From NCBI GenBank assembly GCA_028292435.1, contig JAQGMI010000152.1, forward strand, positions 5,441-69,440: a stretch of 64,000 nt of DNA, in the 5' to 3' direction. Source of the DNA: Betaproteobacteria bacterium (GTDB lineage: Bacteria > Pseudomonadota > Gammaproteobacteria > Burkholderiales > SG8-41). The notes beneath the pieces were generated by a model. The model was not told the DNA's origin, ran no database searches, and saw only the letters and a program-made list of their open reading frames with translations. A program made the position numbers and the translations under genes. Positions 1 through 64,000 of this stretch are shown piece after piece (the first letter of the stretch is position 1; each line of letters starts with the position of its first letter).

Positions 1-1
1 G

Positions 2-340
2 AACGGCGCCAATTGTACGATATCGACCAATAACGTACTCAATCCATTCACGCCGTACGGCGATTGCTCGCTCACGCGCATCGTCAATCTTTACGCGAAC
101 GTCGTGCAGCGCGATGGCCCGAAAGATCTCGGCGTGTGTTTCGAGATGATTACCGATCGCGCGGCGCGACTCATGCGGCTGCCTGACTACGGCATCATGG
201 CGGGCAAAGTGGCTGACCTCGTCGTCTGGGACGAAGAATCGCCGGCCGACATCATCGCTAAATGCGCACTGCCACTCGCGGGCTTCAAGCGCGGACGGCA
301 GCTTTTCTCACGTGATTTGCCAACCCTGATTCGAGCATAA
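2..340 (+). CDS. amidohydrolase-family protein (cytosine-deaminase-like), C-terminal fragment; gene begins upstream of the window
   Basis: Frame is open from the window edge to TAA at 338-340. The tail NNVLNPFTPYGDCSLTRIVNLYANV...DLVVWDEESPADII...GFKRGRQLF resembles C-termini of CodA-type metal-dependent amidohydrolases. Confidence 0.55.
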   Translation, partial: NGANCTISTNNVLNPFTPYGDCSLTRIVNLYANVVQRDGPKDLGVCFEMITDRAARLMRLPDYGIMAGKVADLVVWDEESPADIIAKCALPLAGFKRGRQLFSRDLPTLIRA

Positions 341-343
341 GAA

Positions 344-1294
344 ATGTCACGACATCTCAAGATTGCGTCCGCCCAATTGGGCCCTCTGCATCTCTCCGAT
401 ACTCGCAGCTCGGCGACCAAGCGGCTGGTGAACCTGTTGCGCGAAGCGCACGGCATGGGTGCCAAGTTCGTCGTCTTTCCCGAACTTGCGTTCACCACGT
501 TCTTTCCGCGTTACTGGTATGACAGCCAGACGGAGGCCGATTCGAAATTTTACGAAGCGTCTATCCCGTCAGCCGAGACTCAACCGCTGTTCGACGAAGC
601 AAAAAAGCTGGGCATCGGCTTTTATATCGGCTATGCGGAATTGACGCAGGAAGAAGGCCGCACGCACCGCTTCAACACGGCGATTCTGGTCGGGCCCGAC
701 GGGACGCTCGTCGGCAAGTACCGCAAAATCCATTTGCCGGGACACGCCGAGCACAAGCCGCAAGCCGCGTTCCAGCATCTCGAGAAGAAATATTTTGAAG
801 TCGGCAATCTCGGCTTCAGGGTCTGGCGTTTCATGGACACGATTACCGGCATGCTGATCTGCAACGACCGGCGGTGGCCCGAGGCGTTTCGCGTGCTCGC
901 GCTGCAGGGCGCCGAGATCGTCGCTCTGGGTTTCAACACGCCCAGCGAGAACCTGCATTATCCCGAGCCGCCGGCGCTGCGCGTGCATCATCATCTGATC
1001 ATGGCGCAGTCGATGGCGTTTCAGAATGCAACGTGGCTCGTCGAGACCGCGAAATGCGGCTTTGAAGACGGCAACCGCATGTTCGGACATTCGGTGATCG
1101 TCGCACCGACCGGCGAGATTGCGGCGCAGTCATTGACTGAAGAGGATGAGGTGATTTGCGTCAACGCCGACATCGACCTCGCCGCCAACCTGAAGCGCAC
1201 GATGTTCGATTTCGCCGCGCATCGCCGCCCCGAACACTACCAATTGATCGTCGAGCGCGTCGGCGCGGAAGTCACGCCGGCAAAAGGACCTTAA
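344..1294 (+). CDS. carbon-nitrogen hydrolase family, N-carbamoyl-D-amino-acid hydrolase-like
   Basis: 316 aa. Glu-Lys-Cys triad contexts are visible: VVFPELAFTTFFPRYW (Glu), GKYRKIHLPG (Lys), MLICNDRRWPE (Cys). Starts 4 nt after the preceding amidohydrolase stop. Confidence 0.85.
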   Translation: MSRHLKIASAQLGPLHLSDTRSSATKRLVNLLREAHGMGAKFVVFPELAFTTFFPRYWYDSQTEADSKFYEASIPSAETQPLFDEAKKLGIGFYIGYAELTQEEGRTHRFNTAILVGPDGTLVGKYRKIHLPGHAEHKPQAAFQHLEKKYFEVGNLGFRVWRFMDTITGMLICNDRRWPEAFRVLALQGAEIVALGFNTPSENLHYPEPPALRVHHHLIMAQSMAFQNATWLVETAKCGFEDGNRMFGHSVIVAPTGEIAAQSLTEEDEVICVNADIDLAANLKRTMFDFAAHRRPEHYQLIVERVGAEVTPAKGP

Positions 1295-1313
1295 CGTCCT
1301 TCGCTCTCTCGCG

Positions 1314-2318
1314 CTACTGCGCCTGCATGCCCGCGGCCTTCGCGGCCTTTTTATAGCGCTCGATTTCCTTTGGCAGAAGATCGTTCAACGGCGCGCCGGT
1401 AATAACCCACGGCTCGCAGCTTTGCTCGCTTAGAAACTTCTTCATGTCGGCACTCGCGAGCATGTGCGTGATTGCGGCGGCGATAAAGTTGCGGCGCTCG
1501 GCAGCAATGCCGGCCGGCGCGAATATCGCCCACCACAACTCATAGCTGTAGCCAGGCACGCCTGACTGCGCGATCGCCGGCAGTCCCGGCAGCAGGTTCG
1601 ACGGTTCAAGACTCGTGACGCCGAGCGCGCGCAGCCGGCCCGATTTAACCTGCGGACTGACCGCGGGCGAGCTCGCGAACAACAGCTCGACTTCGCCCGA
1701 CATGACGGAAATAGCTGCCTCGGCGACGCCTTTGTATGGGATATGCGTGAGCGTGATGCCGGCCGCGGTTGCGAACAGCGACGCGGCGAAATGATTGTTG
1801 CCGCCGGTGCCGGCTGACGAATAATTGAGCTTGCCGGGATTCACCTTGGCGAGTGCAACCAGCTCCTTGACCGATTTCGCCGGCAGCGACGGATGCACGA
1901 CCAGTACCAGCGGCGTCTTCGCCACGCTGGCAACCGGCACGATGGATCGCGCAGGATCGAACGGCAGCTTCTCCCGAATCGCCGCAGTGGCCGGATACGA
2001 CGAGGTGTGGCCGAGCAAGGTGTAACCATCGGGTTCGGCCTTGGCGACGAGTTCCGTGCCGATCATGCCGCTCGCGCCGGCGCGATTGTCGACGATCACA
2101 TTCTTGCTCCACGCCTCCGCCAGCCGCTGCGCCACCGCGCGCATGACGACATCGGCGCCTCCGCCCGCCGTATAGGGCACGACCATTTGCACTGTCTTGA
2201 CCGGATATGCCGGCTGCGCTGATGCATGCGGCACAGCAGACATCGCCGCTGTACATCCAAGCACTGCCGCGCGCCATCGCGATATCAATTCGGGCACGGC
2301 GCGCCTGCGTTCATCCAC
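1314..2318 (-). CDS. Bug/TctC-family periplasmic solute-binding protein
   Basis: 334 aa with a signal-peptide-like N-terminus. Family motifs present: TAGGGADV..R, VDNRAGASG, HIPYKG, SGRLRALGV. The exact start is uncertain (34-nt overlap with the upstream gene). Confidence 0.85.
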   Translation of the reverse strand: MDERRRAVPELISRWRAAVLGCTAAMSAVPHASAQPAYPVKTVQMVVPYTAGGGADVVMRAVAQRLAEAWSKNVIVDNRAGASGMIGTELVAKAEPDGYTLLGHTSSYPATAAIREKLPFDPARSIVPVASVAKTPLVLVVHPSLPAKSVKELVALAKVNPGKLNYSSAGTGGNNHFAASLFATAAGITLTHIPYKGVAEAAISVMSGEVELLFASSPAVSPQVKSGRLRALGVTSLEPSNLLPGLPAIAQSGVPGYSYELWWAIFAPAGIAAERRNFIAAAITHMLASADMKKFLSEQSCEPWVITGAPLNDLLPKEIERYKKAAKAAGMQAQ

Positions 2319-2857
2319 GTTCTGAATGCCGCGACGGTTGCCGCTCGCGTCGCTGGCGGTGCCGTGCGATTGCCGCCAGGTGCCCAGCCCCAGGCAACCT
2401 GCCGGTTGTCACGAATATGCGCCATCATTGCCTGAAGGTTTTTACCGCCCGTCGCCTTCGGATTTTTGATCGTGCGGCACAGATCGCCCGCACTCAAGCC
2501 GAAGAAAACCATTTTCATTTCGGGCGGCGGCAAGTGCCAGTCCGGCGAACCCGGCGGTGAGTTCGGCCCATAGCTGAGCGGAAGGTTCCGATTCAGGTGA
2601 CACGAGCTGCACTCGCTGGCAACCGCGCCGCGGCCGGTCGGACCGCGCACCGCGTTCTGATTGTGCTCGACACTGTCTTCGCCTTGCAGCGGCTGGTCGC
2701 CCGGCACGTGGCAGTTTTGGCAGCGCGGATGCTGGAGCACCGAGCGCACGACTTCGAATGCGCGAAGAGCGCTGTCGTTGGACGATGGGGTTTGCGCCGG
2801 CACATCGGTTGCCATGAAGGCGAGCAACGCGACAGGAACAGAGATTGAGCGAATCAT
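2285..2857 (-). CDS. secreted protein with two CxxCH haem-c motifs (dihaem cytochrome-c-like)
   Basis: 190 aa. Signal peptide MIRSISVPVALLAFMATDVPAQ. Motifs CQNCH and CSSCH. Confidence 0.5.
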   Translation of the reverse strand: MIRSISVPVALLAFMATDVPAQTPSSNDSALRAFEVVRSVLQHPRCQNCHVPGDQPLQGEDSVEHNQNAVRGPTGRGAVASECSSCHLNRNLPLSYGPNSPPGSPDWHLPPPEMKMVFFGLSAGDLCRTIKNPKATGGKNLQAMMAHIRDNRQVAWGWAPGGNRTAPPATRAATVAAFRTWMNAGAPCPN

Positions 2858-2900
2858 TGGTTATTTTCCTTTTTATTGTGATGCGTATCCGGGACAGTCG

Positions 2901-3926
2901 TCATAGTTTGCCCAACGCCGCGTTCAACTCCGCGAGATTCTCCCATTTCATTTCGCGCCGGCCGCTTTCAATCTCGTCGAACATATTCATCTGCAATGCG
3001 TTCAGCGGCGTTGGCACGTCGTGGCGCGCACCCGTGCGGACGATCTCGCCGGTCACGTATTCAAGCTCGGTCTTGCGCTTGCGCACGACGATGTCGCGCC
3101 AATAACCGGTGCGCACGCGCGTGTTGTTGTGCGCCTGGCCGCGCGCCATCTCATCGAGCACCTCGAATGCCTTCGCGACACCGGCGGGAGACGGATCGAG
3201 AAACGGCGCGGGATCGAAATGCGCGAACGCTTCGACCCTGACGCCGTCCGCCGCGGCAGCCATGATGCCCTCTCGCAGCAGTTGGATGCGAACCGGGTGA
3301 TAAGCCTGATCGGCTCGCAGCTTCAGCGCATCGGTATCGACCAGCGCCGTCGTTGCATCAACCGTGCCTTTGCAGATTTTCGCCCACACGCAGCCCATGA
3401 TATTGCCGCGCGTGAACGCCGGCACCGACAACCCGAGCAGACGGCGGATCTCTTCGAGTCGCGGCGTGATGCGATCGTCGAGCTCGCCCACGAAGAAATT
3501 CCCCGCACGGCCGCGCATGATTTCGCCCGGCCCCTGATAGTCTGAAGACACATCGACGAGGCAGCCGATCGTGCGATCCACGCCGATGCGCCTGGCAATA
3601 TGCGGCTCGTTGACGCCGTTCTGCAGCGACACGACCGCGGATTGCGGCGTCAGATGCGGCAAGATCATTTCGATTGCGGCATCGCGGTATTGCGATTTCA
3701 CCGCCAGAAAAACGACATCGAACGTGCCGGCCACCTGCGCCGGCAAGGCCGCGCGCGCCGGCACGCGCTGTTCGCCATTGCCGAATTTAACCAGCAAACC
3801 GCGTTCGTTGATCGCGTTGATGTGCTCGGGCACGATATCGACCAGCAGCACATCTTCGCCGGCAGCCGCCATGCCAGCGCCCGCGACGCCGCCGATGGCG
3901 CCGCATCCCCACACTGCAATTTTCAT
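2901..3926 (-). CDS. 2-dehydropantoate 2-reductase (ApbA/PanE) family oxidoreductase
   Basis: 341 aa. N-terminal Rossmann motif MKIAVWGCGAIGG. Length and layout are typical of ketopantoate reductases. Confidence 0.75.
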   Translation of the reverse strand: MKIAVWGCGAIGGVAGAGMAAAGEDVLLVDIVPEHINAINERGLLVKFGNGEQRVPARAALPAQVAGTFDVVFLAVKSQYRDAAIEMILPHLTPQSAVVSLQNGVNEPHIARRIGVDRTIGCLVDVSSDYQGPGEIMRGRAGNFFVGELDDRITPRLEEIRRLLGLSVPAFTRGNIMGCVWAKICKGTVDATTALVDTDALKLRADQAYHPVRIQLLREGIMAAAADGVRVEAFAHFDPAPFLDPSPAGVAKAFEVLDEMARGQAHNNTRVRTGYWRDIVVRKRKTELEYVTGEIVRTGARHDVPTPLNALQMNMFDEIESGRREMKWENLAELNAALGKL

Positions 3927-3933
3927 ATAGCCA

Positions 3934-4896
3934 CTACTCCGGTTTAATGCCGGCCGCTTTCACGACGCGGGCAGCGCGCGCGACTTCGTCGCGGATGTAC
4001 TTGCCGAACTCTTCGGGCGTATTGGTTTCGGGGTCCGTGCCTTGTGCAATCAGCGCCTGGCGGATATCCGGCGCGTTGACCACCTTGACCACGGCGGCAT
4101 TGATGCGCGCGACGATGTCTTTCGGCGTGCCGGCGGGGAGCAGCACGCCGATCCACGAACGCGATTCATACTTCGACACGGTCTCAGCAATCGTCGGCAC
4201 TTCAGGCAACGACGGATGGCGCCTGGGGCTCGTCACGCCGAGCGCGCGCAGGCGCCCGGACTTGTAGTACGGATGTGCGCTCGCGATGGCCGGATACATG
4301 AGATCGAGCTGACCGCCGATCAGATCAGTCAGCGCGAGGCCGACACCTTTATACGGAACGTGAATCATCCGGGTGTCGGTCATCATCATGAAGAGTTCGC
4401 CCGACAGGTGCGCCGCACTGCCGATACCGCCCGAGCCGAAGTTGAGCTTATCGGGCTGGGCCTTTGCGATCGCGATGAACTCCCTGACGGATTTCGCGGG
4501 CACGTTCGGGTGCACGACCAGGATGAACGACGACTGGTAGACGAGGCTCACCGGTGCGAAGTCCTCGACGATATCGTGCGGGACTTTTTTCATGATACTT
4601 GCGTTGACCGTGTTCTGGCCCGTGCCGAACAGCCATGTGTAGCCATCCGCGGGCGCTCGCGCCACGACTTCGGCGCCGATCATCGCATTGGCGCCGGAGC
4701 GATTCTCGACCACAACCTGCCGGCCGAGCACTTCAGTCAGTTTGGGCGCAATAATGCGCGCCACGACATCGGGACCGCCGCCGGGCGCCGTCGGCACCAC
4801 GAAACGAATTGCGCGCGTCGGATAATGTTGCGCGTGCGCGGCTGCGCATATCAGGAGACCGGTGAATATGAGTACAGCAAACTGCCTCATCCTCAC
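3934..4896 (-). CDS. Bug/TctC-family periplasmic solute-binding protein
   Basis: 320 aa with a signal peptide. Motifs APGGGPDVVAR, VENRSGANA, HVPYKG, SGRLRALGV. Confidence 0.9.
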   Translation of the reverse strand: MRMRQFAVLIFTGLLICAAAHAQHYPTRAIRFVVPTAPGGGPDVVARIIAPKLTEVLGRQVVVENRSGANAMIGAEVVARAPADGYTWLFGTGQNTVNASIMKKVPHDIVEDFAPVSLVYQSSFILVVHPNVPAKSVREFIAIAKAQPDKLNFGSGGIGSAAHLSGELFMMMTDTRMIHVPYKGVGLALTDLIGGQLDLMYPAIASAHPYYKSGRLRALGVTSPRRHPSLPEVPTIAETVSKYESRSWIGVLLPAGTPKDIVARINAAVVKVVNAPDIRQALIAQGTDPETNTPEEFGKYIRDEVARAARVVKAAGIKPE

Positions 4897-6560
4897 TTGC
4901 TGCTCATGCCGTAGATATCACGCGCCGCCTTATTGGAAATTTTGCCCTCGATGAGATCGCGCTTGACCGCAGCCGGATCGCGATCGCGCGGATCGCCGTA
5001 ACCGCCGCCGCCCGGCGACATTACGCGCAGCAAATCGCCGTTGGCGAACGGGGTGCCCGACGTCGTCATCGGCAGGCGTGTCTCGTCCGCCTTGCCCGGA
5101 TTGCGAATAAAGGTACCAAGGCCGCCGGGATTACCGCCGGCCATGCCGGGCGCTGGAAATTTCTGGCGCGAACTCCTAAGCGACACACCGGCGTTGTCGG
5201 CGAGCAATCGCATGTCGCGCACAATGCCCATGCCGCCGCGAAACGTGCCCGCGCCGCCCGAATCCGTAACGAGCTCATAGCGCTCGATGCGCAGCGGAAA
5301 TTCCATCTCCATCGCTTCGACCGGCAGGTTCGACGTGTTGGTCATGTTGATCATGACGACATCCATGCCGTCGGCGCTGCAGCGCGCGCCCTGCCCGCCG
5401 GCGAGATTTTCGTAGTTGATGAAATAGCGGCCCGTGTGCGGATCGGCGCCCGCGCTGATGCAGCCCTGTCCCGGCCCGCCGGCGGCGACACTACGCGTCG
5501 GCGCGGCCTGACCTAGCGCATTGTTGATCGCTTCGGCGAGAATCATCGACGTCATGTTGCGTGAACTCACTGCCGCCGGTGCCACCGGATTTACGACCAG
5601 TTTTTCGGGCGCAATAATTGTCACCGCGCGATACAGGCCTTCATTCGTCGGGGCAAACGGATCGACGACCGACTTGAGACAAAAATAGGCGGTCGCGTAG
5701 CAATGCGTAAGCGGCACGTTCTTGCCGCTACCCAATTGCGGCGAACAGTCCGACAGGTCGAACGTCAGATGGCCGTCCTTGATCGTGACCGTGACGGCGA
5801 GCTTGACGCGCTCGCCCGTGACGCCGTCTTCGTCGAGCCAGTCGACTGCGCTATACGTGCCTTCTTTCAATACACTGCGTATGCCACTGCGCACGCGCCG
5901 CTCGGTCGCATCGAGCATTTCTTCGATGCAGGTGAGCATCGTCTCACGGCCGTATTTCTGAAAGAGATCCTGCACGCGTGCCGTACCGCGACTGCACGAC
6001 GCCATCTGCGCCATCAAGTCGCCTTCGCTGTAATGGGGCATGCGCGAATTCAGGTAAAACATCTCGAGCACGTCGGCGCGCGGCTTGCCGGCTGTGTAAA
6101 TCTGCACCGGCGGCACGCGAATGCCTTCCTGAAAAATGCTGACGCTGTCGCCCGCTTCGCTGCCGGGCACGCGGCCGCCGACATCCGAATGGTGCGCGAC
6201 CGCCGCCGTGAACGCGACGAGCCGGCCATCATGGAAGATCGGCGTTGCGACCGTGCAGTCGTTCAGATGCGTGACGCCGACGATGTACGGATCGTTGGCC
6301 AGGAACGCATCGCCCGGCTGCAATGTCTCCGCTGGAAATCGCTTGAGAATCGCCGCCGCCATGCGCAGCGTCGAACCGAGGTGCGCCGGCGCGTTCGTCA
6401 TCAGCGACATCGCGCGTCCTTCTGCGTCGCAGATCGCCGTCGAGCAGTCGGCGCGCTCCTTGATATTCGGCGAAAATGCCGTGCGCACCAGGCTCGCTGC
6501 CATTTCGTGCGTCGCCGCTTCGAAAGCGGCGGCGATGATTTCGAGTTGAGGATGGGCCAA
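4893..6560 (-). CDS. hydantoinase B/oxoprolinase family protein
   Basis: 555 aa. The C-terminal SPGGGGYGDPRDRDP signature is typical of HyuB/OplaH-B. Its stop overlaps the downstream Bug gene start by 4 nt. Confidence 0.9.
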   Translation of the reverse strand: MAHPQLEIIAAAFEAATHEMAASLVRTAFSPNIKERADCSTAICDAEGRAMSLMTNAPAHLGSTLRMAAAILKRFPAETLQPGDAFLANDPYIVGVTHLNDCTVATPIFHDGRLVAFTAAVAHHSDVGGRVPGSEAGDSVSIFQEGIRVPPVQIYTAGKPRADVLEMFYLNSRMPHYSEGDLMAQMASCSRGTARVQDLFQKYGRETMLTCIEEMLDATERRVRSGIRSVLKEGTYSAVDWLDEDGVTGERVKLAVTVTIKDGHLTFDLSDCSPQLGSGKNVPLTHCYATAYFCLKSVVDPFAPTNEGLYRAVTIIAPEKLVVNPVAPAAVSSRNMTSMILAEAINNALGQAAPTRSVAAGGPGQGCISAGADPHTGRYFINYENLAGGQGARCSADGMDVVMINMTNTSNLPVEAMEMEFPLRIERYELVTDSGGAGTFRGGMGIVRDMRLLADNAGVSLRSSRQKFPAPGMAGGNPGGLGTFIRNPGKADETRLPMTTSGTPFANGDLLRVMSPGGGGYGDPRDRDPAAVKRDLIEGKISNKAARDIYGMSSK

Positions 6561-6618
6561 AACCTGGTTCCTTATTAAACCGTCAAGTCAAAAAACGTCG
6601 ATTGAGCCAGCGATGGAC

Positions 6619-8718
6619 TCAAACTTTCGCGAGCGTCAGCAGGAGATTGCCGGCATCGTCGACGCGCACGTTGAAATCAGGCGGCACGACGGTCGTGCAA
6701 TCCATCTGCTCGACAATCGCCGGTCCGCGGAATGTATCGGCGGGCTTGAGCGCGTCGCGATCGTAAACCGGACACTCGACAAAGCCGCATGATTTGTCGA
6801 AATACACCTTGCGCGTCGCCGCCGGGGTGAGCGCGCCTTTACGTGCGGTCGCCTGCGCGCCGCCGAAGTCGCCGCGCGCGACGCTGGTCCGCGCGCGCAG
6901 CCGGAACGTTACGAGTTCAATCGGTTTTTCCGGCGAGTCGTAGCCGAACATGCCGCGATGCGCCGCGTTGAAATTCGCTTTCGTCGCCGCCAGCGCCTTT
7001 GCGTCAAAAACACCGCCCGGCACTTCGACCGTGAGCTCATGGTTTTGTCCGGCGTAACGCGCATCGACGGTACGTTCGAGCGTCACTTTCGAGGCGGCCA
7101 CTTTCTCGCCGCTGAATGCAGCGCGTCCTTTTACTTCGAGTTCGCGAAATACGCCGTCAACGGCAGCAAGACAATCCGCGGCTGACTCGGTCGTCATTCG
7201 CGTGCGGCTGAAATCCGCCTGCAGATCGTTGACCAATACGCCCATTGCGCACAGCACGCCGGGCGCCGGCGGGACGAGCACGCCGGCAACGCCGAGGTTG
7301 CGCGCCACCGCGGCAGCGTGCACCGGACCTGCGCCGCCAAACGCGACGAGCATGAAATCACCCGGGTCGAGGCCGCGCTCCACCGAAACGAAACGCACGG
7401 CGTGCGCCATGTTGGTGTCCGCGATTGCGATGATCGACGCGGCGGCCTCGACGACATCGATGCCGCGCGGTTTTGCGATGTCGCGGGCGATCACCTCACG
7501 CGACCGCGCCGCATCGATTTTCAGCGCGCCGCCGAGCAGAAATTCCGGGTTCAAGCGGCCGAGCACGACATTCGCATCGGTCACGGTCGGCTTGTCGCCG
7601 CCGTTGCCGTAACAGGCCGGTCCCGGGCGCGCGCCGGCACTGTGCGGTCCAACGTACAGCATGCCACCGGCGTCGAGGCCGGCGATGCTGCTGCCGCCGG
7701 CGCCGACCGTATGCACGTCGAGCGCGGCCGCTTTCAACGGGCAGCCGTTGATGATGCGGCTGTGCGAAAGCTGCGGCTTGCCATTCTGGATAAGGCACAC
7801 ATCGGTGCTCGTGCCACCCATGTCGAATGTGATGATGTTGGCGTGGCCGCCGCGTGCGGCAACATAGATGGCGCCGCTGACGCCGCCGCTCGGGCCGGAG
7901 AACAGCGTATCGATCGGCCGCTCGCCCGCCTGCTCCGGCGTCATGATGCCGCCGCCCGAATTCATGATGAACGGCGCCTCGGGAACCCCGATCCCGCTGA
8001 CCTCCGTTTCGAACGCGCGGAAATATTCCCGCGTGACCGGCATCAGGTATGCATTGACGACGGTCGAACTCAAGCGCTCGTACTCGCGGAATTCCGGCAG
8101 CACGTCGACCGAGACGGACACGTGGGCAGCCGGCCAGCGCTTGCGCAGCGCATCCGCAATGGCGCGTTCGTGCGCCGGGTTTGCATAGGAATTCAACAGG
8201 CACACGGCGATCGCCTTGACGCCCGCCGCCTGCAGCGCATCGATTGCCTGGTCAAGGCTCGACGGATCGAGCGGCGTGATCACGTCACCGCTGGCCGCAA
8301 TGCGCTCGACAACTTCGCGGCGCAATTGACGCGGCACGAGTGGCGCGGGTTTTGAAACGAACGGATCGAAAGTGTGCGGGCGGATCTGGCGCGCTATTTC
8401 CAGCAGGTCGCGAAACCCCGCCGTCGTGATGAGGCCGGTCAGCGCGCCCTTGCGCTCGAGCAGCGCATTGGTCATCACGGTTGTGCCGAGGCCGACAAAC
8501 GCGACTTGCGCACCCTGGCCGCCGATTTTGGCAAGAATTTCGCGAATTCCCGCAAGCGGTGCGCGGTGCGGCTCGCCCGGCGTCGACAGCAGCTTGTGGC
8601 GCGCGACCGCCCCGCTCTGAGCGTCGAGCAGAAACAGATCCGTGAAAGTACCGCCGACGTCGATGCCGATGCGATAGCGGGGTGATACGGGTTGCGAATT
8701 CAAAATAGGTTTACTCAA
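6619..8718 (-). CDS. hydantoinase A/oxoprolinase family protein
   Basis: 699 aa. Sugar-kinase-fold phosphate motifs RIGIDVGGTFTDL and FDMGGTSTDV. Adjacent to the B subunit. Confidence 0.9.
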   Translation of the reverse strand: MSKPILNSQPVSPRYRIGIDVGGTFTDLFLLDAQSGAVARHKLLSTPGEPHRAPLAGIREILAKIGGQGAQVAFVGLGTTVMTNALLERKGALTGLITTAGFRDLLEIARQIRPHTFDPFVSKPAPLVPRQLRREVVERIAASGDVITPLDPSSLDQAIDALQAAGVKAIAVCLLNSYANPAHERAIADALRKRWPAAHVSVSVDVLPEFREYERLSSTVVNAYLMPVTREYFRAFETEVSGIGVPEAPFIMNSGGGIMTPEQAGERPIDTLFSGPSGGVSGAIYVAARGGHANIITFDMGGTSTDVCLIQNGKPQLSHSRIINGCPLKAAALDVHTVGAGGSSIAGLDAGGMLYVGPHSAGARPGPACYGNGGDKPTVTDANVVLGRLNPEFLLGGALKIDAARSREVIARDIAKPRGIDVVEAAASIIAIADTNMAHAVRFVSVERGLDPGDFMLVAFGGAGPVHAAAVARNLGVAGVLVPPAPGVLCAMGVLVNDLQADFSRTRMTTESAADCLAAVDGVFRELEVKGRAAFSGEKVAASKVTLERTVDARYAGQNHELTVEVPGGVFDAKALAATKANFNAAHRGMFGYDSPEKPIELVTFRLRARTSVARGDFGGAQATARKGALTPAATRKVYFDKSCGFVECPVYDRDALKPADTFRGPAIVEQMDCTTVVPPDFNVRVDDAGNLLLTLAKV

Positions 8719-9673
8719 TGCGAATATTGGCGGCCTTGATGATTTTGCCGTACAGCGCGGTTTCCTGCTTTACATAGTCCATGAACTGCTGCGGCGTGTT
8801 GGTTGCCGCTTCGGCGCCCTGCGTGATCACGAGTTCCTTCACATCGGGCAGCGCCATGATGCGCGTGATATCCGCGAGCAGCTTGCTCACGATGGGCTGC
8901 GGCATGTTGGCCGGGCCGACCACGCCCCACCACGAAATCGATTCATATTGCAGGCCCGACTCGAGTACCGTCGGCACGTCCTGCAGCAGGCGGTAACGCT
9001 GCTTGCCGGTCGTCGCCAGCACGCGCAGCTTGTTTGCCTGCACTTTCGGCAGTGCCGAGGGCATGCTGTCCACCATGAACGAAACATGGCCGCCGACGAG
9101 ATCGATCTGCGCCTGTGAGCTGCCTTTGTACGGAATATGGAGCACGTTGATGCCCGCCACGTTTTTAAAGTATTCGCCGGCCAGATGCGTCGTCGCGCCG
9201 ATGCCGGCGGATGCAAACGTCAATTCGCCCGGACGGCGCTTCGCCAGCGCAATCAGTTCCTTGACCGTCGTCGCCGGCACGGAAGGATGCACGACGAGTA
9301 TGTTCGGGCTCGCCGCGACGAGCGTGATGAAGGTGAAATCTTTCAGCGTGTCGAACGGCAGTTTCGAATAAAGGTTGGGAACGATCGCATGCGTGCTCGG
9401 CGCCACCAGCAATGTATAGCCGTCGGGTGGCGCCTTGGCCACCAGATCGGTCGCAATGTTGCCGCCTGCACCCGGACGATTATCGACGACGACCTGCTGG
9501 CCCCAGATTTCGCCGAGTTTTTTGCCGACGATGCGGCCGAGCAGATCTGTGCCGCCGCCCGGCGTGTAGCCGACGATGATGCGCACGGGTTTGGCCGGGT
9601 AATCCTGCGCCTGCGCCGGCAAAAAGAACGAGAACGAACAGACAAGACCGCTGAGCACTGGTGCAATTCGCAT
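8711..9673 (-). CDS. Bug/TctC-family periplasmic solute-binding protein
   Basis: The ORF track extends to 9808, but a signal peptide (MRIAPVLSGLVCSFSFFLPAQA) begins at the Met at 9673. Motifs TPGGGTDLLGR, VDNRPGAGG, HIPYKG. Confidence 0.85.
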   Translation of the reverse strand: MRIAPVLSGLVCSFSFFLPAQAQDYPAKPVRIIVGYTPGGGTDLLGRIVGKKLGEIWGQQVVVDNRPGAGGNIATDLVAKAPPDGYTLLVAPSTHAIVPNLYSKLPFDTLKDFTFITLVAASPNILVVHPSVPATTVKELIALAKRRPGELTFASAGIGATTHLAGEYFKNVAGINVLHIPYKGSSQAQIDLVGGHVSFMVDSMPSALPKVQANKLRVLATTGKQRYRLLQDVPTVLESGLQYESISWWGVVGPANMPQPIVSKLLADITRIMALPDVKELVITQGAEAATNTPQQFMDYVKQETALYGKIIKAANIRIE

Positions 9674-9835
9674 GGCAACTCTCCAACGATGCGGCGCACG
9701 AACGCACCGCGTTGATCGGAACAGCTTGCTCCTGTCTCTGGTCTTTGGTTTGCCCTGCCCGGTGCGACCGCTCGCGCGGTGCCTGAAGAGGTGCTGATGC
9801 TTGTGCAAATGATTATACCGATTACGCGCCGTCGC

Positions 9836-10798
9836 TCAATCGACCTTTGCCCCGGAATCCTTCACCACTTTCGCCCAGCGCGCGATTTCGCTTTTCATGA
9901 AGTTGCCAAACTCATCCGGCGTGCTGCCGATCGGCGCCACCGCTTCGAGCATGATCCGATTACGGAAGTCCGGCGCGGCCAGGACGCGCAGCACTTCGCT
10001 GTTCAGGCGCGCGACCGTGTCAGCGGGCGTGCCGGCAGGCGCGGCGAAGCCGTACCACACCGCTGAATCGTAGCCCGCGAGCGTTTCCGCGATCGCCGGC
10101 AGATCCGGCAGCGTCGGCGAACGCTTCGCCGTCGTCACGCCGAGCGCGCGCAGACGGCCGGTCTTGATATGCGGTCCGGCCGCGGTGTAAGTCACGAAGG
10201 AAAACTGAACCTGGCCGGCGATCAGGTCGGGCATCGCCGGGCCGGCGCCTTTATAAGGCACGTGCGTAATGTTGACTTTGGCCAGACTGCGAAACATTTC
10301 GCCGGCCAGATGCGCGCCGCTGCCGTTGCCCGACGACGAATAAGCAAGCTGCCCGGCGCGCGCCTTCATCAGCGTAATTAACTCCGCCGTCGTCTTCGCC
10401 GGCAGCGACGGGTGCACGACGAGCAAGTACGGCGCATTCGCCAGCAGGCTGATCGGTGCGTAATCCCTGACCGGGTCGTACGGCAACTTCGGATACAGCG
10501 TCGGGTTGACCGCGTACTGCGCGGTGAGCGCAAACAACAAGGTGTACCCGTCGGGCGGACTCTTCGCAACGAATTCCATGCCGATGTTGCCGTTCGCGCC
10601 GCCGCGATTGTCGACGATCACCTGCTGACCAAGCTGCTCGGTCAACTTTTGCGCGAGTGGCCGCGCGATCACATCCGTGCCGCCGCCCGGCGGATACGGC
10701 AGCACGAGGCGGATCGGTTTATTCGGATAGTTCTGCGCGAAAGATTGCAACGACAGGGTCAGCGCAAACAGCCACAGACTCCGACTGATCGCTTTCAT
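9836..10798 (-). CDS. Bug/TctC-family periplasmic solute-binding protein
   Basis: The ORF track extends to 10954. The Met at 10798 (MKAISRSLWLFALTLSLQSFA) gives a signal peptide and a 4-nt overlap with the upstream ligase stop. Motifs PPGGGTDVIAR, VDNRGGANG, HVPYKG. Confidence 0.85.
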   Translation of the reverse strand: MKAISRSLWLFALTLSLQSFAQNYPNKPIRLVLPYPPGGGTDVIARPLAQKLTEQLGQQVIVDNRGGANGNIGMEFVAKSPPDGYTLLFALTAQYAVNPTLYPKLPYDPVRDYAPISLLANAPYLLVVHPSLPAKTTAELITLMKARAGQLAYSSSGNGSGAHLAGEMFRSLAKVNITHVPYKGAGPAMPDLIAGQVQFSFVTYTAAGPHIKTGRLRALGVTTAKRSPTLPDLPAIAETLAGYDSAVWYGFAAPAGTPADTVARLNSEVLRVLAAPDFRNRIMLEAVAPIGSTPDEFGNFMKSEIARWAKVVKDSGAKVD

Positions 10799-12429
10799 AC
10801 CTTGACCGCCTGCAGATCGACCGCTCGCGCGCGCAGGCCGGCATCGGCGCGCAGTTTCGCTTTCAATATCTTGTGCGTCGGCGTGTGCGGCAGTTCGTCG
10901 ACGATTGCGACAAAGCGCGGCACCTTCTGCGCCGCCAGATGCTGACGCGACCATTCGGCAATGTCGTCAGGGGTCACGTGCTGACCCGGGCGCGGCACGA
11001 CCGCGACGAGAATCTCGTCTTCGCCAAGTTCCGATGGCACCGCAATCGCCGCCACCTCGAACACCGCCGGATGTTCGCCGATCACACGGTCAAGTTCGGC
11101 ACCGGAAATATTTTCGCCGCGCCGGCGGATGATGTCTTTCTTGCGCGAGACGAAGAAGAAATAACCATCGGCATCGCGCTTCACCAGGTCGCCGGTCAAA
11201 AACCAGCCGTCGCGAAATGCATCGTTCGTCTGCTCGGCATCGCGGTAGTAACCCTGCATGATGATGGGCGTCTTCACGATCAATTCGCCGGGTTGATCGA
11301 CGCCGACATCGTTGCCGTCATCGTCGACAACCCGGCACTGCGCCCATGGGCGCTGCGCGTCGGGATGCCGGCCGACCGGTCCCATGCTGCCAACCTTCGC
11401 CGGCCCTTCGAGCGGGATGCAGGTGACGCCGGGAATTTCGGTCATGCCGTAGCCGCCGATCAAATGCGGAATATGAAATTCATTGCGAAACGTCTCCATC
11501 ATGCCCTGGCGCGCGCCATAGAGCTTGGTGAGCAGATGATCGTGGCGAAACTCTTCACGCGGCCGCTTCACCAGGATTGTGCCGATCGCTTCGATGATGT
11601 TGACCGCCGTTGCGCGCGTTTTAGCCGCGGTTTCCCAGAACGACGACGCCGAAAAGCGCGGCACGATGACCATGCAGGCACCGGCCGCAAGCGTGCCCGC
11701 CACCGAATAAAACAGCGCATTGATGTGAAACAGCGGCAGCACAATCATCAGGCGGTCGTCGGGTTGCACGTACAAGCGCTGCACGAAGGCCTCGCCGCCC
11801 GTCACGAAGCTGCGCTGGCTGTGCATCGCGCCTTTGGGAAATCCGGTTGTGCCTGAGGTGTAAACGATGAGGCAGGTGTCGTCGGCGCCGCCGGCGGCGG
11901 GCACATCATCCGCGGGTGTTTTCGCGATCAAGTCCATCAATGCGGGCAGGCCGTCGACCGCGCCATCGAGCAGCGCAAACCACGGCGCCGGCCGGATCTC
12001 GGTGGCCGCTTCGCGCACGATTGCGAGCGCCTCGGCGCTGCAGACGACAGCCGCGACTTGCGCATGCTCCATGACGTAACGCGCCTCCGTCACGCCGAAC
12101 TCCGGATTGACCGGCACCATGATCGCGCCGAGCCGCGCGAGGCCCAGCAGCATCAACACGTGGCCCGGATGATTGCGCGCCATGACGGCAACGCGGTCGC
12201 CATGACGGATCCCGCGCGCGGCAAGCACGCGCGCCACGCCCAGCGTGAGTTCGTTAAATGCCTGCCAGCTCCATGTGCGCTCCTCGAAGACGATGAACGG
12301 CCGCTGAGGATCGTGCTGCCAGCGGCTCGCGAATGCGCCAGTCAGCGAATAGTCATGCGGCGCGTACAGGCGGATAACTTCAAGCGGGGATTTCATCGGG
12401 GAAACCGGTAAATTCGGGAGTGAAAACAC
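10795..12429 (-). CDS. AMP-dependent acyl-CoA synthetase/ligase
   Basis: 544 aa. AMP-binding motifs IVYTSGTTGFPKGAMHS, GYGMTE, TGDLVKRDADGYFFFVSRKKDIIRRRGENIS. Confidence 0.9.
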   Translation of the reverse strand: MFSLPNLPVSPMKSPLEVIRLYAPHDYSLTGAFASRWQHDPQRPFIVFEERTWSWQAFNELTLGVARVLAARGIRHGDRVAVMARNHPGHVLMLLGLARLGAIMVPVNPEFGVTEARYVMEHAQVAAVVCSAEALAIVREAATEIRPAPWFALLDGAVDGLPALMDLIAKTPADDVPAAGGADDTCLIVYTSGTTGFPKGAMHSQRSFVTGGEAFVQRLYVQPDDRLMIVLPLFHINALFYSVAGTLAAGACMVIVPRFSASSFWETAAKTRATAVNIIEAIGTILVKRPREEFRHDHLLTKLYGARQGMMETFRNEFHIPHLIGGYGMTEIPGVTCIPLEGPAKVGSMGPVGRHPDAQRPWAQCRVVDDDGNDVGVDQPGELIVKTPIIMQGYYRDAEQTNDAFRDGWFLTGDLVKRDADGYFFFVSRKKDIIRRRGENISGAELDRVIGEHPAVFEVAAIAVPSELGEDEILVAVVPRPGQHVTPDDIAEWSRQHLAAQKVPRFVAIVDELPHTPTHKILKAKLRADAGLRARAVDLQAVKV

Positions 12430-12511
12430 GGGGCACTAAGAGCTGCGCGATTATAGCGCCGCGCATCATCTCGCATATAATCGTAAGCCCGAATCAAGAA
12501 ACCATCTCATC

Positions 12512-13426
12512 ATGTTCGCGCCACCCCAACTCATCGAAACCGAAGTGTTCGCCGCCGTGCCGCAGAACCTGCGCAAGAGCCACGTGCCGCCCGAGCGCAT
12601 TGCCGCGGGCGGCGGCGGGATTCCCGCCGGTAGCTTTCTCGAAGGCCCGTCGTTCGACCGCGCCGGCAATCTCTATGTGGTCGACATTCCGTACGGCCGC
12701 ATCTTTCGCCTTTCGCCGCAAGGCAAGTTCGATGTCGTCGCCGAATACGACGGCGAGCCGAACGGCCTGCGCATTCATAAAGACGGCCGCATCTTCGTCG
12801 CCGACCACAAGCTCGGCATCGTGCTGCTCGATCCCGCGACAGGTTCGATCACGCCGGTCATCACCCGTTATCACCGTGAGCATTTCAAAGGCGTCAACGA
12901 TCTGACGTTTGCGTCCAACGGCGACCTGTATTTCACCGACCAGGGTCAGAGCGACATGTCGGACCCGACCGGCCGCGTGTATCGCTATACCGCGGCGGGC
13001 GTATTGCAAAAACTCGCCGATTGCGTGCCCAGCCCCAACGGGCTGGTGCTCAACGCGAAAGAAGACACCTTGTTCGTCGCTGCCACGCGCTCAAACCAGG
13101 TCTGGCGTTTGCCCTTCGCACCCGACGGCACGATTGCGCGCATGGGCGTGCAGATCCAGATGTCGGGCGGCCGCGGCCCCGATGGCATGACGATCGATGA
13201 GCACGACGGCTTGGTCGTCGCGCATCCGGACATGGGTGCCGTGTGGATATTCAGTCACCGCGGCGAACCGCTTTATCGCGTGCAGTCTTGCGGCAGCGAT
13301 CTCGTGACCAACGTCGCGTTCGGCGGCCCGGATCGCAAGACGATCTACATCACCGACTCCGGCAGCGGCTGCGTGCTCACCGCGCGCGTGCCGACCGCGG
13401 GGCGACTGCTTTATTCACACATGTAA
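12512..13426 (+). CDS. SMP-30/gluconolactonase/LRE-family lactonase
   Basis: 304 aa. Beta-propeller lactonase-like segments: EGPSFDRAGNLYVVD, PNGLRIHKDGRIFVAD, NDLTFASNGDLYFTD, PNGLVLN, GPDGMTIDEHDGLVVA. Confidence 0.8.
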   Translation: MFAPPQLIETEVFAAVPQNLRKSHVPPERIAAGGGGIPAGSFLEGPSFDRAGNLYVVDIPYGRIFRLSPQGKFDVVAEYDGEPNGLRIHKDGRIFVADHKLGIVLLDPATGSITPVITRYHREHFKGVNDLTFASNGDLYFTDQGQSDMSDPTGRVYRYTAAGVLQKLADCVPSPNGLVLNAKEDTLFVAATRSNQVWRLPFAPDGTIARMGVQIQMSGGRGPDGMTIDEHDGLVVAHPDMGAVWIFSHRGEPLYRVQSCGSDLVTNVAFGGPDRKTIYITDSGSGCVLTARVPTAGRLLYSHM

Positions 13427-13437
13427 AGCAAAGCTTC

Positions 13438-13555
13438 ACCGCCAAAGACGCAAAGGAAGATCAAGCAAGCGAAAGATAACCTTTGAATGAAGACATGATT
13501 CACTGTGTGTGATTCAAAGTCCTCCTTGGCGTCCTTTGCGGTTCAAGATTTTTTT
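13438..13555 (+). terminator. long imperfect hairpin followed by T7 (putative intrinsic terminator)
   Basis: Left arm 13438-13460 pairs with right arm 13519-13542 at 19 of 23 positions by eye. An inner hairpin is CTTTGAAT...ATTCAAAG. The run TTTTTTT lies at 13549-13555. Confidence 0.45.
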
Positions 13556-13569
13556 CGAAATGTTCCTAA

Positions 13570-14580
13570 ATGAATCTCGACGCGCCCGATACACGAAGCC
13601 GCCTTGAAGCGTTTTTACGCGCGGCTGCGGGCGCGGACGCCGTTCACATTCGAAAACTCTATCGATTAAGCGGCGGTGCAGTGCAGGAAAACTGGGCTGT
13701 CGATGCGGATATGACGGCGGGCACGCATCCGGGCCCGCATCAATGGGTTTTGCGCACGAATGCGACCGCGCGTGTCGAAGCGAGCCTGAAGCGCGGGGAA
13801 GAATTTGAAATCCTGCACGTTGCGCATCAACATAGTCTGCACGCACCGGAACCCTTGTGGCTGTGCCGCGATACTGCGGTCACCGGACGTGAATTTTTCA
13901 TCATGCAGCGCTTGCCCGGCATCGCCAGCGGGCATCGGGTCACGCGAGAAGTCGCGTTGGTGCCCGACCCTGCCCGCCTTGCCGCCGACCTCGCCGAGAA
14001 TCTCGCGCGGCTGCATGAAATCACGCCGCCATTACCCAGGCTCGCATTTCTCGCGACGATGCACGCGCGCGACAACGTCGCGCACTACCGGCGCTACCTC
14101 GATCAGCTTCCCGCGCCGTTTCCAGCGCTCGAATGGGGATTGCGCTGGTGCGAAGTCAACGCACCCGCGCATGAAGAAACGACGTTCATTCACCGCGACT
14201 ATCGCACCGGCAACTACCTCGTGCATAAAGGCCGGCTTGCCGGCGTGCTCGACTGGGAATTCGCCGCGTTTGGCAATCCACTCGAAGATGTGGGCTGGAT
14301 TTTTGCGAAGTGCTGGCGCTTTGCCGGCAAAGCAAAGCCCGCGGGCGGCATCGCTGAACCCGCCGATTTTCTGAAACCGTACGAACGCGCTTCCGGCCGC
14401 ACGGTGACACCTGAAGCGCTCGTATACTGGCAGGTGATGGCGCATATCCGGTGGGCGGTCATTGCGTTACAGCAGGCGCACCGTCATTTGTCGGGCGAAG
14501 AGCGCTCGCTCGAACTCGCCTTGACGGGGCGCATCGTGCCGGAACTCGAGCATGAAATCGTTGCCTTGACCAAAAACTGA
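13570..14580 (+). CDS. APH-type phosphotransferase family protein (LvaA/ACAD10-kinase-like)
   Basis: 336 aa. Catalytic loop FIHRDYRTGNYLV and metal-binding VLDWEFAAFGNPLEDV. Confidence 0.85.
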   Translation: MNLDAPDTRSRLEAFLRAAAGADAVHIRKLYRLSGGAVQENWAVDADMTAGTHPGPHQWVLRTNATARVEASLKRGEEFEILHVAHQHSLHAPEPLWLCRDTAVTGREFFIMQRLPGIASGHRVTREVALVPDPARLAADLAENLARLHEITPPLPRLAFLATMHARDNVAHYRRYLDQLPAPFPALEWGLRWCEVNAPAHEETTFIHRDYRTGNYLVHKGRLAGVLDWEFAAFGNPLEDVGWIFAKCWRFAGKAKPAGGIAEPADFLKPYERASGRTVTPEALVYWQVMAHIRWAVIALQQAHRHLSGEERSLELALTGRIVPELEHEIVALTKN

Positions 14581-14604
14581 TTCGTTTCCCTGGCTTCGCT
14601 TCAA

Positions 14605-14988
14605 ATGAACAACCAACCCGACGCAACTGAACTCCTCGCCATCGCGCGCAGCACCCTGCTCGACAAGTTATTGCCGCGGCTGCCGGATGATCTGCGCTAC
14701 GACGCATTGATGATCGCCAATGCGATGATGATTGCCGCACGCGAGCACGCCGCGGGCGACGAACCGGCAAAAGCAGAGTTCGGGCGTGCGTGCGCGCTGC
14801 TGGCCGAGCATCCTCCCGAAGCGGCCGGCGCAGCTCTGCAAATCGCGCTCGTCGACTGCAACCGCCGCCTCGCCGCCGGAATTCGCGCGGGCCGCTACGA
14901 CAAGGACAGCGCCGCACTGCTCGCCCATCTGGACCAGACCGCGGCCCACGCGCTCGCAATCTCGAATCCGCGCGCGCTTGGAACATAG
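14605..14988 (+). CDS. small helical protein partnering the phosphotransferase (DUF6285/LvaB-like)
   Basis: 127 aa, 24 nt after the kinase stop. Position and size match the small partner usually found after this kinase type. No motif was recognised. Confidence 0.45.
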   Translation: MNNQPDATELLAIARSTLLDKLLPRLPDDLRYDALMIANAMMIAAREHAAGDEPAKAEFGRACALLAEHPPEAAGAALQIALVDCNRRLAAGIRAGRYDKDSAALLAHLDQTAAHALAISNPRALGT

Positions 14989-14998
14989 CTTTAAAACG

Positions 14999-16558
14999 AT
15001 GGCTCAGCAGATGTCATTCGAGCCGCTGACGCCGACGGCGTTCCTTAAACGTTCGGCGCTGGTGTTTGGCGACCGCATCGCGGTGATCGACGGCGAGCGC
15101 CGGTTTACCTATTCCGAGTTTTACCGTCGCGCGCTGCAGTTCGCCGGCGCTTTGCGCGCGATCGGCGGCGGCGACAGGGCACGCGTCGCGGTGCTCGCGC
15201 CTAACACCCACATGCTGCTCGAAGCGCACTACGGCGTGCCGCTCGCCGGCGCGGTGCTCGTTGCGCTCAATCAACGCTTCACCGCGAGTGATTTGACGTA
15301 CGCGATTCGACACAGCGATGCGCACGTTCTCATTTACGACGCCGAATTCGAATCGGTGGCGCGCGAAATTGCGAATGCAATCGGGGGCAAGCTGAAACTC
15401 GTACGCGCAGGCGGGGATGACGAATACGAGCGCTGGCTTGCCGCAGCCACGCCGCACGCCGAGCCGGTGATCGACGAGCGCGGCATGATATCCATCAACT
15501 ACACGAGCGGGACCACCGGCCAGCCCAAAGGCGTTATGTATCACCATCGCGGCGCTTATCTGCAGGCGCTGGCGATGGTTGCGCACATGCGGCTCGATTC
15601 TTCGAGCACCTATCTGTGGACCTTGCCGATGTTCCATTGCAACGGCTGGTGCTTCACCTGGGGCGTGACCGCCGCAGGCGCGACGCATTTGTGCCTGCGC
15701 AAGCTCGACGCGGCGTTGATCTGGCGGCATCTGCGCGAATCGGGCGTCACCCATTTTTGCGCAGCGCCGACGGTATTGATCATGATCGCCTGGGCGGAAC
15801 AGGCAAAACAGGGCAGGCTCGCGCGCGTCGTTCAAGCCGGGACGGGCGGTGCGCCACCGACGCCGGCAATACTCACGCGCATGGCGGAGCTCGGCATCGA
15901 TGTCACGCATCTTTACGGGCTCACTGAAACATTCGGCCCCGCGGTGCTGTGCGAGTGGCGCGACGAGTGGAACAAACAGACCGTCGTCGCACAAGGCCGC
16001 ATCAAGGCGCGCCAGGGTGTCGGCAACGTGATCGCACAGGAGCTGCGCATCGTCGATATCGACGGCCGCGATGTGCCGGCCGATGGCGAAACCATGGGTG
16101 AAATCGCATTGCGCGGCAATAACGTGATGCTCGGTTACTATCGCGACGATGAAGCAACGCAGCGCGCCGCACCCGACGGCTGGTTTCGCACCGGCGACCT
16201 TGGCGTGATGCATCCGGATCATTACATCGAGATCAAAGACCGTTCGAAAGACATTATCGTTTCGGGCGGCGAGAACATCGCCTCGCTGGAAGTCGAGCGC
16301 GCGCTCGCGGCGCATGCAGCGGTGATGGAAGCGGCCGTCGTCGCCGGGCCGGATCTAAAATGGGGTGAAGTGCCGGTCGCCTACGTGACGCTGAAGCCCG
16401 GCGCTGCCGCAACCGAAGCCGAACTCATCGCGCACGTGCGCGATCTGCTCGCGCATTTCAAGGCGCCGAAGAAGGTCGTGTTCGGCGAGCTGCCGAAAAA
16501 TGCGACCGGCAAAATCCAGAAATTCGTTTTGCGCGAACGGGCCAAACGGCAGGATTGA
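14999..16558 (+). CDS. AMP-dependent acyl-CoA synthetase
   Basis: The ORF track starts at 14732, but the family-typical N-terminus MAQQMSFEPLTPTAFLKRSA begins at ATG 14999. Motifs INYTSGTTGQPKGVMYHH, LYGLTET, TGDLGVMHPDHYIEIKDRSKDIIVSGGENI. Confidence 0.9.
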   Translation: MAQQMSFEPLTPTAFLKRSALVFGDRIAVIDGERRFTYSEFYRRALQFAGALRAIGGGDRARVAVLAPNTHMLLEAHYGVPLAGAVLVALNQRFTASDLTYAIRHSDAHVLIYDAEFESVAREIANAIGGKLKLVRAGGDDEYERWLAAATPHAEPVIDERGMISINYTSGTTGQPKGVMYHHRGAYLQALAMVAHMRLDSSSTYLWTLPMFHCNGWCFTWGVTAAGATHLCLRKLDAALIWRHLRESGVTHFCAAPTVLIMIAWAEQAKQGRLARVVQAGTGGAPPTPAILTRMAELGIDVTHLYGLTETFGPAVLCEWRDEWNKQTVVAQGRIKARQGVGNVIAQELRIVDIDGRDVPADGETMGEIALRGNNVMLGYYRDDEATQRAAPDGWFRTGDLGVMHPDHYIEIKDRSKDIIVSGGENIASLEVERALAAHAAVMEAAVVAGPDLKWGEVPVAYVTLKPGAAATEAELIAHVRDLLAHFKAPKKVVFGELPKNATGKIQKFVLRERAKRQD

Positions 16559-16652
16559 GGAGCGAGGATTGAGGATTGAGTAAACTTCCGAATCCCGAGC
16601 CCCGAATCCCGAATCCTCAATCCTCAATCCTCAATCCTCAATCCTCAATCCT
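16551..16652. repeat. inverted arrays of a 7-nt unit (CTCAATC/CCGAATC)
   Basis: 16588-16650 holds 9 consecutive heptads: CCGAATC, CCGAGCC, CCGAATC, CCGAATC, then 5x CTCAATC. 16551-16580 is the reverse complement of about 4 heptads (AGGATTGAGGAGCGAGGATTGAGGATTGAG) and overlaps the synthetase stop codon. A 17-bp perfect stem is possible. Confidence 0.9.
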
Positions 16653-16661
16653 AAAACCCCC

Positions 16662-17858
16662 ATGGACTTCACCCTCCCGCCGCAAGCTGAAGAATTCCGC
16701 CAACGTTATCGCGCGTTCGTCGGCGAGCATGTGCTGCCGCTCGAGAGCGATCCGGCCTCGTTCGACGATCACGAGAACATACGGCTCGATCTGCTCGATA
16801 AGCTCCGCCTCAAAGCGAAAGCCGAAGGTTTGTGGGCGCCGCAGATGCCGAAAGACGTCGGCGGCCAGGGCCTCAACATGGTCGGCATCGCGGCGTGCTA
16901 TGAAGAGATGAATTATTCGTTGTTCGGTCCGGCGGTGTTCAACTGCGCGGCGCCCGACGACGGCAACATGCGGTCGCTATACAAAGTCGGGACGGAAGCG
17001 CAGAAAGCGCGCTGGCTGCAGCCGATCGTCGATGGCAAGGTCCGTTCGTCGATCGTGATGACCGAGCCTGCGCCAGGCGCCGGGTCCGATCCGACGATGA
17101 TGCTCACGACCGCAACCAGGCAAGACAACAAGTGGATAATCCGCGGCCGCAAGTGGTTCATTACCGGCGCGGGCGTCGCACAGCATTTCATTTTGATTGC
17201 GAAAACGTCCGACGATCCGCGTAAAGGACTGACCGCATTTCTGTTCGACCGCGATCAGCCGGGCTGGCGCATCGTGCGCCGCATTCCGATCATGGGCCCG
17301 GAGGAGCACGGCGGCCATTGCGAACTCGAGTTCGACGGTCTCGAGATCGCCGACGAAAACCGCTTGATGAACGTGGGCGATGGCCTGAAGTACACGCAGA
17401 TTCGGCTGGGTCCTGCCCGCCTCACGCATTGCATGCGCTGGCTCGGGCTTGCGCGGCGTTCAATGGCGATTGCGGCCGATTACGTCGAGCAGCGCAGCGG
17501 GCACGGCATCAAGCTGGCCGACCGCGAGTCGGTGCAATGGCTGCTCGGTGACGCCGCGATGCAGATCGAAATTGGGCGGCTGCTGGTAATGCGCGCCGCG
17601 GACAAGCTCGACCGCGGCGATTTTGCGCGCAAGGAAGTGTCGATGGCGAAAGTAGCGGTCGCCGATGTGCTGCATCACGCCGTCGATACCGCGATCCAAC
17701 TGAACGGCGCCCGCGGCTATTCGGGCGACACGCCGCTTGAATGGATCTACCGTTATGCGCGCCAGGCGCGGCTCGTCGACGGCGCGTCCGAAGTGCACAA
17801 GATGGTGCTCGCCAGATCGTTCATGAAGGAGCGCGGCGACTTCTGGTCGTGGCGATGA
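16662..17858 (+). CDS. acyl-CoA dehydrogenase family protein (LvaC/ACAD10-11-type context)
   Basis: 398 aa. Typical ACAD start MDFTLPPQAEEFR and C-terminal GARGYSGDTPLEWIYRYARQARLVDGASEVH. Confidence 0.9.
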   Translation: MDFTLPPQAEEFRQRYRAFVGEHVLPLESDPASFDDHENIRLDLLDKLRLKAKAEGLWAPQMPKDVGGQGLNMVGIAACYEEMNYSLFGPAVFNCAAPDDGNMRSLYKVGTEAQKARWLQPIVDGKVRSSIVMTEPAPGAGSDPTMMLTTATRQDNKWIIRGRKWFITGAGVAQHFILIAKTSDDPRKGLTAFLFDRDQPGWRIVRRIPIMGPEEHGGHCELEFDGLEIADENRLMNVGDGLKYTQIRLGPARLTHCMRWLGLARRSMAIAADYVEQRSGHGIKLADRESVQWLLGDAAMQIEIGRLLVMRAADKLDRGDFARKEVSMAKVAVADVLHHAVDTAIQLNGARGYSGDTPLEWIYRYARQARLVDGASEVHKMVLARSFMKERGDFWSWR

Positions 17859-17894
17859 ACATAGTGCGGCGCCAAACCCGTCGGCGGCGCGCCC

Positions 17895-18857
17895 TCATTC
17901 CGTTTTGATGCCCGACGTTTTAACGACGCGCTGCCACTTGGCAATCTCGCGCCGGATATACGCGCCGAATTCACCAGGCGTCGTATTTCCCGGCTCGGAG
18001 CCTTCCGCCGCAAGCCGCGCGCCGATTTCCGGCAGTTGCAAAGCGCGCCTGATTTCGCCGTTAAGCAGCGTGACGATCGCGCGCGGCGTGGCGGCCGGCG
18101 CGACAATGCCCTGCCACGACGTCGCCTCGTATCCAGCGACACCCGATTCGGCGATCGTCGGGAATTCAGGCAGCGCGGAAAGGCGTTGCGCGCTGCTGAT
18201 GGCGAGGCCCTTCAATTTACCGCTCCTGATATGCGGCAGCACGATAGGCGGCTGGCTGAACGTGAGCTGGATATGCCCGCCGAGCAGATCGTTCAGCGCA
18301 AGTGAAGAGCCTTTATAGGGCACATGCGTAAGGTCAATGCCGGCCATGACTTTGAGAAGCTCGACCGCGAGGTGTGCGCCGCCGCCGGTGCCTGACGAGC
18401 CGAAATTAAGCTGACCGGGCCTCGCCTTGGCGAGCGCAATCAATTCGCGAAAATTATTGGCAGGCGTTGCCGCGGTGACGGTCGCCAGATACGGCGTTAC
18501 GAGTGCCAGCGTGACCGGCGCAAAATCGCGCACCGGGTCATAAGGAAGATTCTTGACCGTGCTCACGTTCGTCGCCATCGTGCTGATCGAACTCATCAGC
18601 AGCGTGTATCCGTCGGGCGGCGATTTCGCGGTCGTTACCGCTGCGATGGTGCCGCTGCCGCCGGCACGATTGTCGACGACGACCTGCTGGCCGAGGCGCT
18701 CGTAAAGCTTTTGTCCCAAGGCGCGTGCGACGATATCGGTGACGCCGCCCGGCGCGAAGCCGACGATGAGACGAATCGGTTTAGCGGGCCAGGCTTGCGC
18801 GGATGCAACGCCGGTGACGGCGCACAAAACGCAGATTGCCGCCGAACGCAATATCAA
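17895..18857 (-). CDS. Bug/TctC-family periplasmic solute-binding protein
   Basis: 320 aa with a signal peptide. Motifs APGGVTDIVAR, VDNRAGGSG, HVPYKG, SGKLKGLAI. Confidence 0.9.
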   Translation of the reverse strand: MILRSAAICVLCAVTGVASAQAWPAKPIRLIVGFAPGGVTDIVARALGQKLYERLGQQVVVDNRAGGSGTIAAVTTAKSPPDGYTLLMSSISTMATNVSTVKNLPYDPVRDFAPVTLALVTPYLATVTAATPANNFRELIALAKARPGQLNFGSSGTGGGAHLAVELLKVMAGIDLTHVPYKGSSLALNDLLGGHIQLTFSQPPIVLPHIRSGKLKGLAISSAQRLSALPEFPTIAESGVAGYEATSWQGIVAPAATPRAIVTLLNGEIRRALQLPEIGARLAAEGSEPGNTTPGEFGAYIRREIAKWQRVVKTSGIKTE

Positions 18858-18879
18858 GGTGAGGTTTGCCTCAACACGA

Positions 18880-19497
18880 TTACTCGGAAGAACCGCCGGG
18901 CAATCGCGGCATCTCGAAGCGATCCGTGATGCGCGTGTAGCCGCCTTTACCGGCCAGCCGCCCGATCGGATTCACGCGGCCGACGTCGACGTGAAAGCGG
19001 TCATTGACGAGACCTTCGTCATAATGAAACCACACGACTTCGCCGATCACGAGATGGTTCGGCCGGCGGCCGAGTTCGAGTATCTGCACGAGTTTGCATT
19101 CCATCGCGACCGGCGCCTCCTTGATTCGGGGCGGACGCACTCTGGTCGAGGGCACCGGCGTCAAGCCGGCTTTCTCGAGCTCGTTCACGCCGCGCGCGTA
19201 ATCGATCGCGCATACGTTCATTTTGTCTTTGATTGCATCGCTCACGATGTGGACGACAAACTCGGGGCACTCCCGGATGTTCTCGACAGTATCCTTGGCG
19301 CCGCTCACCTTGTTGCCAACCGAGAAGCACAGCATTGCCGGGTCGGAACCGACCGCATTGAAAAAACTGAACGGCGCGGCGTTAGGGCCGGTCTTGCCAA
19401 GCGTCGTGACCAAGGCAATCGGCCGCGGTGTGACGGTGCCGACCAGCAGCTTGTACTGTTCCAGCTGCGTAAGCTTCGATGCATCGAATTCGGGCAT
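18880..19497 (-). CDS. flavin reductase-like FMN-binding domain protein
   Basis: 205 aa. YKLLVGTVTPRPIALVTT...PNAAPFSFFNAV is typical of the flavin_reduct domain. Confidence 0.8.
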   Translation of the reverse strand: MPEFDASKLTQLEQYKLLVGTVTPRPIALVTTLGKTGPNAAPFSFFNAVGSDPAMLCFSVGNKVSGAKDTVENIRECPEFVVHIVSDAIKDKMNVCAIDYARGVNELEKAGLTPVPSTRVRPPRIKEAPVAMECKLVQILELGRRPNHLVIGEVVWFHYDEGLVNDRFHVDVGRVNPIGRLAGKGGYTRITDRFEMPRLPGGSSE

Positions 19498-19525
19498 GAC
19501 GATTCCTTGCTGGGCGGACTTGCGA

Positions 19526-20497
19526 TTACTCGGGCTGAATGCCGGCGGACTTTATGAGCTTCGCATACTTCGCGACTTCGCGCCGATAGTACGCCGCGAG
19601 TTCAGCCGGCGTGCTGCCGACGGCATCGGCGCCGTCGCTCGCCATGTACTCGATGACGTCGGGCGACTTCAGCGCTTTGAGGACTTCTGAATTGAGCCGC
19701 GCGACGATTTCGGCCGGCGTCCGCGCCGGCACGAACATCGCATACCAGTTATCGGATTCGAATTCCGGATAAAACGATTTCATCGTCGGCACGTCCGGCA
19801 AAACCGAGGAGCGCTTGCCGGTGGTCACCGCGAGCACCCTGACCTTGCCGCTTTTCATGAACGGCTGCGCCGACAATAGCGGCACGAATGCAATATCCAC
19901 CTCGCCCGAAAGCACCGCGGTGGTCGCGGGGCCGCCGCCTTTGTACGGAACATGCGTGACTTGAACACCCGCGTATTGCTTCAGCATCTCGATCGACAAG
20001 TGGCTGGTCGTGCCGACGCCGTTGGACGACGCGTTGAATTGGCCGACGCGCTTTTTTGCGAGAGCCACGAGCTCGGGCACGTTTCGCACCGGCACGCTCG
20101 GATGCACGGTCAATACGAGCGGCACCGACGACACCCACGACACGGGATCGAAATCTTTGAGCGGATCGAACGTGAGTTTTTTATAAAGACCGGCGTTGAC
20201 CGCAAGCGAGGCACTCGAAAACAGGATCGTGTAGCCATCAGCCGCGGCATGCGCGACGGCTTCGGCACCGATCAGGCCGCCTGCGCCCGTACGGTTCTCG
20301 ACCACGAACGATTGGCCGAAAGTCTCGTAGAACTTCTTGCTGAACAGGCGTGCCTGGATATCGAGGCCGCCTCCCGGCGTGAACGGCACGATGATGCGAA
20401 CCGGTTTTGATGGCCAAGTCTGCGCATAGCTGCCGAAAGACACGCAGGCGAACGCGGCGACCAGCAGGCTGCAATGCCGGCGAACTTGAATATTCAC
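19526..20497 (-). CDS. Bug/TctC-family periplasmic solute-binding protein
   Basis: 323 aa with a signal peptide. Motifs TPGGGLDIQAR, VENRTGAGG, HVPYKG, SGKVRVLAV. Confidence 0.9.
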   Translation of the reverse strand: MNIQVRRHCSLLVAAFACVSFGSYAQTWPSKPVRIIVPFTPGGGLDIQARLFSKKFYETFGQSFVVENRTGAGGLIGAEAVAHAAADGYTILFSSASLAVNAGLYKKLTFDPLKDFDPVSWVSSVPLVLTVHPSVPVRNVPELVALAKKRVGQFNASSNGVGTTSHLSIEMLKQYAGVQVTHVPYKGGGPATTAVLSGEVDIAFVPLLSAQPFMKSGKVRVLAVTTGKRSSVLPDVPTMKSFYPEFESDNWYAMFVPARTPAEIVARLNSEVLKALKSPDVIEYMASDGADAVGSTPAELAAYYRREVAKYAKLIKSAGIQPE

Positions 20498-20502
20498 GAA
20501 TC

Positions 20503-21453
20503 TTAAGCGCGGTAGATCGGCGCGGGCTGGGAAAAGAACGACTGCAGGATGTGATAGACCATCATGTAATTGATCTGCTGAAAGCTCGCATGTGAAATAC
20601 CCGACATCACGGTGAACTGCTTGTCGGGATTCGGCAGGCGCTTGAAAAACTCGACGAGATCCTCGAAGCCTGCGATGCCGTCGAACTGACCGCGCATGAC
20701 CATGGTCGGCACGCCGATTTTTTCCGGCGAAACGACGGGCAGCTTAGAGCACATGTCGACATAGGTGCCGGTTGGCATCGAATCGTCCAGTGCAAGCACC
20801 GCGTCGGCGAACACTTCGATGACGTTCTTGTCGGCGCAGCCCGGGTGATCGCGCTCGAAAATACTGTGCATGAACGCGCGGTCGATCGGACGCCGCTTCA
20901 TCTCCAGAAACTGCGACAGTTTTTTGCGCCGCTCGTCGAGCGTAGGGCTGCCCTTGCCGGTCCACACGAATGCATCAAGCGCCAGTCGCGCGACGCGCTC
21001 GGGATGACGCTCGGCGAACATTGCCGCGCGCAACGCACCCGACGATATGCCGTACACGAGAAAGTTATTAACCCCGCGCGTCTTCATGATGTAGTCGGTC
21101 GCCGCCTTGGCGTCATCTGCGCCGTTGGCAATGTCGCAGTTGATATCGCGCGTCTTGTCCGAACGGCCATAGCCTTCCATGTCGAAACACCAGGTGTCGT
21201 AGCCCTGGGCGGCGAAATACTCCATCGCCGACGAATAAGGACGTTCCGGCATCTGCAGATCGAACGTCGGCGTCGACGCCATCGACGAACCGTGAATGAA
21301 CAGGACGGTGCCGCGCGCCGGTTTTACCGTGCTTTGTTTTTCCCACAGGAAAAGTTTGACGTCGCCCTTCTTCGTCCAGTGTTCCTGCCCTTTCACTGCA
21401 ACCGCCGCCTGCGTGTTCATTGTTACTGCTCCCGTTATCAGATCAAAAATCAT
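20503..21453 (-). CDS. alpha/beta-fold hydrolase
   Basis: 316 aa (alternative start at Met 21420). Contains VLFIHGSS, the nucleophile elbow GISSG, and a C-terminal ISH. Confidence 0.8.
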   Translation of the reverse strand: MIFDLITGAVTMNTQAAVAVKGQEHWTKKGDVKLFLWEKQSTVKPARGTVLFIHGSSMASTPTFDLQMPERPYSSAMEYFAAQGYDTWCFDMEGYGRSDKTRDINCDIANGADDAKAATDYIMKTRGVNNFLVYGISSGALRAAMFAERHPERVARLALDAFVWTGKGSPTLDERRKKLSQFLEMKRRPIDRAFMHSIFERDHPGCADKNVIEVFADAVLALDDSMPTGTYVDMCSKLPVVSPEKIGVPTMVMRGQFDGIAGFEDLVEFFKRLPNPDKQFTVMSGISHASFQQINYMMVYHILQSFFSQPAPIYRA

Positions 21454-21576
21454 CCGCGAAAGGCTGCATTTTATACTGCCGACCCGCGGGCGACAGCGAA
21501 ATCCCGGCGCCGCGCGTATAATCCGCGCTCGCGCCGAACCCGCGGCACGTCACAACGCTTTTCTGCATTCCTCTTC

Positions 21577-22713
21577 ATGTTCCTGCTCGAACACGACGCC
21601 AAATCGCTGCTCGCAATGCATGGCGCCCCCGCGCCTGCCGGCTCACTGCTCGCAAGCAGTGATATCTCGGACGCATCGCTGCCGGCGCCGCCGTGGGTGG
21701 TCAAGGCACAGATTGCTGCCGGCGGCCGCGGCAAAGCCGGTTTGATTCGCACCGCAAAATCGCGCGACGAGCTTCAATCGCAGCTGCACGCCATCCTGGG
21801 CGCAACGCATAAGAATATGACCGTGCGCGAATGCCGCGTCGAATCGCTGGTCGGCGATGCCGTGGAAACTTACGTGAGTTTCATGCTCGAACCTGTATCG
21901 GCAGGCGTGCGCATCATGCTTGCGGCGCAAGGCGGTGTTGAAATCGAAGCACTCGCAAAAATGCCCGGTGCACTCAAGAGCGCAATCAGCGCGCCCGAAG
22001 CGGCCGCGCTTCACGCTGCGATTGACGAACTAACGCACGGCCTTGTACCGCATTTGGCGCAAGCATTGAATAACGCGGCACGCGACCTCGCGCGCCTATT
22101 TCTCACGGCCGAGCTGTCGCTGCTTGAAATCAATCCGCTGTTCGTGCGGCGTGACGGCAGCTGGACGCTGGGTGACGCCAAAGTGGTCACCGACGACGAC
22201 GCAATGTTCCGGCAACCGCACTTGCGCGCGCTGCTCGATGGCCGCGAGAGCGCTTATCCCGAGGCTTATCGCAAGCAACATCATGGCTGCGATTACGTGG
22301 TAGTCGATCCGCAGGGCGAAATCGGCCTGCTGACGACCGGCGCCGGACTGTCAATGATGTTGATCGACGAACTGCGCGCAACGGGGCTAAAGCCCTATAA
22401 CTTTCTCGACGTGCGCACCGGCGGCTTGCGCGGCGATCCGGCACGGCTCGTCAATGTGCTCAACTGGATCGCCGAAGGGCCGCGCGTGCGCGTGCTGTTC
22501 GTCAATATTTTTGCGGGCATCACCGACCTGGGCGAATTCTCGCAATTGCTGATTCAGGCGTTCGCGCAAACGCCGACGCTTAAAGTACCCATCGTCGCCC
22601 GGCTTATCGGCACCAATCTCGAAGCGGCGCGCGAATTTTTGGCCGCGCGCAACATCCCGGTCACCACTGATCTGTCGGAAGCCATCACGCACGTGCGCCG
22701 GCATTTGCAATGA
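21577..22713 (+). CDS. succinyl-CoA-synthetase beta-like ATP-grasp subunit of an NDP-forming acid-CoA ligase
   Basis: The ORF track starts at 20845, antisense to the hydrolase gene. The family-typical start MFLLEHDAKSLLAMHG is at ATG 21577. Contains VVKAQIAAGGRGKAG. Confidence 0.8.
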   Translation: MFLLEHDAKSLLAMHGAPAPAGSLLASSDISDASLPAPPWVVKAQIAAGGRGKAGLIRTAKSRDELQSQLHAILGATHKNMTVRECRVESLVGDAVETYVSFMLEPVSAGVRIMLAAQGGVEIEALAKMPGALKSAISAPEAAALHAAIDELTHGLVPHLAQALNNAARDLARLFLTAELSLLEINPLFVRRDGSWTLGDAKVVTDDDAMFRQPHLRALLDGRESAYPEAYRKQHHGCDYVVVDPQGEIGLLTTGAGLSMMLIDELRATGLKPYNFLDVRTGGLRGDPARLVNVLNWIAEGPRVRVLFVNIFAGITDLGEFSQLLIQAFAQTPTLKVPIVARLIGTNLEAAREFLAARNIPVTTDLSEAITHVRRHLQ

Positions 22714-23597
22714 TCAATCCGCGCATCGACCGCACAACCGGCGTCATCGTGCAGGGCATCACGGGCCGCGCGGGACGCATGCACACGCGGCTCATGCGCG
22801 AGTACGGCACGCACATTGTCGCAGGCGTCTCACCGAAGACCGATGTCAAAGACGTCGATGGCATTCCGGTTTTCGCCAACTGCCGCGACGCTGTTGCTGC
22901 GACGAAAGCGTCCGCCAGCGTTTTGCTCGTCGGCGCCGAACAGTTGCTGGGCGCAATCGAAGACGCCGTGAAAGCCGGTATCAAACTGATCGTGACGCCG
23001 ACCGAAGGCATGCCCGCACATGACGCATTGCGCGCACGGCGCCTCACGCAGGAAGCCAAGGTTACGTGGATAGGCGCGTCAACGCCCGGGATGGCGGTCG
23101 CGGGCGAGGCCAAGCTCGGCTTTCTGCCCGAAGCGTCCTTAATGCCGGGTGCGCTCGGCATCATGTCGAAAAGCGGCACCTTGTCATACGAGTCGGGCTT
23201 CCGTCTCATGCAACGCGGCGTCGGGACGTCGATCTGGATCGGCGTCGGCGGCGATCCGGTTAAAGGCACGCGGTTTGCGGAACTCGTGCCGTTCTTCGCC
23301 AGCGATCGTCAAAGCGAAGCATTGCTGATCATCGGCGAGATTGGCGGCAGCGAAGAAGAAGATTTCGCCGCGGCGCTGACGACGCATAGTTTTGCGAAGC
23401 CGGTTTTCGCATTGATCGCCGGGCGGAGCTCACCTGAAGGCGTGACCATGGGACATGCGGGCGCCCTTGTGCACGGCAGCCAGGGCGGCTACGCGGCAAA
23501 GAAAGCAGCACTCGAGAGCGCTGGCGTAACAGTATTCGGTTCGCTCGACGAGATGGCGAATGGCATCGTCGCGTGGCACGAAGCACGCACCACTTAA
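22710..23597 (+). CDS. succinyl-CoA-synthetase alpha-like CoA-binding subunit
   Basis: 295 aa with a 4-nt overlap with the beta subunit. Contains GVIVQGITGRAG and the phosphohistidine loop MGHAGALV. Confidence 0.85.
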   Translation: MINPRIDRTTGVIVQGITGRAGRMHTRLMREYGTHIVAGVSPKTDVKDVDGIPVFANCRDAVAATKASASVLLVGAEQLLGAIEDAVKAGIKLIVTPTEGMPAHDALRARRLTQEAKVTWIGASTPGMAVAGEAKLGFLPEASLMPGALGIMSKSGTLSYESGFRLMQRGVGTSIWIGVGGDPVKGTRFAELVPFFASDRQSEALLIIGEIGGSEEEDFAAALTTHSFAKPVFALIAGRSSPEGVTMGHAGALVHGSQGGYAAKKAALESAGVTVFGSLDEMANGIVAWHEARTT

Positions 23598-23617
23598 TCA
23601 GAACAAAGGAACTTGCG

Positions 23618-24784
23618 ATGGACTTCAAACTGAGCGACGAGCAACGCGAATTCGTAAGCGTGGTGCGCAAAGCGTGCCAAAAGGAATTCGCGCCGCGCGC
23701 GATCAAGTATCTCGACGGCACCTGGCCGGCGGAAAACATGAAAACACTCGCTGAAATCGGCGTGCTCGGCATGTCGGTTCCAACCGAATACGGCGGCTCC
23801 GGGCTCGGCATTCTCGATACGGTGCTCGTGCTCGAGGAAATCGGCAAGGTCTGCTACGTGACAGCGATGGCAGTGCTCGGCGAAGTCGGCGTGCAGTGCC
23901 GCATCATCAGCACGTACGCGCCTGAGTCGATCAAGCAAAAAATCCTGCCGCGAGTGGCCACCGGCGACGCGATCCTCGCCATCTGCATGACGGAACCAAA
24001 CGCAGGCACCGATGTGCCGAATTACACGACGAATACCGTCATCAAAGGCGACCGCATCATTATCAACGGCCGCAAGACGCTGATCAGCCGCGCCGACATC
24101 GCCGAAATGTTCGTCGTGTTCACGCGCGTCGACAGCGTGCCGGGCGCCAAAGGCATCGGCTGCGTATTGATACCGGGCGGCGTGAAGGGACTCGTCGCCG
24201 AGCCGAAATACCACACGATGGGCGGCGAATACCTGAGCGAAGTGCAGTTCAACGACGTCGAACTGCCGCTCGAAAATCTGGTCATTAGCAGCGACGGCAT
24301 GAAAAAACTATTGAGCGCATTCAACACGCAGCGCTGCCTGAACCCCGCGATTTGCCTCGGCCTCGCGGAAGGCGCGATGGAAGAAGCCATCAAGTATCTG
24401 CGCGACCGTTCGGCGTTCGGTCACCCGATTGGCGACTTTCAGGGCATGCGCTGGAAAGCGGCTGATATGTATATCCAGATCGAAGCGGCGCGCGGACTTT
24501 TGTATCGCGCGGCGGTCAGCGGCGATCAGTTCCCTGATCCCACGCTCGCGGCGATGGCGAAAATTTATTGCAACGAAATGAGCATTCGCGTGACGTCCGA
24601 AGCGGTCCAGGTGCATGGCGGCTACGGCTTCACCGACGAATACCCGGTGTCGCGCTTTTTCCGCGGCACGCGTTACGGCAGTCTCGGCGGCGGCACCAGC
24701 GAAACGCTGCGCAATCTGATCGGACGCAAACTCGTCAAGGACATGGACTTGGCGACCGGCGTGCTCGGGATGGGAACGTTCTAA
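23618..24784 (+). CDS. acyl-CoA dehydrogenase
   Basis: Start chosen at ATG 23618 (MDFKLSDEQREF), preceded by AAAGGA. Contains CMTEPNAGTD and VHGGYGFTDEYPVSRFFR. Confidence 0.9.
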   Translation: MDFKLSDEQREFVSVVRKACQKEFAPRAIKYLDGTWPAENMKTLAEIGVLGMSVPTEYGGSGLGILDTVLVLEEIGKVCYVTAMAVLGEVGVQCRIISTYAPESIKQKILPRVATGDAILAICMTEPNAGTDVPNYTTNTVIKGDRIIINGRKTLISRADIAEMFVVFTRVDSVPGAKGIGCVLIPGGVKGLVAEPKYHTMGGEYLSEVQFNDVELPLENLVISSDGMKKLLSAFNTQRCLNPAICLGLAEGAMEEAIKYLRDRSAFGHPIGDFQGMRWKAADMYIQIEAARGLLYRAAVSGDQFPDPTLAAMAKIYCNEMSIRVTSEAVQVHGGYGFTDEYPVSRFFRGTRYGSLGGGTSETLRNLIGRKLVKDMDLATGVLGMGTF

Positions 24785-24810
24785 CCGATCATTTGCGGCG
24801 CATCCGGCCA

Positions 24811-24845
24811 AAAAAAATCCCGGCACGAAGGCCGGGATTTTTCTT
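24811..24845. terminator. bidirectional intrinsic terminator
   Basis: AAAAAAATCCCGGC-acgaag-GCCGGGATTTTT: a GC-rich 8-bp stem flanked by an A-run and a T-run, between convergent genes. Confidence 0.8.
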
Positions 24846-24856
24846 CCCACTCGTAT

Positions 24857-25885
24857 TCAGTACGTCGGCCGCTGCCGCAGATATTTTTCGCGGTCCATCG
24901 AGTGGACCTCCAGTTTTTTGATCTCGGTGCCTTTGAGCACATCCAATACGACTTCTGCGCCGGCATCGCCGCTCGCCCATAGCTTGCGATAAAAGTCGGT
25001 GTGCCCTTTGACCTGTTCGCCGCGGATGCCGACGATGATGTCGCCATTCGCAATGCCCGCCTGATCGGCCGGACTGTCGGGCGACACGCGAGTGACGATC
25101 AATTTGCCCTGCAGATCCTGCGTGCTGACACCAAGCCATGGTCGCGGCTTTGACGCCGTGCGGCCTTGCGAAATCAAATCGCCGAGAATCGGTTTAAGCA
25201 GATCGATCGGGACGAAGAGGTTGCCCGGCACCTGGCCTTTGCCGCCGAGCGCATCGCCCACCACCAGCGAACCGACACCGAGCAACTTGCCTTCTTTATT
25301 GATCAGCGCGGCGCCCTGCCAATTGACGGTTGCAGGCGCGGTGTAAATTGCCTCGTCGAGCAGATATTCCCAGTAGCCGGCAAACGGGCGGCGGGAAACG
25401 ACGAATGCCGGCGCCACGCCGTCGAAACCGACGATCAGCACAGGTTCGCGTTCCGGCACGGTCGCCGAATCGCCGAATGCAATCGGCTTCACCGACGGCG
25501 GCTTCACCGCCCGGAGTAAGCCGAAGCCGCTCGAGAAATCATACGCAATGACGCTCGCGGGCACCGCGCGGCCATCGGCCGCGGCAACCACCACGGACTC
25601 CGCCTCCTGCACCAGATAGCCGATCGTCAGAATCAATCCGCTGGAGTCGATGACAATGCCGGTGCCTTCGCGGTCGCCGCCCAGCGAATTTCGGCTGCGC
25701 GCATCAGGCACGGCCTTGACGATGACCTTGACGACCGAAAATGCATCGACCGTGAGCGGCTCGCGAGCGCGCGGCGCGTCTGCCGCGTTGACCGGCGGCG
25801 CGCTCTGCAGGAGCCACATCACAGTCAGCGCAAGACTTGCGGCCACCGGTTTCACTCGGCCGGCCAAACCAATGGAATATGACAT
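24857..25885 (-). CDS. DegP/S1C-like trypsin-fold protein with C-terminal PDZ domain; catalytic His and Ser apparently substituted
   Basis: Start taken at Met 25885 (the ORF extends to 26017). Contains GTGIVIDSSGLILTIGYLV (Tyr where His is expected), NWQGAALINKEGKLLGV (Gln where the GNSGG Ser is expected), and the PDZ segment LIVTRVSPDSPADQAGIANGDIIVGI. Confidence 0.7.
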   Translation of the reverse strand: MSYSIGLAGRVKPVAASLALTVMWLLQSAPPVNAADAPRAREPLTVDAFSVVKVIVKAVPDARSRNSLGGDREGTGIVIDSSGLILTIGYLVQEAESVVVAAADGRAVPASVIAYDFSSGFGLLRAVKPPSVKPIAFGDSATVPEREPVLIVGFDGVAPAFVVSRRPFAGYWEYLLDEAIYTAPATVNWQGAALINKEGKLLGVGSLVVGDALGGKGQVPGNLFVPIDLLKPILGDLISQGRTASKPRPWLGVSTQDLQGKLIVTRVSPDSPADQAGIANGDIIVGIRGEQVKGHTDFYRKLWASGDAGAEVVLDVLKGTEIKKLEVHSMDREKYLRQRPTY

Positions 25886-26079
25886 CGCGTCTCCTGTGAG
25901 CAGCAACCGCACTGTCCCGATATTAAGCTTGACCTGTCGCTTCGGCAATCGTTCAACTCGTGCGAGAATTGGAGTCCGGCTATCTGACGAGCATTGCGGC
26001 CGCCCTGGTGCAATCAAACCGGGCCGTAACCCGCTATAACCAGCGTAATATTTTCAATCGATTTTTTGGGGGAGCAAAC

Positions 26080-26853
26080 ATGGATTTTGGACTGAAAGGC
26101 AAAGTCGCGATCGTGACCGGCGGCACTGAAGGCATCGGCAAGGCAAGCGCAATCGTTTTCGCCCGCGAAGGCGCCAAAGTTGCAATCTGCGCGCGGACGC
26201 CTGAAGCCGTTGAAAAAACCGTGGCCGAAATCAAGCGCGCCGGCGGCGATGCGTTCGGCATGGCAGCCGACATGAGCAAGATGGAAGACATCGAGCGTTT
26301 CATCAACGCGGTGGTCAAGCAATATGGCGGCATCGACATCCTCGTGAACAATGCGGGCACTTCCGCACGCGGCGCGTTTCTCGAGATCAAGGATGACACC
26401 TGGCACTCAGACATTGAGCTTAAGGTATTTGGCGCAATCCGCTGCACCCGGCTCGCTATCCCGCACATGCAAAAGCGCGGCGGCGGACGCGTAATCAACA
26501 TCACGATCTCGAGCGCCAAACAGCCAGGCGCAGGGTCAATGCCGACGACGATTTCGCGCGCGGCCGGCCTCGCGATTACCAAGGCACTCTCCAAAGAATT
26601 CGCCGCCGACAATATCCTGGTGAACACCGTGTGCATCGGCAAAATAAAATCCGGGCAGCACGAGCGCCGCATCGCCAAAACCGGCGTCACTGCCGACGAC
26701 TACTATTCAAAAGAAGCGAAGCCGATTCCGATGGGGCGCTTCGGCGAGGCGGAAGAAGCAGCGAACGTCATCGTGTTTCTGTGCTCGGACGGTGCGAGTT
26801 ACGTCACCGGCACCAGCGTGCATCTCGACGGCGGCATGTCGGGAGTTTTGTGA
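26080..26853 (+). CDS. short-chain dehydrogenase/reductase (SDR) family protein
   Basis: ATG 26080 follows GGGGGAG. Contains VAIVTGGTEGIGKA and NNAG. The expected YxxxK region reads PTTISRAAG. Confidence 0.8.
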   Translation: MDFGLKGKVAIVTGGTEGIGKASAIVFAREGAKVAICARTPEAVEKTVAEIKRAGGDAFGMAADMSKMEDIERFINAVVKQYGGIDILVNNAGTSARGAFLEIKDDTWHSDIELKVFGAIRCTRLAIPHMQKRGGGRVINITISSAKQPGAGSMPTTISRAAGLAITKALSKEFAADNILVNTVCIGKIKSGQHERRIAKTGVTADDYYSKEAKPIPMGRFGEAEEAANVIVFLCSDGASYVTGTSVHLDGGMSGVL

Positions 26854-26863
26854 GCAGGTGATT

Positions 26864-27820
26864 ATGCGAGCACTGTTCGTCTTCGCGATGCTGGCTGCGG
26901 CCGGCATTGCGACGGCGCAAGACTATCCAAATCGCCCTATCAGGTTCATTGTTCCCTTCCCTCCAGGCGGCGGCAATGACACGATGGCGCGCACGATCGG
27001 CAATAAGCTCGCCGCAGCGCTCGGGCAGCAATTTGTCGTCGATAACCGCCCCGGCGCTGGCGGCATCATCGGCGCGGAGACTGCAGCGCATGCCGCGCCT
27101 GACGGGTACACATTGTTTCTCGGCGGCGTTGCAAGCCACGGCATCAATCCGAACCTCAATCCAAAACTTGGCTACGATCCGATCAAGAATTTCGCGCCTG
27201 TCAGCCTCATCGCCGCAGCGCCTTTGATATTGGTGGTGAATCCGGCGGTACCGGTCAAAACCGTTAAAGAGCTCGTGCAGCTTGCAAAAACAAAACCCGG
27301 GCAGCTCAATTTTGCGTCGAACGGGACTGGCGGCTCGTCGCACATGGCGGCGGAATTATTCAAAATGATGACCGGCACCGACATGGTTCACGTGCCGTAT
27401 AAAGGCCTGTCGCCCGCATTGACGGACTTGTTGAGCGGACAGGTGCAGCTCATGTTTTCGAGCACGGTTGCAATATTGCCGTTGGTACGCGCAGGACGAC
27501 TGCGGCCGCTTGCGATAACGAGTGCGAAACGCTCGTCTGCGATGCCCGAAGTGCCCACGGTCGCCGAATCCGGCGTGCCCGGCTATGAAACGGCATCCTG
27601 GTATGGCGTGCTTGCACCGGCCGGCACCAACAAAGCGATCGTCGACCGCCTCAATCGTGAAATTACCGAAGTCATGAAAATGCCCGACGTCAGAGAGCGC
27701 TTGATGAGTGAAGGTGCCGAGCCGGCAGGCGGATCGCCGGCTGACTTTGCGGCTCACATCAAACGCGAACTCGCACGCTGGTCTCAAGTCATCAAGCAGG
27801 CAAAAATAAAACCGGACTAA
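26864..27820 (+). CDS. Bug/TctC-family periplasmic solute-binding protein
   Basis: Start at ATG 26864 gives the signal peptide MRALFVFAMLAAAGIATA. Motifs PPGGGNDTMAR, VDNRPGAGG, HVPYKG, AGRLRPLAI. Confidence 0.9.
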   Translation: MRALFVFAMLAAAGIATAQDYPNRPIRFIVPFPPGGGNDTMARTIGNKLAAALGQQFVVDNRPGAGGIIGAETAAHAAPDGYTLFLGGVASHGINPNLNPKLGYDPIKNFAPVSLIAAAPLILVVNPAVPVKTVKELVQLAKTKPGQLNFASNGTGGSSHMAAELFKMMTGTDMVHVPYKGLSPALTDLLSGQVQLMFSSTVAILPLVRAGRLRPLAITSAKRSSAMPEVPTVAESGVPGYETASWYGVLAPAGTNKAIVDRLNREITEVMKMPDVRERLMSEGAEPAGGSPADFAAHIKRELARWSQVIKQAKIKPD

Positions 27821-27857
27821 TCAGGATAAACCAAAAGTTCAACCGGATTCGGCAGCA

Positions 27858-28066
27858 TTGCGCAGCGGATTCCCGACGCTTTCCAAGTGGACGTATCTGG
27901 ACGCGGCGCGCAAGACGATTCCGCCGCGCTGCGTCGAATGGGCGATGCAGGAATACGGTCTCGACGTTAACGCGAACGCAGGTGCCGACGCATGATCGGG
28001 CGAGAACGTCGAAGCGACCGCGCGTTACACGCGATCAAGCGCGAACTGGCAAGGTGACGGCGCCCT
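27858..28066 (+). pseudogene. remnant of a class-V aminotransferase/cysteine-desulfurase-like gene (N-terminal ~70 codons only)
   Basis: Reads LRSGFPTLSKWTYLDAARKTIPPRCVEWAMQEYG...; FP-L----YLD-A-----P is the typical class-V N-terminus. There is no start codon, TGA at 27993, and a possible continuation in another frame (ALHAIKRELAR). Then it ends. Confidence 0.5.
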
Positions 28067-28163
28067 GAACGAAGCGGATTGCGATAGACGGAAGTGTGCG
28101 GAAATAGGAAGCACATCGCGACTTGCAATCCGCATAGGAACTCAATCTATAAACTTAGAAGCG

Positions 28164-28188
28164 TTTTGATACCCCCAAATATACCTCC
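28164..28188. repeat. candidate island-end direct repeat (left copy)
   Basis: TTTTGATACCCCCAAATATACCTCC. Its first 11 nt are identical to 63952-63962, with a downstream ATACC block shared. Confidence 0.3.
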
Positions 28189-28388
28189 ATGAAGCAGTAC
28201 AACTGCTGGTAGCAATTTTGAGAACGATGCACTTTAAAGGCGTCAGCTAAACGCCCAGACATGCGAACGCATCCATACCCAAGTGCATTTCCGACAAACG
28301 GGCGAGATCGGATGGTTCACATCGCTGCGCAGTACCTTCATGCAGACGGCGCAGAAAATGGGCGACTGGAAAGAGACGCACAACCGAT

Positions 28389-31300
28389 CTACTGACCTCG
28401 CCAATTCCAGCGCACCCAATAATATTCCTGGACGCGCGTCATCTGTCCTTCGCGTGCAAGTATCGCGGCATACAGCATCGTCTTTGCAAGGTGCGCCCCG
28501 CGTTCGCGCGATGTGAGGTCGAAAGCTATGTTGTTACCGCCGACCGAAATTTCGAAATCGGGCTTGATGTCTCCGACGAGGGAGTCGAGGACTGACCGCG
28601 GGATTGATGACCGCAGCCACCCGTATGCCTGCCCTTCGTTTTGGAACCACTGATCTACAGTTCGCTGCAAAACCGTGGGTGAGAGCATGTTGAATGCCGA
28701 AAGTGTTAATTCCACATGCGGCATCGCTCCGGCGGGAAATCCGGTCGTTCGAAGTACTCGCGCCAATTCAGCGTGCAACATCGTTCCGAGCCCTGCCATG
28801 GTTGATGATCTGCGGCCGCTGGCCTGAAGGTTGGCGAGCGCCTGGCGGATCGCTGTCTGCAGGTCGATCGCCATGGGTGCAGGCAGCGCTTCTTGTGCCA
28901 CCGGCTGGCCGGCGCTCTGCTCCAGCTGAGCGAAGATTGCATCGATGCGCCGCTCAATGCGCTGCTCGCGATTTTGCGCCTGCCATTGCGCTCGCGGAGT
29001 GGCACGAGTGCCAGGCTGCGGCGTTACACCGCCCATGTCAGCGACGCCAAACTGAGTGGCTGGCGCCGCCTCGGTCACCTCGATTTGCACATCGAACGGG
29101 TTGCCGAAATTAGCCTCGACGGGCGCCGCCGCCTGCATCGGAGCATCAGGCGCAAGTGACAAGTCAACTGGACCCGCGAACGGCACATCGACTGCCGAAG
29201 ACACCATCGGACCGCGACCCTCCGAGACAGAGAGCAGCTGCTCGCCGATGGGGCCACTGCTCTGCGGCATCAAGTGCACGGGCTCCGATCCCTCGAGAGT
29301 TCTGGAGATCAGTTGGTTCAGGAGGCTTCGTTGGAGCCAGCCTTTGATGCCCTTCGCGGGACCGTAAGATGATGGGGCGGGAGCGACCGGTTCCGGCGCG
29401 ATCGTGGAGACCTCGGCTTCCCCCGTGGATACCAGCGGCTCCGTTGGAGCTTCGTTGGGTGCCGCCGCCTCGGGTTCGACCGTAGTGGCCTTGGGCACCG
29501 CACGCGGCCGGGGCATTAATTTTATTAGCGCGCTCGAAGGCCCACCCATGATGCCGCCCCACGCCCCCGCTTCAAGCCACGACGCCGGCCCGCCGATCTG
29601 CGCAGCCTGGAAACGACGCTCCGATTCGGACAGCGATAATTGCGCTGCGAGGAAACTCGTCGCATCGGTTGCTGCTGCACCGGCGATGCCCGAGGAGACG
29701 CCGGCAAACGTACCTTCTGTGTATGCAGCAGCCACGGTACCCGACTCGAGGCCTAGCGCGCCCGAGGCTGCCGCGCCGAACTCTCCGAAGAAAGGCATGG
29801 CGACCGCGAAATCCATGATCGCGCCTTTAAGGATATCCGAGGGATGGAAGTCATTTAGGTCGTTATAGGAGATGTGGCCCAAACGATAGGCATGTGCTCG
29901 CGCAGCGCGCATGTCCATCCCGAATCCGCTCGCGAGGTTGCTGGTACCGTGCATCAATTTGTTCGCACCCAGCCCGAGTTTGTTGCCAGCCCATGCAAAG
30001 TATGAAAGCCCGCCCTCATCCCAATCTTCACTGGCAGCTTTTCGGATGTCATCAGCGTTTTCCTCCCATGCTTCACCCGCAGTTTGGTCCGGCATGTTCG
30101 AGCTACGGAAATCGTTCATCGCTTGCATCACGGTGTCGGCCCGACTGGCGAGAGAATGAGCGTCCGAACTCACCTTGGCGATGAGACCGGCCTGGTCTTT
30201 ATTACCGGGCATGAGAACACTCGCCAGGGTGTCTGCAGATTTTGCGAATTTAGGCATCACTTCGTGGGCGAGCGCGTAGATCTCATCTTGCGTGTAATCG
30301 GCCGGGTCCGCTGCGATTGCATTCAAACGCTCGCCGTATTTTTCGAGCAGCCATTCGACCTGAGCATTGAGCAACGCGATTTCCGACAACTGGCGCGCAT
30401 CGTTCAATGCGATGAGCGTCCACAAGTAAGCGCCTCGCATCGAAAGCGGATCGAGAGATGCCAGCGCAAGCGCGCCGTGATCGTCCTGCAAGCGCTTGAA
30501 ATTTACCGTGAACGTCAACTCGCTTTCGATGTCCATCTGCCCGTCCGGGTCGGGTAACTCGACATTGAGCAGCGGATCGCCAAGCGGTTCCAGCATCTGA
30601 CGTGCAGCTTCATTGCGGGCGATCTCAGCGACGTACACCTCAACGTCGGTGTGGCTGCGGGCTGCGTTAAGCATGCCGGGCATCAGCGCGGCGATCAGCT
30701 CTTCGCGCGAAACGTATTCGGTCGTAGGTGCGAGGAATTTCGAAAGCGGGGCTTGCGCGAAAAAAAGACCTTTTTCACCGTCATACGGCACGCCGCGGCG
30801 AAGGTGTTCTCGCCGATAGGCGGCGTCCTGCAGCAACTGAAGGGACTCGCGGTCGAGTGCGACTGCAAGAAATGGATAGTCGGCAAGCGGGTTCTCGGGT
30901 ATCGGCTCGCAGACCGCCGGGTCATCGGCGGAGCACGTCGACTCAAGAGGTTTGCGCTGCAGCCGTTTTCGCCCGGAACGCTGTTGTTGCTGCACGTGAG
31001 CGAGCTCGTGTGCTATCAGCAGCTGCCCACGCGTTGTATCGGGCCGCAATTCATCACGGCCGAAAAAAACTTCGCTGCCCTGCGTAAAGGCGCGCGAGCC
31101 GTGGGCGGCGGCCGCCGTTTCGGCGGCGGGGCCAGCGTGCATGCGCACGTCCTTTAACGATGTCCCTAAGCGAGCTTCCAGGCGTTCTTGCTGTCCTAAA
31201 GGTAGGTCCTTTAATTTAGGCTCCGCATCATTGTTGAAATTTTGAGCGGGCTTGTTGAGCGTCGCGGAAGATGAGACGACGTCCTCCGCAAAGCGATCTG

Positions 31301-31559
31301 CTTCCTGCTCGTGGCTGTCGCCGCGGGAATCGGCACCACGCTTGGTGTTTACTTTTGCTTGGGCACGGAAGTTTGCCGTTTGCGCGATTCGCTGCTCTGC
31401 TTGATTGCCCGCCGCACGTTGCGCATCTCCCGCTGTCCGGTCGCTGCTTTTCGCTCCCGTTCGCCGTAACGTCCTGGACGGCATGTCATGCTCAGGTCTC
31501 GACTTCGGGTGATGGTCAAAATCCGACACGATCAAATCCGCGCGTAACGGTGCTATCAC
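28389..31559 (-). CDS. giant DUF4157-domain protein, putative eCIS cargo/effector 1
   Basis: 1056 aa. AGNQAEQRI...AQAKV...HEQEADRFAEDV leader, then the DUF4157 core LKDVRMHAGPAAETAAAAHGSRAFTQGSEVFFGRDE...LIAHELAHVQQQ (about nt 30975-31208). It is the last gene of the operon. Confidence 0.8.
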   Translation of the reverse strand: MIAPLRADLIVSDFDHHPKSRPEHDMPSRTLRRTGAKSSDRTAGDAQRAAGNQAEQRIAQTANFRAQAKVNTKRGADSRGDSHEQEADRFAEDVVSSSATLNKPAQNFNNDAEPKLKDLPLGQQERLEARLGTSLKDVRMHAGPAAETAAAAHGSRAFTQGSEVFFGRDELRPDTTRGQLLIAHELAHVQQQQRSGRKRLQRKPLESTCSADDPAVCEPIPENPLADYPFLAVALDRESLQLLQDAAYRREHLRRGVPYDGEKGLFFAQAPLSKFLAPTTEYVSREELIAALMPGMLNAARSHTDVEVYVAEIARNEAARQMLEPLGDPLLNVELPDPDGQMDIESELTFTVNFKRLQDDHGALALASLDPLSMRGAYLWTLIALNDARQLSEIALLNAQVEWLLEKYGERLNAIAADPADYTQDEIYALAHEVMPKFAKSADTLASVLMPGNKDQAGLIAKVSSDAHSLASRADTVMQAMNDFRSSNMPDQTAGEAWEENADDIRKAASEDWDEGGLSYFAWAGNKLGLGANKLMHGTSNLASGFGMDMRAARAHAYRLGHISYNDLNDFHPSDILKGAIMDFAVAMPFFGEFGAAASGALGLESGTVAAAYTEGTFAGVSSGIAGAAATDATSFLAAQLSLSESERRFQAAQIGGPASWLEAGAWGGIMGGPSSALIKLMPRPRAVPKATTVEPEAAAPNEAPTEPLVSTGEAEVSTIAPEPVAPAPSSYGPAKGIKGWLQRSLLNQLISRTLEGSEPVHLMPQSSGPIGEQLLSVSEGRGPMVSSAVDVPFAGPVDLSLAPDAPMQAAAPVEANFGNPFDVQIEVTEAAPATQFGVADMGGVTPQPGTRATPRAQWQAQNREQRIERRIDAIFAQLEQSAGQPVAQEALPAPMAIDLQTAIRQALANLQASGRRSSTMAGLGTMLHAELARVLRTTGFPAGAMPHVELTLSAFNMLSPTVLQRTVDQWFQNEGQAYGWLRSSIPRSVLDSLVGDIKPDFEISVGGNNIAFDLTSRERGAHLAKTMLYAAILAREGQMTRVQEYYWVRWNWRGQ

Positions 31560-31607
31560 ATCGACACATGGGCGCTTTCGTCGCCCCTGCGCGACGGGAG
31601 AAATCCT

Positions 31608-34600
31608 TCATCGCCACGACATGACTCTCACTTCGACGGGCACTCCCGGTCCTTCGGTGGAATTCACGACAGCTTGCTCGGCTGCACGCTGCAGCGACTC
31701 CACCGCTGCTCGGGCTTCTCCGCGAACCTGTATATGCAGAATCGCTCGTTCCGGCGATGCCGGTTCGATACGGACGTACCAATCGTGAGCCGGATCGTAT
31801 TCAGCTTTGCGGCCCGACTTTCGATTCATGTCTTTCAATGCCGCCTTTACAACTTTGTCGATGTAATCCGGCGTGGCGTCCGTTCCTTCGACTTGAGTTT
31901 TGTCGCTTAACCATTCGCCTCCTTCAATACTTATATTCATGACCGTCTGCTTGGTCTTCGGCGTCCCTAAACTCTCGACGGTAAATTTGACGGTAGCCGT
32001 GCCGCCGCGAACGTGATCGTACGCCGGATATCCTGCCGGCAGCTGTCGCATGCCGGGGTAAAACTTTCCGATGTTCGGCTCTGCCGCAAGGCCCGCAGGT
32101 TGTTGCGCAGGGAACGCGTTTTCGAATCCGCCGGCGGGAGGCAAACCTGGCAGGTTTGCTCCGGGAAGCGCTTTGGGAGGCGGCTCTGAGGGCCCCGGCG
32201 GCAAGGCGGCCGGGGCGGTGCTCGTCGGCGGCGCTTGATTATTGGTGGCGTTTAGCAAAGGAACTTCCGGCTGCAATTCACCGCCTTTGACGACTCGTGT
32301 TTTGCCACCGGAATATACGATGCCGTCCCCTGTGATCCGGTTGATGCGGAAGATCCCGTTTGAGTTGTTAGCGGGGTCGACCACAACACCTAAACAGTCT
32401 CCTGTTTCGGGGTTGTCGCTGATTATTCTCCACACAAACTTAGGCTTGGGCGGCGGCCCGGGAGCAAGCGCGTCCTGCGACCCCAATTCAATAGTGTCCC
32501 CGCTTGACACGACTTGCACCGGCTTGGACGAGGGCACCTTGACGATCGATTTGCTTTTACCCGCCGAAGCATTGGGAGCCCCTACCTTTGACTCAGCAAT
32601 CCGCTTAGCCGCCCAGCCACCGGCTGTGGACGCAATTGCAGCCGCCGTATTGAGGATGGCTAGCAGAAGCGCGGCCTGATCCGCGTCATTCTGTGCTTTC
32701 GCTTCATCAACTTGTGCCGGCGTAACAAGGTCGGTACCAGGCTTTACCGCCACTTTTGAGGCCAACAGCATTGCCTTGTATTGCTCAGCCGACATGCCGG
32801 CTTTTGCGCTCGTGGCAACCAGGCCAACGATTGAAGCGGCAACGCCACCTACCCCGGGCACGACCCCACCAATCATGAACGCCATCTGACTGACAGCTTC
32901 TAAACCCAAAGCTTTGAGTGCCTTGTCGTTGTCATGCCCTTGCGTAAGACCTTTAGCGAGCTTGCGCGGAAGAGCCAAAGCCCAATTGGTTTTACTGGTT
33001 GCCTCGATCCCGTTGTAAAGCTGCTCATGCAGGAGCGTTAAATCAAGCGGATTGAGCGCGTTGCCAAGCTTCGCTTTAGCTTGCGTTATATCGCCGCGAA
33101 GCTTGTTCAGCGCTGCGGCAAGCTGCTTACGCGCGACGGCTGGATCGGCTTGCGCAAACGACTGGGTCGTCTCGCTCTTTCCCTCCCGGGTGATCGCATA
33201 AATCAATGGATGTTTGGTAACAAGCGCTCGAATGCCTTCAATGCCCAATTGATATGCATTCAGCATTTCACCGTAAGACTGCAAGTTGACCGGACGGTCC
33301 TGCGGATGGTGAACCGGGTGGTGATCCGCCATTGGGCTGGGATCGTTTAAATCGACCACCGGCGCGGCGGCCCGTTCGGGCGGATGAAATGGATCGAACG
33401 TAACCGGGATCCAATACTGCTTTGACTCGAGGCCTACATGGCCCAGGCTATAGCCCACGTAAACTTGGCGCGCGCGATCCATCTCCTCCTGCGCGTGGGC
33501 TACAGACGCAGCGGCTGATTTCATCGCCAGCATCTGCTGCTCCTGATTCACCGCGGGTGCGCCACTTTGCGGCGCGTCGCCCAATGGAATTCCGGCGGCT
33601 TGCGATTCCGATACAACCAGAGCATCGTTCTGATCGAGATAGCGTGTAGCGAGCGCAACGACATCCGGCGTAAACGCATCGCGCAGTTCTTTGACCTTTG
33701 GAAGATCCTCCAGCTCGGCCCCCGCCTCAACGCTTGCTTCCCATAAAGCCAGGCCTATGAAGCTGGATGCGGCGGAAACAAGCCGATCACCGAAACTCTT
33801 CCAGATGTCCTCCAGCGCATACTCGTCATTGGGACCGACCCAAGTTTGGTCGAGCACGATCCTGATCAGCTTGAACTTGTCCTCTTCGCTCACCTCGTAA
33901 AAGTTTTTAATGTCCTGCACATCGCCGGACTTTTTCGATTTCAGCGCTTTCTCGACCAATTCCTTATTCTTGCGAGATGCTTCGGCGGGTATGGAGGCCG
34001 TTGGTTGTGAGGCCGTCGACGCTCCCGCCGGGACTGATGCAGGCGCCGTACCGGAAGTCATTCCCGCGCTATCCGGCGCACGGTTGATTCTCGCGTTCAC
34101 GCCGGCGGATGTCTGCTGCACGACATGGGCAAGTTCGTGCGCGAGAAGCCTGCGGCCATCCTTCGTGGTCGGTGAAAATTCGTTTTTTCCGAAAACGACA
34201 TGCTCTCCGGCGGTATACGCTTTGGCTTGAATCGCTCGGGCAGACTCGGCGGCGGAATTGTCTGCATGCACTCGAACACCGCTGAAGTCAGTGGCAAACC
34301 GTTGCTCGAAGTCACTTCGAATCCGCGGAGGTAGCGGCTGCCCCCCCGTGCTCAAGCTGAGCGATTCAGATGATGGATTGCTCAATGCTGACTTTCTTTG
34401 CCCGGGCACCACCTTGCGCCGGATTTTTTCTTCTGCCTCTCCATTTCGGCGCGAAGGCGGTGCATATGGCTCGCTCGCCGAAATGCGCTCAGAGGTTTGA
34501 TGTGCGGCGGGCATTTGAACTTCGTTGAAGCGTCCTGCTGTTGCGAATTTGGTCGAAGCTCTGCCGTTGCTCTTTGCCGAGAGCGGCAGATCCAATACTC

Positions 34601-34997
34601 GGTCCGCAATGCGATCGGCTTCCACTTCGTCCGGGTCAGATGGGTCGCTGACGCTCAGCTTCGCCTGAATTCGACTCGATCTGAGCAAACACTGCACGGC
34701 GAGATTCCCTGCGAGCAGCATATTTCCGCCGGGTGCATGAGTCTCCCCATGTGAATCGCGATTCACGCGCTTGCCCGCTTCGATAGCAGCGTTGCGAGCA
34801 AGCGGTTGACGCGGCTTATCGAGATTATGAGCAGGCAACTTATTCGCCTTGCCGGCGGATCCTGGCATCGAAACAACCGAGCGCGGTTTCGGCGAGGCAC
34901 TTGGTCGTTTTACGCTGCTTTTCGATCGCGCAGCCGCACGCTCCGGCACCGGTCGTGCAACTGGCGCCATTTTCTTTGCGGCTACGGCACTCATCAC
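31608..34997 (-). CDS. giant DUF4157-domain protein, putative eCIS cargo/effector 2
   Basis: 1129 aa. AGNLAVQCLLRSSRIQAKLSVSDPSDPDEVEADRIADRV leader and DUF4157 core FSGVRVHADNSAAESARAIQAKAYTAGEHVVFGKNEF...LLAHELAHVVQQ (about nt 34107-34346). The likely true start, ATG 34994, overlaps the ATPase stop (TGATG). Confidence 0.85.
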   Translation of the reverse strand: MMSAVAAKKMAPVARPVPERAAARSKSSVKRPSASPKPRSVVSMPGSAGKANKLPAHNLDKPRQPLARNAAIEAGKRVNRDSHGETHAPGGNMLLAGNLAVQCLLRSSRIQAKLSVSDPSDPDEVEADRIADRVLDLPLSAKSNGRASTKFATAGRFNEVQMPAAHQTSERISASEPYAPPSRRNGEAEEKIRRKVVPGQRKSALSNPSSESLSLSTGGQPLPPRIRSDFEQRFATDFSGVRVHADNSAAESARAIQAKAYTAGEHVVFGKNEFSPTTKDGRRLLAHELAHVVQQTSAGVNARINRAPDSAGMTSGTAPASVPAGASTASQPTASIPAEASRKNKELVEKALKSKKSGDVQDIKNFYEVSEEDKFKLIRIVLDQTWVGPNDEYALEDIWKSFGDRLVSAASSFIGLALWEASVEAGAELEDLPKVKELRDAFTPDVVALATRYLDQNDALVVSESQAAGIPLGDAPQSGAPAVNQEQQMLAMKSAAASVAHAQEEMDRARQVYVGYSLGHVGLESKQYWIPVTFDPFHPPERAAAPVVDLNDPSPMADHHPVHHPQDRPVNLQSYGEMLNAYQLGIEGIRALVTKHPLIYAITREGKSETTQSFAQADPAVARKQLAAALNKLRGDITQAKAKLGNALNPLDLTLLHEQLYNGIEATSKTNWALALPRKLAKGLTQGHDNDKALKALGLEAVSQMAFMIGGVVPGVGGVAASIVGLVATSAKAGMSAEQYKAMLLASKVAVKPGTDLVTPAQVDEAKAQNDADQAALLLAILNTAAAIASTAGGWAAKRIAESKVGAPNASAGKSKSIVKVPSSKPVQVVSSGDTIELGSQDALAPGPPPKPKFVWRIISDNPETGDCLGVVVDPANNSNGIFRINRITGDGIVYSGGKTRVVKGGELQPEVPLLNATNNQAPPTSTAPAALPPGPSEPPPKALPGANLPGLPPAGGFENAFPAQQPAGLAAEPNIGKFYPGMRQLPAGYPAYDHVRGGTATVKFTVESLGTPKTKQTVMNISIEGGEWLSDKTQVEGTDATPDYIDKVVKAALKDMNRKSGRKAEYDPAHDWYVRIEPASPERAILHIQVRGEARAAVESLQRAAEQAVVNSTEGPGVPVEVRVMSWR

Positions 34998-37177
34998 TTT
35001 ATCGCGCTGATCGTGCGTGAACGCTTCCGCGGCGGCTCGCCCACCAATCCCTGATACTGTCGAAAATCGGCGGCCGTCGGCGTCTTACCTTGCTTTGCCA
35101 TTTGCCGCGCGAGCGCTTCGATCACGCACCGCATATCGATTACGTTACTTCCTTGCGCCGCCAGAAACGCCGCGTCCAGCGCAACGTTGCGGATATCGCC
35201 CCCCGCGAGATCGAACTGTTTTGCCAAAAACGTGAAATCAACATCTTCGGCGAGCGGCGCACGCGCCGGGAACATGCCGCGCCACAGGTGCATGCGCTGT
35301 TCCTCATCGGGCGGCGGAAAGTCGATCACGTAATGCACGCGACGATTGAACGCGTCGTCGATATTGCGGCGCAGGTTGGTGGCCAGAATGACGATGCCGT
35401 CGTGCTCTTCGAGCTTCTGTAATAGATAGGCCACTTCGATATTGGCGTAGCGGTCGTGCGCGTCTTTGACTTCGGAACGCTTCCCCATGATCGCCTCGGC
35501 TTCGTCGAGAAAGACAATCGCGTTCGACGTGCGCGCCGCATAGAAAATCCGATCGAGATTTTTCTCCGTTTCGCCGATATATTTGCTGACGATACCGGAC
35601 AGGTCGATCTTGTACATATCGAGGCCCAGATCCCGCGCGATCAGCCCGGCGGCCATGGTCTTACCGGTCCCTGATGGACCTGCGAACAGTGCTTTCACGC
35701 CAGTGCCCGTGCTTACCCGGGCGGCGAAACCCCAATCGTTGTAGACGACATGCCGGAAGCGAATTGCCGCCGTCATCTCATCCAGACGTTGCATCGTATT
35801 AGCGGGCAACACGAGGTCTGAGCGTGCATAACGCGACTCGATTTTCGTCGCAAGCCGTTCGAGACTTTGATCTGCACCCATGCGAACTGCGCTGGCGAGC
35901 GCGGCGGCGTCGATGCCGTCCTGTTCACCATTAAGCAGTTTGATGTCGCGCGCGCTGGCGATAGCGTCGTCGATTTGTCCTGGCGACAATGCAAATCGAT
36001 TCGCGAGCAGTTGCGCATCGGCCACCGGCAAATCGATCTGGCGCCGCGCGAGCAGTTTTTGCCACACTGCCGTCGCCTGCGAAAAATCGTCGAGCACGAA
36101 ACGGAATTCCAGCGCGCGGCGCCCGCGCATCCACGGGCGCCCGGAAGCGCCAGGCGCTACGCTGAGAACGATCGGCGATCCTACTTCTGCGAGCGCGCAA
36201 GAGAGATCGCACGTCTTTGGTGCCCCGTGAGCCTCCGCCGGCAAGCCGTCGAAACCGACGATGTGCAGCACTGCGGGGCGCAAGCGCAGCTGCAGTGCAA
36301 GCAGCGCCAGCAGGTCCGAAAAATTGTCGTCCCGCAACGCCAGCGCCAGATCGAATGTGCAAAGAGGCAGACGCAGTGCCAACGCAAGCGCTTCCGCGGT
36401 GGCGCTACGGCCCGCACCGCCGCTGCCCGAAAAAATCAGTACATTGGACTTGCACCCGTCGGCGTAAAGCGCCGGCAGCTTTGACAGCTCATGTTGGCGT
36501 TGATCGGATAACGGTAAATCCTGCCATCTCAGCGCCGGCCTGGTGATGCGCGCAACGCCGGCCAGCCGCGCGTCGTCTGCGGCCACGCCCTTCAAGTATT
36601 GCGCGACAGGCGTGCTGACAAAAAATCCACCATTGAGCAAGGCCGCGTGGCCCGTCGGCGGCGCAGTGCGTTCAAGCAATAACTCCCTGAACAACGGCCC
36701 GTGCGGCGAAAGCGCCTCGAGTACTGAGACCGCGCCGTGAACGTGGGCAAACAATCGCTCGGCCATGTCGAACGTCGGCCATTTACGCGTCACGTCATTA
36801 TTCAGATAAGCGAACACGGTCTCATAGCGAAGATCGAATTCCACCGCCGATCCCAATAGCAGCAAGTGCTGATCGACCGTCGCCAGACCAAACTCCGAGG
36901 CCAACTCTTTCCATGCGCGGCTCGTGAAGTCCGGATGCGGATATCCGACGTCGGAATCGGTTTGAGCCGCAGCCACTCCGCGCTCGCCTGCAATCCACTC
37001 GTCAACCTGCGCATCGCTCACATAAAGTCCGCGAAATTCATCGAGCGACAGTTGATAGCGGGTGCGCAACCGCTCGATCTCGCGCCCGAGCAGCGAGTCG
37101 AGCCACGCGAACTGAAGCTGCATGTCTTCTGGAATCGCCATTGCGCCGGTTAGTCGCTCGTGAATAGCCCGTAACAT
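34994..37177 (-). CDS. AAA+ ATPase, Afp15/Pvc15-like eCIS assembly/cargo-loading ATPase
   Basis: 727 aa (alternative start at Met 37141 avoids overlap with the upstream gene). C-terminal AAA module: Walker [14 protein letters not shown], Walker [11 protein letters not shown], and [13 protein letters not shown]. Confidence 0.9.
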
Positions 37178-38712
37178 CGCGCATCGCCGAATGGCAGCAC
37201 GTACTTGCCTCCAGTCATTCCGGTCAAGTTCAGGACGAGATGCAAAGGTGCGCGCGCCAATCGAACCACGATGCGCTCAGTTTCAAGGTCGACATGCGCG
37301 CGAAGGTCGAGAAAGTTCTTCCATAGATACGCACAACTCGAATCGGTGAACCCGGGTAGTCGCTTCCCGAATCGCCGCATGACTTCGTATGCAAGCGCAT
37401 TGATCATGCGCGTCCAGCCGGACAGAGGGTGTCCATTCTTTATCGATCGGAAGTACTTTTTATCGGTCGACGAGATGCGCAATGGCCGCTTGTGTTGTGC
37501 CGTGAACTGCTTAAACGAGCGCGCTAACCGCAGCCGCGGCAAGTCGCCTCCGCTTAGCAGTTGCGCAATCGCTTCGACACGCAGTCGTCCGGTTGCGGAT
37601 TCGTCAATGCCGCAAGCAAAGCGGAGCACAGCGTCTTCGTAAGCGATGTCGGCGTTGTCCGCGCCGGTGCATGCCGACAAAACCAGCAGCCGGAGGACTG
37701 CAACCGCGCTATCATCATTCCCAAACGCCGACGCAACGTTCGATTGGTGAAACGTTTCGGCCAGAAGAGGCAGCAGCAAAAAGCAGCCACCGAATGAGGT
37801 GGTGTAAGACATCAGCGTCGAGGGATCTATTACTCGGGATGTAGGGGGTTTGAGCAGATCGGCGACGAGCCGCCGCCCCGCTCGCTCGAGATACGCGAGT
37901 GCCTCACCGTATCTTTCGATTTCCATTGAATGCGGCCAGGTGCCGGTCTCAGCAAGCACCCTTTGCAATTCACGCAGGGCATCGATGGCTGCGTTCAGTT
38001 GGCTGCCGCTCGCGCCGTGTTGCGATGCATGCACAAATAGATTGAGCGTCTGCGCTTCGCTCGAGAGCCGGTGATCGGCCCCATGCCCCAATGCATGGAG
38101 GCATGCGTTCAGACACGACTCCAATGCCGCCGCATTGCCGGCATGCCCCAGATTGATGCGCACCGCGCGCGCATCGTTTGCCGACATTGCGCTGGCAACC
38201 ATTGCCACTTCGTCGTCGCGCATGCGCTGAAGCGCCGTCATACCGAGCCCGGGATCTTCACAGATTGCAGTGCGCAGCACCGCACTCGCCGGCAACAACC
38301 CCAGGCCGCGGTACCGTCCGTAATACCAGCGGCTCCATGCATCGCCATTGGCGCTGTCGATCAGGAACCGCATGAGCAAAGCCGCCGCATCGGCAAAACG
38401 GATCGCTCCGATACCGTCACCATCGCCAACGAGCACATCACGTAAGTTGGCGGCGACCGCACGTGCGACATCCCGCGACAAGTCATCGCTCGGCAGGATA
38501 GCGTTCGCTGCGACGTCGATGTCCACGCGCCGCACCACCCAGATGCTCGCATCATCGCGGTCGCACCAGCGAGCCAGCGTCGCTGACAGCGACCTTTCAA
38601 GCCGTTCGCGTATCGCCTCGTCGCAGCGCGCGCGTATTGCATTCGCATCGGGCGCCGCGCGATCGATCATATATTCGGCGTCGACGCGGCCAATGGTGAG
38701 CTTACCTTCCAC
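37150..38712 (-). CDS. eCIS tape-measure-like protein (Afp14 position)
   Basis: 520 aa between the fibres and the ATPase. The internal hydrophobic FGGCFLLLPLLAETF and the C-terminal NFLDLRAHVDLE...VVRLARAPLHLVLN...YVLPFGD resemble my recollection of contractile-injection-system tape measure proteins. Confidence 0.5.
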   Translation of the reverse strand: MEGKLTIGRVDAEYMIDRAAPDANAIRARCDEAIRERLERSLSATLARWCDRDDASIWVVRRVDIDVAANAILPSDDLSRDVARAVAANLRDVLVGDGDGIGAIRFADAAALLMRFLIDSANGDAWSRWYYGRYRGLGLLPASAVLRTAICEDPGLGMTALQRMRDDEVAMVASAMSANDARAVRINLGHAGNAAALESCLNACLHALGHGADHRLSSEAQTLNLFVHASQHGASGSQLNAAIDALRELQRVLAETGTWPHSMEIERYGEALAYLERAGRRLVADLLKPPTSRVIDPSTLMSYTTSFGGCFLLLPLLAETFHQSNVASAFGNDDSAVAVLRLLVLSACTGADNADIAYEDAVLRFACGIDESATGRLRVEAIAQLLSGGDLPRLRLARSFKQFTAQHKRPLRISSTDKKYFRSIKNGHPLSGWTRMINALAYEVMRRFGKRLPGFTDSSCAYLWKNFLDLRAHVDLETERIVVRLARAPLHLVLNLTGMTGGKYVLPFGDARCYGLFTSD

Positions 38713-38727
38713 GCTGTCCGCTCCGGT

Positions 38728-41022
38728 TCATCCTTTTCGACGGCGCGAAGGACGGGGCGCCTGCGGCGGCAAATGACTAACTGCGGTCGGCGCGATTGCC
38801 TGGTTTTCAGTGGCCGCCTTGCGGTCACTTCGTTCACGCACGGACTTCAGCTCAGCCTCGAGCTTCGTGCACCTCGCGTTCAATTCGCGCAACGCTTCAA
38901 CCATCAGCGCATCGAGCCCCACCGGATTTAACGCTTTGATCCCTGTTTCCGTCGTTTCAACCCACTGGGGAAATATCTTTTCGACATCTTGCGCAATAAA
39001 GCCCGTGTACCGGCCAGCGTTGGCCCCATGCCTTTCAGGCGCCCGCCATGCGAATTCGACGCCCTTCAGTTTCAGCAAACTGCCTAGTGCGCCCTTGAGC
39101 GGCGATACGTCTTTTTTCAGCGCCAGATCGGAAGGCGTTACCCATCCGCCCAAGGTATCTTTGTGCGCGGTGCCGCTGACATGCATTGCGCCGTTGACAT
39201 CCAGCTTGTAAGCAGGTGCCGCAGTGCCGATGCCGACATTTCCCTCGGTCGCGTTATCCGGATTGATAAGGACGTGACGCTTGCCAGGATTGCCTTGTGT
39301 CCGGATGAACAAGTGATGGGTGGTGCTGTGCAGATCGACGTCCGTACCATCTACCCGCAGATCGATGCGCTTCGTATCGTCGCCGAGCCGGATCCGGTTG
39401 CCAATGACGTGTAATGTGGTCTGCGGGGCGGCGGTATTGAAACCGAATCTCGAGCCCATGAATGCCGTAGTGCCGCCGTTGTCCTTAAACACGAAAAGCT
39501 TGTCGACGCCGCCGTCATATTCGATGTCTCCGCCGGAGCTGAATAATTTCAAGTACCCCAGGTTTTGTTTCGCGAGATGCATCAGACCGCTCGGATTCGG
39601 TTCACCAATACCGACGTTGCCGCTGTCGCCCTTGATGACTATGCGCAAATCCCACTTGGCGGGATCGGCATTCACATTCGTCATCATCTTGATCGCCGGC
39701 ACGCCCCCCGTCTCATCGAGCCGCACGCTTGCGGCATTTTTGAGCGGATCGGGAAACTGCCACTTGTCTCCTGCTTTGTAATACGCATTGACGGACAAGC
39801 TGGCCCACCCGCCGCCTTCGTCGCCCGATAAATAACCGACACCCTGGCGGATGCCGGTTGGCCCGCTGACCTGCAATGAATTGGTCGGCGCCGGCGCGTT
39901 GATGCCAACGCGCCCGTCGGTGATGACCGTCAGCCGTTCGACTGAAGTAGCCGGAAGCTTGAATTCGCTGACGGCGAATCGCGTCTCCGTATGCGGAACC
40001 GTGGGCGGACCAATGCACGCCTCGAGCGTGATCTTGCCGGTCGGCGTGGACGTATCTTTAATCCGGCGCAACCACATCGGGATGTCGTCGTTGCCGCCGC
40101 GCTCGACGCGAAAATCCAGCTTGCCGGCGACCAGCCGCGCGTCACCGATGACGCGCAGACTACCTTCGACCCACACGAGATCGTTGTCGGGCACGACACC
40201 CGGGGCGGGCTTCGGCAGCGGCGTTTTAAAATTGAGCGTGCTGTCATCCGGATCCTTGGTGCGGTCGCGCAGCCGCAACACGCCGTCTGGCGCATGGATG
40301 ACTTCGGCGACTGCGCCGAGATAACGACGGCCGCGGCGCGTTGCATTGAGATCGTCATCGCTGCGCTTGATGAGGCGGCCGCTCTGGTTCACCGCTTTGA
40401 CCCAGCGCACGATGCCAATAAAAAGCGCCCAGCGTGGTCGATCGCCGCTATCGGGCAGTTCCTGATAAGGCACCGTCTCGTCATACAACGGCGCGCCGCC
40501 GGATTTGAATGCGCTGATCGCGGCTCTGGCATCGATCGTGCGGCCGGCGACGGCAACACCGCGATATTCGCTGACGGGCGGGCGACGAATTTCCACTCGA
40601 AAGCTCTCTACCACCCGAGCGTAGGGCGAATCTTCGCGGCATGAGGCAAACCCTTCGCCAGGCGCGCGGGCAGGCAGCTCGTGATAAGAAATCCAGATTT
40701 CAAGCGGCGTTCCCGTCGGATCAGTCGGGTCCTGAAAGTTTTCGAATTGCGTGAGACCGATCTTGGTTGGCGCAAGGGCAACCAGATTGCGGCCGATACC
40801 GTCGCAGGCATAGCCCGGCGTGAGGGTTATTTCAACGTCGCCTCCAGGTAACGTGCGCTCAACAAGCTCGAAGCCAATGCCGATGCCCCATGTGTGCGCG
40901 CCGAGCGCATGCCGCGCCTGTCCGTTGCGGGCGAACCTGACGATTGCCGCCAGATCCTCCGCACCCAGGTACTGACCTTCGTAATATTGCGGACGCTCGT
41001 TCTGGTCCATGGCGGCCCCCAT
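38728..41022 (-). CDS. tail-fibre protein with C-terminal Peptidase_S74 intramolecular-chaperone domain (Afp13 position)
   Basis: 764 aa. C-terminus PSDLALKKDVSPLKGALGSLLKLKGVEFAWR...YTGFIAQDVEKIFPQWV...LNPVGLDALMVEALRELNARCTKLEAEL matches endosialidase-chaperone-type autoprocessing domains. Confidence 0.8.
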   Translation of the reverse strand: MGAAMDQNERPQYYEGQYLGAEDLAAIVRFARNGQARHALGAHTWGIGIGFELVERTLPGGDVEITLTPGYACDGIGRNLVALAPTKIGLTQFENFQDPTDPTGTPLEIWISYHELPARAPGEGFASCREDSPYARVVESFRVEIRRPPVSEYRGVAVAGRTIDARAAISAFKSGGAPLYDETVPYQELPDSGDRPRWALFIGIVRWVKAVNQSGRLIKRSDDDLNATRRGRRYLGAVAEVIHAPDGVLRLRDRTKDPDDSTLNFKTPLPKPAPGVVPDNDLVWVEGSLRVIGDARLVAGKLDFRVERGGNDDIPMWLRRIKDTSTPTGKITLEACIGPPTVPHTETRFAVSEFKLPATSVERLTVITDGRVGINAPAPTNSLQVSGPTGIRQGVGYLSGDEGGGWASLSVNAYYKAGDKWQFPDPLKNAASVRLDETGGVPAIKMMTNVNADPAKWDLRIVIKGDSGNVGIGEPNPSGLMHLAKQNLGYLKLFSSGGDIEYDGGVDKLFVFKDNGGTTAFMGSRFGFNTAAPQTTLHVIGNRIRLGDDTKRIDLRVDGTDVDLHSTTHHLFIRTQGNPGKRHVLINPDNATEGNVGIGTAAPAYKLDVNGAMHVSGTAHKDTLGGWVTPSDLALKKDVSPLKGALGSLLKLKGVEFAWRAPERHGANAGRYTGFIAQDVEKIFPQWVETTETGIKALNPVGLDALMVEALRELNARCTKLEAELKSVRERSDRKAATENQAIAPTAVSHLPPQAPRPSRRRKG

Positions 41023-42746
41023 TATCGATTCAAGAGTTTTTCGATGGCCTTCTGCTGCTTCGCCACGGTCGCCTGTAAATCGGCGACCGCCTGGCCGAGC
41101 GCATTGGCATTGGTTTGCGTCGACGACAGCGTCTGCAATAACGGTGCAACAACCTGATGAATGAGAATGGCCTGCGCCGGATTAGCGAGTTCGGCCGGCA
41201 GAATAGGTTTGCCGCCGGCGGGCCCGTTGCCCATCGCCGCGAGCAGCCAGTTGCCGAAATCAACGGGGGCGCCACCCTTCAGTGCATTGTCGAGGATCTC
41301 GCCGAAGGGGCCGGCGCCGCCGGGCGCTGCTGCACCGGCTGCGCCGCCAACAAACCCGGCGACTCCAACCGGCTGTCCATCCGGGTTGTTCGGCTCTCTT
41401 GCTTGGCGCAGCGGCTTGCAACACAGCGCTTCGACGAGGTCACGCAAGCTTGGTTTTTTACCCCCGCCGACCACCACACCGCCGGCACCGCCCGCGTTGG
41501 CGCCGGAATTAAAGATCGGCAGCCACGACAGCCAGTATTCGAGAATGGGAAACGTGAGCAGGAATTTACGATTCGCGATATCGCAGATTTTTTTTACCCG
41601 GCACTTGCCGCGACTCACGGTAACGGTCGCAATCGGCACGCAGTCGGCATCGGCCGGCAGCGGACATGGCGGCAGCAATGCGGCGCACAGACATTTCTGC
41701 AGAATGCTTTTCACGATTTCAAAGATACTCTCGACCGCTGCGTTCCAGGCGACGAGATATGCGTTGTGATTACCTTCCGCTTCATTCGGCAGCGGTATGG
41801 CATTGATGCGCGCTGCGAGGTCGCAGTCGTATAAACTCTCCGTGATTAAAAACTCGGCAACCGCATCTTTGAGTTCAACCAGCCATTTCTGGAGAACGGC
41901 ATTCGAAGAGTTGGCAGGCGGCGTTTTCTCGAGCCGTTCGAACAGCGGCTGCACGCAGCAGATAAAACGGCGCACAAGTTCGCCGGGATCAGACTCGCGC
42001 ACTGCCTTCTTGGGCGCGGCATACACGGCAAAACCGTAGCCTTCGCAGATGATCGTGGGCTCGCATTGCGCCGGCAACGATTTCGGTTGCGCCATTTTTT
42101 TCGACGGCGTCATACCGCTGCCGCAACTGCAGCCTGCCGCGCCGCCGCATCCGCAGCCGCCGTGAGAAGACTTACAACCGCCCGTGCAGCCGGGCGTGCC
42201 GCAGCCGCACGAAGCGCCGCTGCCGCCGCGCAGCGCCGTGATACCGCGCGACGGTTTTTCCTGATAGCAGATGGCGAGCACCCAATCCTCGGTGCCCTGC
42301 CGGCATTCGTTGTCGTTGGGATTGCGCGGGTCGAGGCATTCATCCGGCAAACGCGGCCGGCAGCGATTGATGAGATCGCAGATGTTCACCTGCTCGTCAT
42401 GGCACACGACGATGTCGTTGCCGCATGGACTGAGTGCATAGCCCGGCCGCACCACCACCGTGCCGTTACCCGCGGGATCGCACACGCTGCAAACCACTTC
42501 GAGTCCGCACACGACGCCGGTACCGAACAGGTGCCGGTTATGCATGCGGTTCTTGGCGACAATATAGTGATCGAGCCGGTTGAGATCTTCATCGGTCAGC
42601 AGCTGGCCGGCAAAAAATCGCGGCCGGCATAGACATTCGAGTCCGCCGCAGGCGGGGCACACGGGCCGCGGGTCGCAAGTGGGTTTTGGGCGGCAATCCG
42701 GAAACCCCGGGGTTTGGACGAATGCTGCCATCAGATCGTTTGCCAT
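41022..42746 (-). CDS. Cys-rich fibre/baseplate-associated protein, paralogue 2 (unknown family)
   Basis: 574 aa with about 37 Cys (hand count). N-terminal ~170 aa are homologous to the two flanking genes. Contains the Gly/Cys tract GGSGASCGCGTPGCTGGCKSSHGGCGCGGAAGCSCGSG and a coiled-coil-like C-terminus. Confidence 0.6.
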   Translation of the reverse strand: MANDLMAAFVQTPGFPDCRPKPTCDPRPVCPACGGLECLCRPRFFAGQLLTDEDLNRLDHYIVAKNRMHNRHLFGTGVVCGLEVVCSVCDPAGNGTVVVRPGYALSPCGNDIVVCHDEQVNICDLINRCRPRLPDECLDPRNPNDNECRQGTEDWVLAICYQEKPSRGITALRGGSGASCGCGTPGCTGGCKSSHGGCGCGGAAGCSCGSGMTPSKKMAQPKSLPAQCEPTIICEGYGFAVYAAPKKAVRESDPGELVRRFICCVQPLFERLEKTPPANSSNAVLQKWLVELKDAVAEFLITESLYDCDLAARINAIPLPNEAEGNHNAYLVAWNAAVESIFEIVKSILQKCLCAALLPPCPLPADADCVPIATVTVSRGKCRVKKICDIANRKFLLTFPILEYWLSWLPIFNSGANAGGAGGVVVGGGKKPSLRDLVEALCCKPLRQAREPNNPDGQPVGVAGFVGGAAGAAAPGGAGPFGEILDNALKGGAPVDFGNWLLAAMGNGPAGGKPILPAELANPAQAILIHQVVAPLLQTLSSTQTNANALGQAVADLQATVAKQQKAIEKLLNR

Positions 42747-42838
42747 AATCTTTCTCCTGCTTGAATTCAGCTATGCGGTGAGTGCGAACGGATCGCGGGA
42801 ATCGATTCAATGTATGGGGGCGAATGAATCCACATCGG

Positions 42839-44350
42839 CTAACCGCCAATTTCAAACCAGCTTTCGAACGTGCCGCCTTCGATGCCATCGCCAGTAACGC
42901 CGCCGTTAGGGGAAACCCACGGCGGCAGGTGATTGATATCGACCGCAACATCGCGCCCCATTTCCCGAATTAGATCTCCCTTGATGACTACGCGATATTT
43001 ACCTGGTCGAAATCCTTCGCGTGGCGTGAACCGCACAAAATTCGGTTTAGGCGCGCCGTTGACGAACTCATCATTTACCTTGCACGGAGTTCTGAGTTGT
43101 TCGACGCTGAGCGTGCCTACCATTTCGCACCAGCATGTCAGTTTCGTCCGATCGTCAGGTTCACCGCGTTGCACGATAAAAGTATTCTCATTGATATCGC
43201 CGCCATTGATTGGGCCGTCAAACGCAACGGTCAACCCCTTCTTTGGGGCAGTTATTTTCTCGGCGTGTTTCCAGTTGATGCCGCAGATGTGCGTGTATTT
43301 CGCGCCGCAGTTCGTCGGGATCTCGAGCTGAAGTATTCGCTGGCCGCCGACAACCACAATTTGGCCGACCGGTGGCGTGCCGCACGGGACGATTTTTAAA
43401 TCGACGTTGTCGAGACCCGGTCCGCCGGGCCCTCCCGCCGCGCCGTCCTTGCCTGCCGGTATGACAAGGTGCAGCGTTCGCTTGCCGGGTGTCGGCGTAT
43501 CTTCAAGCAACGTAGCGGTTGCGAGCGTACCGGGCGCGCCGGTCGCCACCGTGACGAAATCGATGCCCTTGCCGTCTTTGCCGGGCGGCCCTTCGCCGCC
43601 TCCGCCGCCGGGACCTTTGGTCAAAATGCAATCGATCACCTGCTTGACCAGCTGCACCGAGGGCAAAATTGTCCGCGTGCTGTTATCGATGTCAGCGTCG
43701 GCGACCGGCGCACCGACACGCCAGCCATTGATGGTTGCAAGAACGAGGCAATCGGGCACGTCGCAGTGCGGACAACCGTCAACGCTCGTCACCCACAGGT
43801 CGCCGCATTTCTCTGGAAACGGCGGCTTCTCAGGGTCATTGGGCGGATCGACGAGCACATCGAGCTCGTACGATTCGAGGATGCGGTTGGGCGCGCACGT
43901 TTCTTCATCGCAGCCGCATTCATCGTAGAGCTTCGGAATCGGCTCCGACTCGCACTCTTTGTATCGGATGCAGATTTTCAAGACGTGGCGCTTCTCGTCG
44001 TTGGCTTCCTTCAGCTTCATCAGCGCCGGGATGCTCCAGAGATCGATGCAATCCTGCTCGCGCACGACAATGTCGTGGCCGCAGCAATCGACCGCCGTTC
44101 CGGGCTCGACGCAAACAAAGCGATCGCGGCAAGCCTCTTTCGGATGCTGCGCGACCTTGAGTCCGCACACGATGCCGAACCCGTGCAGCTTCTGATTGTG
44201 ATGGCGCAGCTTTTCGATGCCGTAGCGCTGCTCGTCTGTGAAGTCGCGCGCCAGCATGAGCTTGCCGGTCCAGTACGCGTTGCGCGTAAACGGGCCAAAA
44301 TCGCAGGCAGGACAGTGCTCCGCTTCGTGATGATCGTGATCGTACGGCAT
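42839..44350 (-). CDS. Cys-rich fibre/baseplate-associated protein, paralogue 3, with short collagen-like Gly-rich segments
   Basis: 503 aa with about 24 Cys. Shares the N-domain (CPAC...HNQKLHGFGIVCGLKV...EPGTAVDCCGHDIVV). Contains KGPGGGGGEGPPGKDGKG and AGKDGAAGGPGGPG. Confidence 0.6.
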   Translation of the reverse strand: MPYDHDHHEAEHCPACDFGPFTRNAYWTGKLMLARDFTDEQRYGIEKLRHHNQKLHGFGIVCGLKVAQHPKEACRDRFVCVEPGTAVDCCGHDIVVREQDCIDLWSIPALMKLKEANDEKRHVLKICIRYKECESEPIPKLYDECGCDEETCAPNRILESYELDVLVDPPNDPEKPPFPEKCGDLWVTSVDGCPHCDVPDCLVLATINGWRVGAPVADADIDNSTRTILPSVQLVKQVIDCILTKGPGGGGGEGPPGKDGKGIDFVTVATGAPGTLATATLLEDTPTPGKRTLHLVIPAGKDGAAGGPGGPGLDNVDLKIVPCGTPPVGQIVVVGGQRILQLEIPTNCGAKYTHICGINWKHAEKITAPKKGLTVAFDGPINGGDINENTFIVQRGEPDDRTKLTCWCEMVGTLSVEQLRTPCKVNDEFVNGAPKPNFVRFTPREGFRPGKYRVVIKGDLIREMGRDVAVDINHLPPWVSPNGGVTGDGIEGGTFESWFEIGG

Positions 44351-44379
44351 AGCCTTCTCCTAGAAATCCAGTCGCAGCG

Positions 44380-46659
44380 TTAACTCAGAACCGCGGTCGT
44401 GCCCATGCGTCCTTCCTTGCCGACGGCGATGCCCGGGCCGCCGGCAAGGTGCGGCGGCGAAGTCAAAACCGACGCGGGACCGAGCGGCGTTACGCCAAGC
44501 GCAAAACCCTGCGGCAGCGCGGCGATCACCGAATCGAAGCCAAGCATCGACTGCACGCCGATCCGGAATCGCGGCTCGACGAATTGCAACGAGAATTGCG
44601 TGTGCGCGGGCGCTTCATTGCGCAGCAAGATATCGAACGACCGGCGCATTTGCTCCGAATCGCGGCAGCGCGCCGGCAGGAAGACTGAAAACTGATGTGC
44701 GTGCACCAGAAATGGATCGCGGTCCGGATCCGGCGTCATCACGAGCCGCGACACGCCGGCCTGCGCGTTGGCGTTCAACTGCGCGCGATTGACGATCCGG
44801 TTGCCCCAGAGCACGGCTTGTTCGCCGAGGCGTCCGGCCCCTAAGCGCAACCAGCGGCGGAGGCAGAAATGCTCGAGGAGCAACGCCGGGGCCTTCCACG
44901 AAGGGCACTCGACTGGCGCGCAGTTCGCCGGCTCGGGGCTGCACTTACGTGACGGATGAGACAAAGGTGCGCAGCCGCGGCGATGCGTCCAGCCGAGCAA
45001 CAGCAAAAGTTGTTCGCGCAATCCTGCGCGCGTGCCCCGCTTGTCGAACAACGTGCCGGCGCTTTTCAGCAACCGCCGTCGCGTGGCGACGTCCCAGTTG
45101 CGGTCGAACGTCAGCCCGACCCACGACGCAAGCCAGCTTAAAAAGTCCAAACCGCGCGGCGTGAGCGGCGTTGCCGGTGCAGAGCCGGCATCGTACAAGC
45201 GTGCACCGGCATCGACTTCGTGCTCAAGCGAACGAAACGTTGTGTCGTAGAGCGCGAGAAAGCGATCGGTGAAATCTGCACTGACCGGCTCTGTCCCAAA
45301 GACCGCAGGCAGCAGGCGGCGCAGGCTGATGCGCGGAAATTCGATGACGATGCTCTCGATCATCGGTGTCGCGGCACTATTCCCGCTTAATTCGAGCTCG
45401 AGCCACAGATAGCGTCCGGGCACGCTGCGCACGAGGCAATCCCACTGCGCATCGCCATCGAGCGATTGCGCAGCCGCCGCCGATTGCCACGCGCCAAACT
45501 GATCGAGCTCGTCTTTCGAATACACCACTTCCGAGGTGAAGGTGCGCACCCCGATGCGCGTCCCCTGCGGCAAATCGCCTTTGAGAATCACGCGATGCCA
45601 TTGACACTGCGCGATGCGGCTGTCGAGCGCCTCCGAGCGATATGTGCCGGCCGCGACGTAAATTTTCGTCGGGCCAACGGGTGCTTTGGCCAGCGGATCA
45701 CCGTTCAAATCGAACCAGCCGGAACGCGGTTCGCTTGCAGGGCAGGCGCAAGGGTCTGGCGGTTTTGCCGGCTTGCTGCACCAGTTTTGCAGATCAAGAT
45801 TGCCCTTCGCATCGCTACCCACTTTCGCGGGCGTAAAGCCCTGTATCGCGTCGGCCGGCAGTTTCGGCGCTATGGCGGACCTCCCTTGCTGATCGAACGC
45901 AAGCAGTTCGGAAGGAACGTCAGCGGTGACGACGTACACGCGATCGCGACGATCGATTGCGATATGCGCAGCATTGCTCGCGCACGGAAACGCAACTTCC
46001 CATTGGCCGCTCGGGGCAAAGCGGTGCAGACGTCCCAGCGCATCCGCAATCCAGGCGCGAGACAGCGAATCGAACGCGATCGACACCGGGCGCCACGGCA
46101 ATTCTTTCGTCGGCGGTCGCAAATGTCCGCGCAACGCAAAGCCCTTGAGCGAAAAGACGCTGATGCGATGATTTTCGCGTTGAATCGCTTTATTCAGCGC
46201 CCCAACGTCGTCACACGCATCAGGCTCAGGTGCTTTTTCGATACCGGTGTCGACGACGAACAGATTGCCGCCGCAGATCGCGATGTCGCCGGGATTGCGC
46301 AACTCTCGTGCACCGCCCCCTTCTCCGCCGATGCATGGCACGATTTCGAACGTACAAGTGCAGGGATCAAAACGGCGAAGGTGCAAACGCTTTCTGTCGA
46401 GCAGATACAGGCTGTCATCCGGGCCGAACGCCACATTGCCTGGCAGGCGCAGGCCGCCGAGCGAACCGGACGCCTCGGCAAGCTTGCGCGCAGTGGCGGG
46501 CAGGTAAGCAAGCTCGAGCCCGCCATGGCAGGGATCGATCTGCACATTCGCAAGCGGCCCGGGACCTGCTGCGCGCCAGCCGACGTGGCCGTTCAATAAC
46601 AATGAAGTCGGATCGTGCGGCGGCGCGAAGGCCGGCAGGAATGGCAGCGGCGCATTCAT
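44380..46659 (-). CDS. baseplate protein with P2 gpI-like tail-protein domain (Afp12-like)
   Basis: 759 aa. LDFLSWLASWVGLTFDRNWDVATRRRLLKSAGTLFDKRGTRAGLREQL is typical of the gpI / 'phage tail protein' domain. 4-nt overlap with the baseplate J gene. Confidence 0.75.
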   Translation of the reverse strand: MNAPLPFLPAFAPPHDPTSLLLNGHVGWRAAGPGPLANVQIDPCHGGLELAYLPATARKLAEASGSLGGLRLPGNVAFGPDDSLYLLDRKRLHLRRFDPCTCTFEIVPCIGGEGGGARELRNPGDIAICGGNLFVVDTGIEKAPEPDACDDVGALNKAIQRENHRISVFSLKGFALRGHLRPPTKELPWRPVSIAFDSLSRAWIADALGRLHRFAPSGQWEVAFPCASNAAHIAIDRRDRVYVVTADVPSELLAFDQQGRSAIAPKLPADAIQGFTPAKVGSDAKGNLDLQNWCSKPAKPPDPCACPASEPRSGWFDLNGDPLAKAPVGPTKIYVAAGTYRSEALDSRIAQCQWHRVILKGDLPQGTRIGVRTFTSEVVYSKDELDQFGAWQSAAAAQSLDGDAQWDCLVRSVPGRYLWLELELSGNSAATPMIESIVIEFPRISLRRLLPAVFGTEPVSADFTDRFLALYDTTFRSLEHEVDAGARLYDAGSAPATPLTPRGLDFLSWLASWVGLTFDRNWDVATRRRLLKSAGTLFDKRGTRAGLREQLLLLLGWTHRRGCAPLSHPSRKCSPEPANCAPVECPSWKAPALLLEHFCLRRWLRLGAGRLGEQAVLWGNRIVNRAQLNANAQAGVSRLVMTPDPDRDPFLVHAHQFSVFLPARCRDSEQMRRSFDILLRNEAPAHTQFSLQFVEPRFRIGVQSMLGFDSVIAALPQGFALGVTPLGPASVLTSPPHLAGGPGIAVGKEGRMGTTAVLS

Positions 46660-48677
46660 GCCGTGCCCTCAAAGCTGTAATCGACGCTGATCTCGTGCTC
46701 CGCCGAATACAGCAGCGCATTGAGCGCAATCGGCACGTCCGTACATTCCTTCATCGCTTCACCGTCGAGCACGATCTGCAGCCGGGTGATGCTTGCTACG
46801 CCGTCGATCGTGAACACGCGCTGATATACGCGCGAGTAAAAAATGCTGCCGCCGAACGGCCAGCCGCTGCCCTCCTCGCCGCCAATCAGCGGATGAAAAT
46901 AGTCTATGAGCTGCTGCACGGTCTGGTCATGGACCTGCGCGAGATCGGCGTTATCTGCGGCCACAATTTCGGCAACAACTTTTACCTCTTGATACGACGG
47001 CTTGATCACGAACAACTCGGTCGTCAGCAGACGCCGCGCATTCAAATATTCGCAAACCGTTCGCAACGTGCCCTCGCTCGGCGTGGGCCGCGGCTCTCTA
47101 ACATCTGCATCCGGCACGACGATGACCGATACGGCGCCGGGCACCTTGATCGTCGGAAATTCAGGATGGAATAACGGCAATGCTTTCGCGCGCCGGATGT
47201 TGGCCGATTCTTTGGCGAGATACTCGAAATCATCCGCGGTCACTGCCCGGCAGCGGGATTTGAGCGTGCCCGGTGCTCGCTTTTTCGCCTGGTTGAGCGT
47301 TTCTTCGTCGCGGCCGCTGTATGCCGCCGCCAGATTGCGAACCTCGTTAGCATCAATGCCAGGCACCGGTGTCACCAGCGTGCTGATAGCACCTGCGGGA
47401 ACGTTGCCGCGCATGCCGCCGCCGAAACGATAAATGCGCGCCACCACGTTAGCGCCGGCGTTTTTGACGTAGGCCACCGGAATGTCGCCGTTGATTCCGT
47501 CGCCGGTGAAAATGTCGCCCGTGGCGCGGTTCAGCACATACTGTTGATCGGCAGGCCCGGCGCCGAAGAAGTCATCAACTTCCGCCCAGCGTTCGGGGCC
47601 GTCGTCGCTCTGCTGGATTTCGAGTTCGAGCGTTCCCTTGAGCACCGGCTTGTTCGCGAGCCTGAACCGCTGGTTGCGGCTGCCGTCGCTTCCGCCGAGG
47701 ACTTCGTCGCGGATGGTTTCCGCCTGCTCGACCGCTACGGTATTCATGCGAATGGCCACGATTTCCGGCGCGCGCTCATACTGGCCCTTGGTCACACGCG
47801 CGCGAATCCAATAGCGATTCGGCTCGGCCGGATCGGCGGGATCAAGCTTGGTCTGCGCGGTCAGCGGTATTTTCGCGGCCGGTAATTTTAGATACACACG
47901 ACCCGACCGGGTGAACGCCAGCGTCTCGTCTTTTAGCAACGTCAACGCCTGCCACGCGCTGCCGTTCCAGAATTCCCAGACGAGTTTTGCGGGGCCGTAG
48001 GCGTGCGTTTCCATGAACCCACATGACAGGTACTGCGCTTTACGCGTATCGCGAGCGACGGTGACAGCGAGATTGAGTGTCTCCGCCGGCAACGCAGCGG
48101 GTGTCGCGTTCGGGTCGATCAAGCCCAGCCCGAGCCAGGCGCCGTCGATCGCACGAGTGCCGAACGGCTGGAATGCGCGCACCGCCTCGGTGTTGAGCGC
48201 AGTGACGTCGGTGTTGCCGATATCGGGATCGCCGACCACGATCGCGTCAAGCCTCGCACGCAGCGCAATCAGCGACGTCTTGGTCTCGAAAATAAGCTGC
48301 GGTCCGCCGTCCCCCGGATCGGCCGACAACTGTGTGCGTTCAGGCACGCGCACCACGGTATCAGCGAACGCTTTATCAACACCGAACGAAACTTCCGCGA
48401 GCGCGGGTTCTGCCGGCTTCAACTCGATGCCGATGAGCTGCAGAAACTTTAAGTAGTTGAGCGCCGGCACCCGGTTCATGCGATAGAGCAGCATCTCGGC
48501 CTGCCAGGCAAACACCTGGGTTAACGTGATGCCGGGATCGTTGTCGTTGACATCGGTCCACGCCGACGCGCCGGGCTTCCACTCGGGCGCGTAGCGCGCG
48601 ATGCGCGTGCGCACCTCGGTCATGATGTCGTCGAAGCGACGATCGTCGAGCAGCGGGATCTGATCTTCGAGCGGCAT
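46656..48677 (-). CDS. baseplate J-like protein (Afp11-like)
   Basis: 673 aa. N-terminus LLDDRRFDDIMTEVRTRIARYAPEWKP...NDPGITLTQVFAWQAEMLLYRMNRVPALNYLKFLQLIGIEL is typical of eCIS baseplate J proteins. Confidence 0.85.
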   Translation of the reverse strand: MPLEDQIPLLDDRRFDDIMTEVRTRIARYAPEWKPGASAWTDVNDNDPGITLTQVFAWQAEMLLYRMNRVPALNYLKFLQLIGIELKPAEPALAEVSFGVDKAFADTVVRVPERTQLSADPGDGGPQLIFETKTSLIALRARLDAIVVGDPDIGNTDVTALNTEAVRAFQPFGTRAIDGAWLGLGLIDPNATPAALPAETLNLAVTVARDTRKAQYLSCGFMETHAYGPAKLVWEFWNGSAWQALTLLKDETLAFTRSGRVYLKLPAAKIPLTAQTKLDPADPAEPNRYWIRARVTKGQYERAPEIVAIRMNTVAVEQAETIRDEVLGGSDGSRNQRFRLANKPVLKGTLELEIQQSDDGPERWAEVDDFFGAGPADQQYVLNRATGDIFTGDGINGDIPVAYVKNAGANVVARIYRFGGGMRGNVPAGAISTLVTPVPGIDANEVRNLAAAYSGRDEETLNQAKKRAPGTLKSRCRAVTADDFEYLAKESANIRRAKALPLFHPEFPTIKVPGAVSVIVVPDADVREPRPTPSEGTLRTVCEYLNARRLLTTELFVIKPSYQEVKVVAEIVAADNADLAQVHDQTVQQLIDYFHPLIGGEEGSGWPFGGSIFYSRVYQRVFTIDGVASITRLQIVLDGEAMKECTDVPIALNALLYSAEHEISVDYSFEGTA

Positions 48678-48710
48678 GGTCTTAACCGATGGCGAGAGCA
48701 GCAGTCAATC

Positions 48711-49100
48711 TCATGCCGCCTCCCGGACGTAGAACGGATACACGAGATTGCCGATGGCGTTATTGGCACGGATGCGGTAACTGATACGGATCAGCAGCAG
48801 ATTTTCACCCTGCGCTTCGGCGTTCAGGTCGAGCACATCGATCCGCGGTTCGAATTTGGTGAGCGCCGTGCGCACGGATTGCACCGTGCTCGATATCGTG
48901 GCGACGCTGTTCGGCGCGAACACGAGATCGTGGATCCCGCAGCCGAAATCGGGCAGCATCACGCGCTCACCTTTCGCGGTCGATAGAATCAGGTAGATCG
49001 ATTCTTCGATGCGCTGCTCGTAGCGGGACTGCGCAATACGCCCGGATGGCGTGACCTGCAGCGGAAACTTCCACCCTATGCCTAAAAAATCGCGTGCCAT
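48711..49100 (-). CDS. GPW/gp25-family baseplate wedge protein (Afp9-like)
   Basis: Start taken at Met 49100 (the ORF extends to 49265, overlapping the upstream gene). Reads MARDFLGIGWKFPLQV...IEESIYLILSTAKGERVMLPDFGCGIHDLVF...ALTKFEPRI. Confidence 0.9.
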   Translation of the reverse strand: MARDFLGIGWKFPLQVTPSGRIAQSRYEQRIEESIYLILSTAKGERVMLPDFGCGIHDLVFAPNSVATISSTVQSVRTALTKFEPRIDVLDLNAEAQGENLLLIRISYRIRANNAIGNLVYPFYVREAA

Positions 49101-49107
49101 GACGCTC

Positions 49108-49887
49108 CTAAAATAGATTTTTCTTGCCGCCGCCCGACGACTCATATCGGACGTGGCCGACATCAAGATCCCCGGCGATGACGACACGTTTGCCCGCGGC
49201 GGGCGATAAGCGGATGTCGCCGTCAGGCTGCAGAACGACCGATGCCGAGAGACCGCCGCCGCCAAAGTTACTCAGGGCAACCGTGCCATCGGCATCAACC
49301 TCGATTAATCCGGCGATTTGCCCCGCCGCATTCTTAAGAAACAGTTTGAAGTGCGTCGCCTCGGCGGGTGAATCCGGCGTAAGGCCGACGCCAAACCGCG
49401 CGTTCTCCGTCAGCGAAATAAACTCAAACGCGGGGCTTTCCGCGCCGATGCCTTCGAATTCAGATTGCTCTACCTTTGCGCTGAACACGGCACGCACCCG
49501 ATATTGCGGGTAGTGCGCGATCGATGGCGCGAACTGCGAGTGACCCCACTGGTCTTTGCCGCCGATAGGGATCACGACACCGTCCCAACCGGTCGGCGTC
49601 GCGCGGTTGGCGATCAGCGGAATGCCTGCGGCCTCATATAAATCCTGTGCACCAATCGGCTGCCAGGCCTTGATTTTGTCGTTCCACACTTCGGTGGTGG
49701 CCGCCGGCGTGTTCCAGCGATAGAGCAATAGCGATGCCTTGCGAACTTCCGTCTCCGACACGGAGGCTCCGTCGGGAAACTGCACCGGTGCAAGATGCAG
49801 CTTCACTTCGTTTTCGAGCGCCGCGTAGCCGCCGCCCACGACTTTGTAATCGAGCGTGGGCGCCGGAACTGCGAGCAGGCCGCTCAT
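49108..49887 (-). CDS. unknown protein between spike and gp25 (occupies the slot where PAAR is often found)
   Basis: 259 aa. 4-nt overlap with the gpV-like gene and 8 nt before gp25. No PAAR-like Cys/His pattern and no recognised motif. Confidence 0.4.
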   Translation of the reverse strand: MSGLLAVPAPTLDYKVVGGGYAALENEVKLHLAPVQFPDGASVSETEVRKASLLLYRWNTPAATTEVWNDKIKAWQPIGAQDLYEAAGIPLIANRATPTGWDGVVIPIGGKDQWGHSQFAPSIAHYPQYRVRAVFSAKVEQSEFEGIGAESPAFEFISLTENARFGVGLTPDSPAEATHFKLFLKNAAGQIAGLIEVDADGTVALSNFGGGGLSASVVLQPDGDIRLSPAAGKRVVIAGDLDVGHVRYESSGGGKKNLF

Positions 49888-50726
49888 ATCAGGTTCCCCA
49901 CACCGGGCGAATAAACCGAAGCCACTATGGTGTCGGCCTGCACAATGGGCGCCCTTAATATGCCGCTAAAGTTTGCGATCGCGGCTGTCACATTCAAGGC
50001 GGGCGTGCTGAGATTGACAACACCTGCGGCAGCGATATTCATCGCCGCGCTCGATTGAATGCTCATTGCCGCTGCGGTTGTCACACTGATGGCGGCGGTG
50101 CTCGTAATCGTGGTTGCCGTCGCCGAACTGATGCTCAGCGGCCCGCTCACCGCTTCTATGCTGATCCCGGCCGGCGAGATGACGATCTTGTTCGGCGCCG
50201 CTTCAATGGTCGCCCGCCCTGGCGCATTATCAAGCGTAACCTTGCCGCCGCTCTGAGTAGTAAGCGTGACCTTGCCGCTTTGGTCCTTGATTTCCAGCTT
50301 GTGATGCGACTTGCTTTCAAGCGTGATGGACTTGTCCTTGTCGTCGAGCGCCAGCACGTGGCCGTCTTTCGTTTTCAACACGACGCGCTTGTCGCCATCC
50401 TTGTCTTCGAACCTGAGCTCGTGGCCACCGGGCGTGACGATGATGCGGTTGTACTGGCTGCTGTCGGGTGCGGCGTCCGCGCCATTCCACAGGAATCCGA
50501 TCACATATGGGTGATCGAAGCTGCCGTGCTCGAATGCGACCAATACTTCGTCGTCGACTTCGGGCATGAACCGCACGCCGCGCGCCTTGCCTGCAAGGAG
50601 CGAGGCAATAGGCGCCCAATTGCTATCCTGCTCGCTCGCTAGCCACGGGAAGGAAACCTTAACGCGACCGAGGCTCGCATCGATGTCGCGGACCAGTCCG
50701 ATGACCACGCTCGACATCGACTTCAT
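49884..50726 (-). CDS. gpV/VgrG-type spike protein (Phage_base_V OB-fold plus beta-helix)
   Basis: 280 aa. GRVKVSFPWLASEQDSNWAPIASLLAGKARGVRFMPEVDDEVLVAFEHGSFDHPYVIGFLWNG, followed by a repetitive Ser/Thr/Ala beta-helix-like tail. Confidence 0.85.
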   Translation of the reverse strand: MKSMSSVVIGLVRDIDASLGRVKVSFPWLASEQDSNWAPIASLLAGKARGVRFMPEVDDEVLVAFEHGSFDHPYVIGFLWNGADAAPDSSQYNRIIVTPGGHELRFEDKDGDKRVVLKTKDGHVLALDDKDKSITLESKSHHKLEIKDQSGKVTLTTQSGGKVTLDNAPGRATIEAAPNKIVISPAGISIEAVSGPLSISSATATTITSTAAISVTTAAAMSIQSSAAMNIAAAGVVNLSTPALNVTAAIANFSGILRAPIVQADTIVASVYSPGVGNLI

Positions 50727-51967
50727 TGCACGCCCTCCAATGCGCCGGCGACTTCACGACGGGCATTGAACTTGGTGATGTAGCCGCTATCGCTGTACGA
50801 ATGGCTGGTGTCCGTAACGAAGTAGGTACCATTGAAGCGCGCGCCCAATCCGGCAATCTCCACTTTGACGCCGGCGCGCAGTTCCGGCAGGCCGATGCAG
50901 GTGACGGCTGCCTTGACCATTTCCTTGAAGCGGTCCTTGAGAATGCCGGTCGCGACCTTTTTTGCTTCCGCTTCGTTCTGCACTGGTTTGTCGACGACGA
51001 TTTCCTCGCGCGGATCGCAGCTATTGAGCAGTTCGTGCATGTCCTGATTGACGTTGAGTTCCTTGTCGTCGAGACCCACCTTGACCACGATCGCTTTCTT
51101 CTTCGTGCGGTCCCAGCCGTTCACCGTCACCGACTTGATCTGGTTCGCCGTCGTCAGCGTCGGCTTGAAATCGATGAGAGACGCGCCCCACGCGAGCTTG
51201 TAGACCGGCACGGCTGCGCCCGGCGTCCTGCCGTCCGATGGGCCAAAATAGAGATGGGTTTGTTTGAGCGCAGCCTGCGTGGCTTTGGGGTCGCCTTCAC
51301 GAATCGCCACCACGTATCCAAGACGCTTGGCTCGCAGCAGCAGGAAATCGATGTCGTATTGATTGGTCTGCGCGACGAACGGGACAGCGATTTCTTTTCC
51401 CACTGCCTCGTCGCTGACCACAACCGGCATCGGAAACCGCTTGTGGTTCTTGCCAAGGTCCTTGTCGACCTTGGTGCCGATGTCTCTGGCGATTTCGCTG
51501 TCCTTCTTGTTGTCCCATTTATCGCTGTATTGCTTGCGGCGCAGCTTGTGCAATGCATTGAGTCCGCGCACCGCCAGCGTCGGGCCGCCGCTTGCAGGAA
51601 AATTCGGTTCAAGCGTCGTAAACGTCCCGCGCACCATCAACCGCGTATCGCCGAGATAGCCAAACTTGACTTCGACCTCCTTATTGCAGGGGTCAAATAA
51701 CTTATAGCGCGCGCTTTCATCGGTCGACCCTTTGAGGTCTGCCGCCGATTCCGAGCCTACATATTTGAACGAGCGCGTCGCGGCGTCCCAGTTGTTCACC
51801 GTAATTTCAAAACCGTCGATTTCCTTGATGTTGTCGTGGTAGGTCACCTGCGATACATCGCGCAGCACGCTTTGCGGCAATCCGACGCCGTCGATTAGGA
51901 TCTCCACCTGCGGCACATAAAAGCCGCGGTGGTCGCGTGATACGTCGGCAAGCGTGGGCGTCGTCAT
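50723..51967 (-). CDS. phage late-control gpD-like protein (spike base / VgrG N-module)
   Basis: 414 aa. FYVPQVEILIDGVGLPQSVLRDVSQVTYHDNIKEIDGFEITVNNWD and overall gpD-like layout. Overlaps the gpV gene by 4 nt. Confidence 0.75.
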   Translation of the reverse strand: MTTPTLADVSRDHRGFYVPQVEILIDGVGLPQSVLRDVSQVTYHDNIKEIDGFEITVNNWDAATRSFKYVGSESAADLKGSTDESARYKLFDPCNKEVEVKFGYLGDTRLMVRGTFTTLEPNFPASGGPTLAVRGLNALHKLRRKQYSDKWDNKKDSEIARDIGTKVDKDLGKNHKRFPMPVVVSDEAVGKEIAVPFVAQTNQYDIDFLLLRAKRLGYVVAIREGDPKATQAALKQTHLYFGPSDGRTPGAAVPVYKLAWGASLIDFKPTLTTANQIKSVTVNGWDRTKKKAIVVKVGLDDKELNVNQDMHELLNSCDPREEIVVDKPVQNEAEAKKVATGILKDRFKEMVKAAVTCIGLPELRAGVKVEIAGLGARFNGTYFVTDTSHSYSDSGYITKFNARREVAGALEGVQ

Positions 51968-51970
51968 GGC

Positions 51971-52666
51971 TTATCGAATCGACGGCACCGTCATCAACTG
52001 GCCGGGCGCGAGCCGCCTCGGATCGTCGACTTGATTGGCTTCAGCGATCGCCCGCCATTCGCCGGGCCGCGCGTAATAGCGTGCGGCCAGCCGCTGCAGC
52101 GTATCGCCTTCGCGCGTGAAGTGACTGTGCGTGCGGTCGGGCGATGACAGGTTGAGCTGCGAGAGCTGCTCGTCGAGCGTCTTATATTCACGCAGCGACA
52201 ATGACAGCGTCGCGCGCAGCGGCACCCCTTCGGAACTGAAGAACGTGAATTTTTGCTTGATGCTCTCGATGACGCCGCGAAAGGCATTGCGCCGCTGGTT
52301 GCCCATTTCAGCCGGCAAGTCGCCGCCGGGAAATTTCGTGTTCCACTCGAAGCTGACGATAGGCGGCGCATGCCCGGACGGTTCGATCTTGACGAGTGCG
52401 TAGACCGGGTCGGTCAGGGTAGTCACGCTGGTCGCCCCGGCGCTGGTGCCCTGATCGCTCGTATCGAAAAAGAGATCGACGGATAGCTTTTCGTTTTGAC
52501 CGCGCACGAACTGCAGCACCGGCGAATCGAGCCCTGGAATGGCGATCTCCGCAATTTGCGCGCCCTTGTCGAGCGAAAACTCGGTCGGGTTGAATTGCAC
52601 GTCGAAGATGTCGAGTGCGCCGGCGCTGTACTCGACGATCAGGCGCGCTTTGGTGAGTTGATTCAT
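51971..52666 (-). CDS. LysM-domain tube-initiator protein (Afp7-like)
   Basis: 231 aa. The tube-like N-terminus FDVQFNPTEFSLDKG plus the C-terminal LysM HFTREGDTLQRLAARYYARPGEWRAIAEANQVDDPRRLAPGQLMTVP. Confidence 0.85.
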   Translation of the reverse strand: MNQLTKARLIVEYSAGALDIFDVQFNPTEFSLDKGAQIAEIAIPGLDSPVLQFVRGQNEKLSVDLFFDTSDQGTSAGATSVTTLTDPVYALVKIEPSGHAPPIVSFEWNTKFPGGDLPAEMGNQRRNAFRGVIESIKQKFTFFSSEGVPLRATLSLSLREYKTLDEQLSQLNLSSPDRTHSHFTREGDTLQRLAARYYARPGEWRAIAEANQVDDPRRLAPGQLMTVPSIR

Positions 52667-52669
52667 GGC

Positions 52670-52867
52670 TCAGTCTTCCGCATCGCGTTCTTTGCTGACG
52701 CCATCGGTAATCTTCCGCTCGCTACCCAGACGTTTGTCGTGGGCGAGCTTGTCTTCGACCGCACGCATGACCACACGCACAATGGCCTGCAGGATTTCCG
52801 GCGTGAGCAACGAGCCGCTGTCGACCGCCCTCACCGTTGCCCTGATTTCTCCGATATCGACATCCAT
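52670..52867 (-). CDS. small eCIS protein (DUF5908-like, Afp6 position)
   Basis: 65 aa from Met 52867 (MDVDIGEIRATVRAV...). The longer ORF to 52981 would overlap the tube gene. Size and position match the small protein between tube and LysM genes in eCIS loci. Confidence 0.45.
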   Translation of the reverse strand: MDVDIGEIRATVRAVDSGSLLTPEILQAIVRVVMRAVEDKLAHDKRLGSERKITDGVSKERDAED

Positions 52868-52883
52868 TGATCGATTCCCCGTT

Positions 52884-53417
52884 CTAGCCGGCAGCGCCCG
52901 CCATGCCGGGCCGCGATGCGACCCCTGGCACCTGGTAAATGCCTTCATGCGCGATTTCGATCGATTCGATGGCGACCGCACTCTGGGCGGCGTTTAACTG
53001 CGGCGCGGTGTATTTAACCGGCAACCCGCGCCGGAAATACCAGAGGTGCTGCGGCTCGCGGCTTGCGCCGAGCAAAGCAATTACGCCGTCGCGCCGCTTG
53101 CCGCGGCCTTCGACGAAGCCGAAGTGCCAGTCCCAGAGTTCGTTGGACAGGCCGATGCCTTTTTTGAGCGTGACATTGCTCCATGTGATGCGGCTGGCGA
53201 ATTTGAGCACCGCATCATTGCGCCCGCCCTCCTTGTATTCTTCCGGCGCCATCGACATTTCAATGCCCGTGCATTCGGAGAACCCGGCAGCGGCGACGTC
53301 CAGAATGCCCGACAGCGCAACCGATGGCGCGGCGCCCAGCGAACTCGACGAATCGACAAGACTAATCACGAAATTACGCGACAGCAACGGATCGCTGCGA
53401 CTGCCCACGGCGGCCAT
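52884..53417 (-). CDS. tail tube protein (T4 gp19-like, Afp5-like)
   Basis: 177 aa. DPLLSRNFVISLVD...AAGFSECTGIEMS...KEGGRN...TWSNVTLKKGI. Confidence 0.85.
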   Translation of the reverse strand: MAAVGSRSDPLLSRNFVISLVDSSSSLGAAPSVALSGILDVAAAGFSECTGIEMSMAPEEYKEGGRNDAVLKFASRITWSNVTLKKGIGLSNELWDWHFGFVEGRGKRRDGVIALLGASREPQHLWYFRRGLPVKYTAPQLNAAQSAVAIESIEIAHEGIYQVPGVASRPGMAGAAG

Positions 53418-55429
53418 CAGAATTCCCCCGCCAATGCGACTTCACTGATTTCGAAGGCGTCCTCGCCGTAACCTACGCGCAGGACCACGAATTCAAACGG
53501 CGTGCTCGGAGCAACGCCTACTTCGGCGATGAGTTGGCCGCGGTCGCGGGCCGCCGGCGGACTCGTGTCTTCATTGCAGTTGACGAAAAATGCTTCCTTA
53601 ACGGAAGCGCCTGCCAATGCGCCGCGCTCCCACAGCGACAGCAGAAAGCTCGTCAGCGCGAGATGCACTTTCGCGCGCGTATATCGGTCGTTAGTTTCAA
53701 ACACTGCCCATTGGCACGAGACTTCGATCGCTTTTTCGATCATCAGCATCAACCGCCGCACGTTGACGTAACGCCATGACGGATCGCTCGACAACGTGCG
53801 TGCGCCGAACACGCGCAGCCCGCGGCCGGGAAATGCGCGCAATGCATTGACGTGTTCTTCGTTCAGCAATCCATGCGATGCATCATCGATGGTCAGCGAC
53901 AGCCGCTGCGCCCAGTTCAAGCTGCCGTTGGCAGGCGCCTTATGAACGCCGATCTGCAGATCCGTTTGGGCGACAAATCCCGCGACGTGTCCGGACGGCG
54001 GAACCAACCGCGTCAGCTCGCCATTCAGGAGAAGAGGATCGGGCGCGGCGACCCAAGGCGCATACAACGCGGCGAACGTCGAGTCGAAACGTTTGCGCCA
54101 GGCGCGGATCGGATCGATTCCAAGGCGTGCATCACGCACCGCCGTATAGGGCGGATCGAGCAGCGCGATGCGGTCGTGGTGGCTTTGGCAATGATCAATG
54201 GCCGCGCTTTGGACCTGATACACGGCTTCATCGTCGAATAGCGGCGGTAGATCGCCAACGCTGCGCATACGCGGGACAGCAGGTGGGAACGGCGGCGCGG
54301 GCAGGCACGGGTCGGGCACGCAGACGACCGGCGGCGCTTTGGCTGGCGGCAGCACCGGCTGGATGTGGATGTCGGGCACCGCGACCAGCGCCACTTCGGT
54401 GATCGGGTCGAGCGCGCGCAGGCCGCGCATTTTCTCGCGGCGCGCGAATTCGTCATCGAGCACGTCCCCCGCTTCGCCGATAAAGTCGCGCACGCTCAAT
54501 GCGGCGAGTCCATCAGCGCCGAGCGTCAAGGCGACGGCATCAACCGTCACCTGCAATGGTGCAAGCTCCCGTCGTTGCATCGGCGTGCGTTTGTCGATCA
54601 GCACAACCGGATCGGCCGCTGCGGGCACTTTCCAGCCGATCGCATCGGACGGCGCTTCGGCAATCCGGGGCAAAACGCGCGGACCATAGCGTGGATGGTC
54701 GGGAACCAGCGACAGGCCCTGATAAACTGCGATCACGCGCCCGAGCTCTCGCACGAGCAAGGTGTATTCGACGCTTTCGATGAGCAACGGCCGATTCAAG
54801 TCATAACCGGTAAGTTGCTTCTCATAATCGGAGCGCGCCTCAGGTTTGGGATTGATCCAGTAGAGGCGTTTTGTTGCGGCGTCCACTGCAGCAACCGCAC
54901 GAAATGCCGGCGCAACAGGATCAGTCGCAATTCGCACATGCGTGCCGGCAATAAATCCGGCAACAGTAGTCACGGCCGCATAGTCCGGCGTCGAAAGTGC
55001 GGGGTCGGCAACCGTTTGGGCAAGATGCGTTGCGCGCAACTCGAAGGTGAGATCGTTGCCCCAGACCCCGGCGCTCGATGCACACACGTCCCACGCGGGG
55101 TACGGTGGCGGCGGCACCAACATCGGCAGCCTCGCGTTGACGGTCGACGCAGCGGCAACGGCAGCATCCGATGCGACGCGTACGATCCAGCAGCGCGCGC
55201 CGCCGTTCTCGAAAAACGCGCGCACTGCATAAGCGAGATACGCCGCGCCGGTGAAGTCGCCGAAATGCGCGACGAACTGGCGCCACGACTCGATGGGTAA
55301 AGCCTGGTGCAAAGGCCCTCGCCTCGCCATGCCGACGAAACCCGTGATGTCCGTTCGCAGCGGCGCCACGCGCGGCACGCCCGCATCGGTGCGATGGTAG
55401 TAGACGCCGGGCGTTGAATAGAGAGGCAT
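53417..55429 (-). CDS. contractile tail sheath protein (shorter paralogue)
   Basis: 670 aa. N-terminus STPGVYYHRTDAG...TGFVGMARRGP and C-terminus GVHKAPANGSL...LNEEHVNALRAFPGRGLRVFGARTLSSDPSWRYVNVRRL. Confidence 0.9.
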   Translation of the reverse strand: MPLYSTPGVYYHRTDAGVPRVAPLRTDITGFVGMARRGPLHQALPIESWRQFVAHFGDFTGAAYLAYAVRAFFENGGARCWIVRVASDAAVAAASTVNARLPMLVPPPPYPAWDVCASSAGVWGNDLTFELRATHLAQTVADPALSTPDYAAVTTVAGFIAGTHVRIATDPVAPAFRAVAAVDAATKRLYWINPKPEARSDYEKQLTGYDLNRPLLIESVEYTLLVRELGRVIAVYQGLSLVPDHPRYGPRVLPRIAEAPSDAIGWKVPAAADPVVLIDKRTPMQRRELAPLQVTVDAVALTLGADGLAALSVRDFIGEAGDVLDDEFARREKMRGLRALDPITEVALVAVPDIHIQPVLPPAKAPPVVCVPDPCLPAPPFPPAVPRMRSVGDLPPLFDDEAVYQVQSAAIDHCQSHHDRIALLDPPYTAVRDARLGIDPIRAWRKRFDSTFAALYAPWVAAPDPLLLNGELTRLVPPSGHVAGFVAQTDLQIGVHKAPANGSLNWAQRLSLTIDDASHGLLNEEHVNALRAFPGRGLRVFGARTLSSDPSWRYVNVRRLMLMIEKAIEVSCQWAVFETNDRYTRAKVHLALTSFLLSLWERGALAGASVKEAFFVNCNEDTSPPAARDRGQLIAEVGVAPSTPFEFVVLRVGYGEDAFEISEVALAGEF

Positions 55430-55471
55430 GGGGTTGGCTACGATTAAATCGGTCTGCGTTGGCTCGCGGGG

Positions 55472-55912
55472 CTACAGGTCGATTGTCAGGCCTTCATGCA
55501 CGATCTCGACCGATTCCATCGCGACCTCGTTGCCTGAAGCCTTTAGCGACGGACCTTCAATCTTGTTCACGAACGCGTTCTCGGCGTGCCAACGCAGTAC
55601 TGGATTGCGCGCCTCGTTCATGAGCACGATCGTGACGTTGCGGCGATCGACCGCGCCATTGACGATGTTTTGGTGCCAGCGCCACAGCGCTTTGTCCTGG
55701 GTGTAGCCGCGCTTCAACGTGAGGTTCGTGTATTTGCGCAGGCCCGGCAGCTTGCGCACGTTCGATTGCACATCGGTGCCCTCGCGGTAGTCGACTGCGT
55801 CGCCCTCAGCGGTGAGCCCCGTCACTTCGCTGAAAGCGCCGACCGGCACGCCGTCTATCTCGACTTGAAAATTAAAACTGCGGTACGGGTCTCTGCGCTC
55901 TGCGGTAGCCAT
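55472..55912 (-). CDS. tail tube protein (T4 gp19-like, Afp1-like)
   Basis: 146 aa. DPYRSFNFQVEIDGVPVGAFSEVTGL...REGTD...KYTNLTLKRG. Confidence 0.9.
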   Translation of the reverse strand: MATAERRDPYRSFNFQVEIDGVPVGAFSEVTGLTAEGDAVDYREGTDVQSNVRKLPGLRKYTNLTLKRGYTQDKALWRWHQNIVNGAVDRRNVTIVLMNEARNPVLRWHAENAFVNKIEGPSLKASGNEVAMESVEIVHEGLTIDL

Positions 55913-55937
55913 GTGTTACTCCTTGTAATTTAGTCGG

Positions 55938-63394: not shown

Positions 63395-63933
63395 GTGACG
63401 TCAGCGCCAGAAGCGATGCGATGCCGTAGCGAAACACTGCGCCGCAACGCTGGAGGACTCGTTATGCAACGTCGAGAGCGCCGCGCTTCTCTATCTTGCG
63501 CATCGTAGTCAGCCGTTCTGGCGCCGTGAGCTCGCCGATCGGACGCCCTCCCAAGTCAGGGAACACGTTCGTTTCGAGTGATTCGATCACACTCGCCGCG
63601 TGGTGAGGTCTCCATTAATGTTTTTGCTTCTCGTGCCACTGTCTAGACGACCTCCAACGTGTTGGCCGCTGCCGTTTGCGGAAGGTGACGGGGTCGGTGC
63701 CTTGCTTGAGCAGGCGCTTCGCATCGTCGCGATCGGCGCGCGCATCGGCAAGCCGTGACTTGAGGGTAGACACCGAACGCGAGCGACTTCTCTTTGCCAG
63801 CGTGGCGATATTTCAATCGCCAATACTTCGCACCATCAGATTTGACCAAAAGATAGAGCCCGCCAGCGTCGCCTATTTTGTATTGCTTTGCGCGCCCCTG
63901 GGCCTTGCGAATCGCCGTGTCAGTCAGTGGCAC
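63395..63933 (-). pseudogene. P4-type (DUF4102) tyrosine integrase remnant, N-terminal ~180 codons with frameshifts and in-frame stops
   Basis: MPLTDTAIRKAQGRAKQYKIGDAGGLYLLVKSDGAKYWRLKYRHAGKEKSLAFGVYPQV, then a shift to LADARADRDDAKRLLKQGTDP. Later WRPHHAASVIESLETNVFPDLGGRPIGELTAPERLTTMRKIEKRGALDVA-stop-RVLQRCGAVFRYGIAS. In-frame stops lie near 63616 and 63462. No catalytic domain is present. Confidence 0.75.
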
Positions 63934-63951
63934 AGATACCCCTAGTTATTT

Positions 63952-63976
63952 TTTTGATACCCTCTACATACCCACC
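63952..63976. repeat. candidate island-end direct repeat (right copy)
   Basis: TTTTGATACCCTCTACATACCCACC, 19 nt upstream of the integrase remnant start. An extra GATACCCC copy lies at 63935-63942. Confidence 0.3.
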
Positions 63977-64000
63977 CACACCCCCGGATGCAACAGCACT

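Follow-up and report, generated by a model that had tools for sequence, protein, structure and literature searches.

The minus-strand gene described here encodes a large DUF4157 protein, and it raises the question of whether this protein is the cargo of a neighbouring eCIS and what its C-terminus would do in a target cell. DUF4157 marks eCIS toxins, in which the toxin domain is C-terminal (PMC8213781). About half of the predicted eCIS toxins carry DUF4157, and 983 of these 1130 proteins have no annotated toxin domain (PMC11297309). Positions below are those of the window, that is, the whole stretch of 64,000 nucleotides that was analysed.

The gene and its eCIS operon

31608..34997, minus strand: whole gene, predicted DUF4157 eCIS cargo/toxin protein (ORF list, Pfam, identical database protein P0003)
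34994..37177, minus strand: upstream gene, AAA+ ATPase of the Afp15/Pvc15/Alg15 type (PF00004, E 2.4e-27, and PF22977)
28389..31559, minus strand: downstream gene, second DUF4157 protein of 1056 aa with another C-terminus (PF13699, E 7.4e-25)

The 1129-aa DUF4157 reading frame originally predicted at 31608..34997 (stop codon included) is real, being present in the ORF list and identical to a database protein, P0003, for which the gene caller chose a start one codon later (ATG at 34994, 1128 aa). GC content by codon position is 0.64/0.49/0.60 over the whole length of the ORF and homologues are found by the hundreds, so this is not a chance ORF. The full-length protein gave no match to PDB sequences at E 1 and no meaningful match in the NCBIfam search.

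A complete eCIS operon runs on the minus strand from 61173 to 28389. It comprises Pvc16_N, two sheath genes, the gp19 tube, CIS_tube with LysM, the Phage_base_V spike, gp25, Baseplate_J, Tail_P2_I, a fibre gene bearing Peptidase_S74 and the AAA+ ATPase, which is presumed to be the cargo loader. The gene under study is the first of two DUF4157 genes that close the 3' end of this operon, and its start overlaps the stop codon of the ATPase gene; the same order, ATPase followed by a DUF4157 gene, is found in the loci of P0005 and P0006. The second DUF4157 gene follows after a gap of 48 nt and is the last gene of the operon, beyond which lie TctC, dehydrogenase and similar genes. The three TctC paralogues may point to a betaproteobacterial host. 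Scans for promoters and terminators between the genes yielded nothing above chance.

The constant part of the protein

34728..34997, minus strand: residues 1-90, basic Pro/Ser/Ala-rich N-terminus (composition)
34593..34727, minus strand: residues 91-135, leader motif GNxAxQxLL...IQAKL...PxDxxExEADxxAxxV (position; recurs in alignment A2)
34104..34337, minus strand: residues 221-298, DUF4157/eCIS_core (PF13699) with HExxH (Pfam)
32598..34064, minus strand: residues ~312-800, conserved trunk of ~480 residues (BLAST HSP ends, alignment A2)
32805..32879, minus strand: residues 707-731, first Gly-rich hydrophobic segment, FMIGGVVPGVGGVAASIVGLVATSA (Kyte-Doolittle)
32607..32669, minus strand: residues 777-797, second hydrophobic segment, LLLAILNTAAAIASTAGGWAA (Kyte-Doolittle)

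The composition of residues 1-90, with 18 K+R, 5 D+E, 11 P and no aromatic residue, fits the basic and disordered N-terminus of ~90 aa that had been predicted. This region is weakly conserved among the orthologues (alignment A2) and, by analogy with the N-terminal domain (NTD) of Cgo1/Cgo2, is presumed to be a disordered loading signal. The leader expected ahead of DUF4157 is present at residues 91-135, where it reads GNMLLAGNLAVQCLL...IQAKL...DEVEADRIADRVL, and it recurs in relatives with the consensus GNxAVQxL...IQAKL...PxDPxExEADRxADxV (alignment A2). The DUF4157 core is found where it had been placed: PF13699 matches residues 221-298 with 105.9 bits against a gathering cut-off of 22 (E 1.2e-30), and the HELAH sequence inside it, an HExxH motif, occupies residues 287-291 (nt 34125..34139).

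Searches of Pfam, NCBIfam and PDB sequences matched nothing in the trunk that follows. Two hydrophobic stretches had been noted in a ~600-aa region, and Kyte-Doolittle windows above 1.5 occur in just two stretches, 707-731 (windows starting at 705-713) and 777-797 (windows starting at 774-776). F707 and G715 in the first segment are invariant in alignment A2, and the second segment closes the conserved part of the trunk, whose homology ends just past it.

Exchange of the C-terminal cassette

32253..32447, minus strand: residues 851-915, small domain, VWRIISDNPETGD...GGKTRVVKGGELQPE (jackhmmer)
32100..32252, minus strand: residues 916-966, Pro-rich linker (composition)

Residues ~95-800 are common to 18 of the 119 top homologues. 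Fifteen of these 18 lack the C-terminal module and their homology ends at residues 768-822 (BLAST HSPs), so that the trunk is shared with DUF4157 proteins bearing other C-terminal toxins; in three of the 15 the extreme C-terminus is NTP_transf_2, the MafB19 deaminase or the Col-Pyo DNase. The protein therefore has the architecture of a polymorphic toxin, a constant N-terminal region followed by differing C-terminal toxins, with a constant trunk, a varying C-terminus and a boundary near residue 800.

Between this boundary and the C-terminal module lie a small domain, found by jackhmmer in the closest orthologues only (P0003-P0006 and P0123) and encoded in locus L001 as well, and the Pro-rich linker, which had also been predicted: the stretch noted then lies at residues 922-957, within a linker of residues 916-966 (13 Pro in residues 901-950). 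A resemblance of the small domain to segments of P0126 and P0163, suggested by eye, obtained no support from jackhmmer.

Neither a cognate immunity gene next to the toxin gene nor a conserved small gene downstream was found here or in the loci of P0004, P0006 and P0168. In loci L007 and L001, small ORFs follow the orthologues; they were considered as immunity candidates and rejected, having no counterpart in the window. In EC869-like loci on plasmids, CdiI is present. An antibacterial nuclease would normally be expected to have such a gene, and its absence counts against the nuclease-toxin reading.

The C-terminal module and its family

31611..32099, minus strand: residues 967-1129, predicted C-terminal PD-(D/E)XK (EC869/TA271 CdiA-CT-like) nuclease module (library search, AF2, Foldseek, hhalign, conservation)
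32079-32081, minus strand: E973, predicted catalytic residue (alignment)
32016-32018, minus strand: D994, predicted catalytic residue (alignment)
31905-31907, minus strand: S1031, predicted catalytic residue (alignment)
31899-31901, minus strand: K1033, predicted catalytic residue (alignment)
31770-31772, minus strand: R1076, invariant Arg of the module (family conservation)

A distinct C-terminal module does exist, as had been proposed, but its limits had to be moved. Its start had been set at GYPAYD (residue 989), whereas the conserved region already begins ~20 residues earlier, around G969/E973; its end had been set at ERAILHIQVRGEA (1083-1095), whereas the chain has another 34 residues and finishes with ...VEVRVMSWR (1129). 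The module therefore spans residues 967-1129.

A word-indexed homologue search with the module returned only 2-4 short fragments and missed full-length orthologues that carry it, so an exhaustive search of representatives was needed. Against 1.84 billion representative proteins (clusters at 50% identity, drawn from ~15 billion proteins) the module profile retrieved 46 representatives. The module defines a rare, previously unannotated family of 46 clusters, which no Pfam model captures and in which DUF4157 is carried by 21 of 44 members. In the GTDB genome scan no locus was found for the close subfamily of the module; for a second subfamily, the scan yielded two MAGs only.

Profile-profile comparison, a Foldseek search with the predicted model and weak PF21111 matches in five relatives link the module to the 4G6U/PF21111 domain. 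From these sequence and model comparisons, the module is probably a distant homologue of the CdiA-CT EC869/TA271 nuclease domain, which is of the PD-(D/E)XK type, and they favour the restriction-endonuclease guess that had been offered as a weak by-eye call. Compared with EC869-like sequences by hhalign, the module reached 92.7% probability (P 4.3e-7, 119 columns), and 88% in local and global runs, against at most 0.8% for reversed and shuffled controls. PF21111 did not match the module of the 1129-aa protein even at E 10; it matched weakly in 5 of 32 family members, with a best E of 7.9e-4, far below the 27-bit gathering score, and the one match that was inspected covers 23 residues. In a profile search of PDB sequences, the E, LPxxFxxxD and SxK of the module align with 4g6u_A. 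A model built by AF2 from an alignment of 32 sequences had a pLDDT of 91.1 and replaced an earlier run on 3 sequences (pLDDT 55), which was discarded. The Foldseek search of the C-terminal ~160 aa, which the original prediction had suggested, was carried out with this model and placed 4g6u_A first in the PDB with a probability of 0.96 (runner-up 0.09), but with a TM-score of only 0.40/0.32 and an rmsd of 10 A; the related structure 4ZQU was absent among the 50 matches listed.

Other candidates were set aside. Mn superoxide dismutase and TyrRS, the top PDB sequence matches (E 0.03-0.1), were taken as chance, with no motif or fold to support them. An ADP-ribosyltransferase R-S-E motif seen by eye (VRGG...WLSDK...PER) was unfit in spacing and secondary structure and had no search support.

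The residues E973, D994, S1031 and K1033 align with E177, D198, S209 and K211, the published active site of 4G6U (PMC9086364). In the family, Glu is conserved in 45/45 sequences, Asp in 46/46 and the Arg at R1076 in 46/46; at S1031, 36 of the 46 members have S and 9 have Q, and at K1033, 36 have K and 5 have H, with I or V in some. His in place of the catalytic Lys has been described for the E479 toxin (PMC9086364). E and D lie 21-22 residues apart (21 in EC869), whereas D and S lie 33-43 residues apart (11 in EC869), which requires an insertion of a ~25-residue hairpin inside the catalytic core. The motif [FY]P--D...(S/T)-x-K highlighted by the original prediction was thus half right: its Asp is D994, invariant in 46/46 and equivalent to the catalytic Asp, but its Lys, K1004 of T1002-V-K1004, is kept in only 5/46, and the conserved S-x-K of the family is S1031-D-K1033. 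We therefore regard the module as a predicted nuclease, its enzymatic activity being what we infer from homology and from the conserved tetrad E973/D994/S1031/K1033.

Proposed function and alternatives

According to these data, the gene product is probably a modular cargo toxin that serves the Afp/PVC-like eCIS encoded upstream, with an EC869-like PD-(D/E)XK nuclease as its C-terminus. It would be an effector of the expected kind, carrying a new and rare toxin-domain family. The original reading of the protein as effector is favoured, by analogy, by its position adjoining the ATPase in the eCIS operon, by the layout of Cgo1/Cgo2 and by the C-terminal toxins of its relatives. In AlgoCIS, Cgo1 and Cgo2 have an NTD-DUF4157-CTD layout, fill the lumen of the tube and are lost on contraction (PMC8894135); their loading is mediated by Alg15 and needs the NTD but not DUF4157 (bioRxiv 10.64898/2026.05.27.728243). 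By the same analogy, residues 1-90 would be the loading signal, recognised by the AAA+ ATPase, which would then feed the chain into the lumen of the tube. A constant carrier would be formed by the HExxH-bearing DUF4157 domain together with the trunk of ~480 residues and its two terminal hydrophobic segments, and residues 800-1129 would be an exchangeable cassette whose part 967-1129 is the predicted nuclease, distant kin of the Zn2+-dependent EC869/TA271 DNase. Contraction of the sheath would expel the protein into the target cell, where the nuclease would degrade nucleic acid, most likely DNA, with tRNA as a possible substrate. As there is no immunity gene, the producer is presumably protected otherwise, or the target is not kin.

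The same architecture and delivery would hold if the domain were an RNase, for instance a tRNase like those of CdiA-CT 1026b (Burkholderia) and E479. PD-(D/E)XK CdiA-CTs with near-identical active sites include both Zn-dependent DNases (TA271, YPIII) and tRNases (1026b, E479) (PMC9086364), and the additional invariant R1076 and the hairpin, both absent from EC869, could change substrate binding. However, profile, Pfam and fold comparisons all place the DNase 4G6U closest, with 4G6V and 5J4A absent among the matches listed, and the S-x-K variant fits the DNase branch, since the 1026b toxin has Asp there (PMC9086364); an RNase is thus unlikely, although it deserves consideration. A catalytically inert relic, or a binding or structural domain sharing only its fold with EC869, might explain the lack of a Pfam match in this part of the 1129-aa protein, the low TM-score and the variable K position (I or V in some members). 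This seems very improbable, given that E973 and D994 never vary although the sequences share only 24-70% identity, that S/Q and K/H are kept in 41-45/46, that the protein itself has all four residues and that the module fills the slot held by known enzymatic toxins in relatives.

It might also be argued that the protein is not cargo at all but an accessory or assembly factor, a DUF4157 metallopeptidase or chaperone, with a module that works inside the producing cell, for instance degrading its DNA during lytic release. Pfam now calls PF13699 the 'eCIS core domain', it has been suggested in the literature that DUF4157 acts as a chaperone or in an immunity-like way and that the toxins may contribute to lysis of the producer, and the lack of an immunity gene would suit a cell that is going to lyse in any case. 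We consider this very unlikely, since both DUF4157 proteins of AlgoCIS are located in the tube and released on contraction (PMC8894135), DUF4157 is dispensable for loading (bioRxiv 10.64898/2026.05.27.728243), and polymorphic C-terminal toxins swapped on a constant trunk are the signature of delivered toxins.

Returning to the modular cargo toxin, a more speculative and rather doubtful extension is that the trunk (~310-800) is a translocation module that takes the exchangeable cassettes across a target membrane, the nuclease staying unfolded or masked, and hence latent, in the producer until a DUF4157-dependent processing step. On this reading the trunk would end in a pair of Gly-rich hydrophobic helices directly before the recombination point, and the cassettes carried after eCIS injection would be nuclease, deaminase or nucleotidyltransferase. 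If this were true, latency in the producer would explain the systematic absence of immunity genes and the trunk would be the eCIS counterpart of colicin and CdiA entry domains.

One of the blank DUF4157 C-termini now has its place in a well-delimited, rare family, and its biochemistry can be put as a specific prediction: a PD-(D/E)XK nuclease with catalytic E973, D994, S1031 and K1033. The clean trunk/cassette boundary near residue 800 might be of use in engineering payloads for eCIS particles. Moreover, a CDI-type nuclease that consistently comes without an immunity gene sharpens the question of how eCIS producers tolerate their own toxins.

Comparison with known systems

The locus resembles those of AlgoCIS Cgo1/Cgo2 (Algoriphagus machipongonensis) and of eCIS-associated toxins (EATs) in having two DUF4157 genes 3' of the AAA+ ATPase, and the protein resembles theirs in an N-terminus presumed from its composition to be disordered, its DUF4157 with HExxH and its variable C-terminal domain. 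Cgo2, with 1228 aa, is of comparable size. The 1129-aa protein differs from Cgo1/Cgo2 in its ~480-aa trunk with two hydrophobic segments and in its EC869-like C-terminal domain, the sequence likeness shown being that of DUF4157 only.

The domain of EC869 o11/TA271 and YPIII (4G6U, 4ZQU; PF21111, CDI_toxin_EC869_like) is a PD-(D/E)XK Zn2+-dependent DNase and ranks top by profile, Pfam and fold. It shares with the module the E/D/S/K tetrad, the 21-residue E-to-D spacing and a full-length alignment through alpha1 with the Glu, LPxxFxxxD, S-x-K-T, A-T/N-P, a helix, an hLhhxVP strand, a further helix and the final strand. The identity is ~18-20%, below the Pfam threshold, and unlike EC869-like domains the module has a ~25-residue beta-hairpin that separates the Asp from the S-x-K strand, and extra strands bearing the invariant Arg. 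Its context also differs, being eCIS/DUF4157 and not CdiA (T5SS), with no CdiI-type immunity gene downstream; Pfam matched no haemagglutinin/FHA repeats in the N-terminal 800 residues, which hold DUF4157 and the trunk instead.

BaCT and PoNe are also PD-(D/E)xK DNase toxins, and BaCT has been reported fused to DUF4157, a precedent for such a C-terminus (PMC7073777). BaCT is ~300 aa long, almost restricted to Bacteroidetes, and has an invariant (D/E)xK and an immunity protein, BaCTic; compared with that description, the module is ~160 aa, has S/Q-x-K/H and lies in proteobacterial-type high-GC loci with no immunity gene.

Unlike polymorphic toxins such as CdiA, Rhs, MafB and LXG (Zhang et al. 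2012), the protein would, by analogy, be delivered by an extracellular contractile particle, and it has no adjoining cognate immunity gene. It has in common with them a constant N-terminal trafficking part and trunk, then a recombination point followed by exchangeable toxins, which here are a colicin-type DNase, a deaminase, a nucleotidyltransferase and the predicted nuclease of the module.

Domain organization of the putative toxin protein

The minus-strand ORF 31608..34997 encodes a DUF4157 protein of 1129 aa and is a real gene, the penultimate one of a complete eCIS operon. The database gene call, under which the same protein is deposited as P0003, differs only in starting one codon later, with an ATG at 34994. 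Codon-position GC is 0.64/0.49/0.60 for the gene, with the same pattern in each segment. Composition, Pfam, motif positions and Kyte-Doolittle analysis recovered all five parts of the original prediction:

Residues 1-90: basic N-terminus (18 K+R, 5 D+E, 11 P, no aromatic residues)
Residues 91-135: leader GN..A.Q.LL...IQAKL...D..E.EAD..A..V, also found in relatives
Residues 221-298: PF13699 (DUF4157), Pfam E 1.2e-30
Residues 287-291: HELAH (HExxH), within the PF13699 domain
Residues 707-731 and 777-797: two hydrophobic Gly-rich segments, the sole Kyte-Doolittle peaks of the protein
Residues 922-957: Pro-rich linker

The limits of the last part had to be moved. The protein does not end at ERAILHIQVRGEA, as had been read, since 34 more residues follow, to ...VEVRVMSWR, and the conserved C-terminal domain starts at about G969 instead of at GYPAYD.

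Residues ~95-800 are common to 18 of the 119 best full-length homologues. Three of these (P0004-P0006, 52-56% identity) can be aligned as far as the last residues and share the C-terminal module, and in the remaining 15 homology ends at residues 768-822, around or just after the second hydrophobic segment. In three of those 15 the extreme C-terminus is recognized by Pfam, as NTP_transf_2 (P0012), MafB19-like deaminase (P0019) and colicin/pyocin-S2 DNase (P0033). As trunk homology stops there and the C-terminal domains differ, the alignments indicate a polymorphic-toxin build, with a constant carrier and an exchangeable cassette (residues ~800-1129). The cassette also includes the Pro-rich linker and a small domain (851-915) present only in the closest orthologues. 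In the contig of one orthologue, P0001 (L001:1-907, JGI 3300057020), a lone in-frame stop lies between the small domain (...GKTRVTIGWQIQPERSLL*) and the Pro-rich linker plus nuclease module, and the module is called as a 186-aa gene of its own; a sequencing error, decay to a pseudogene or a genuine split of carrier and toxin could each account for it.

A rare family of C-terminal modules

A word-indexed search with the module (residues 967-1129) returned two fragments only, and 46 proteins reached E 1e-3 or better when 1.84 billion representatives were searched exhaustively with HMMER. The module usually occupies the extreme C-terminus. PF13699 was present in 21 of the 44 representatives scanned and other Pfam domains in none, many of the rest being fragments. 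In the 46-sequence alignment the invariant residues are E973 (45/45 covering the position), D994 (46/46) and R1076 (46/46); at S1031, 36 sequences have S and 9 have Q, and at K1033, 36 have K and 5 have H. The lysine originally picked out, K1004, is kept in only 5/46.

Two subfamilies depart from the terminal position. In P0128, P0130, P0139, P0140 and P0152 (L008:6097-8201; L009:5742-9347), found in one betaproteobacterial and one alphaproteobacterial MAG, the module is followed by a Gly/Ala-rich hydrophobic tail of ~200-250 aa, glycine-zipper-like (e.g. GVGTAIGFIVGIGVGIGAYYLL). The divergent P0154, P0157, P0159 and P0165 also have extra sequence beyond the module, and three of the four end in an alike stretch (...W..Q....R....V.Y.K...G.WR.....).

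Relationship to EC869-type nucleases

The family profile matched PDB sequences weakly, at 4g6u_A, the EC869 CdiA-CT (E 0.12), in two pieces that pair the family motifs G..AE, LP..F..(Y/F)D and S.K(T/S)...A(T/N)P..V with their counterparts in the toxin. This protein, now called TA271, is a Zn2+-dependent DNase of the PD-(D/E)XK type with active site E177, D198, S209 and K211, and in the related CDI toxin E479 a His replaces the active-site Lys (PMC9086364). The alignment equivalents of these four residues are E973, D994, S1031 and K1033. The spacing from E to D is 21-22 residues in the family versus 21 in EC869, and that from D to S is 33-43 versus 11, which implies an insertion of ~25 residues.

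A confident AlphaFold2 model of the module, built on a 32-sequence alignment (pLDDT 91.1, pTM 0.84), has the order helix, strand, beta-hairpin, strand, helix, three strands, helix, strand. When this model was submitted to Foldseek, as originally proposed, 4g6u_A came first in the PDB (E 8.6e-3, probability 0.96; runner-up 0.09), although with a TM-score of only 0.40; in the viral library a 'type VII secretion protein' encoded by a phage ranked first (probability 0.92). In profile-profile comparison by hhalign, EC869-like domains from plasmids of Salmonella, Proteus, Ralstonia and Sulfitobacter aligned with the module in 119 columns that extend across both domains, at 92.7% probability (P 4.3e-7), and additional local and global profile runs gave 88%; with a reversed template or 22 templates with shuffled columns as controls, the probability was at most 0.8% (P at least 0.067). 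The hint of a restriction-endonuclease fold thus gains backing as PD-(D/E)XK homology, and the reading of the module as a remote homologue of the EC869-type nuclease, a characterised DNase toxin, is well supported by these profile and model comparisons. PF21111 (CDI_toxin_EC869_like) matched 5 of 32 family members weakly (best E 7.9e-4) and did not match the window protein, so that the module falls outside this family at the Pfam level.

Operon context

The operon runs on the minus strand from 61173 to 28389 and comprises Pvc16_N, two sheath genes, a gp19-type tube, CIS_tube+LysM, a Phage_base_V spike, gp25, Baseplate_J, Tail_P2_I, a fibre (with a Peptidase_S74 chaperone) and a winged-helix AAA+ ATPase, whose stop overlaps the toxin gene start. 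The order ATPase, DUF4157 gene is repeated at the orthologue loci of P0005 and P0006. The operon closes with:

28389..31559 (-): second DUF4157 gene, 48 nt downstream of the toxin gene

Beyond it lie TctC, short-chain dehydrogenase and protease genes. The second DUF4157 protein (1056 aa) shares the leader motif, and its C-terminus (...DFEISVGGNNIAFDLTSRERGAHL...WVRWNWRGQ) is unrelated to that of the first and matches nothing in Pfam or NCBIfam. This protein, too, is probably a cargo toxin, and its toxin domain another unassigned one. Over both effector genes (30001-36000) GC is 0.576-0.586, against 0.60-0.63 in the flanks, and AT skew is negative (-0.09 to -0.14), a composition that may reflect horizontally exchanged cassettes.

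Between the fibre and ATPase genes, a 520-aa ORF (37150-38712, -) without Pfam match probably encodes the tape measure protein, because a 504-aa PF19268 (CIS_TMP) gene stands in the same place at the P0006 locus. The two sheath genes, 53417-55429 and 55938-59087 (-), are very unequal (670 and 1049 aa), the longer having ~750 additional N-terminal residues without Pfam match. Flanking the operon are three paralogous periplasmic receptors of the TctC (Bug-like) family (17895-18857, 19526-20497, 26792-27820), and a sigma-54 activator (62067-63104) lies just upstream. TctC and a sigma-54 activator likewise adjoin the P0006 and P0004 loci, a hint of a betaproteobacterial host and possibly of sigma-54 control.

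Comparison with known systems

It is established that DUF4157 marks eCIS toxins, whose toxin domain is C-terminal (PMC8213781; PMC11297309). In AlgoCIS, two DUF4157 proteins, Cgo1 and Cgo2, with a disordered NTD, DUF4157 and a variable CTD, are cargo of the tube lumen and are lost upon contraction (PMC8894135); their loading needs the NTD, dispenses with DUF4157 and has the AAA+ protein Alg15 as its mediator (bioRxiv 10.64898/2026.05.27.728243). The window locus mirrors AlgoCIS in the ATPase to DUF4157 order and in having two DUF4157 genes. By analogy, the toxin would be loaded through its N-terminus and the ATPase and then injected, and the module would act as a nuclease on DNA or tRNA; the two hydrophobic segments, like the HExxH domain, may also play some part. 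Restriction-endonuclease-type EATs (eCIS-associated toxins) have been validated, as EAT9 (PMC11297309), and BaCT, a PD-(D/E)xK domain, occurs fused to DUF4157 (PMC7073777). An eCIS effector of this kind, with DUF4157 and a C-terminal nuclease, is expected.

Downstream of the EC869-like plasmid toxins stands an annotated gene for CdiI immunity, whereas the next gene after the window toxin is the second DUF4157 gene. No co-directional small gene was found after P0004, P0006 or the relative P0168 at their loci, and the window lacks equivalents of the two small genes that follow P0005 and of the one in L001; that many eCIS toxins lack adjacent immunity genes has already been remarked (PMC8213781). 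Two Sulfitobacter plasmids (L005:490-975, NZ_CP116427.1; L006:490-981, NZ_CP084956.1) carry EC869-like orphan toxin remnants in which a TAG stop (GGPW*DH) stands in place of the catalytic Glu codon and divides the ORF into two parts. The L006 remnant is immediately followed by a gene annotated as CDI immunity, and this looks like a disarmed toxin retained alongside its immunity gene.

What is new here is a rare, unannotated domain family and its tie to the EC869-type CDI nucleases, from which the module differs by a hairpin insertion and an extra strand with the invariant Arg, both absent from EC869.

Follow-up and report, generated by a model that had tools for sequence, protein, structure and literature searches.

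The closest described relatives of the locus presented here are the multi-fiber eCIS loci catalogued by Nachmias, Wang, Feng, Jiang, and Levy (Nat Commun 2026, PMC12923769), who introduced the names eBAP3 and eBAP4. The genes of these loci lie directly downstream of Tail_P2_I, and their products start with a shoulder-like N-terminal anchor of ~200 amino acids (aa) and include collagen and beta-propeller/lectin architectures. The same authors proposed that the anchors dock on adaptor loops in the manner of TssK on TssG, modeled eBAP3 fibers on the Tail_P2_I loops with up to four per adaptor, and depicted an operon with three different fibers that have eBAP3 in common (Supplementary Fig. 2e of PMC12923769). 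For a protein of another three-gene locus, the published homotrimer model reached an ipTM of 0.75.

Shoulder domains are also found in Cis19 (All3314; 7b5h) from the thylakoid-anchored CIS (tCIS) of Anabaena, a homotrimer with an N-terminal shoulder located at the baseplate periphery, and in Alg19 (9wt0), the tail fiber of AlgoCIS, which binds target cells and stabilizes the pre-firing state. The Alg19 shoulder homotrimer was seen by cryo-EM bound to the C-terminal loop of Alg12, a Cis12 homologue (PMC13314943). In the T6SS (6n38, 5y0e, and 5mwn), hydrophobic loops allow the wedge adaptor TssG, a relative of P2 gpI, to take up more than a single shoulder trimer, and two of its loops each hold one TssK trimer (PMC6300606). 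The adenovirus-like fibers Afp13/Pvc13 have the same general role and operon position, after the baseplate genes, as the proteins described below, but a different N-terminal anchor (the alpha-helical eBAP1, ~50 aa) and a different shaft; sequence searches of the PDB with the three proteins and their family profiles retrieved no PVC/AFP chain.

The window analyzed here, a stretch of 64,000 nucleotides from a Betaproteobacteria MAG, contains a whole eCIS gene set. The cap is a Pvc16_N protein, there are two sheath proteins, and the gp19 tube protein is accompanied by a CIS_tube+LysM protein and a gpV-like spike. The baseplate is represented by Baseplate_J (Cis11) and Tail_P2_I (Cis12), and the set further includes an AAA+ ATPase and a pair of eCIS_core/DUF4157 proteins. 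Baseplate_J (46656-48677) is followed by Tail_P2_I and, directly downstream, by exactly three ORFs that fill positions 38728-44350 on the minus strand, which we call A, B, and C:

44380-46659, minus strand: Cis12, a Tail_P2_I/TssG-like wedge adaptor of 759 aa with an N-terminal NHL-like extension (Pfam Tail_P2_I and NHL)
42839-44350, minus strand: gene A, class-A shoulder protein of 503 aa (ORF), with shoulder, two short collagen-like runs, and beta-sandwich tip
41022-42746, minus strand: gene B, class-B shoulder protein of 574 aa, Cis19 crown-like (ORF, phmmer, and Foldseek)
38728-41022, minus strand: gene C, class-C shoulder protein of 764 aa (ORF), a long fiber with an S74 intramolecular chaperone

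The locus is one more of the type catalogued in 2026 and, for the window itself, an ordinary finding. Where AlgoCIS has a single fiber gene, encoding 1443 aa with PKD/Ig domains, there are three genes here, and their products are most likely three peripheral baseplate proteins of this eCIS. Assignment to the T6SS TssK family was rejected: none of the three proteins matches a TssK model in Pfam or NCBIfam, the markers present are Pvc16_N, eCIS_core, and CIS_tube, and the fold alone is common.

As the original prediction had it, the three ORFs begin with a common N-terminal domain. BLASTP aligned A with B (E=2e-12, 38% identity over 85 aa) and B with C (E=1e-7, 28% over 130 aa); A and C matched only at E=1.0, but their alignment agrees in register with those of the other two pairs. 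Comparison of family profiles by hhalign joined all three pairs: A-B with Prob 99.6 and E=4.5e-24 (A 9-242 against B 26-409), A-C with Prob 95.5 and E=1.6e-8 (A 20-168 against C 7-148), and B-C with Prob 90.5 and E=1.3e-6. In each of the three proteins, conservation peaks in the N-terminal helix and the strand G-x-G-(I/V)-x-x-G. The domain proved to extend further than first estimated, to ~245 aa in A, and is broken by two insertions in B:

43616-44350, minus strand: A shoulder (eBAP3-like) domain, residues 1-245 (hhalign against B, Foldseek)
41520-42671, minus strand: B shoulder domain with two insertions, residues 26-409 (hhalign A-B, AF2)
42063-42242, minus strand: B insertion 1, a Gly/Cys-rich loop, residues ~169-228 (hhalign A-B, AF2 secondary structure and pLDDT)
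41676-41981, minus strand: B insertion 2, a helical domain, residues 256-357 (hhalign A-B, AF2 secondary structure and pLDDT)
40579-41004, minus strand: C shoulder core, residues 7-148 (hhalign A-C and B-C; CIS13_fam at 1.1e-6)

This domain, which had at first not been recognized as a named family, adopts the shoulder fold seen in TssK and phage receptor-binding proteins and also in tCIS Cis19 and AlgoCIS Alg19; it is catalogued as eBAP3/eBAP4 (PMC12923769) and matches the N terminus of CIS13_fam. Sequence matches to Cis19 (7b5h, All3314) were obtained at 1.2e-5 (phmmer, B), 2.9e-5, and 7.4e-7, and a weak match to Alg19 (9wt0) was in register at a marginal E of 0.7. Foldseek searches likewise retrieved the tCIS crown and TssK with the models of both A and B, and phage receptor-binding proteins with that of A, in keeping with the N-domain of ~200 aa by which eBAP3/eBAP4 are defined. 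Against NCBIfam, A gave a CIS13_fam hit at 2e-25, below the family cut-off; all three proteins covered only profile positions ~3-146 of 392 in this model (NF053767) and stayed below its equivalog cut-off of 370 bits (A, 89.9; B, 44.7; C, 28.2), so they are relatives of the CIS13 family in the N-terminal domain rather than equivalogs. Contig KB903294.1, a survey locus (L073) carrying the three genes, falls into a structural cluster of Nachmias et al. together with an eBAP3 collagen-type fiber. The homology to Cis19 and the bound Alg19 shoulder also lend support to the earlier proposal that the domain docks on the baseplate, and the differing distal modules then described are equally evident: between classes, no similarity was detected among the distal parts of A, B, and C, and the tips diverge fastest.

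Protein A combines its shoulder with a short stalk and a compact tip:

43415-43615, minus strand: A stalk, residues 246-312, two X-Y-G runs around a small beta module (low pLDDT, family consensus)
42842-43414, minus strand: A C-terminal beta-sandwich tip, residues 313-503, presumed binding module (pLDDT >90, Foldseek)

Its shoulder holds ~16 conserved cysteines, including a CPxC at 13-16. The AF2 model of A (mean pLDDT, 79) matched many phage receptor-binding proteins in Foldseek with a prob of 0.99-1.0, as well as Cis19 (7b5h, E=0.015) and TssK (5y0e, E=0.11), the modest E values of the latter two being due to the use of a multi-domain monomer model as a query. In the stalk, the X-Y-G runs (246-262 and 298-312) coincide with the stretches 250-261 and 303-309, where the pLDDT of the monomer model drops below 50. 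With 5-6 triplets per run, they are below recognition by Pfam Collagen (PF01391), which does match many class-A homologues; the class-A consensus has ~10 G-X-Y triplets at this position, the family profile matches PDB collagens, and beta-propeller domains are also often carried by the homologues. The tip resembles CopC/PcoC-like Ig sandwiches (Foldseek E=3.6e-4; TMt, 0.65-0.79), a tip type common to only ~18 of 71 related loci, and it is presumed to be the binding module.

Protein B, which is 100% identical to JWN94_4332 from a Betaproteobacteria MAG, had been taken to be fiber-like but finds its best structural match in the tCIS crown protein Cis19, which its sequence also matches (E=1.2e-5 to 7.4e-7). 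The top Foldseek hits were 7b5h_AA/AB/AC (E=1e-5, prob 1.0), followed by TssK entries (E of ~1e-2, prob up to 0.97). For B, and for B only, the similarity to 7b5h runs past the shoulder into the bulky alpha+beta or helical domain, over ~450 columns. The remainder of the two proteins differs: Cis19, of 1476 aa, carries distal domains that are long and flexible; B, with its 574 aa, lacks the long distal Ig/PKD/lectin chain that marks Cis19 as a protein of ~1400 aa, ends in helices, and is distinguished by the Gly/Cys-rich loop and ~30 conserved cysteines. A Pfam search of B gave no match, and no A- or C-type partner of the tCIS was detectable by sequence in 7b5h. In the tables of PMC12923769, this crown-like middle gene appears both as eBAP3 and as eBAP4.

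41028-41180, minus strand: B C-terminal long helices, residues 523-573, putative coiled coil (AF2 helices H523-545 and H547-573)

The start of C overlaps the stop of B (TAATG). C is an S74-chaperoned tail fiber: PF13884 matched at E=1.2e-12 (48.3 bits against a cut-off of 22), PHROGs assigned the protein to tail-fiber families, and the class-C family profile retrieved a Bdellovibrio fiber (8ond, 2.5e-18), the T4 long tail fiber (6f45), and 8jov.

38959-39132, minus strand: C Peptidase_S74 chaperone domain, residues 631-688 (Pfam PF13884)

All but one of ~100 loci from >10 phyla share the gene order Cis12>A>B>C>p520>Cis15, the exception lacking C, and the gene immediately upstream of A is Cis12 in almost all related loci. 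The three genes follow each other in 71 of the 72 untruncated loci found with A as seed, the exception (L017) having kept A and B, and in all ~30 loci found with B as seed that are bounded on both sides. When N-domains were assigned to classes, 0 of 216 were misclassified, giving three clean orthologous classes with identities of 56, 48, and 42% within A, B, and C and of 27-36% between them. The distal parts are class specific as well, with conserved proximal regions and variable tips, and between close relatives identity drops from the N terminus toward the C terminus. These sequences show a fixed set of three ancient orthologous classes, not swappable cassettes, and the "exchangeable" specificities of the original prediction did not hold up, as the three genes accompany one another in an unchanged order in almost every related locus. 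The N-domain variant and the proximal part are both conserved in a form particular to each class, which points to three fixed positions rather than to one shared socket. In PMC12923769, multi-fiber loci are a minority (6.7% with three genes) and were read as a sign of rapid, versatile evolution; in contrast, what is new here is that the known three-fiber set is an old, fixed one, constant in one large clade and spread over many bacterial phyla.

By analogy with Alg12 and TssG, Cis12 is the presumed docking partner of A, B, and C. NCBIfam identified it as CIS12_fam (6.9e-41) and TIGR02242, and an alignment of 67 orthologues, combined with a pattern search, revealed hydrophobic-Gly motifs at residues 605, 699, 720, and 745.

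44386-44847, minus strand: Cis12 C-terminal region with four conserved hydrophobic-Gly motifs (67-orthologue alignment, pattern search)

These motifs are candidates for TssG-like fiber-binding loops, comparable to TssG loops 1 and 2 (PMC6300606). They are short, and the last three fall within 60 residues, a spacing that may be too crowded for three separate trimers.

Our model is that each wedge probably bears three distinct homotrimers, one each of A, B, and C, which would dock on loops of Cis12 in the way that TssK docks on TssG. Each protein would trimerize with itself, and the shoulder of each trimer would plug onto the hydrophobic loops of the TssG-like Cis12 encoded just upstream, so that three unlike appendages would project from every one of the six wedges. 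A would be a short binder on a collagen stalk, tipped by an Ig-like beta sandwich; B, a Cis19-like crown element with a coiled-coil end; and C, a long beta-helical fiber folded with the help of the S74 chaperone. Whereas the T6SS baseplate carries two copies of one trimer, there would thus be three different paralogues here, with fibers or binders in place of the membrane-complex-binding head that forms the distal part of TssK. The triplication is ancient, with the set passed on as a unit, and specificity would change by replacement or divergence of tips inside each class and not by swaps of whole cassettes.

It is tempting to see in the one fold of A, B, and C, in their variable tips, and in the fact that their most conserved stretch is the one that contacts the adaptor loop in Alg19/TssK the signs of a common socket, for which the three proteins would compete, giving mosaic particles or subpopulations of differing specificity, as the original prediction implied. 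We consider this unlikely, since the N-domains are ancient and separately conserved, the three genes occur together strictly 1:1:1 and keep one order across phyla, the B shoulder holds two large insertions, and the T6SS precedent assigns separate loops to separate trimers. The same strict co-occurrence and order could alternatively reflect a single heterotrimer, in which A, B, and C would combine 1:1:1 into one pseudo-threefold shoulder per wedge with three unlike arms. B and C are translationally coupled through their overlap, the adaptor-trimer contacts are inherently asymmetric in Alg12-Alg19, and three of the motifs at the end of Cis12 are similar but not identical, all of which would suit such an arrangement. 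Homotrimers are nevertheless favored, because collagen-like G-X-Y repeats, which need three such chains, are present in A only, because the S74 chaperone and the beta-helical repeats typical of homotrimeric fibers, together with the trimeric-fiber homologues, are confined to C, and because L017 retains A and B without C; moreover, Cis19, Alg19, and TssK are all homotrimers, as is the published model from the other three-gene locus. This makes a heterotrimer very improbable.

Equally improbable in our view is that the shoulder proteins serve as anchors that fasten the machine to some structure of its producer cell, from inside of which it would act. TssK does join the baseplate to the membrane complex, peripheral baseplate proteins (cf. 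Cis13/Cis12 of the tCIS) attach both the tCIS and the haloarchaeal CIS to membranes, and B resembles a tCIS protein. However, C is a typical S74 tail fiber resembling the prey-recognition fibers of Bdellovibrio, A has a collagen stalk and a lectin/Ig-like tip with beta-propellers in its relatives, and tips that diverge faster than their anchors are typical of receptor binders. In addition, ΔAlg19 (tail-fiber knockout) AlgoCIS are rarely seen on target cells, and no sign of a transmembrane segment came from reading the sequences or from the model of B made with AF2.

Going beyond the three docked homotrimers, we tentatively suggest, as a possibility that may well turn out otherwise, that A, B, and C constitute an obligate, co-inherited three-part baseplate periphery, built of three shoulder trimers (less likely of one heterotrimer) and expanded from a TssG-(TssK3)2 arrangement. 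In it, B would be a structural crown, A and C would be receptor binders with independently evolving tips, and the cysteines of A and B could be metal sites or form disulfides that lock after release.

Particles of the eCIS type are being engineered as programmable protein-delivery devices, whose targeting depends on the attachment of fibers to the baseplate. If this large environmental eCIS clade always has three distinct, separately docked appendages per wedge, retargeting must fit three class-specific anchors and not one universal plug, and the targets of each particle may be recognized through an invariant trio: a short binder on a collagen stalk, a crown, and a long fiber. Cis12 with its three shoulder trimers would be a defined structural target that tests how TssG-TssK docking was expanded.

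Three consecutive open reading frames (ORFs), here called A, B, and C, fill positions 38728 to 44350 of the minus strand and share an N-terminal "shoulder" domain. They are part of a complete extracellular contractile injection system (eCIS) locus, whose genes are all on the minus strand and follow one another in this order:

60547-61173, minus: Pvc16_N cap protein (Pfam/NCBIfam scan of the locus)
55938-59087, minus: sheath protein, 1049 aa (family scan)
53417-55429, minus: sheath protein, 670 aa (family scan)
minus, after the two sheath proteins: gp19-type tube protein
minus, after the gp19-type tube protein: CIS_tube+LysM protein
49884-50726, minus: gpV-like spike protein
48711-49265, minus: putative gp25-like protein, called from where it lies and from its conservation in related loci rather than from a family scan
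46656-48677, minus: Baseplate_J protein, Cis11
44380-46659, minus: Tail_P2_I protein, the TssG-like adaptor Cis12 (CIS12_fam, 6.9e-41)
42839-44350, minus: A, ORF of 503 aa
41022-42746, minus: B, ORF of 574 aa
38728-41022, minus: C, ORF of 764 aa
37150-38712, minus: p520, a conserved protein of 520 aa, no match in Pfam or NCBIfam
34994-37177, minus: AAA+ ATPase, Cis15
31608-34997, minus: eCIS_core/DUF4157 protein, 1129 aa
28389-31559, minus: eCIS_core/DUF4157 protein, 1056 aa

A Shine-Dalgarno sequence (AGGAGA) precedes A and, likewise, B, and the stop codon of B overlaps the start codon of C (TAATG), suggesting that B and C are translationally coupled. A Betaproteobacteria metagenome-assembled genome (MAG) encodes proteins that are 100% identical to B (JWN94_4332) and to C (JWN94_4331). 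Elsewhere in the locus, the two sheath genes differ greatly in length, and the longer of them is separated from the cap gene by a 466-aa ORF (59150-60550) that matched no family. The two eCIS_core/DUF4157 proteins downstream of the ATPase probably serve as cargo or effectors; many related loci have a homologue of the first at the equivalent position.

The similarity among the three N termini, which the original prediction had read by eye, proved to be real. In BLASTP comparisons, A and B (E = 2e-12) as well as B and C (E = 1e-7) matched each other, and A and C gave only E = 1.0, but in the register of the other two pairs. Profile-profile comparison of family alignments of 121 (A), 120 (B), and 74 (C) sequences connected all pairs (A-B, Prob 99.6, E = 4.5e-24; A-C, Prob 95.5, E = 1.6e-8; B-C, Prob 90.5, E = 1.3e-6), statistics that rule out a chance resemblance. 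Since residues 9 to 242 of A align to residues 26 to 409 of B, the common domain comprises approximately 245 residues, and the shoulder of B is broken by two insertions, one a Gly/Cys-rich loop (~169-228, pLDDT <50) and the other helical (256-357). AF2 monomer models of A and B agree in the succession of their elements, with a long helix at the N terminus followed by a beta-sandwich, then a late pair of beta-strands and a closing helix. Conserved cysteines number about 16 in the shoulder of A (43616-44350; including CPxC 13-16, CC 89-90, and C-x-C 145-147) and about 30 in that of B (41520-42671), versus one in C; such an abundance in a particle assembled in the cytoplasm suggests metal sites or, once the particle has been released, disulfide formation.

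This domain belongs to a known family. The view that it lacked a name holds for Pfam and PHROGs, neither of which matched A or B, and fails for NCBIfam and for the recent literature (PMC12923769). CIS13_fam of NCBIfam matches all three N termini (A, 2e-25; B, 1.1e-11; C, 1.1e-6), covering approximately positions 3 to 146 of the 392 in the profile, with scores that are all far below the equivalog cutoff. Single-sequence searches of the PDB with A and C returned no relevant match to the N-domain; Cis19 was reached only by B and by a mixed A+B+C profile; these searches matched All3314 (PDB 7b5h) with E values of 1.2e-5, 2.9e-5, and 7.4e-7. All3314 is the Cis19 of the Anabaena thylakoid-anchored contractile injection system (tCIS), a homotrimeric "crown" protein (PMC8894136). 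A weak in-register match was also obtained to a chain of 9wt0, which we take to be Alg19 on account of its length of 1443 residues; the shoulder of Alg19 has been described as resembling the receptor-binding proteins of lactococcal phages and TssK (PMC13314943). At the structural level, the best Foldseek matches of B were the 7b5h chains (AA, AB, and AC; E = 1e-5, prob 1.0, ~450 columns), followed by the TssK structures 5y0e, 5mwn, and 6n38. The N-terminal part of A matched Cis19 (E = 0.015) and TssK (E = 0.11) and, in BFVD, many models of phage "Receptor Binding Proteins" (prob 0.99 to 1.0, ~200 columns).

Loci of this kind have already been catalogued by Nachmias et al. (Nat Commun 2026; PMC12923769), who defined five N-terminal domains that anchor proteins to eCIS baseplates. 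Among these, eBAP3 is a shoulder-like, TssK-like domain of ~200 aa from loci with a Tail_P2_I, TssG-like adaptor, and eBAP4 corresponds to the N-terminal 200 aa of the tCIS crown protein; their data set, which includes contig KB903294.1 (one of our surveyed loci, L073), holds more than one fibre gene in 23.4% of loci and three in 6.7%. In their tables, three-gene loci consist of consecutive genes, all listed under eBAP3, with the middle gene also under eBAP4, and the adaptor loops of eBAP3 baseplates are proposed to carry up to four fibres (PMC12923769). Supplementary Fig. 2e of that paper depicts one operon whose three fibres differ but have eBAP3 in common. An assignment of C to DUF6519/eBAP5 was set aside, as Pfam gave no match at E < 0.01. 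The window locus belongs to the kind catalogued in 2026; what is added here, at a modest level, is the conserved set of three with its class structure.

A search with a profile of the domain yielded 11,730 clusters at 50% identity. As fetching 80 genomic loci with a class-A pattern biased our first survey towards loci containing A, a second survey on metagenome contigs was seeded with a class-B pattern (80 loci from metagenomes and 2 from viral contigs). The class-A-seeded loci span Acidobacteriota, Gemmatimonadota, Chloroflexota, Actinomycetota, Verrucomicrobiota, several proteobacterial classes, Rokubacteria, and others. In 71 of these 80 loci, as in the window, the shoulder genes form a tandem of exactly three, and the remainder were cut by contig ends or split by frameshifts, with one real exception. 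This locus, L017 from a Gemmatimonadaceae MAG (9989-17649), reads Cis12>A>B>p520>Cis15 and is a natural case in which the class-C fibre has been cleanly lost. Every class-B-seeded locus bounded by Cis12 and by p520 or Cis15 (~30 loci) harbors A>B>C, and related loci keep almost without exception to the order gp25>Cis11>Cis12>A>B>C>p520>Cis15. The gene for p520, always found between C (B in L017) and the ATPase gene, occupies the position of the Afp14 tape-measure or length-determining gene. The 216 N-domains sorted into three clean classes without a single misclassification, with median identities of 56%, 48%, and 42% within classes and 27 to 36% between them. Hence, the proposal that the genes are exchangeable cassettes was not borne out: A, B, and C are a fixed set in the same order in nearly every surveyed locus. 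A phage-borne module was rejected because the viral-contig scan (IMG/VR) yielded the class-B gene on just two contigs (L081 and L082); the module is essentially absent from the phage genomes of that collection.

The N-domain is a baseplate anchor, as the original prediction proposed; the docking principle is taken from its solved relatives. The Alg19 homotrimer uses its shoulder helices to grip the loop at the C terminus of Alg12, which is homologous to Cis12 (PMC13314943), and TssG of the T6SS (type VI secretion system) has two loops, with three hydrophobic residues of each loop inserted into the cavity of a single TssK trimer (PMC6300606). The T6SS contains 36 TssK per 6 TssG. By analogy, A, B, and C would most likely each form their own homotrimer, and each homotrimer would dock on Cis12. 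We infer homotrimers because the solved relatives are homotrimeric, class A alone has G-X-Y triple-helix repeats, the S74 chaperone and fibre repeats of C match homotrimeric fibres, L017 does without C, and an ipTM of 0.75 has been published for the modelled homotrimer of a protein from a different three-gene locus. Cis12 is conserved over its full length, and its C-terminal part (residues 605-758, 44386-44847) carries four motifs with the pattern hydrophobic-G-x(3-5)-hydrophobic-G-x(2-5)-hydrophobic-hydrophobic, at residues 605, 699, 720, and 745, that are conserved in 67 orthologues. The motifs are candidates for TssG-like loops holding the trimeric shoulders, which we offer as a lead only. 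The N-terminal extension of Cis12 (residues 1-400, 45460-46659), present in nearly all related loci, matches NHL repeats and is probably a beta-propeller.

An A:B:C heterotrimer appears highly improbable, given the class-specific trimerization motifs and the existence of a locus without C. That the three proteins instead compete for one shared socket on the baseplate is unlikely, if less remote, as the shoulders are conserved class by class, in better agreement with three distinct docking sites. We likewise give very little credence to an anchoring role of A, B, and C in place of a targeting role.

The proteins differ in their distal parts as the original prediction described. Peptidase_S74 was confirmed in C (E = 1.2e-12), a pair of short X-Y-G runs with a confidently modelled beta-sandwich in A, and a Gly/Cys tract with long terminal helices (AF2) in B, and the distal parts of different classes did not match each other in the class-A-seeded loci. 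C is a long fibre, whose family profile matches homotrimeric fibres (8ond, E = 2.5e-18; also 6f45 and 8jov), and A is a short collagen-stalked binder, whose tip resembles Ig sandwiches of the CopC/PcoC type (Foldseek, E = 3.6e-4) in fold only. B, by contrast with its original description as fibre-like, is similar to the crown protein and may serve chiefly as a structural component; its C terminus is also fast diverging. Within each class, a proximal piece of the distal region is conserved in most loci, and the ends are more restricted: of 71 loci, ~18 share the beta-sandwich tip of A, ~17 the final 125 aa of B, and ~13 the S74 end of C, and other class-A proteins reach ~820 aa with collagen and beta-propeller domains. 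Compared with their closest relatives, identity of the window proteins drops from 92 to 100% at the N terminus to 60 to 74% at the C terminus. Together with gene order and class structure, this indicates that the triplication is ancient and that the set is inherited as a unit, with change taking place at the tip within each class.
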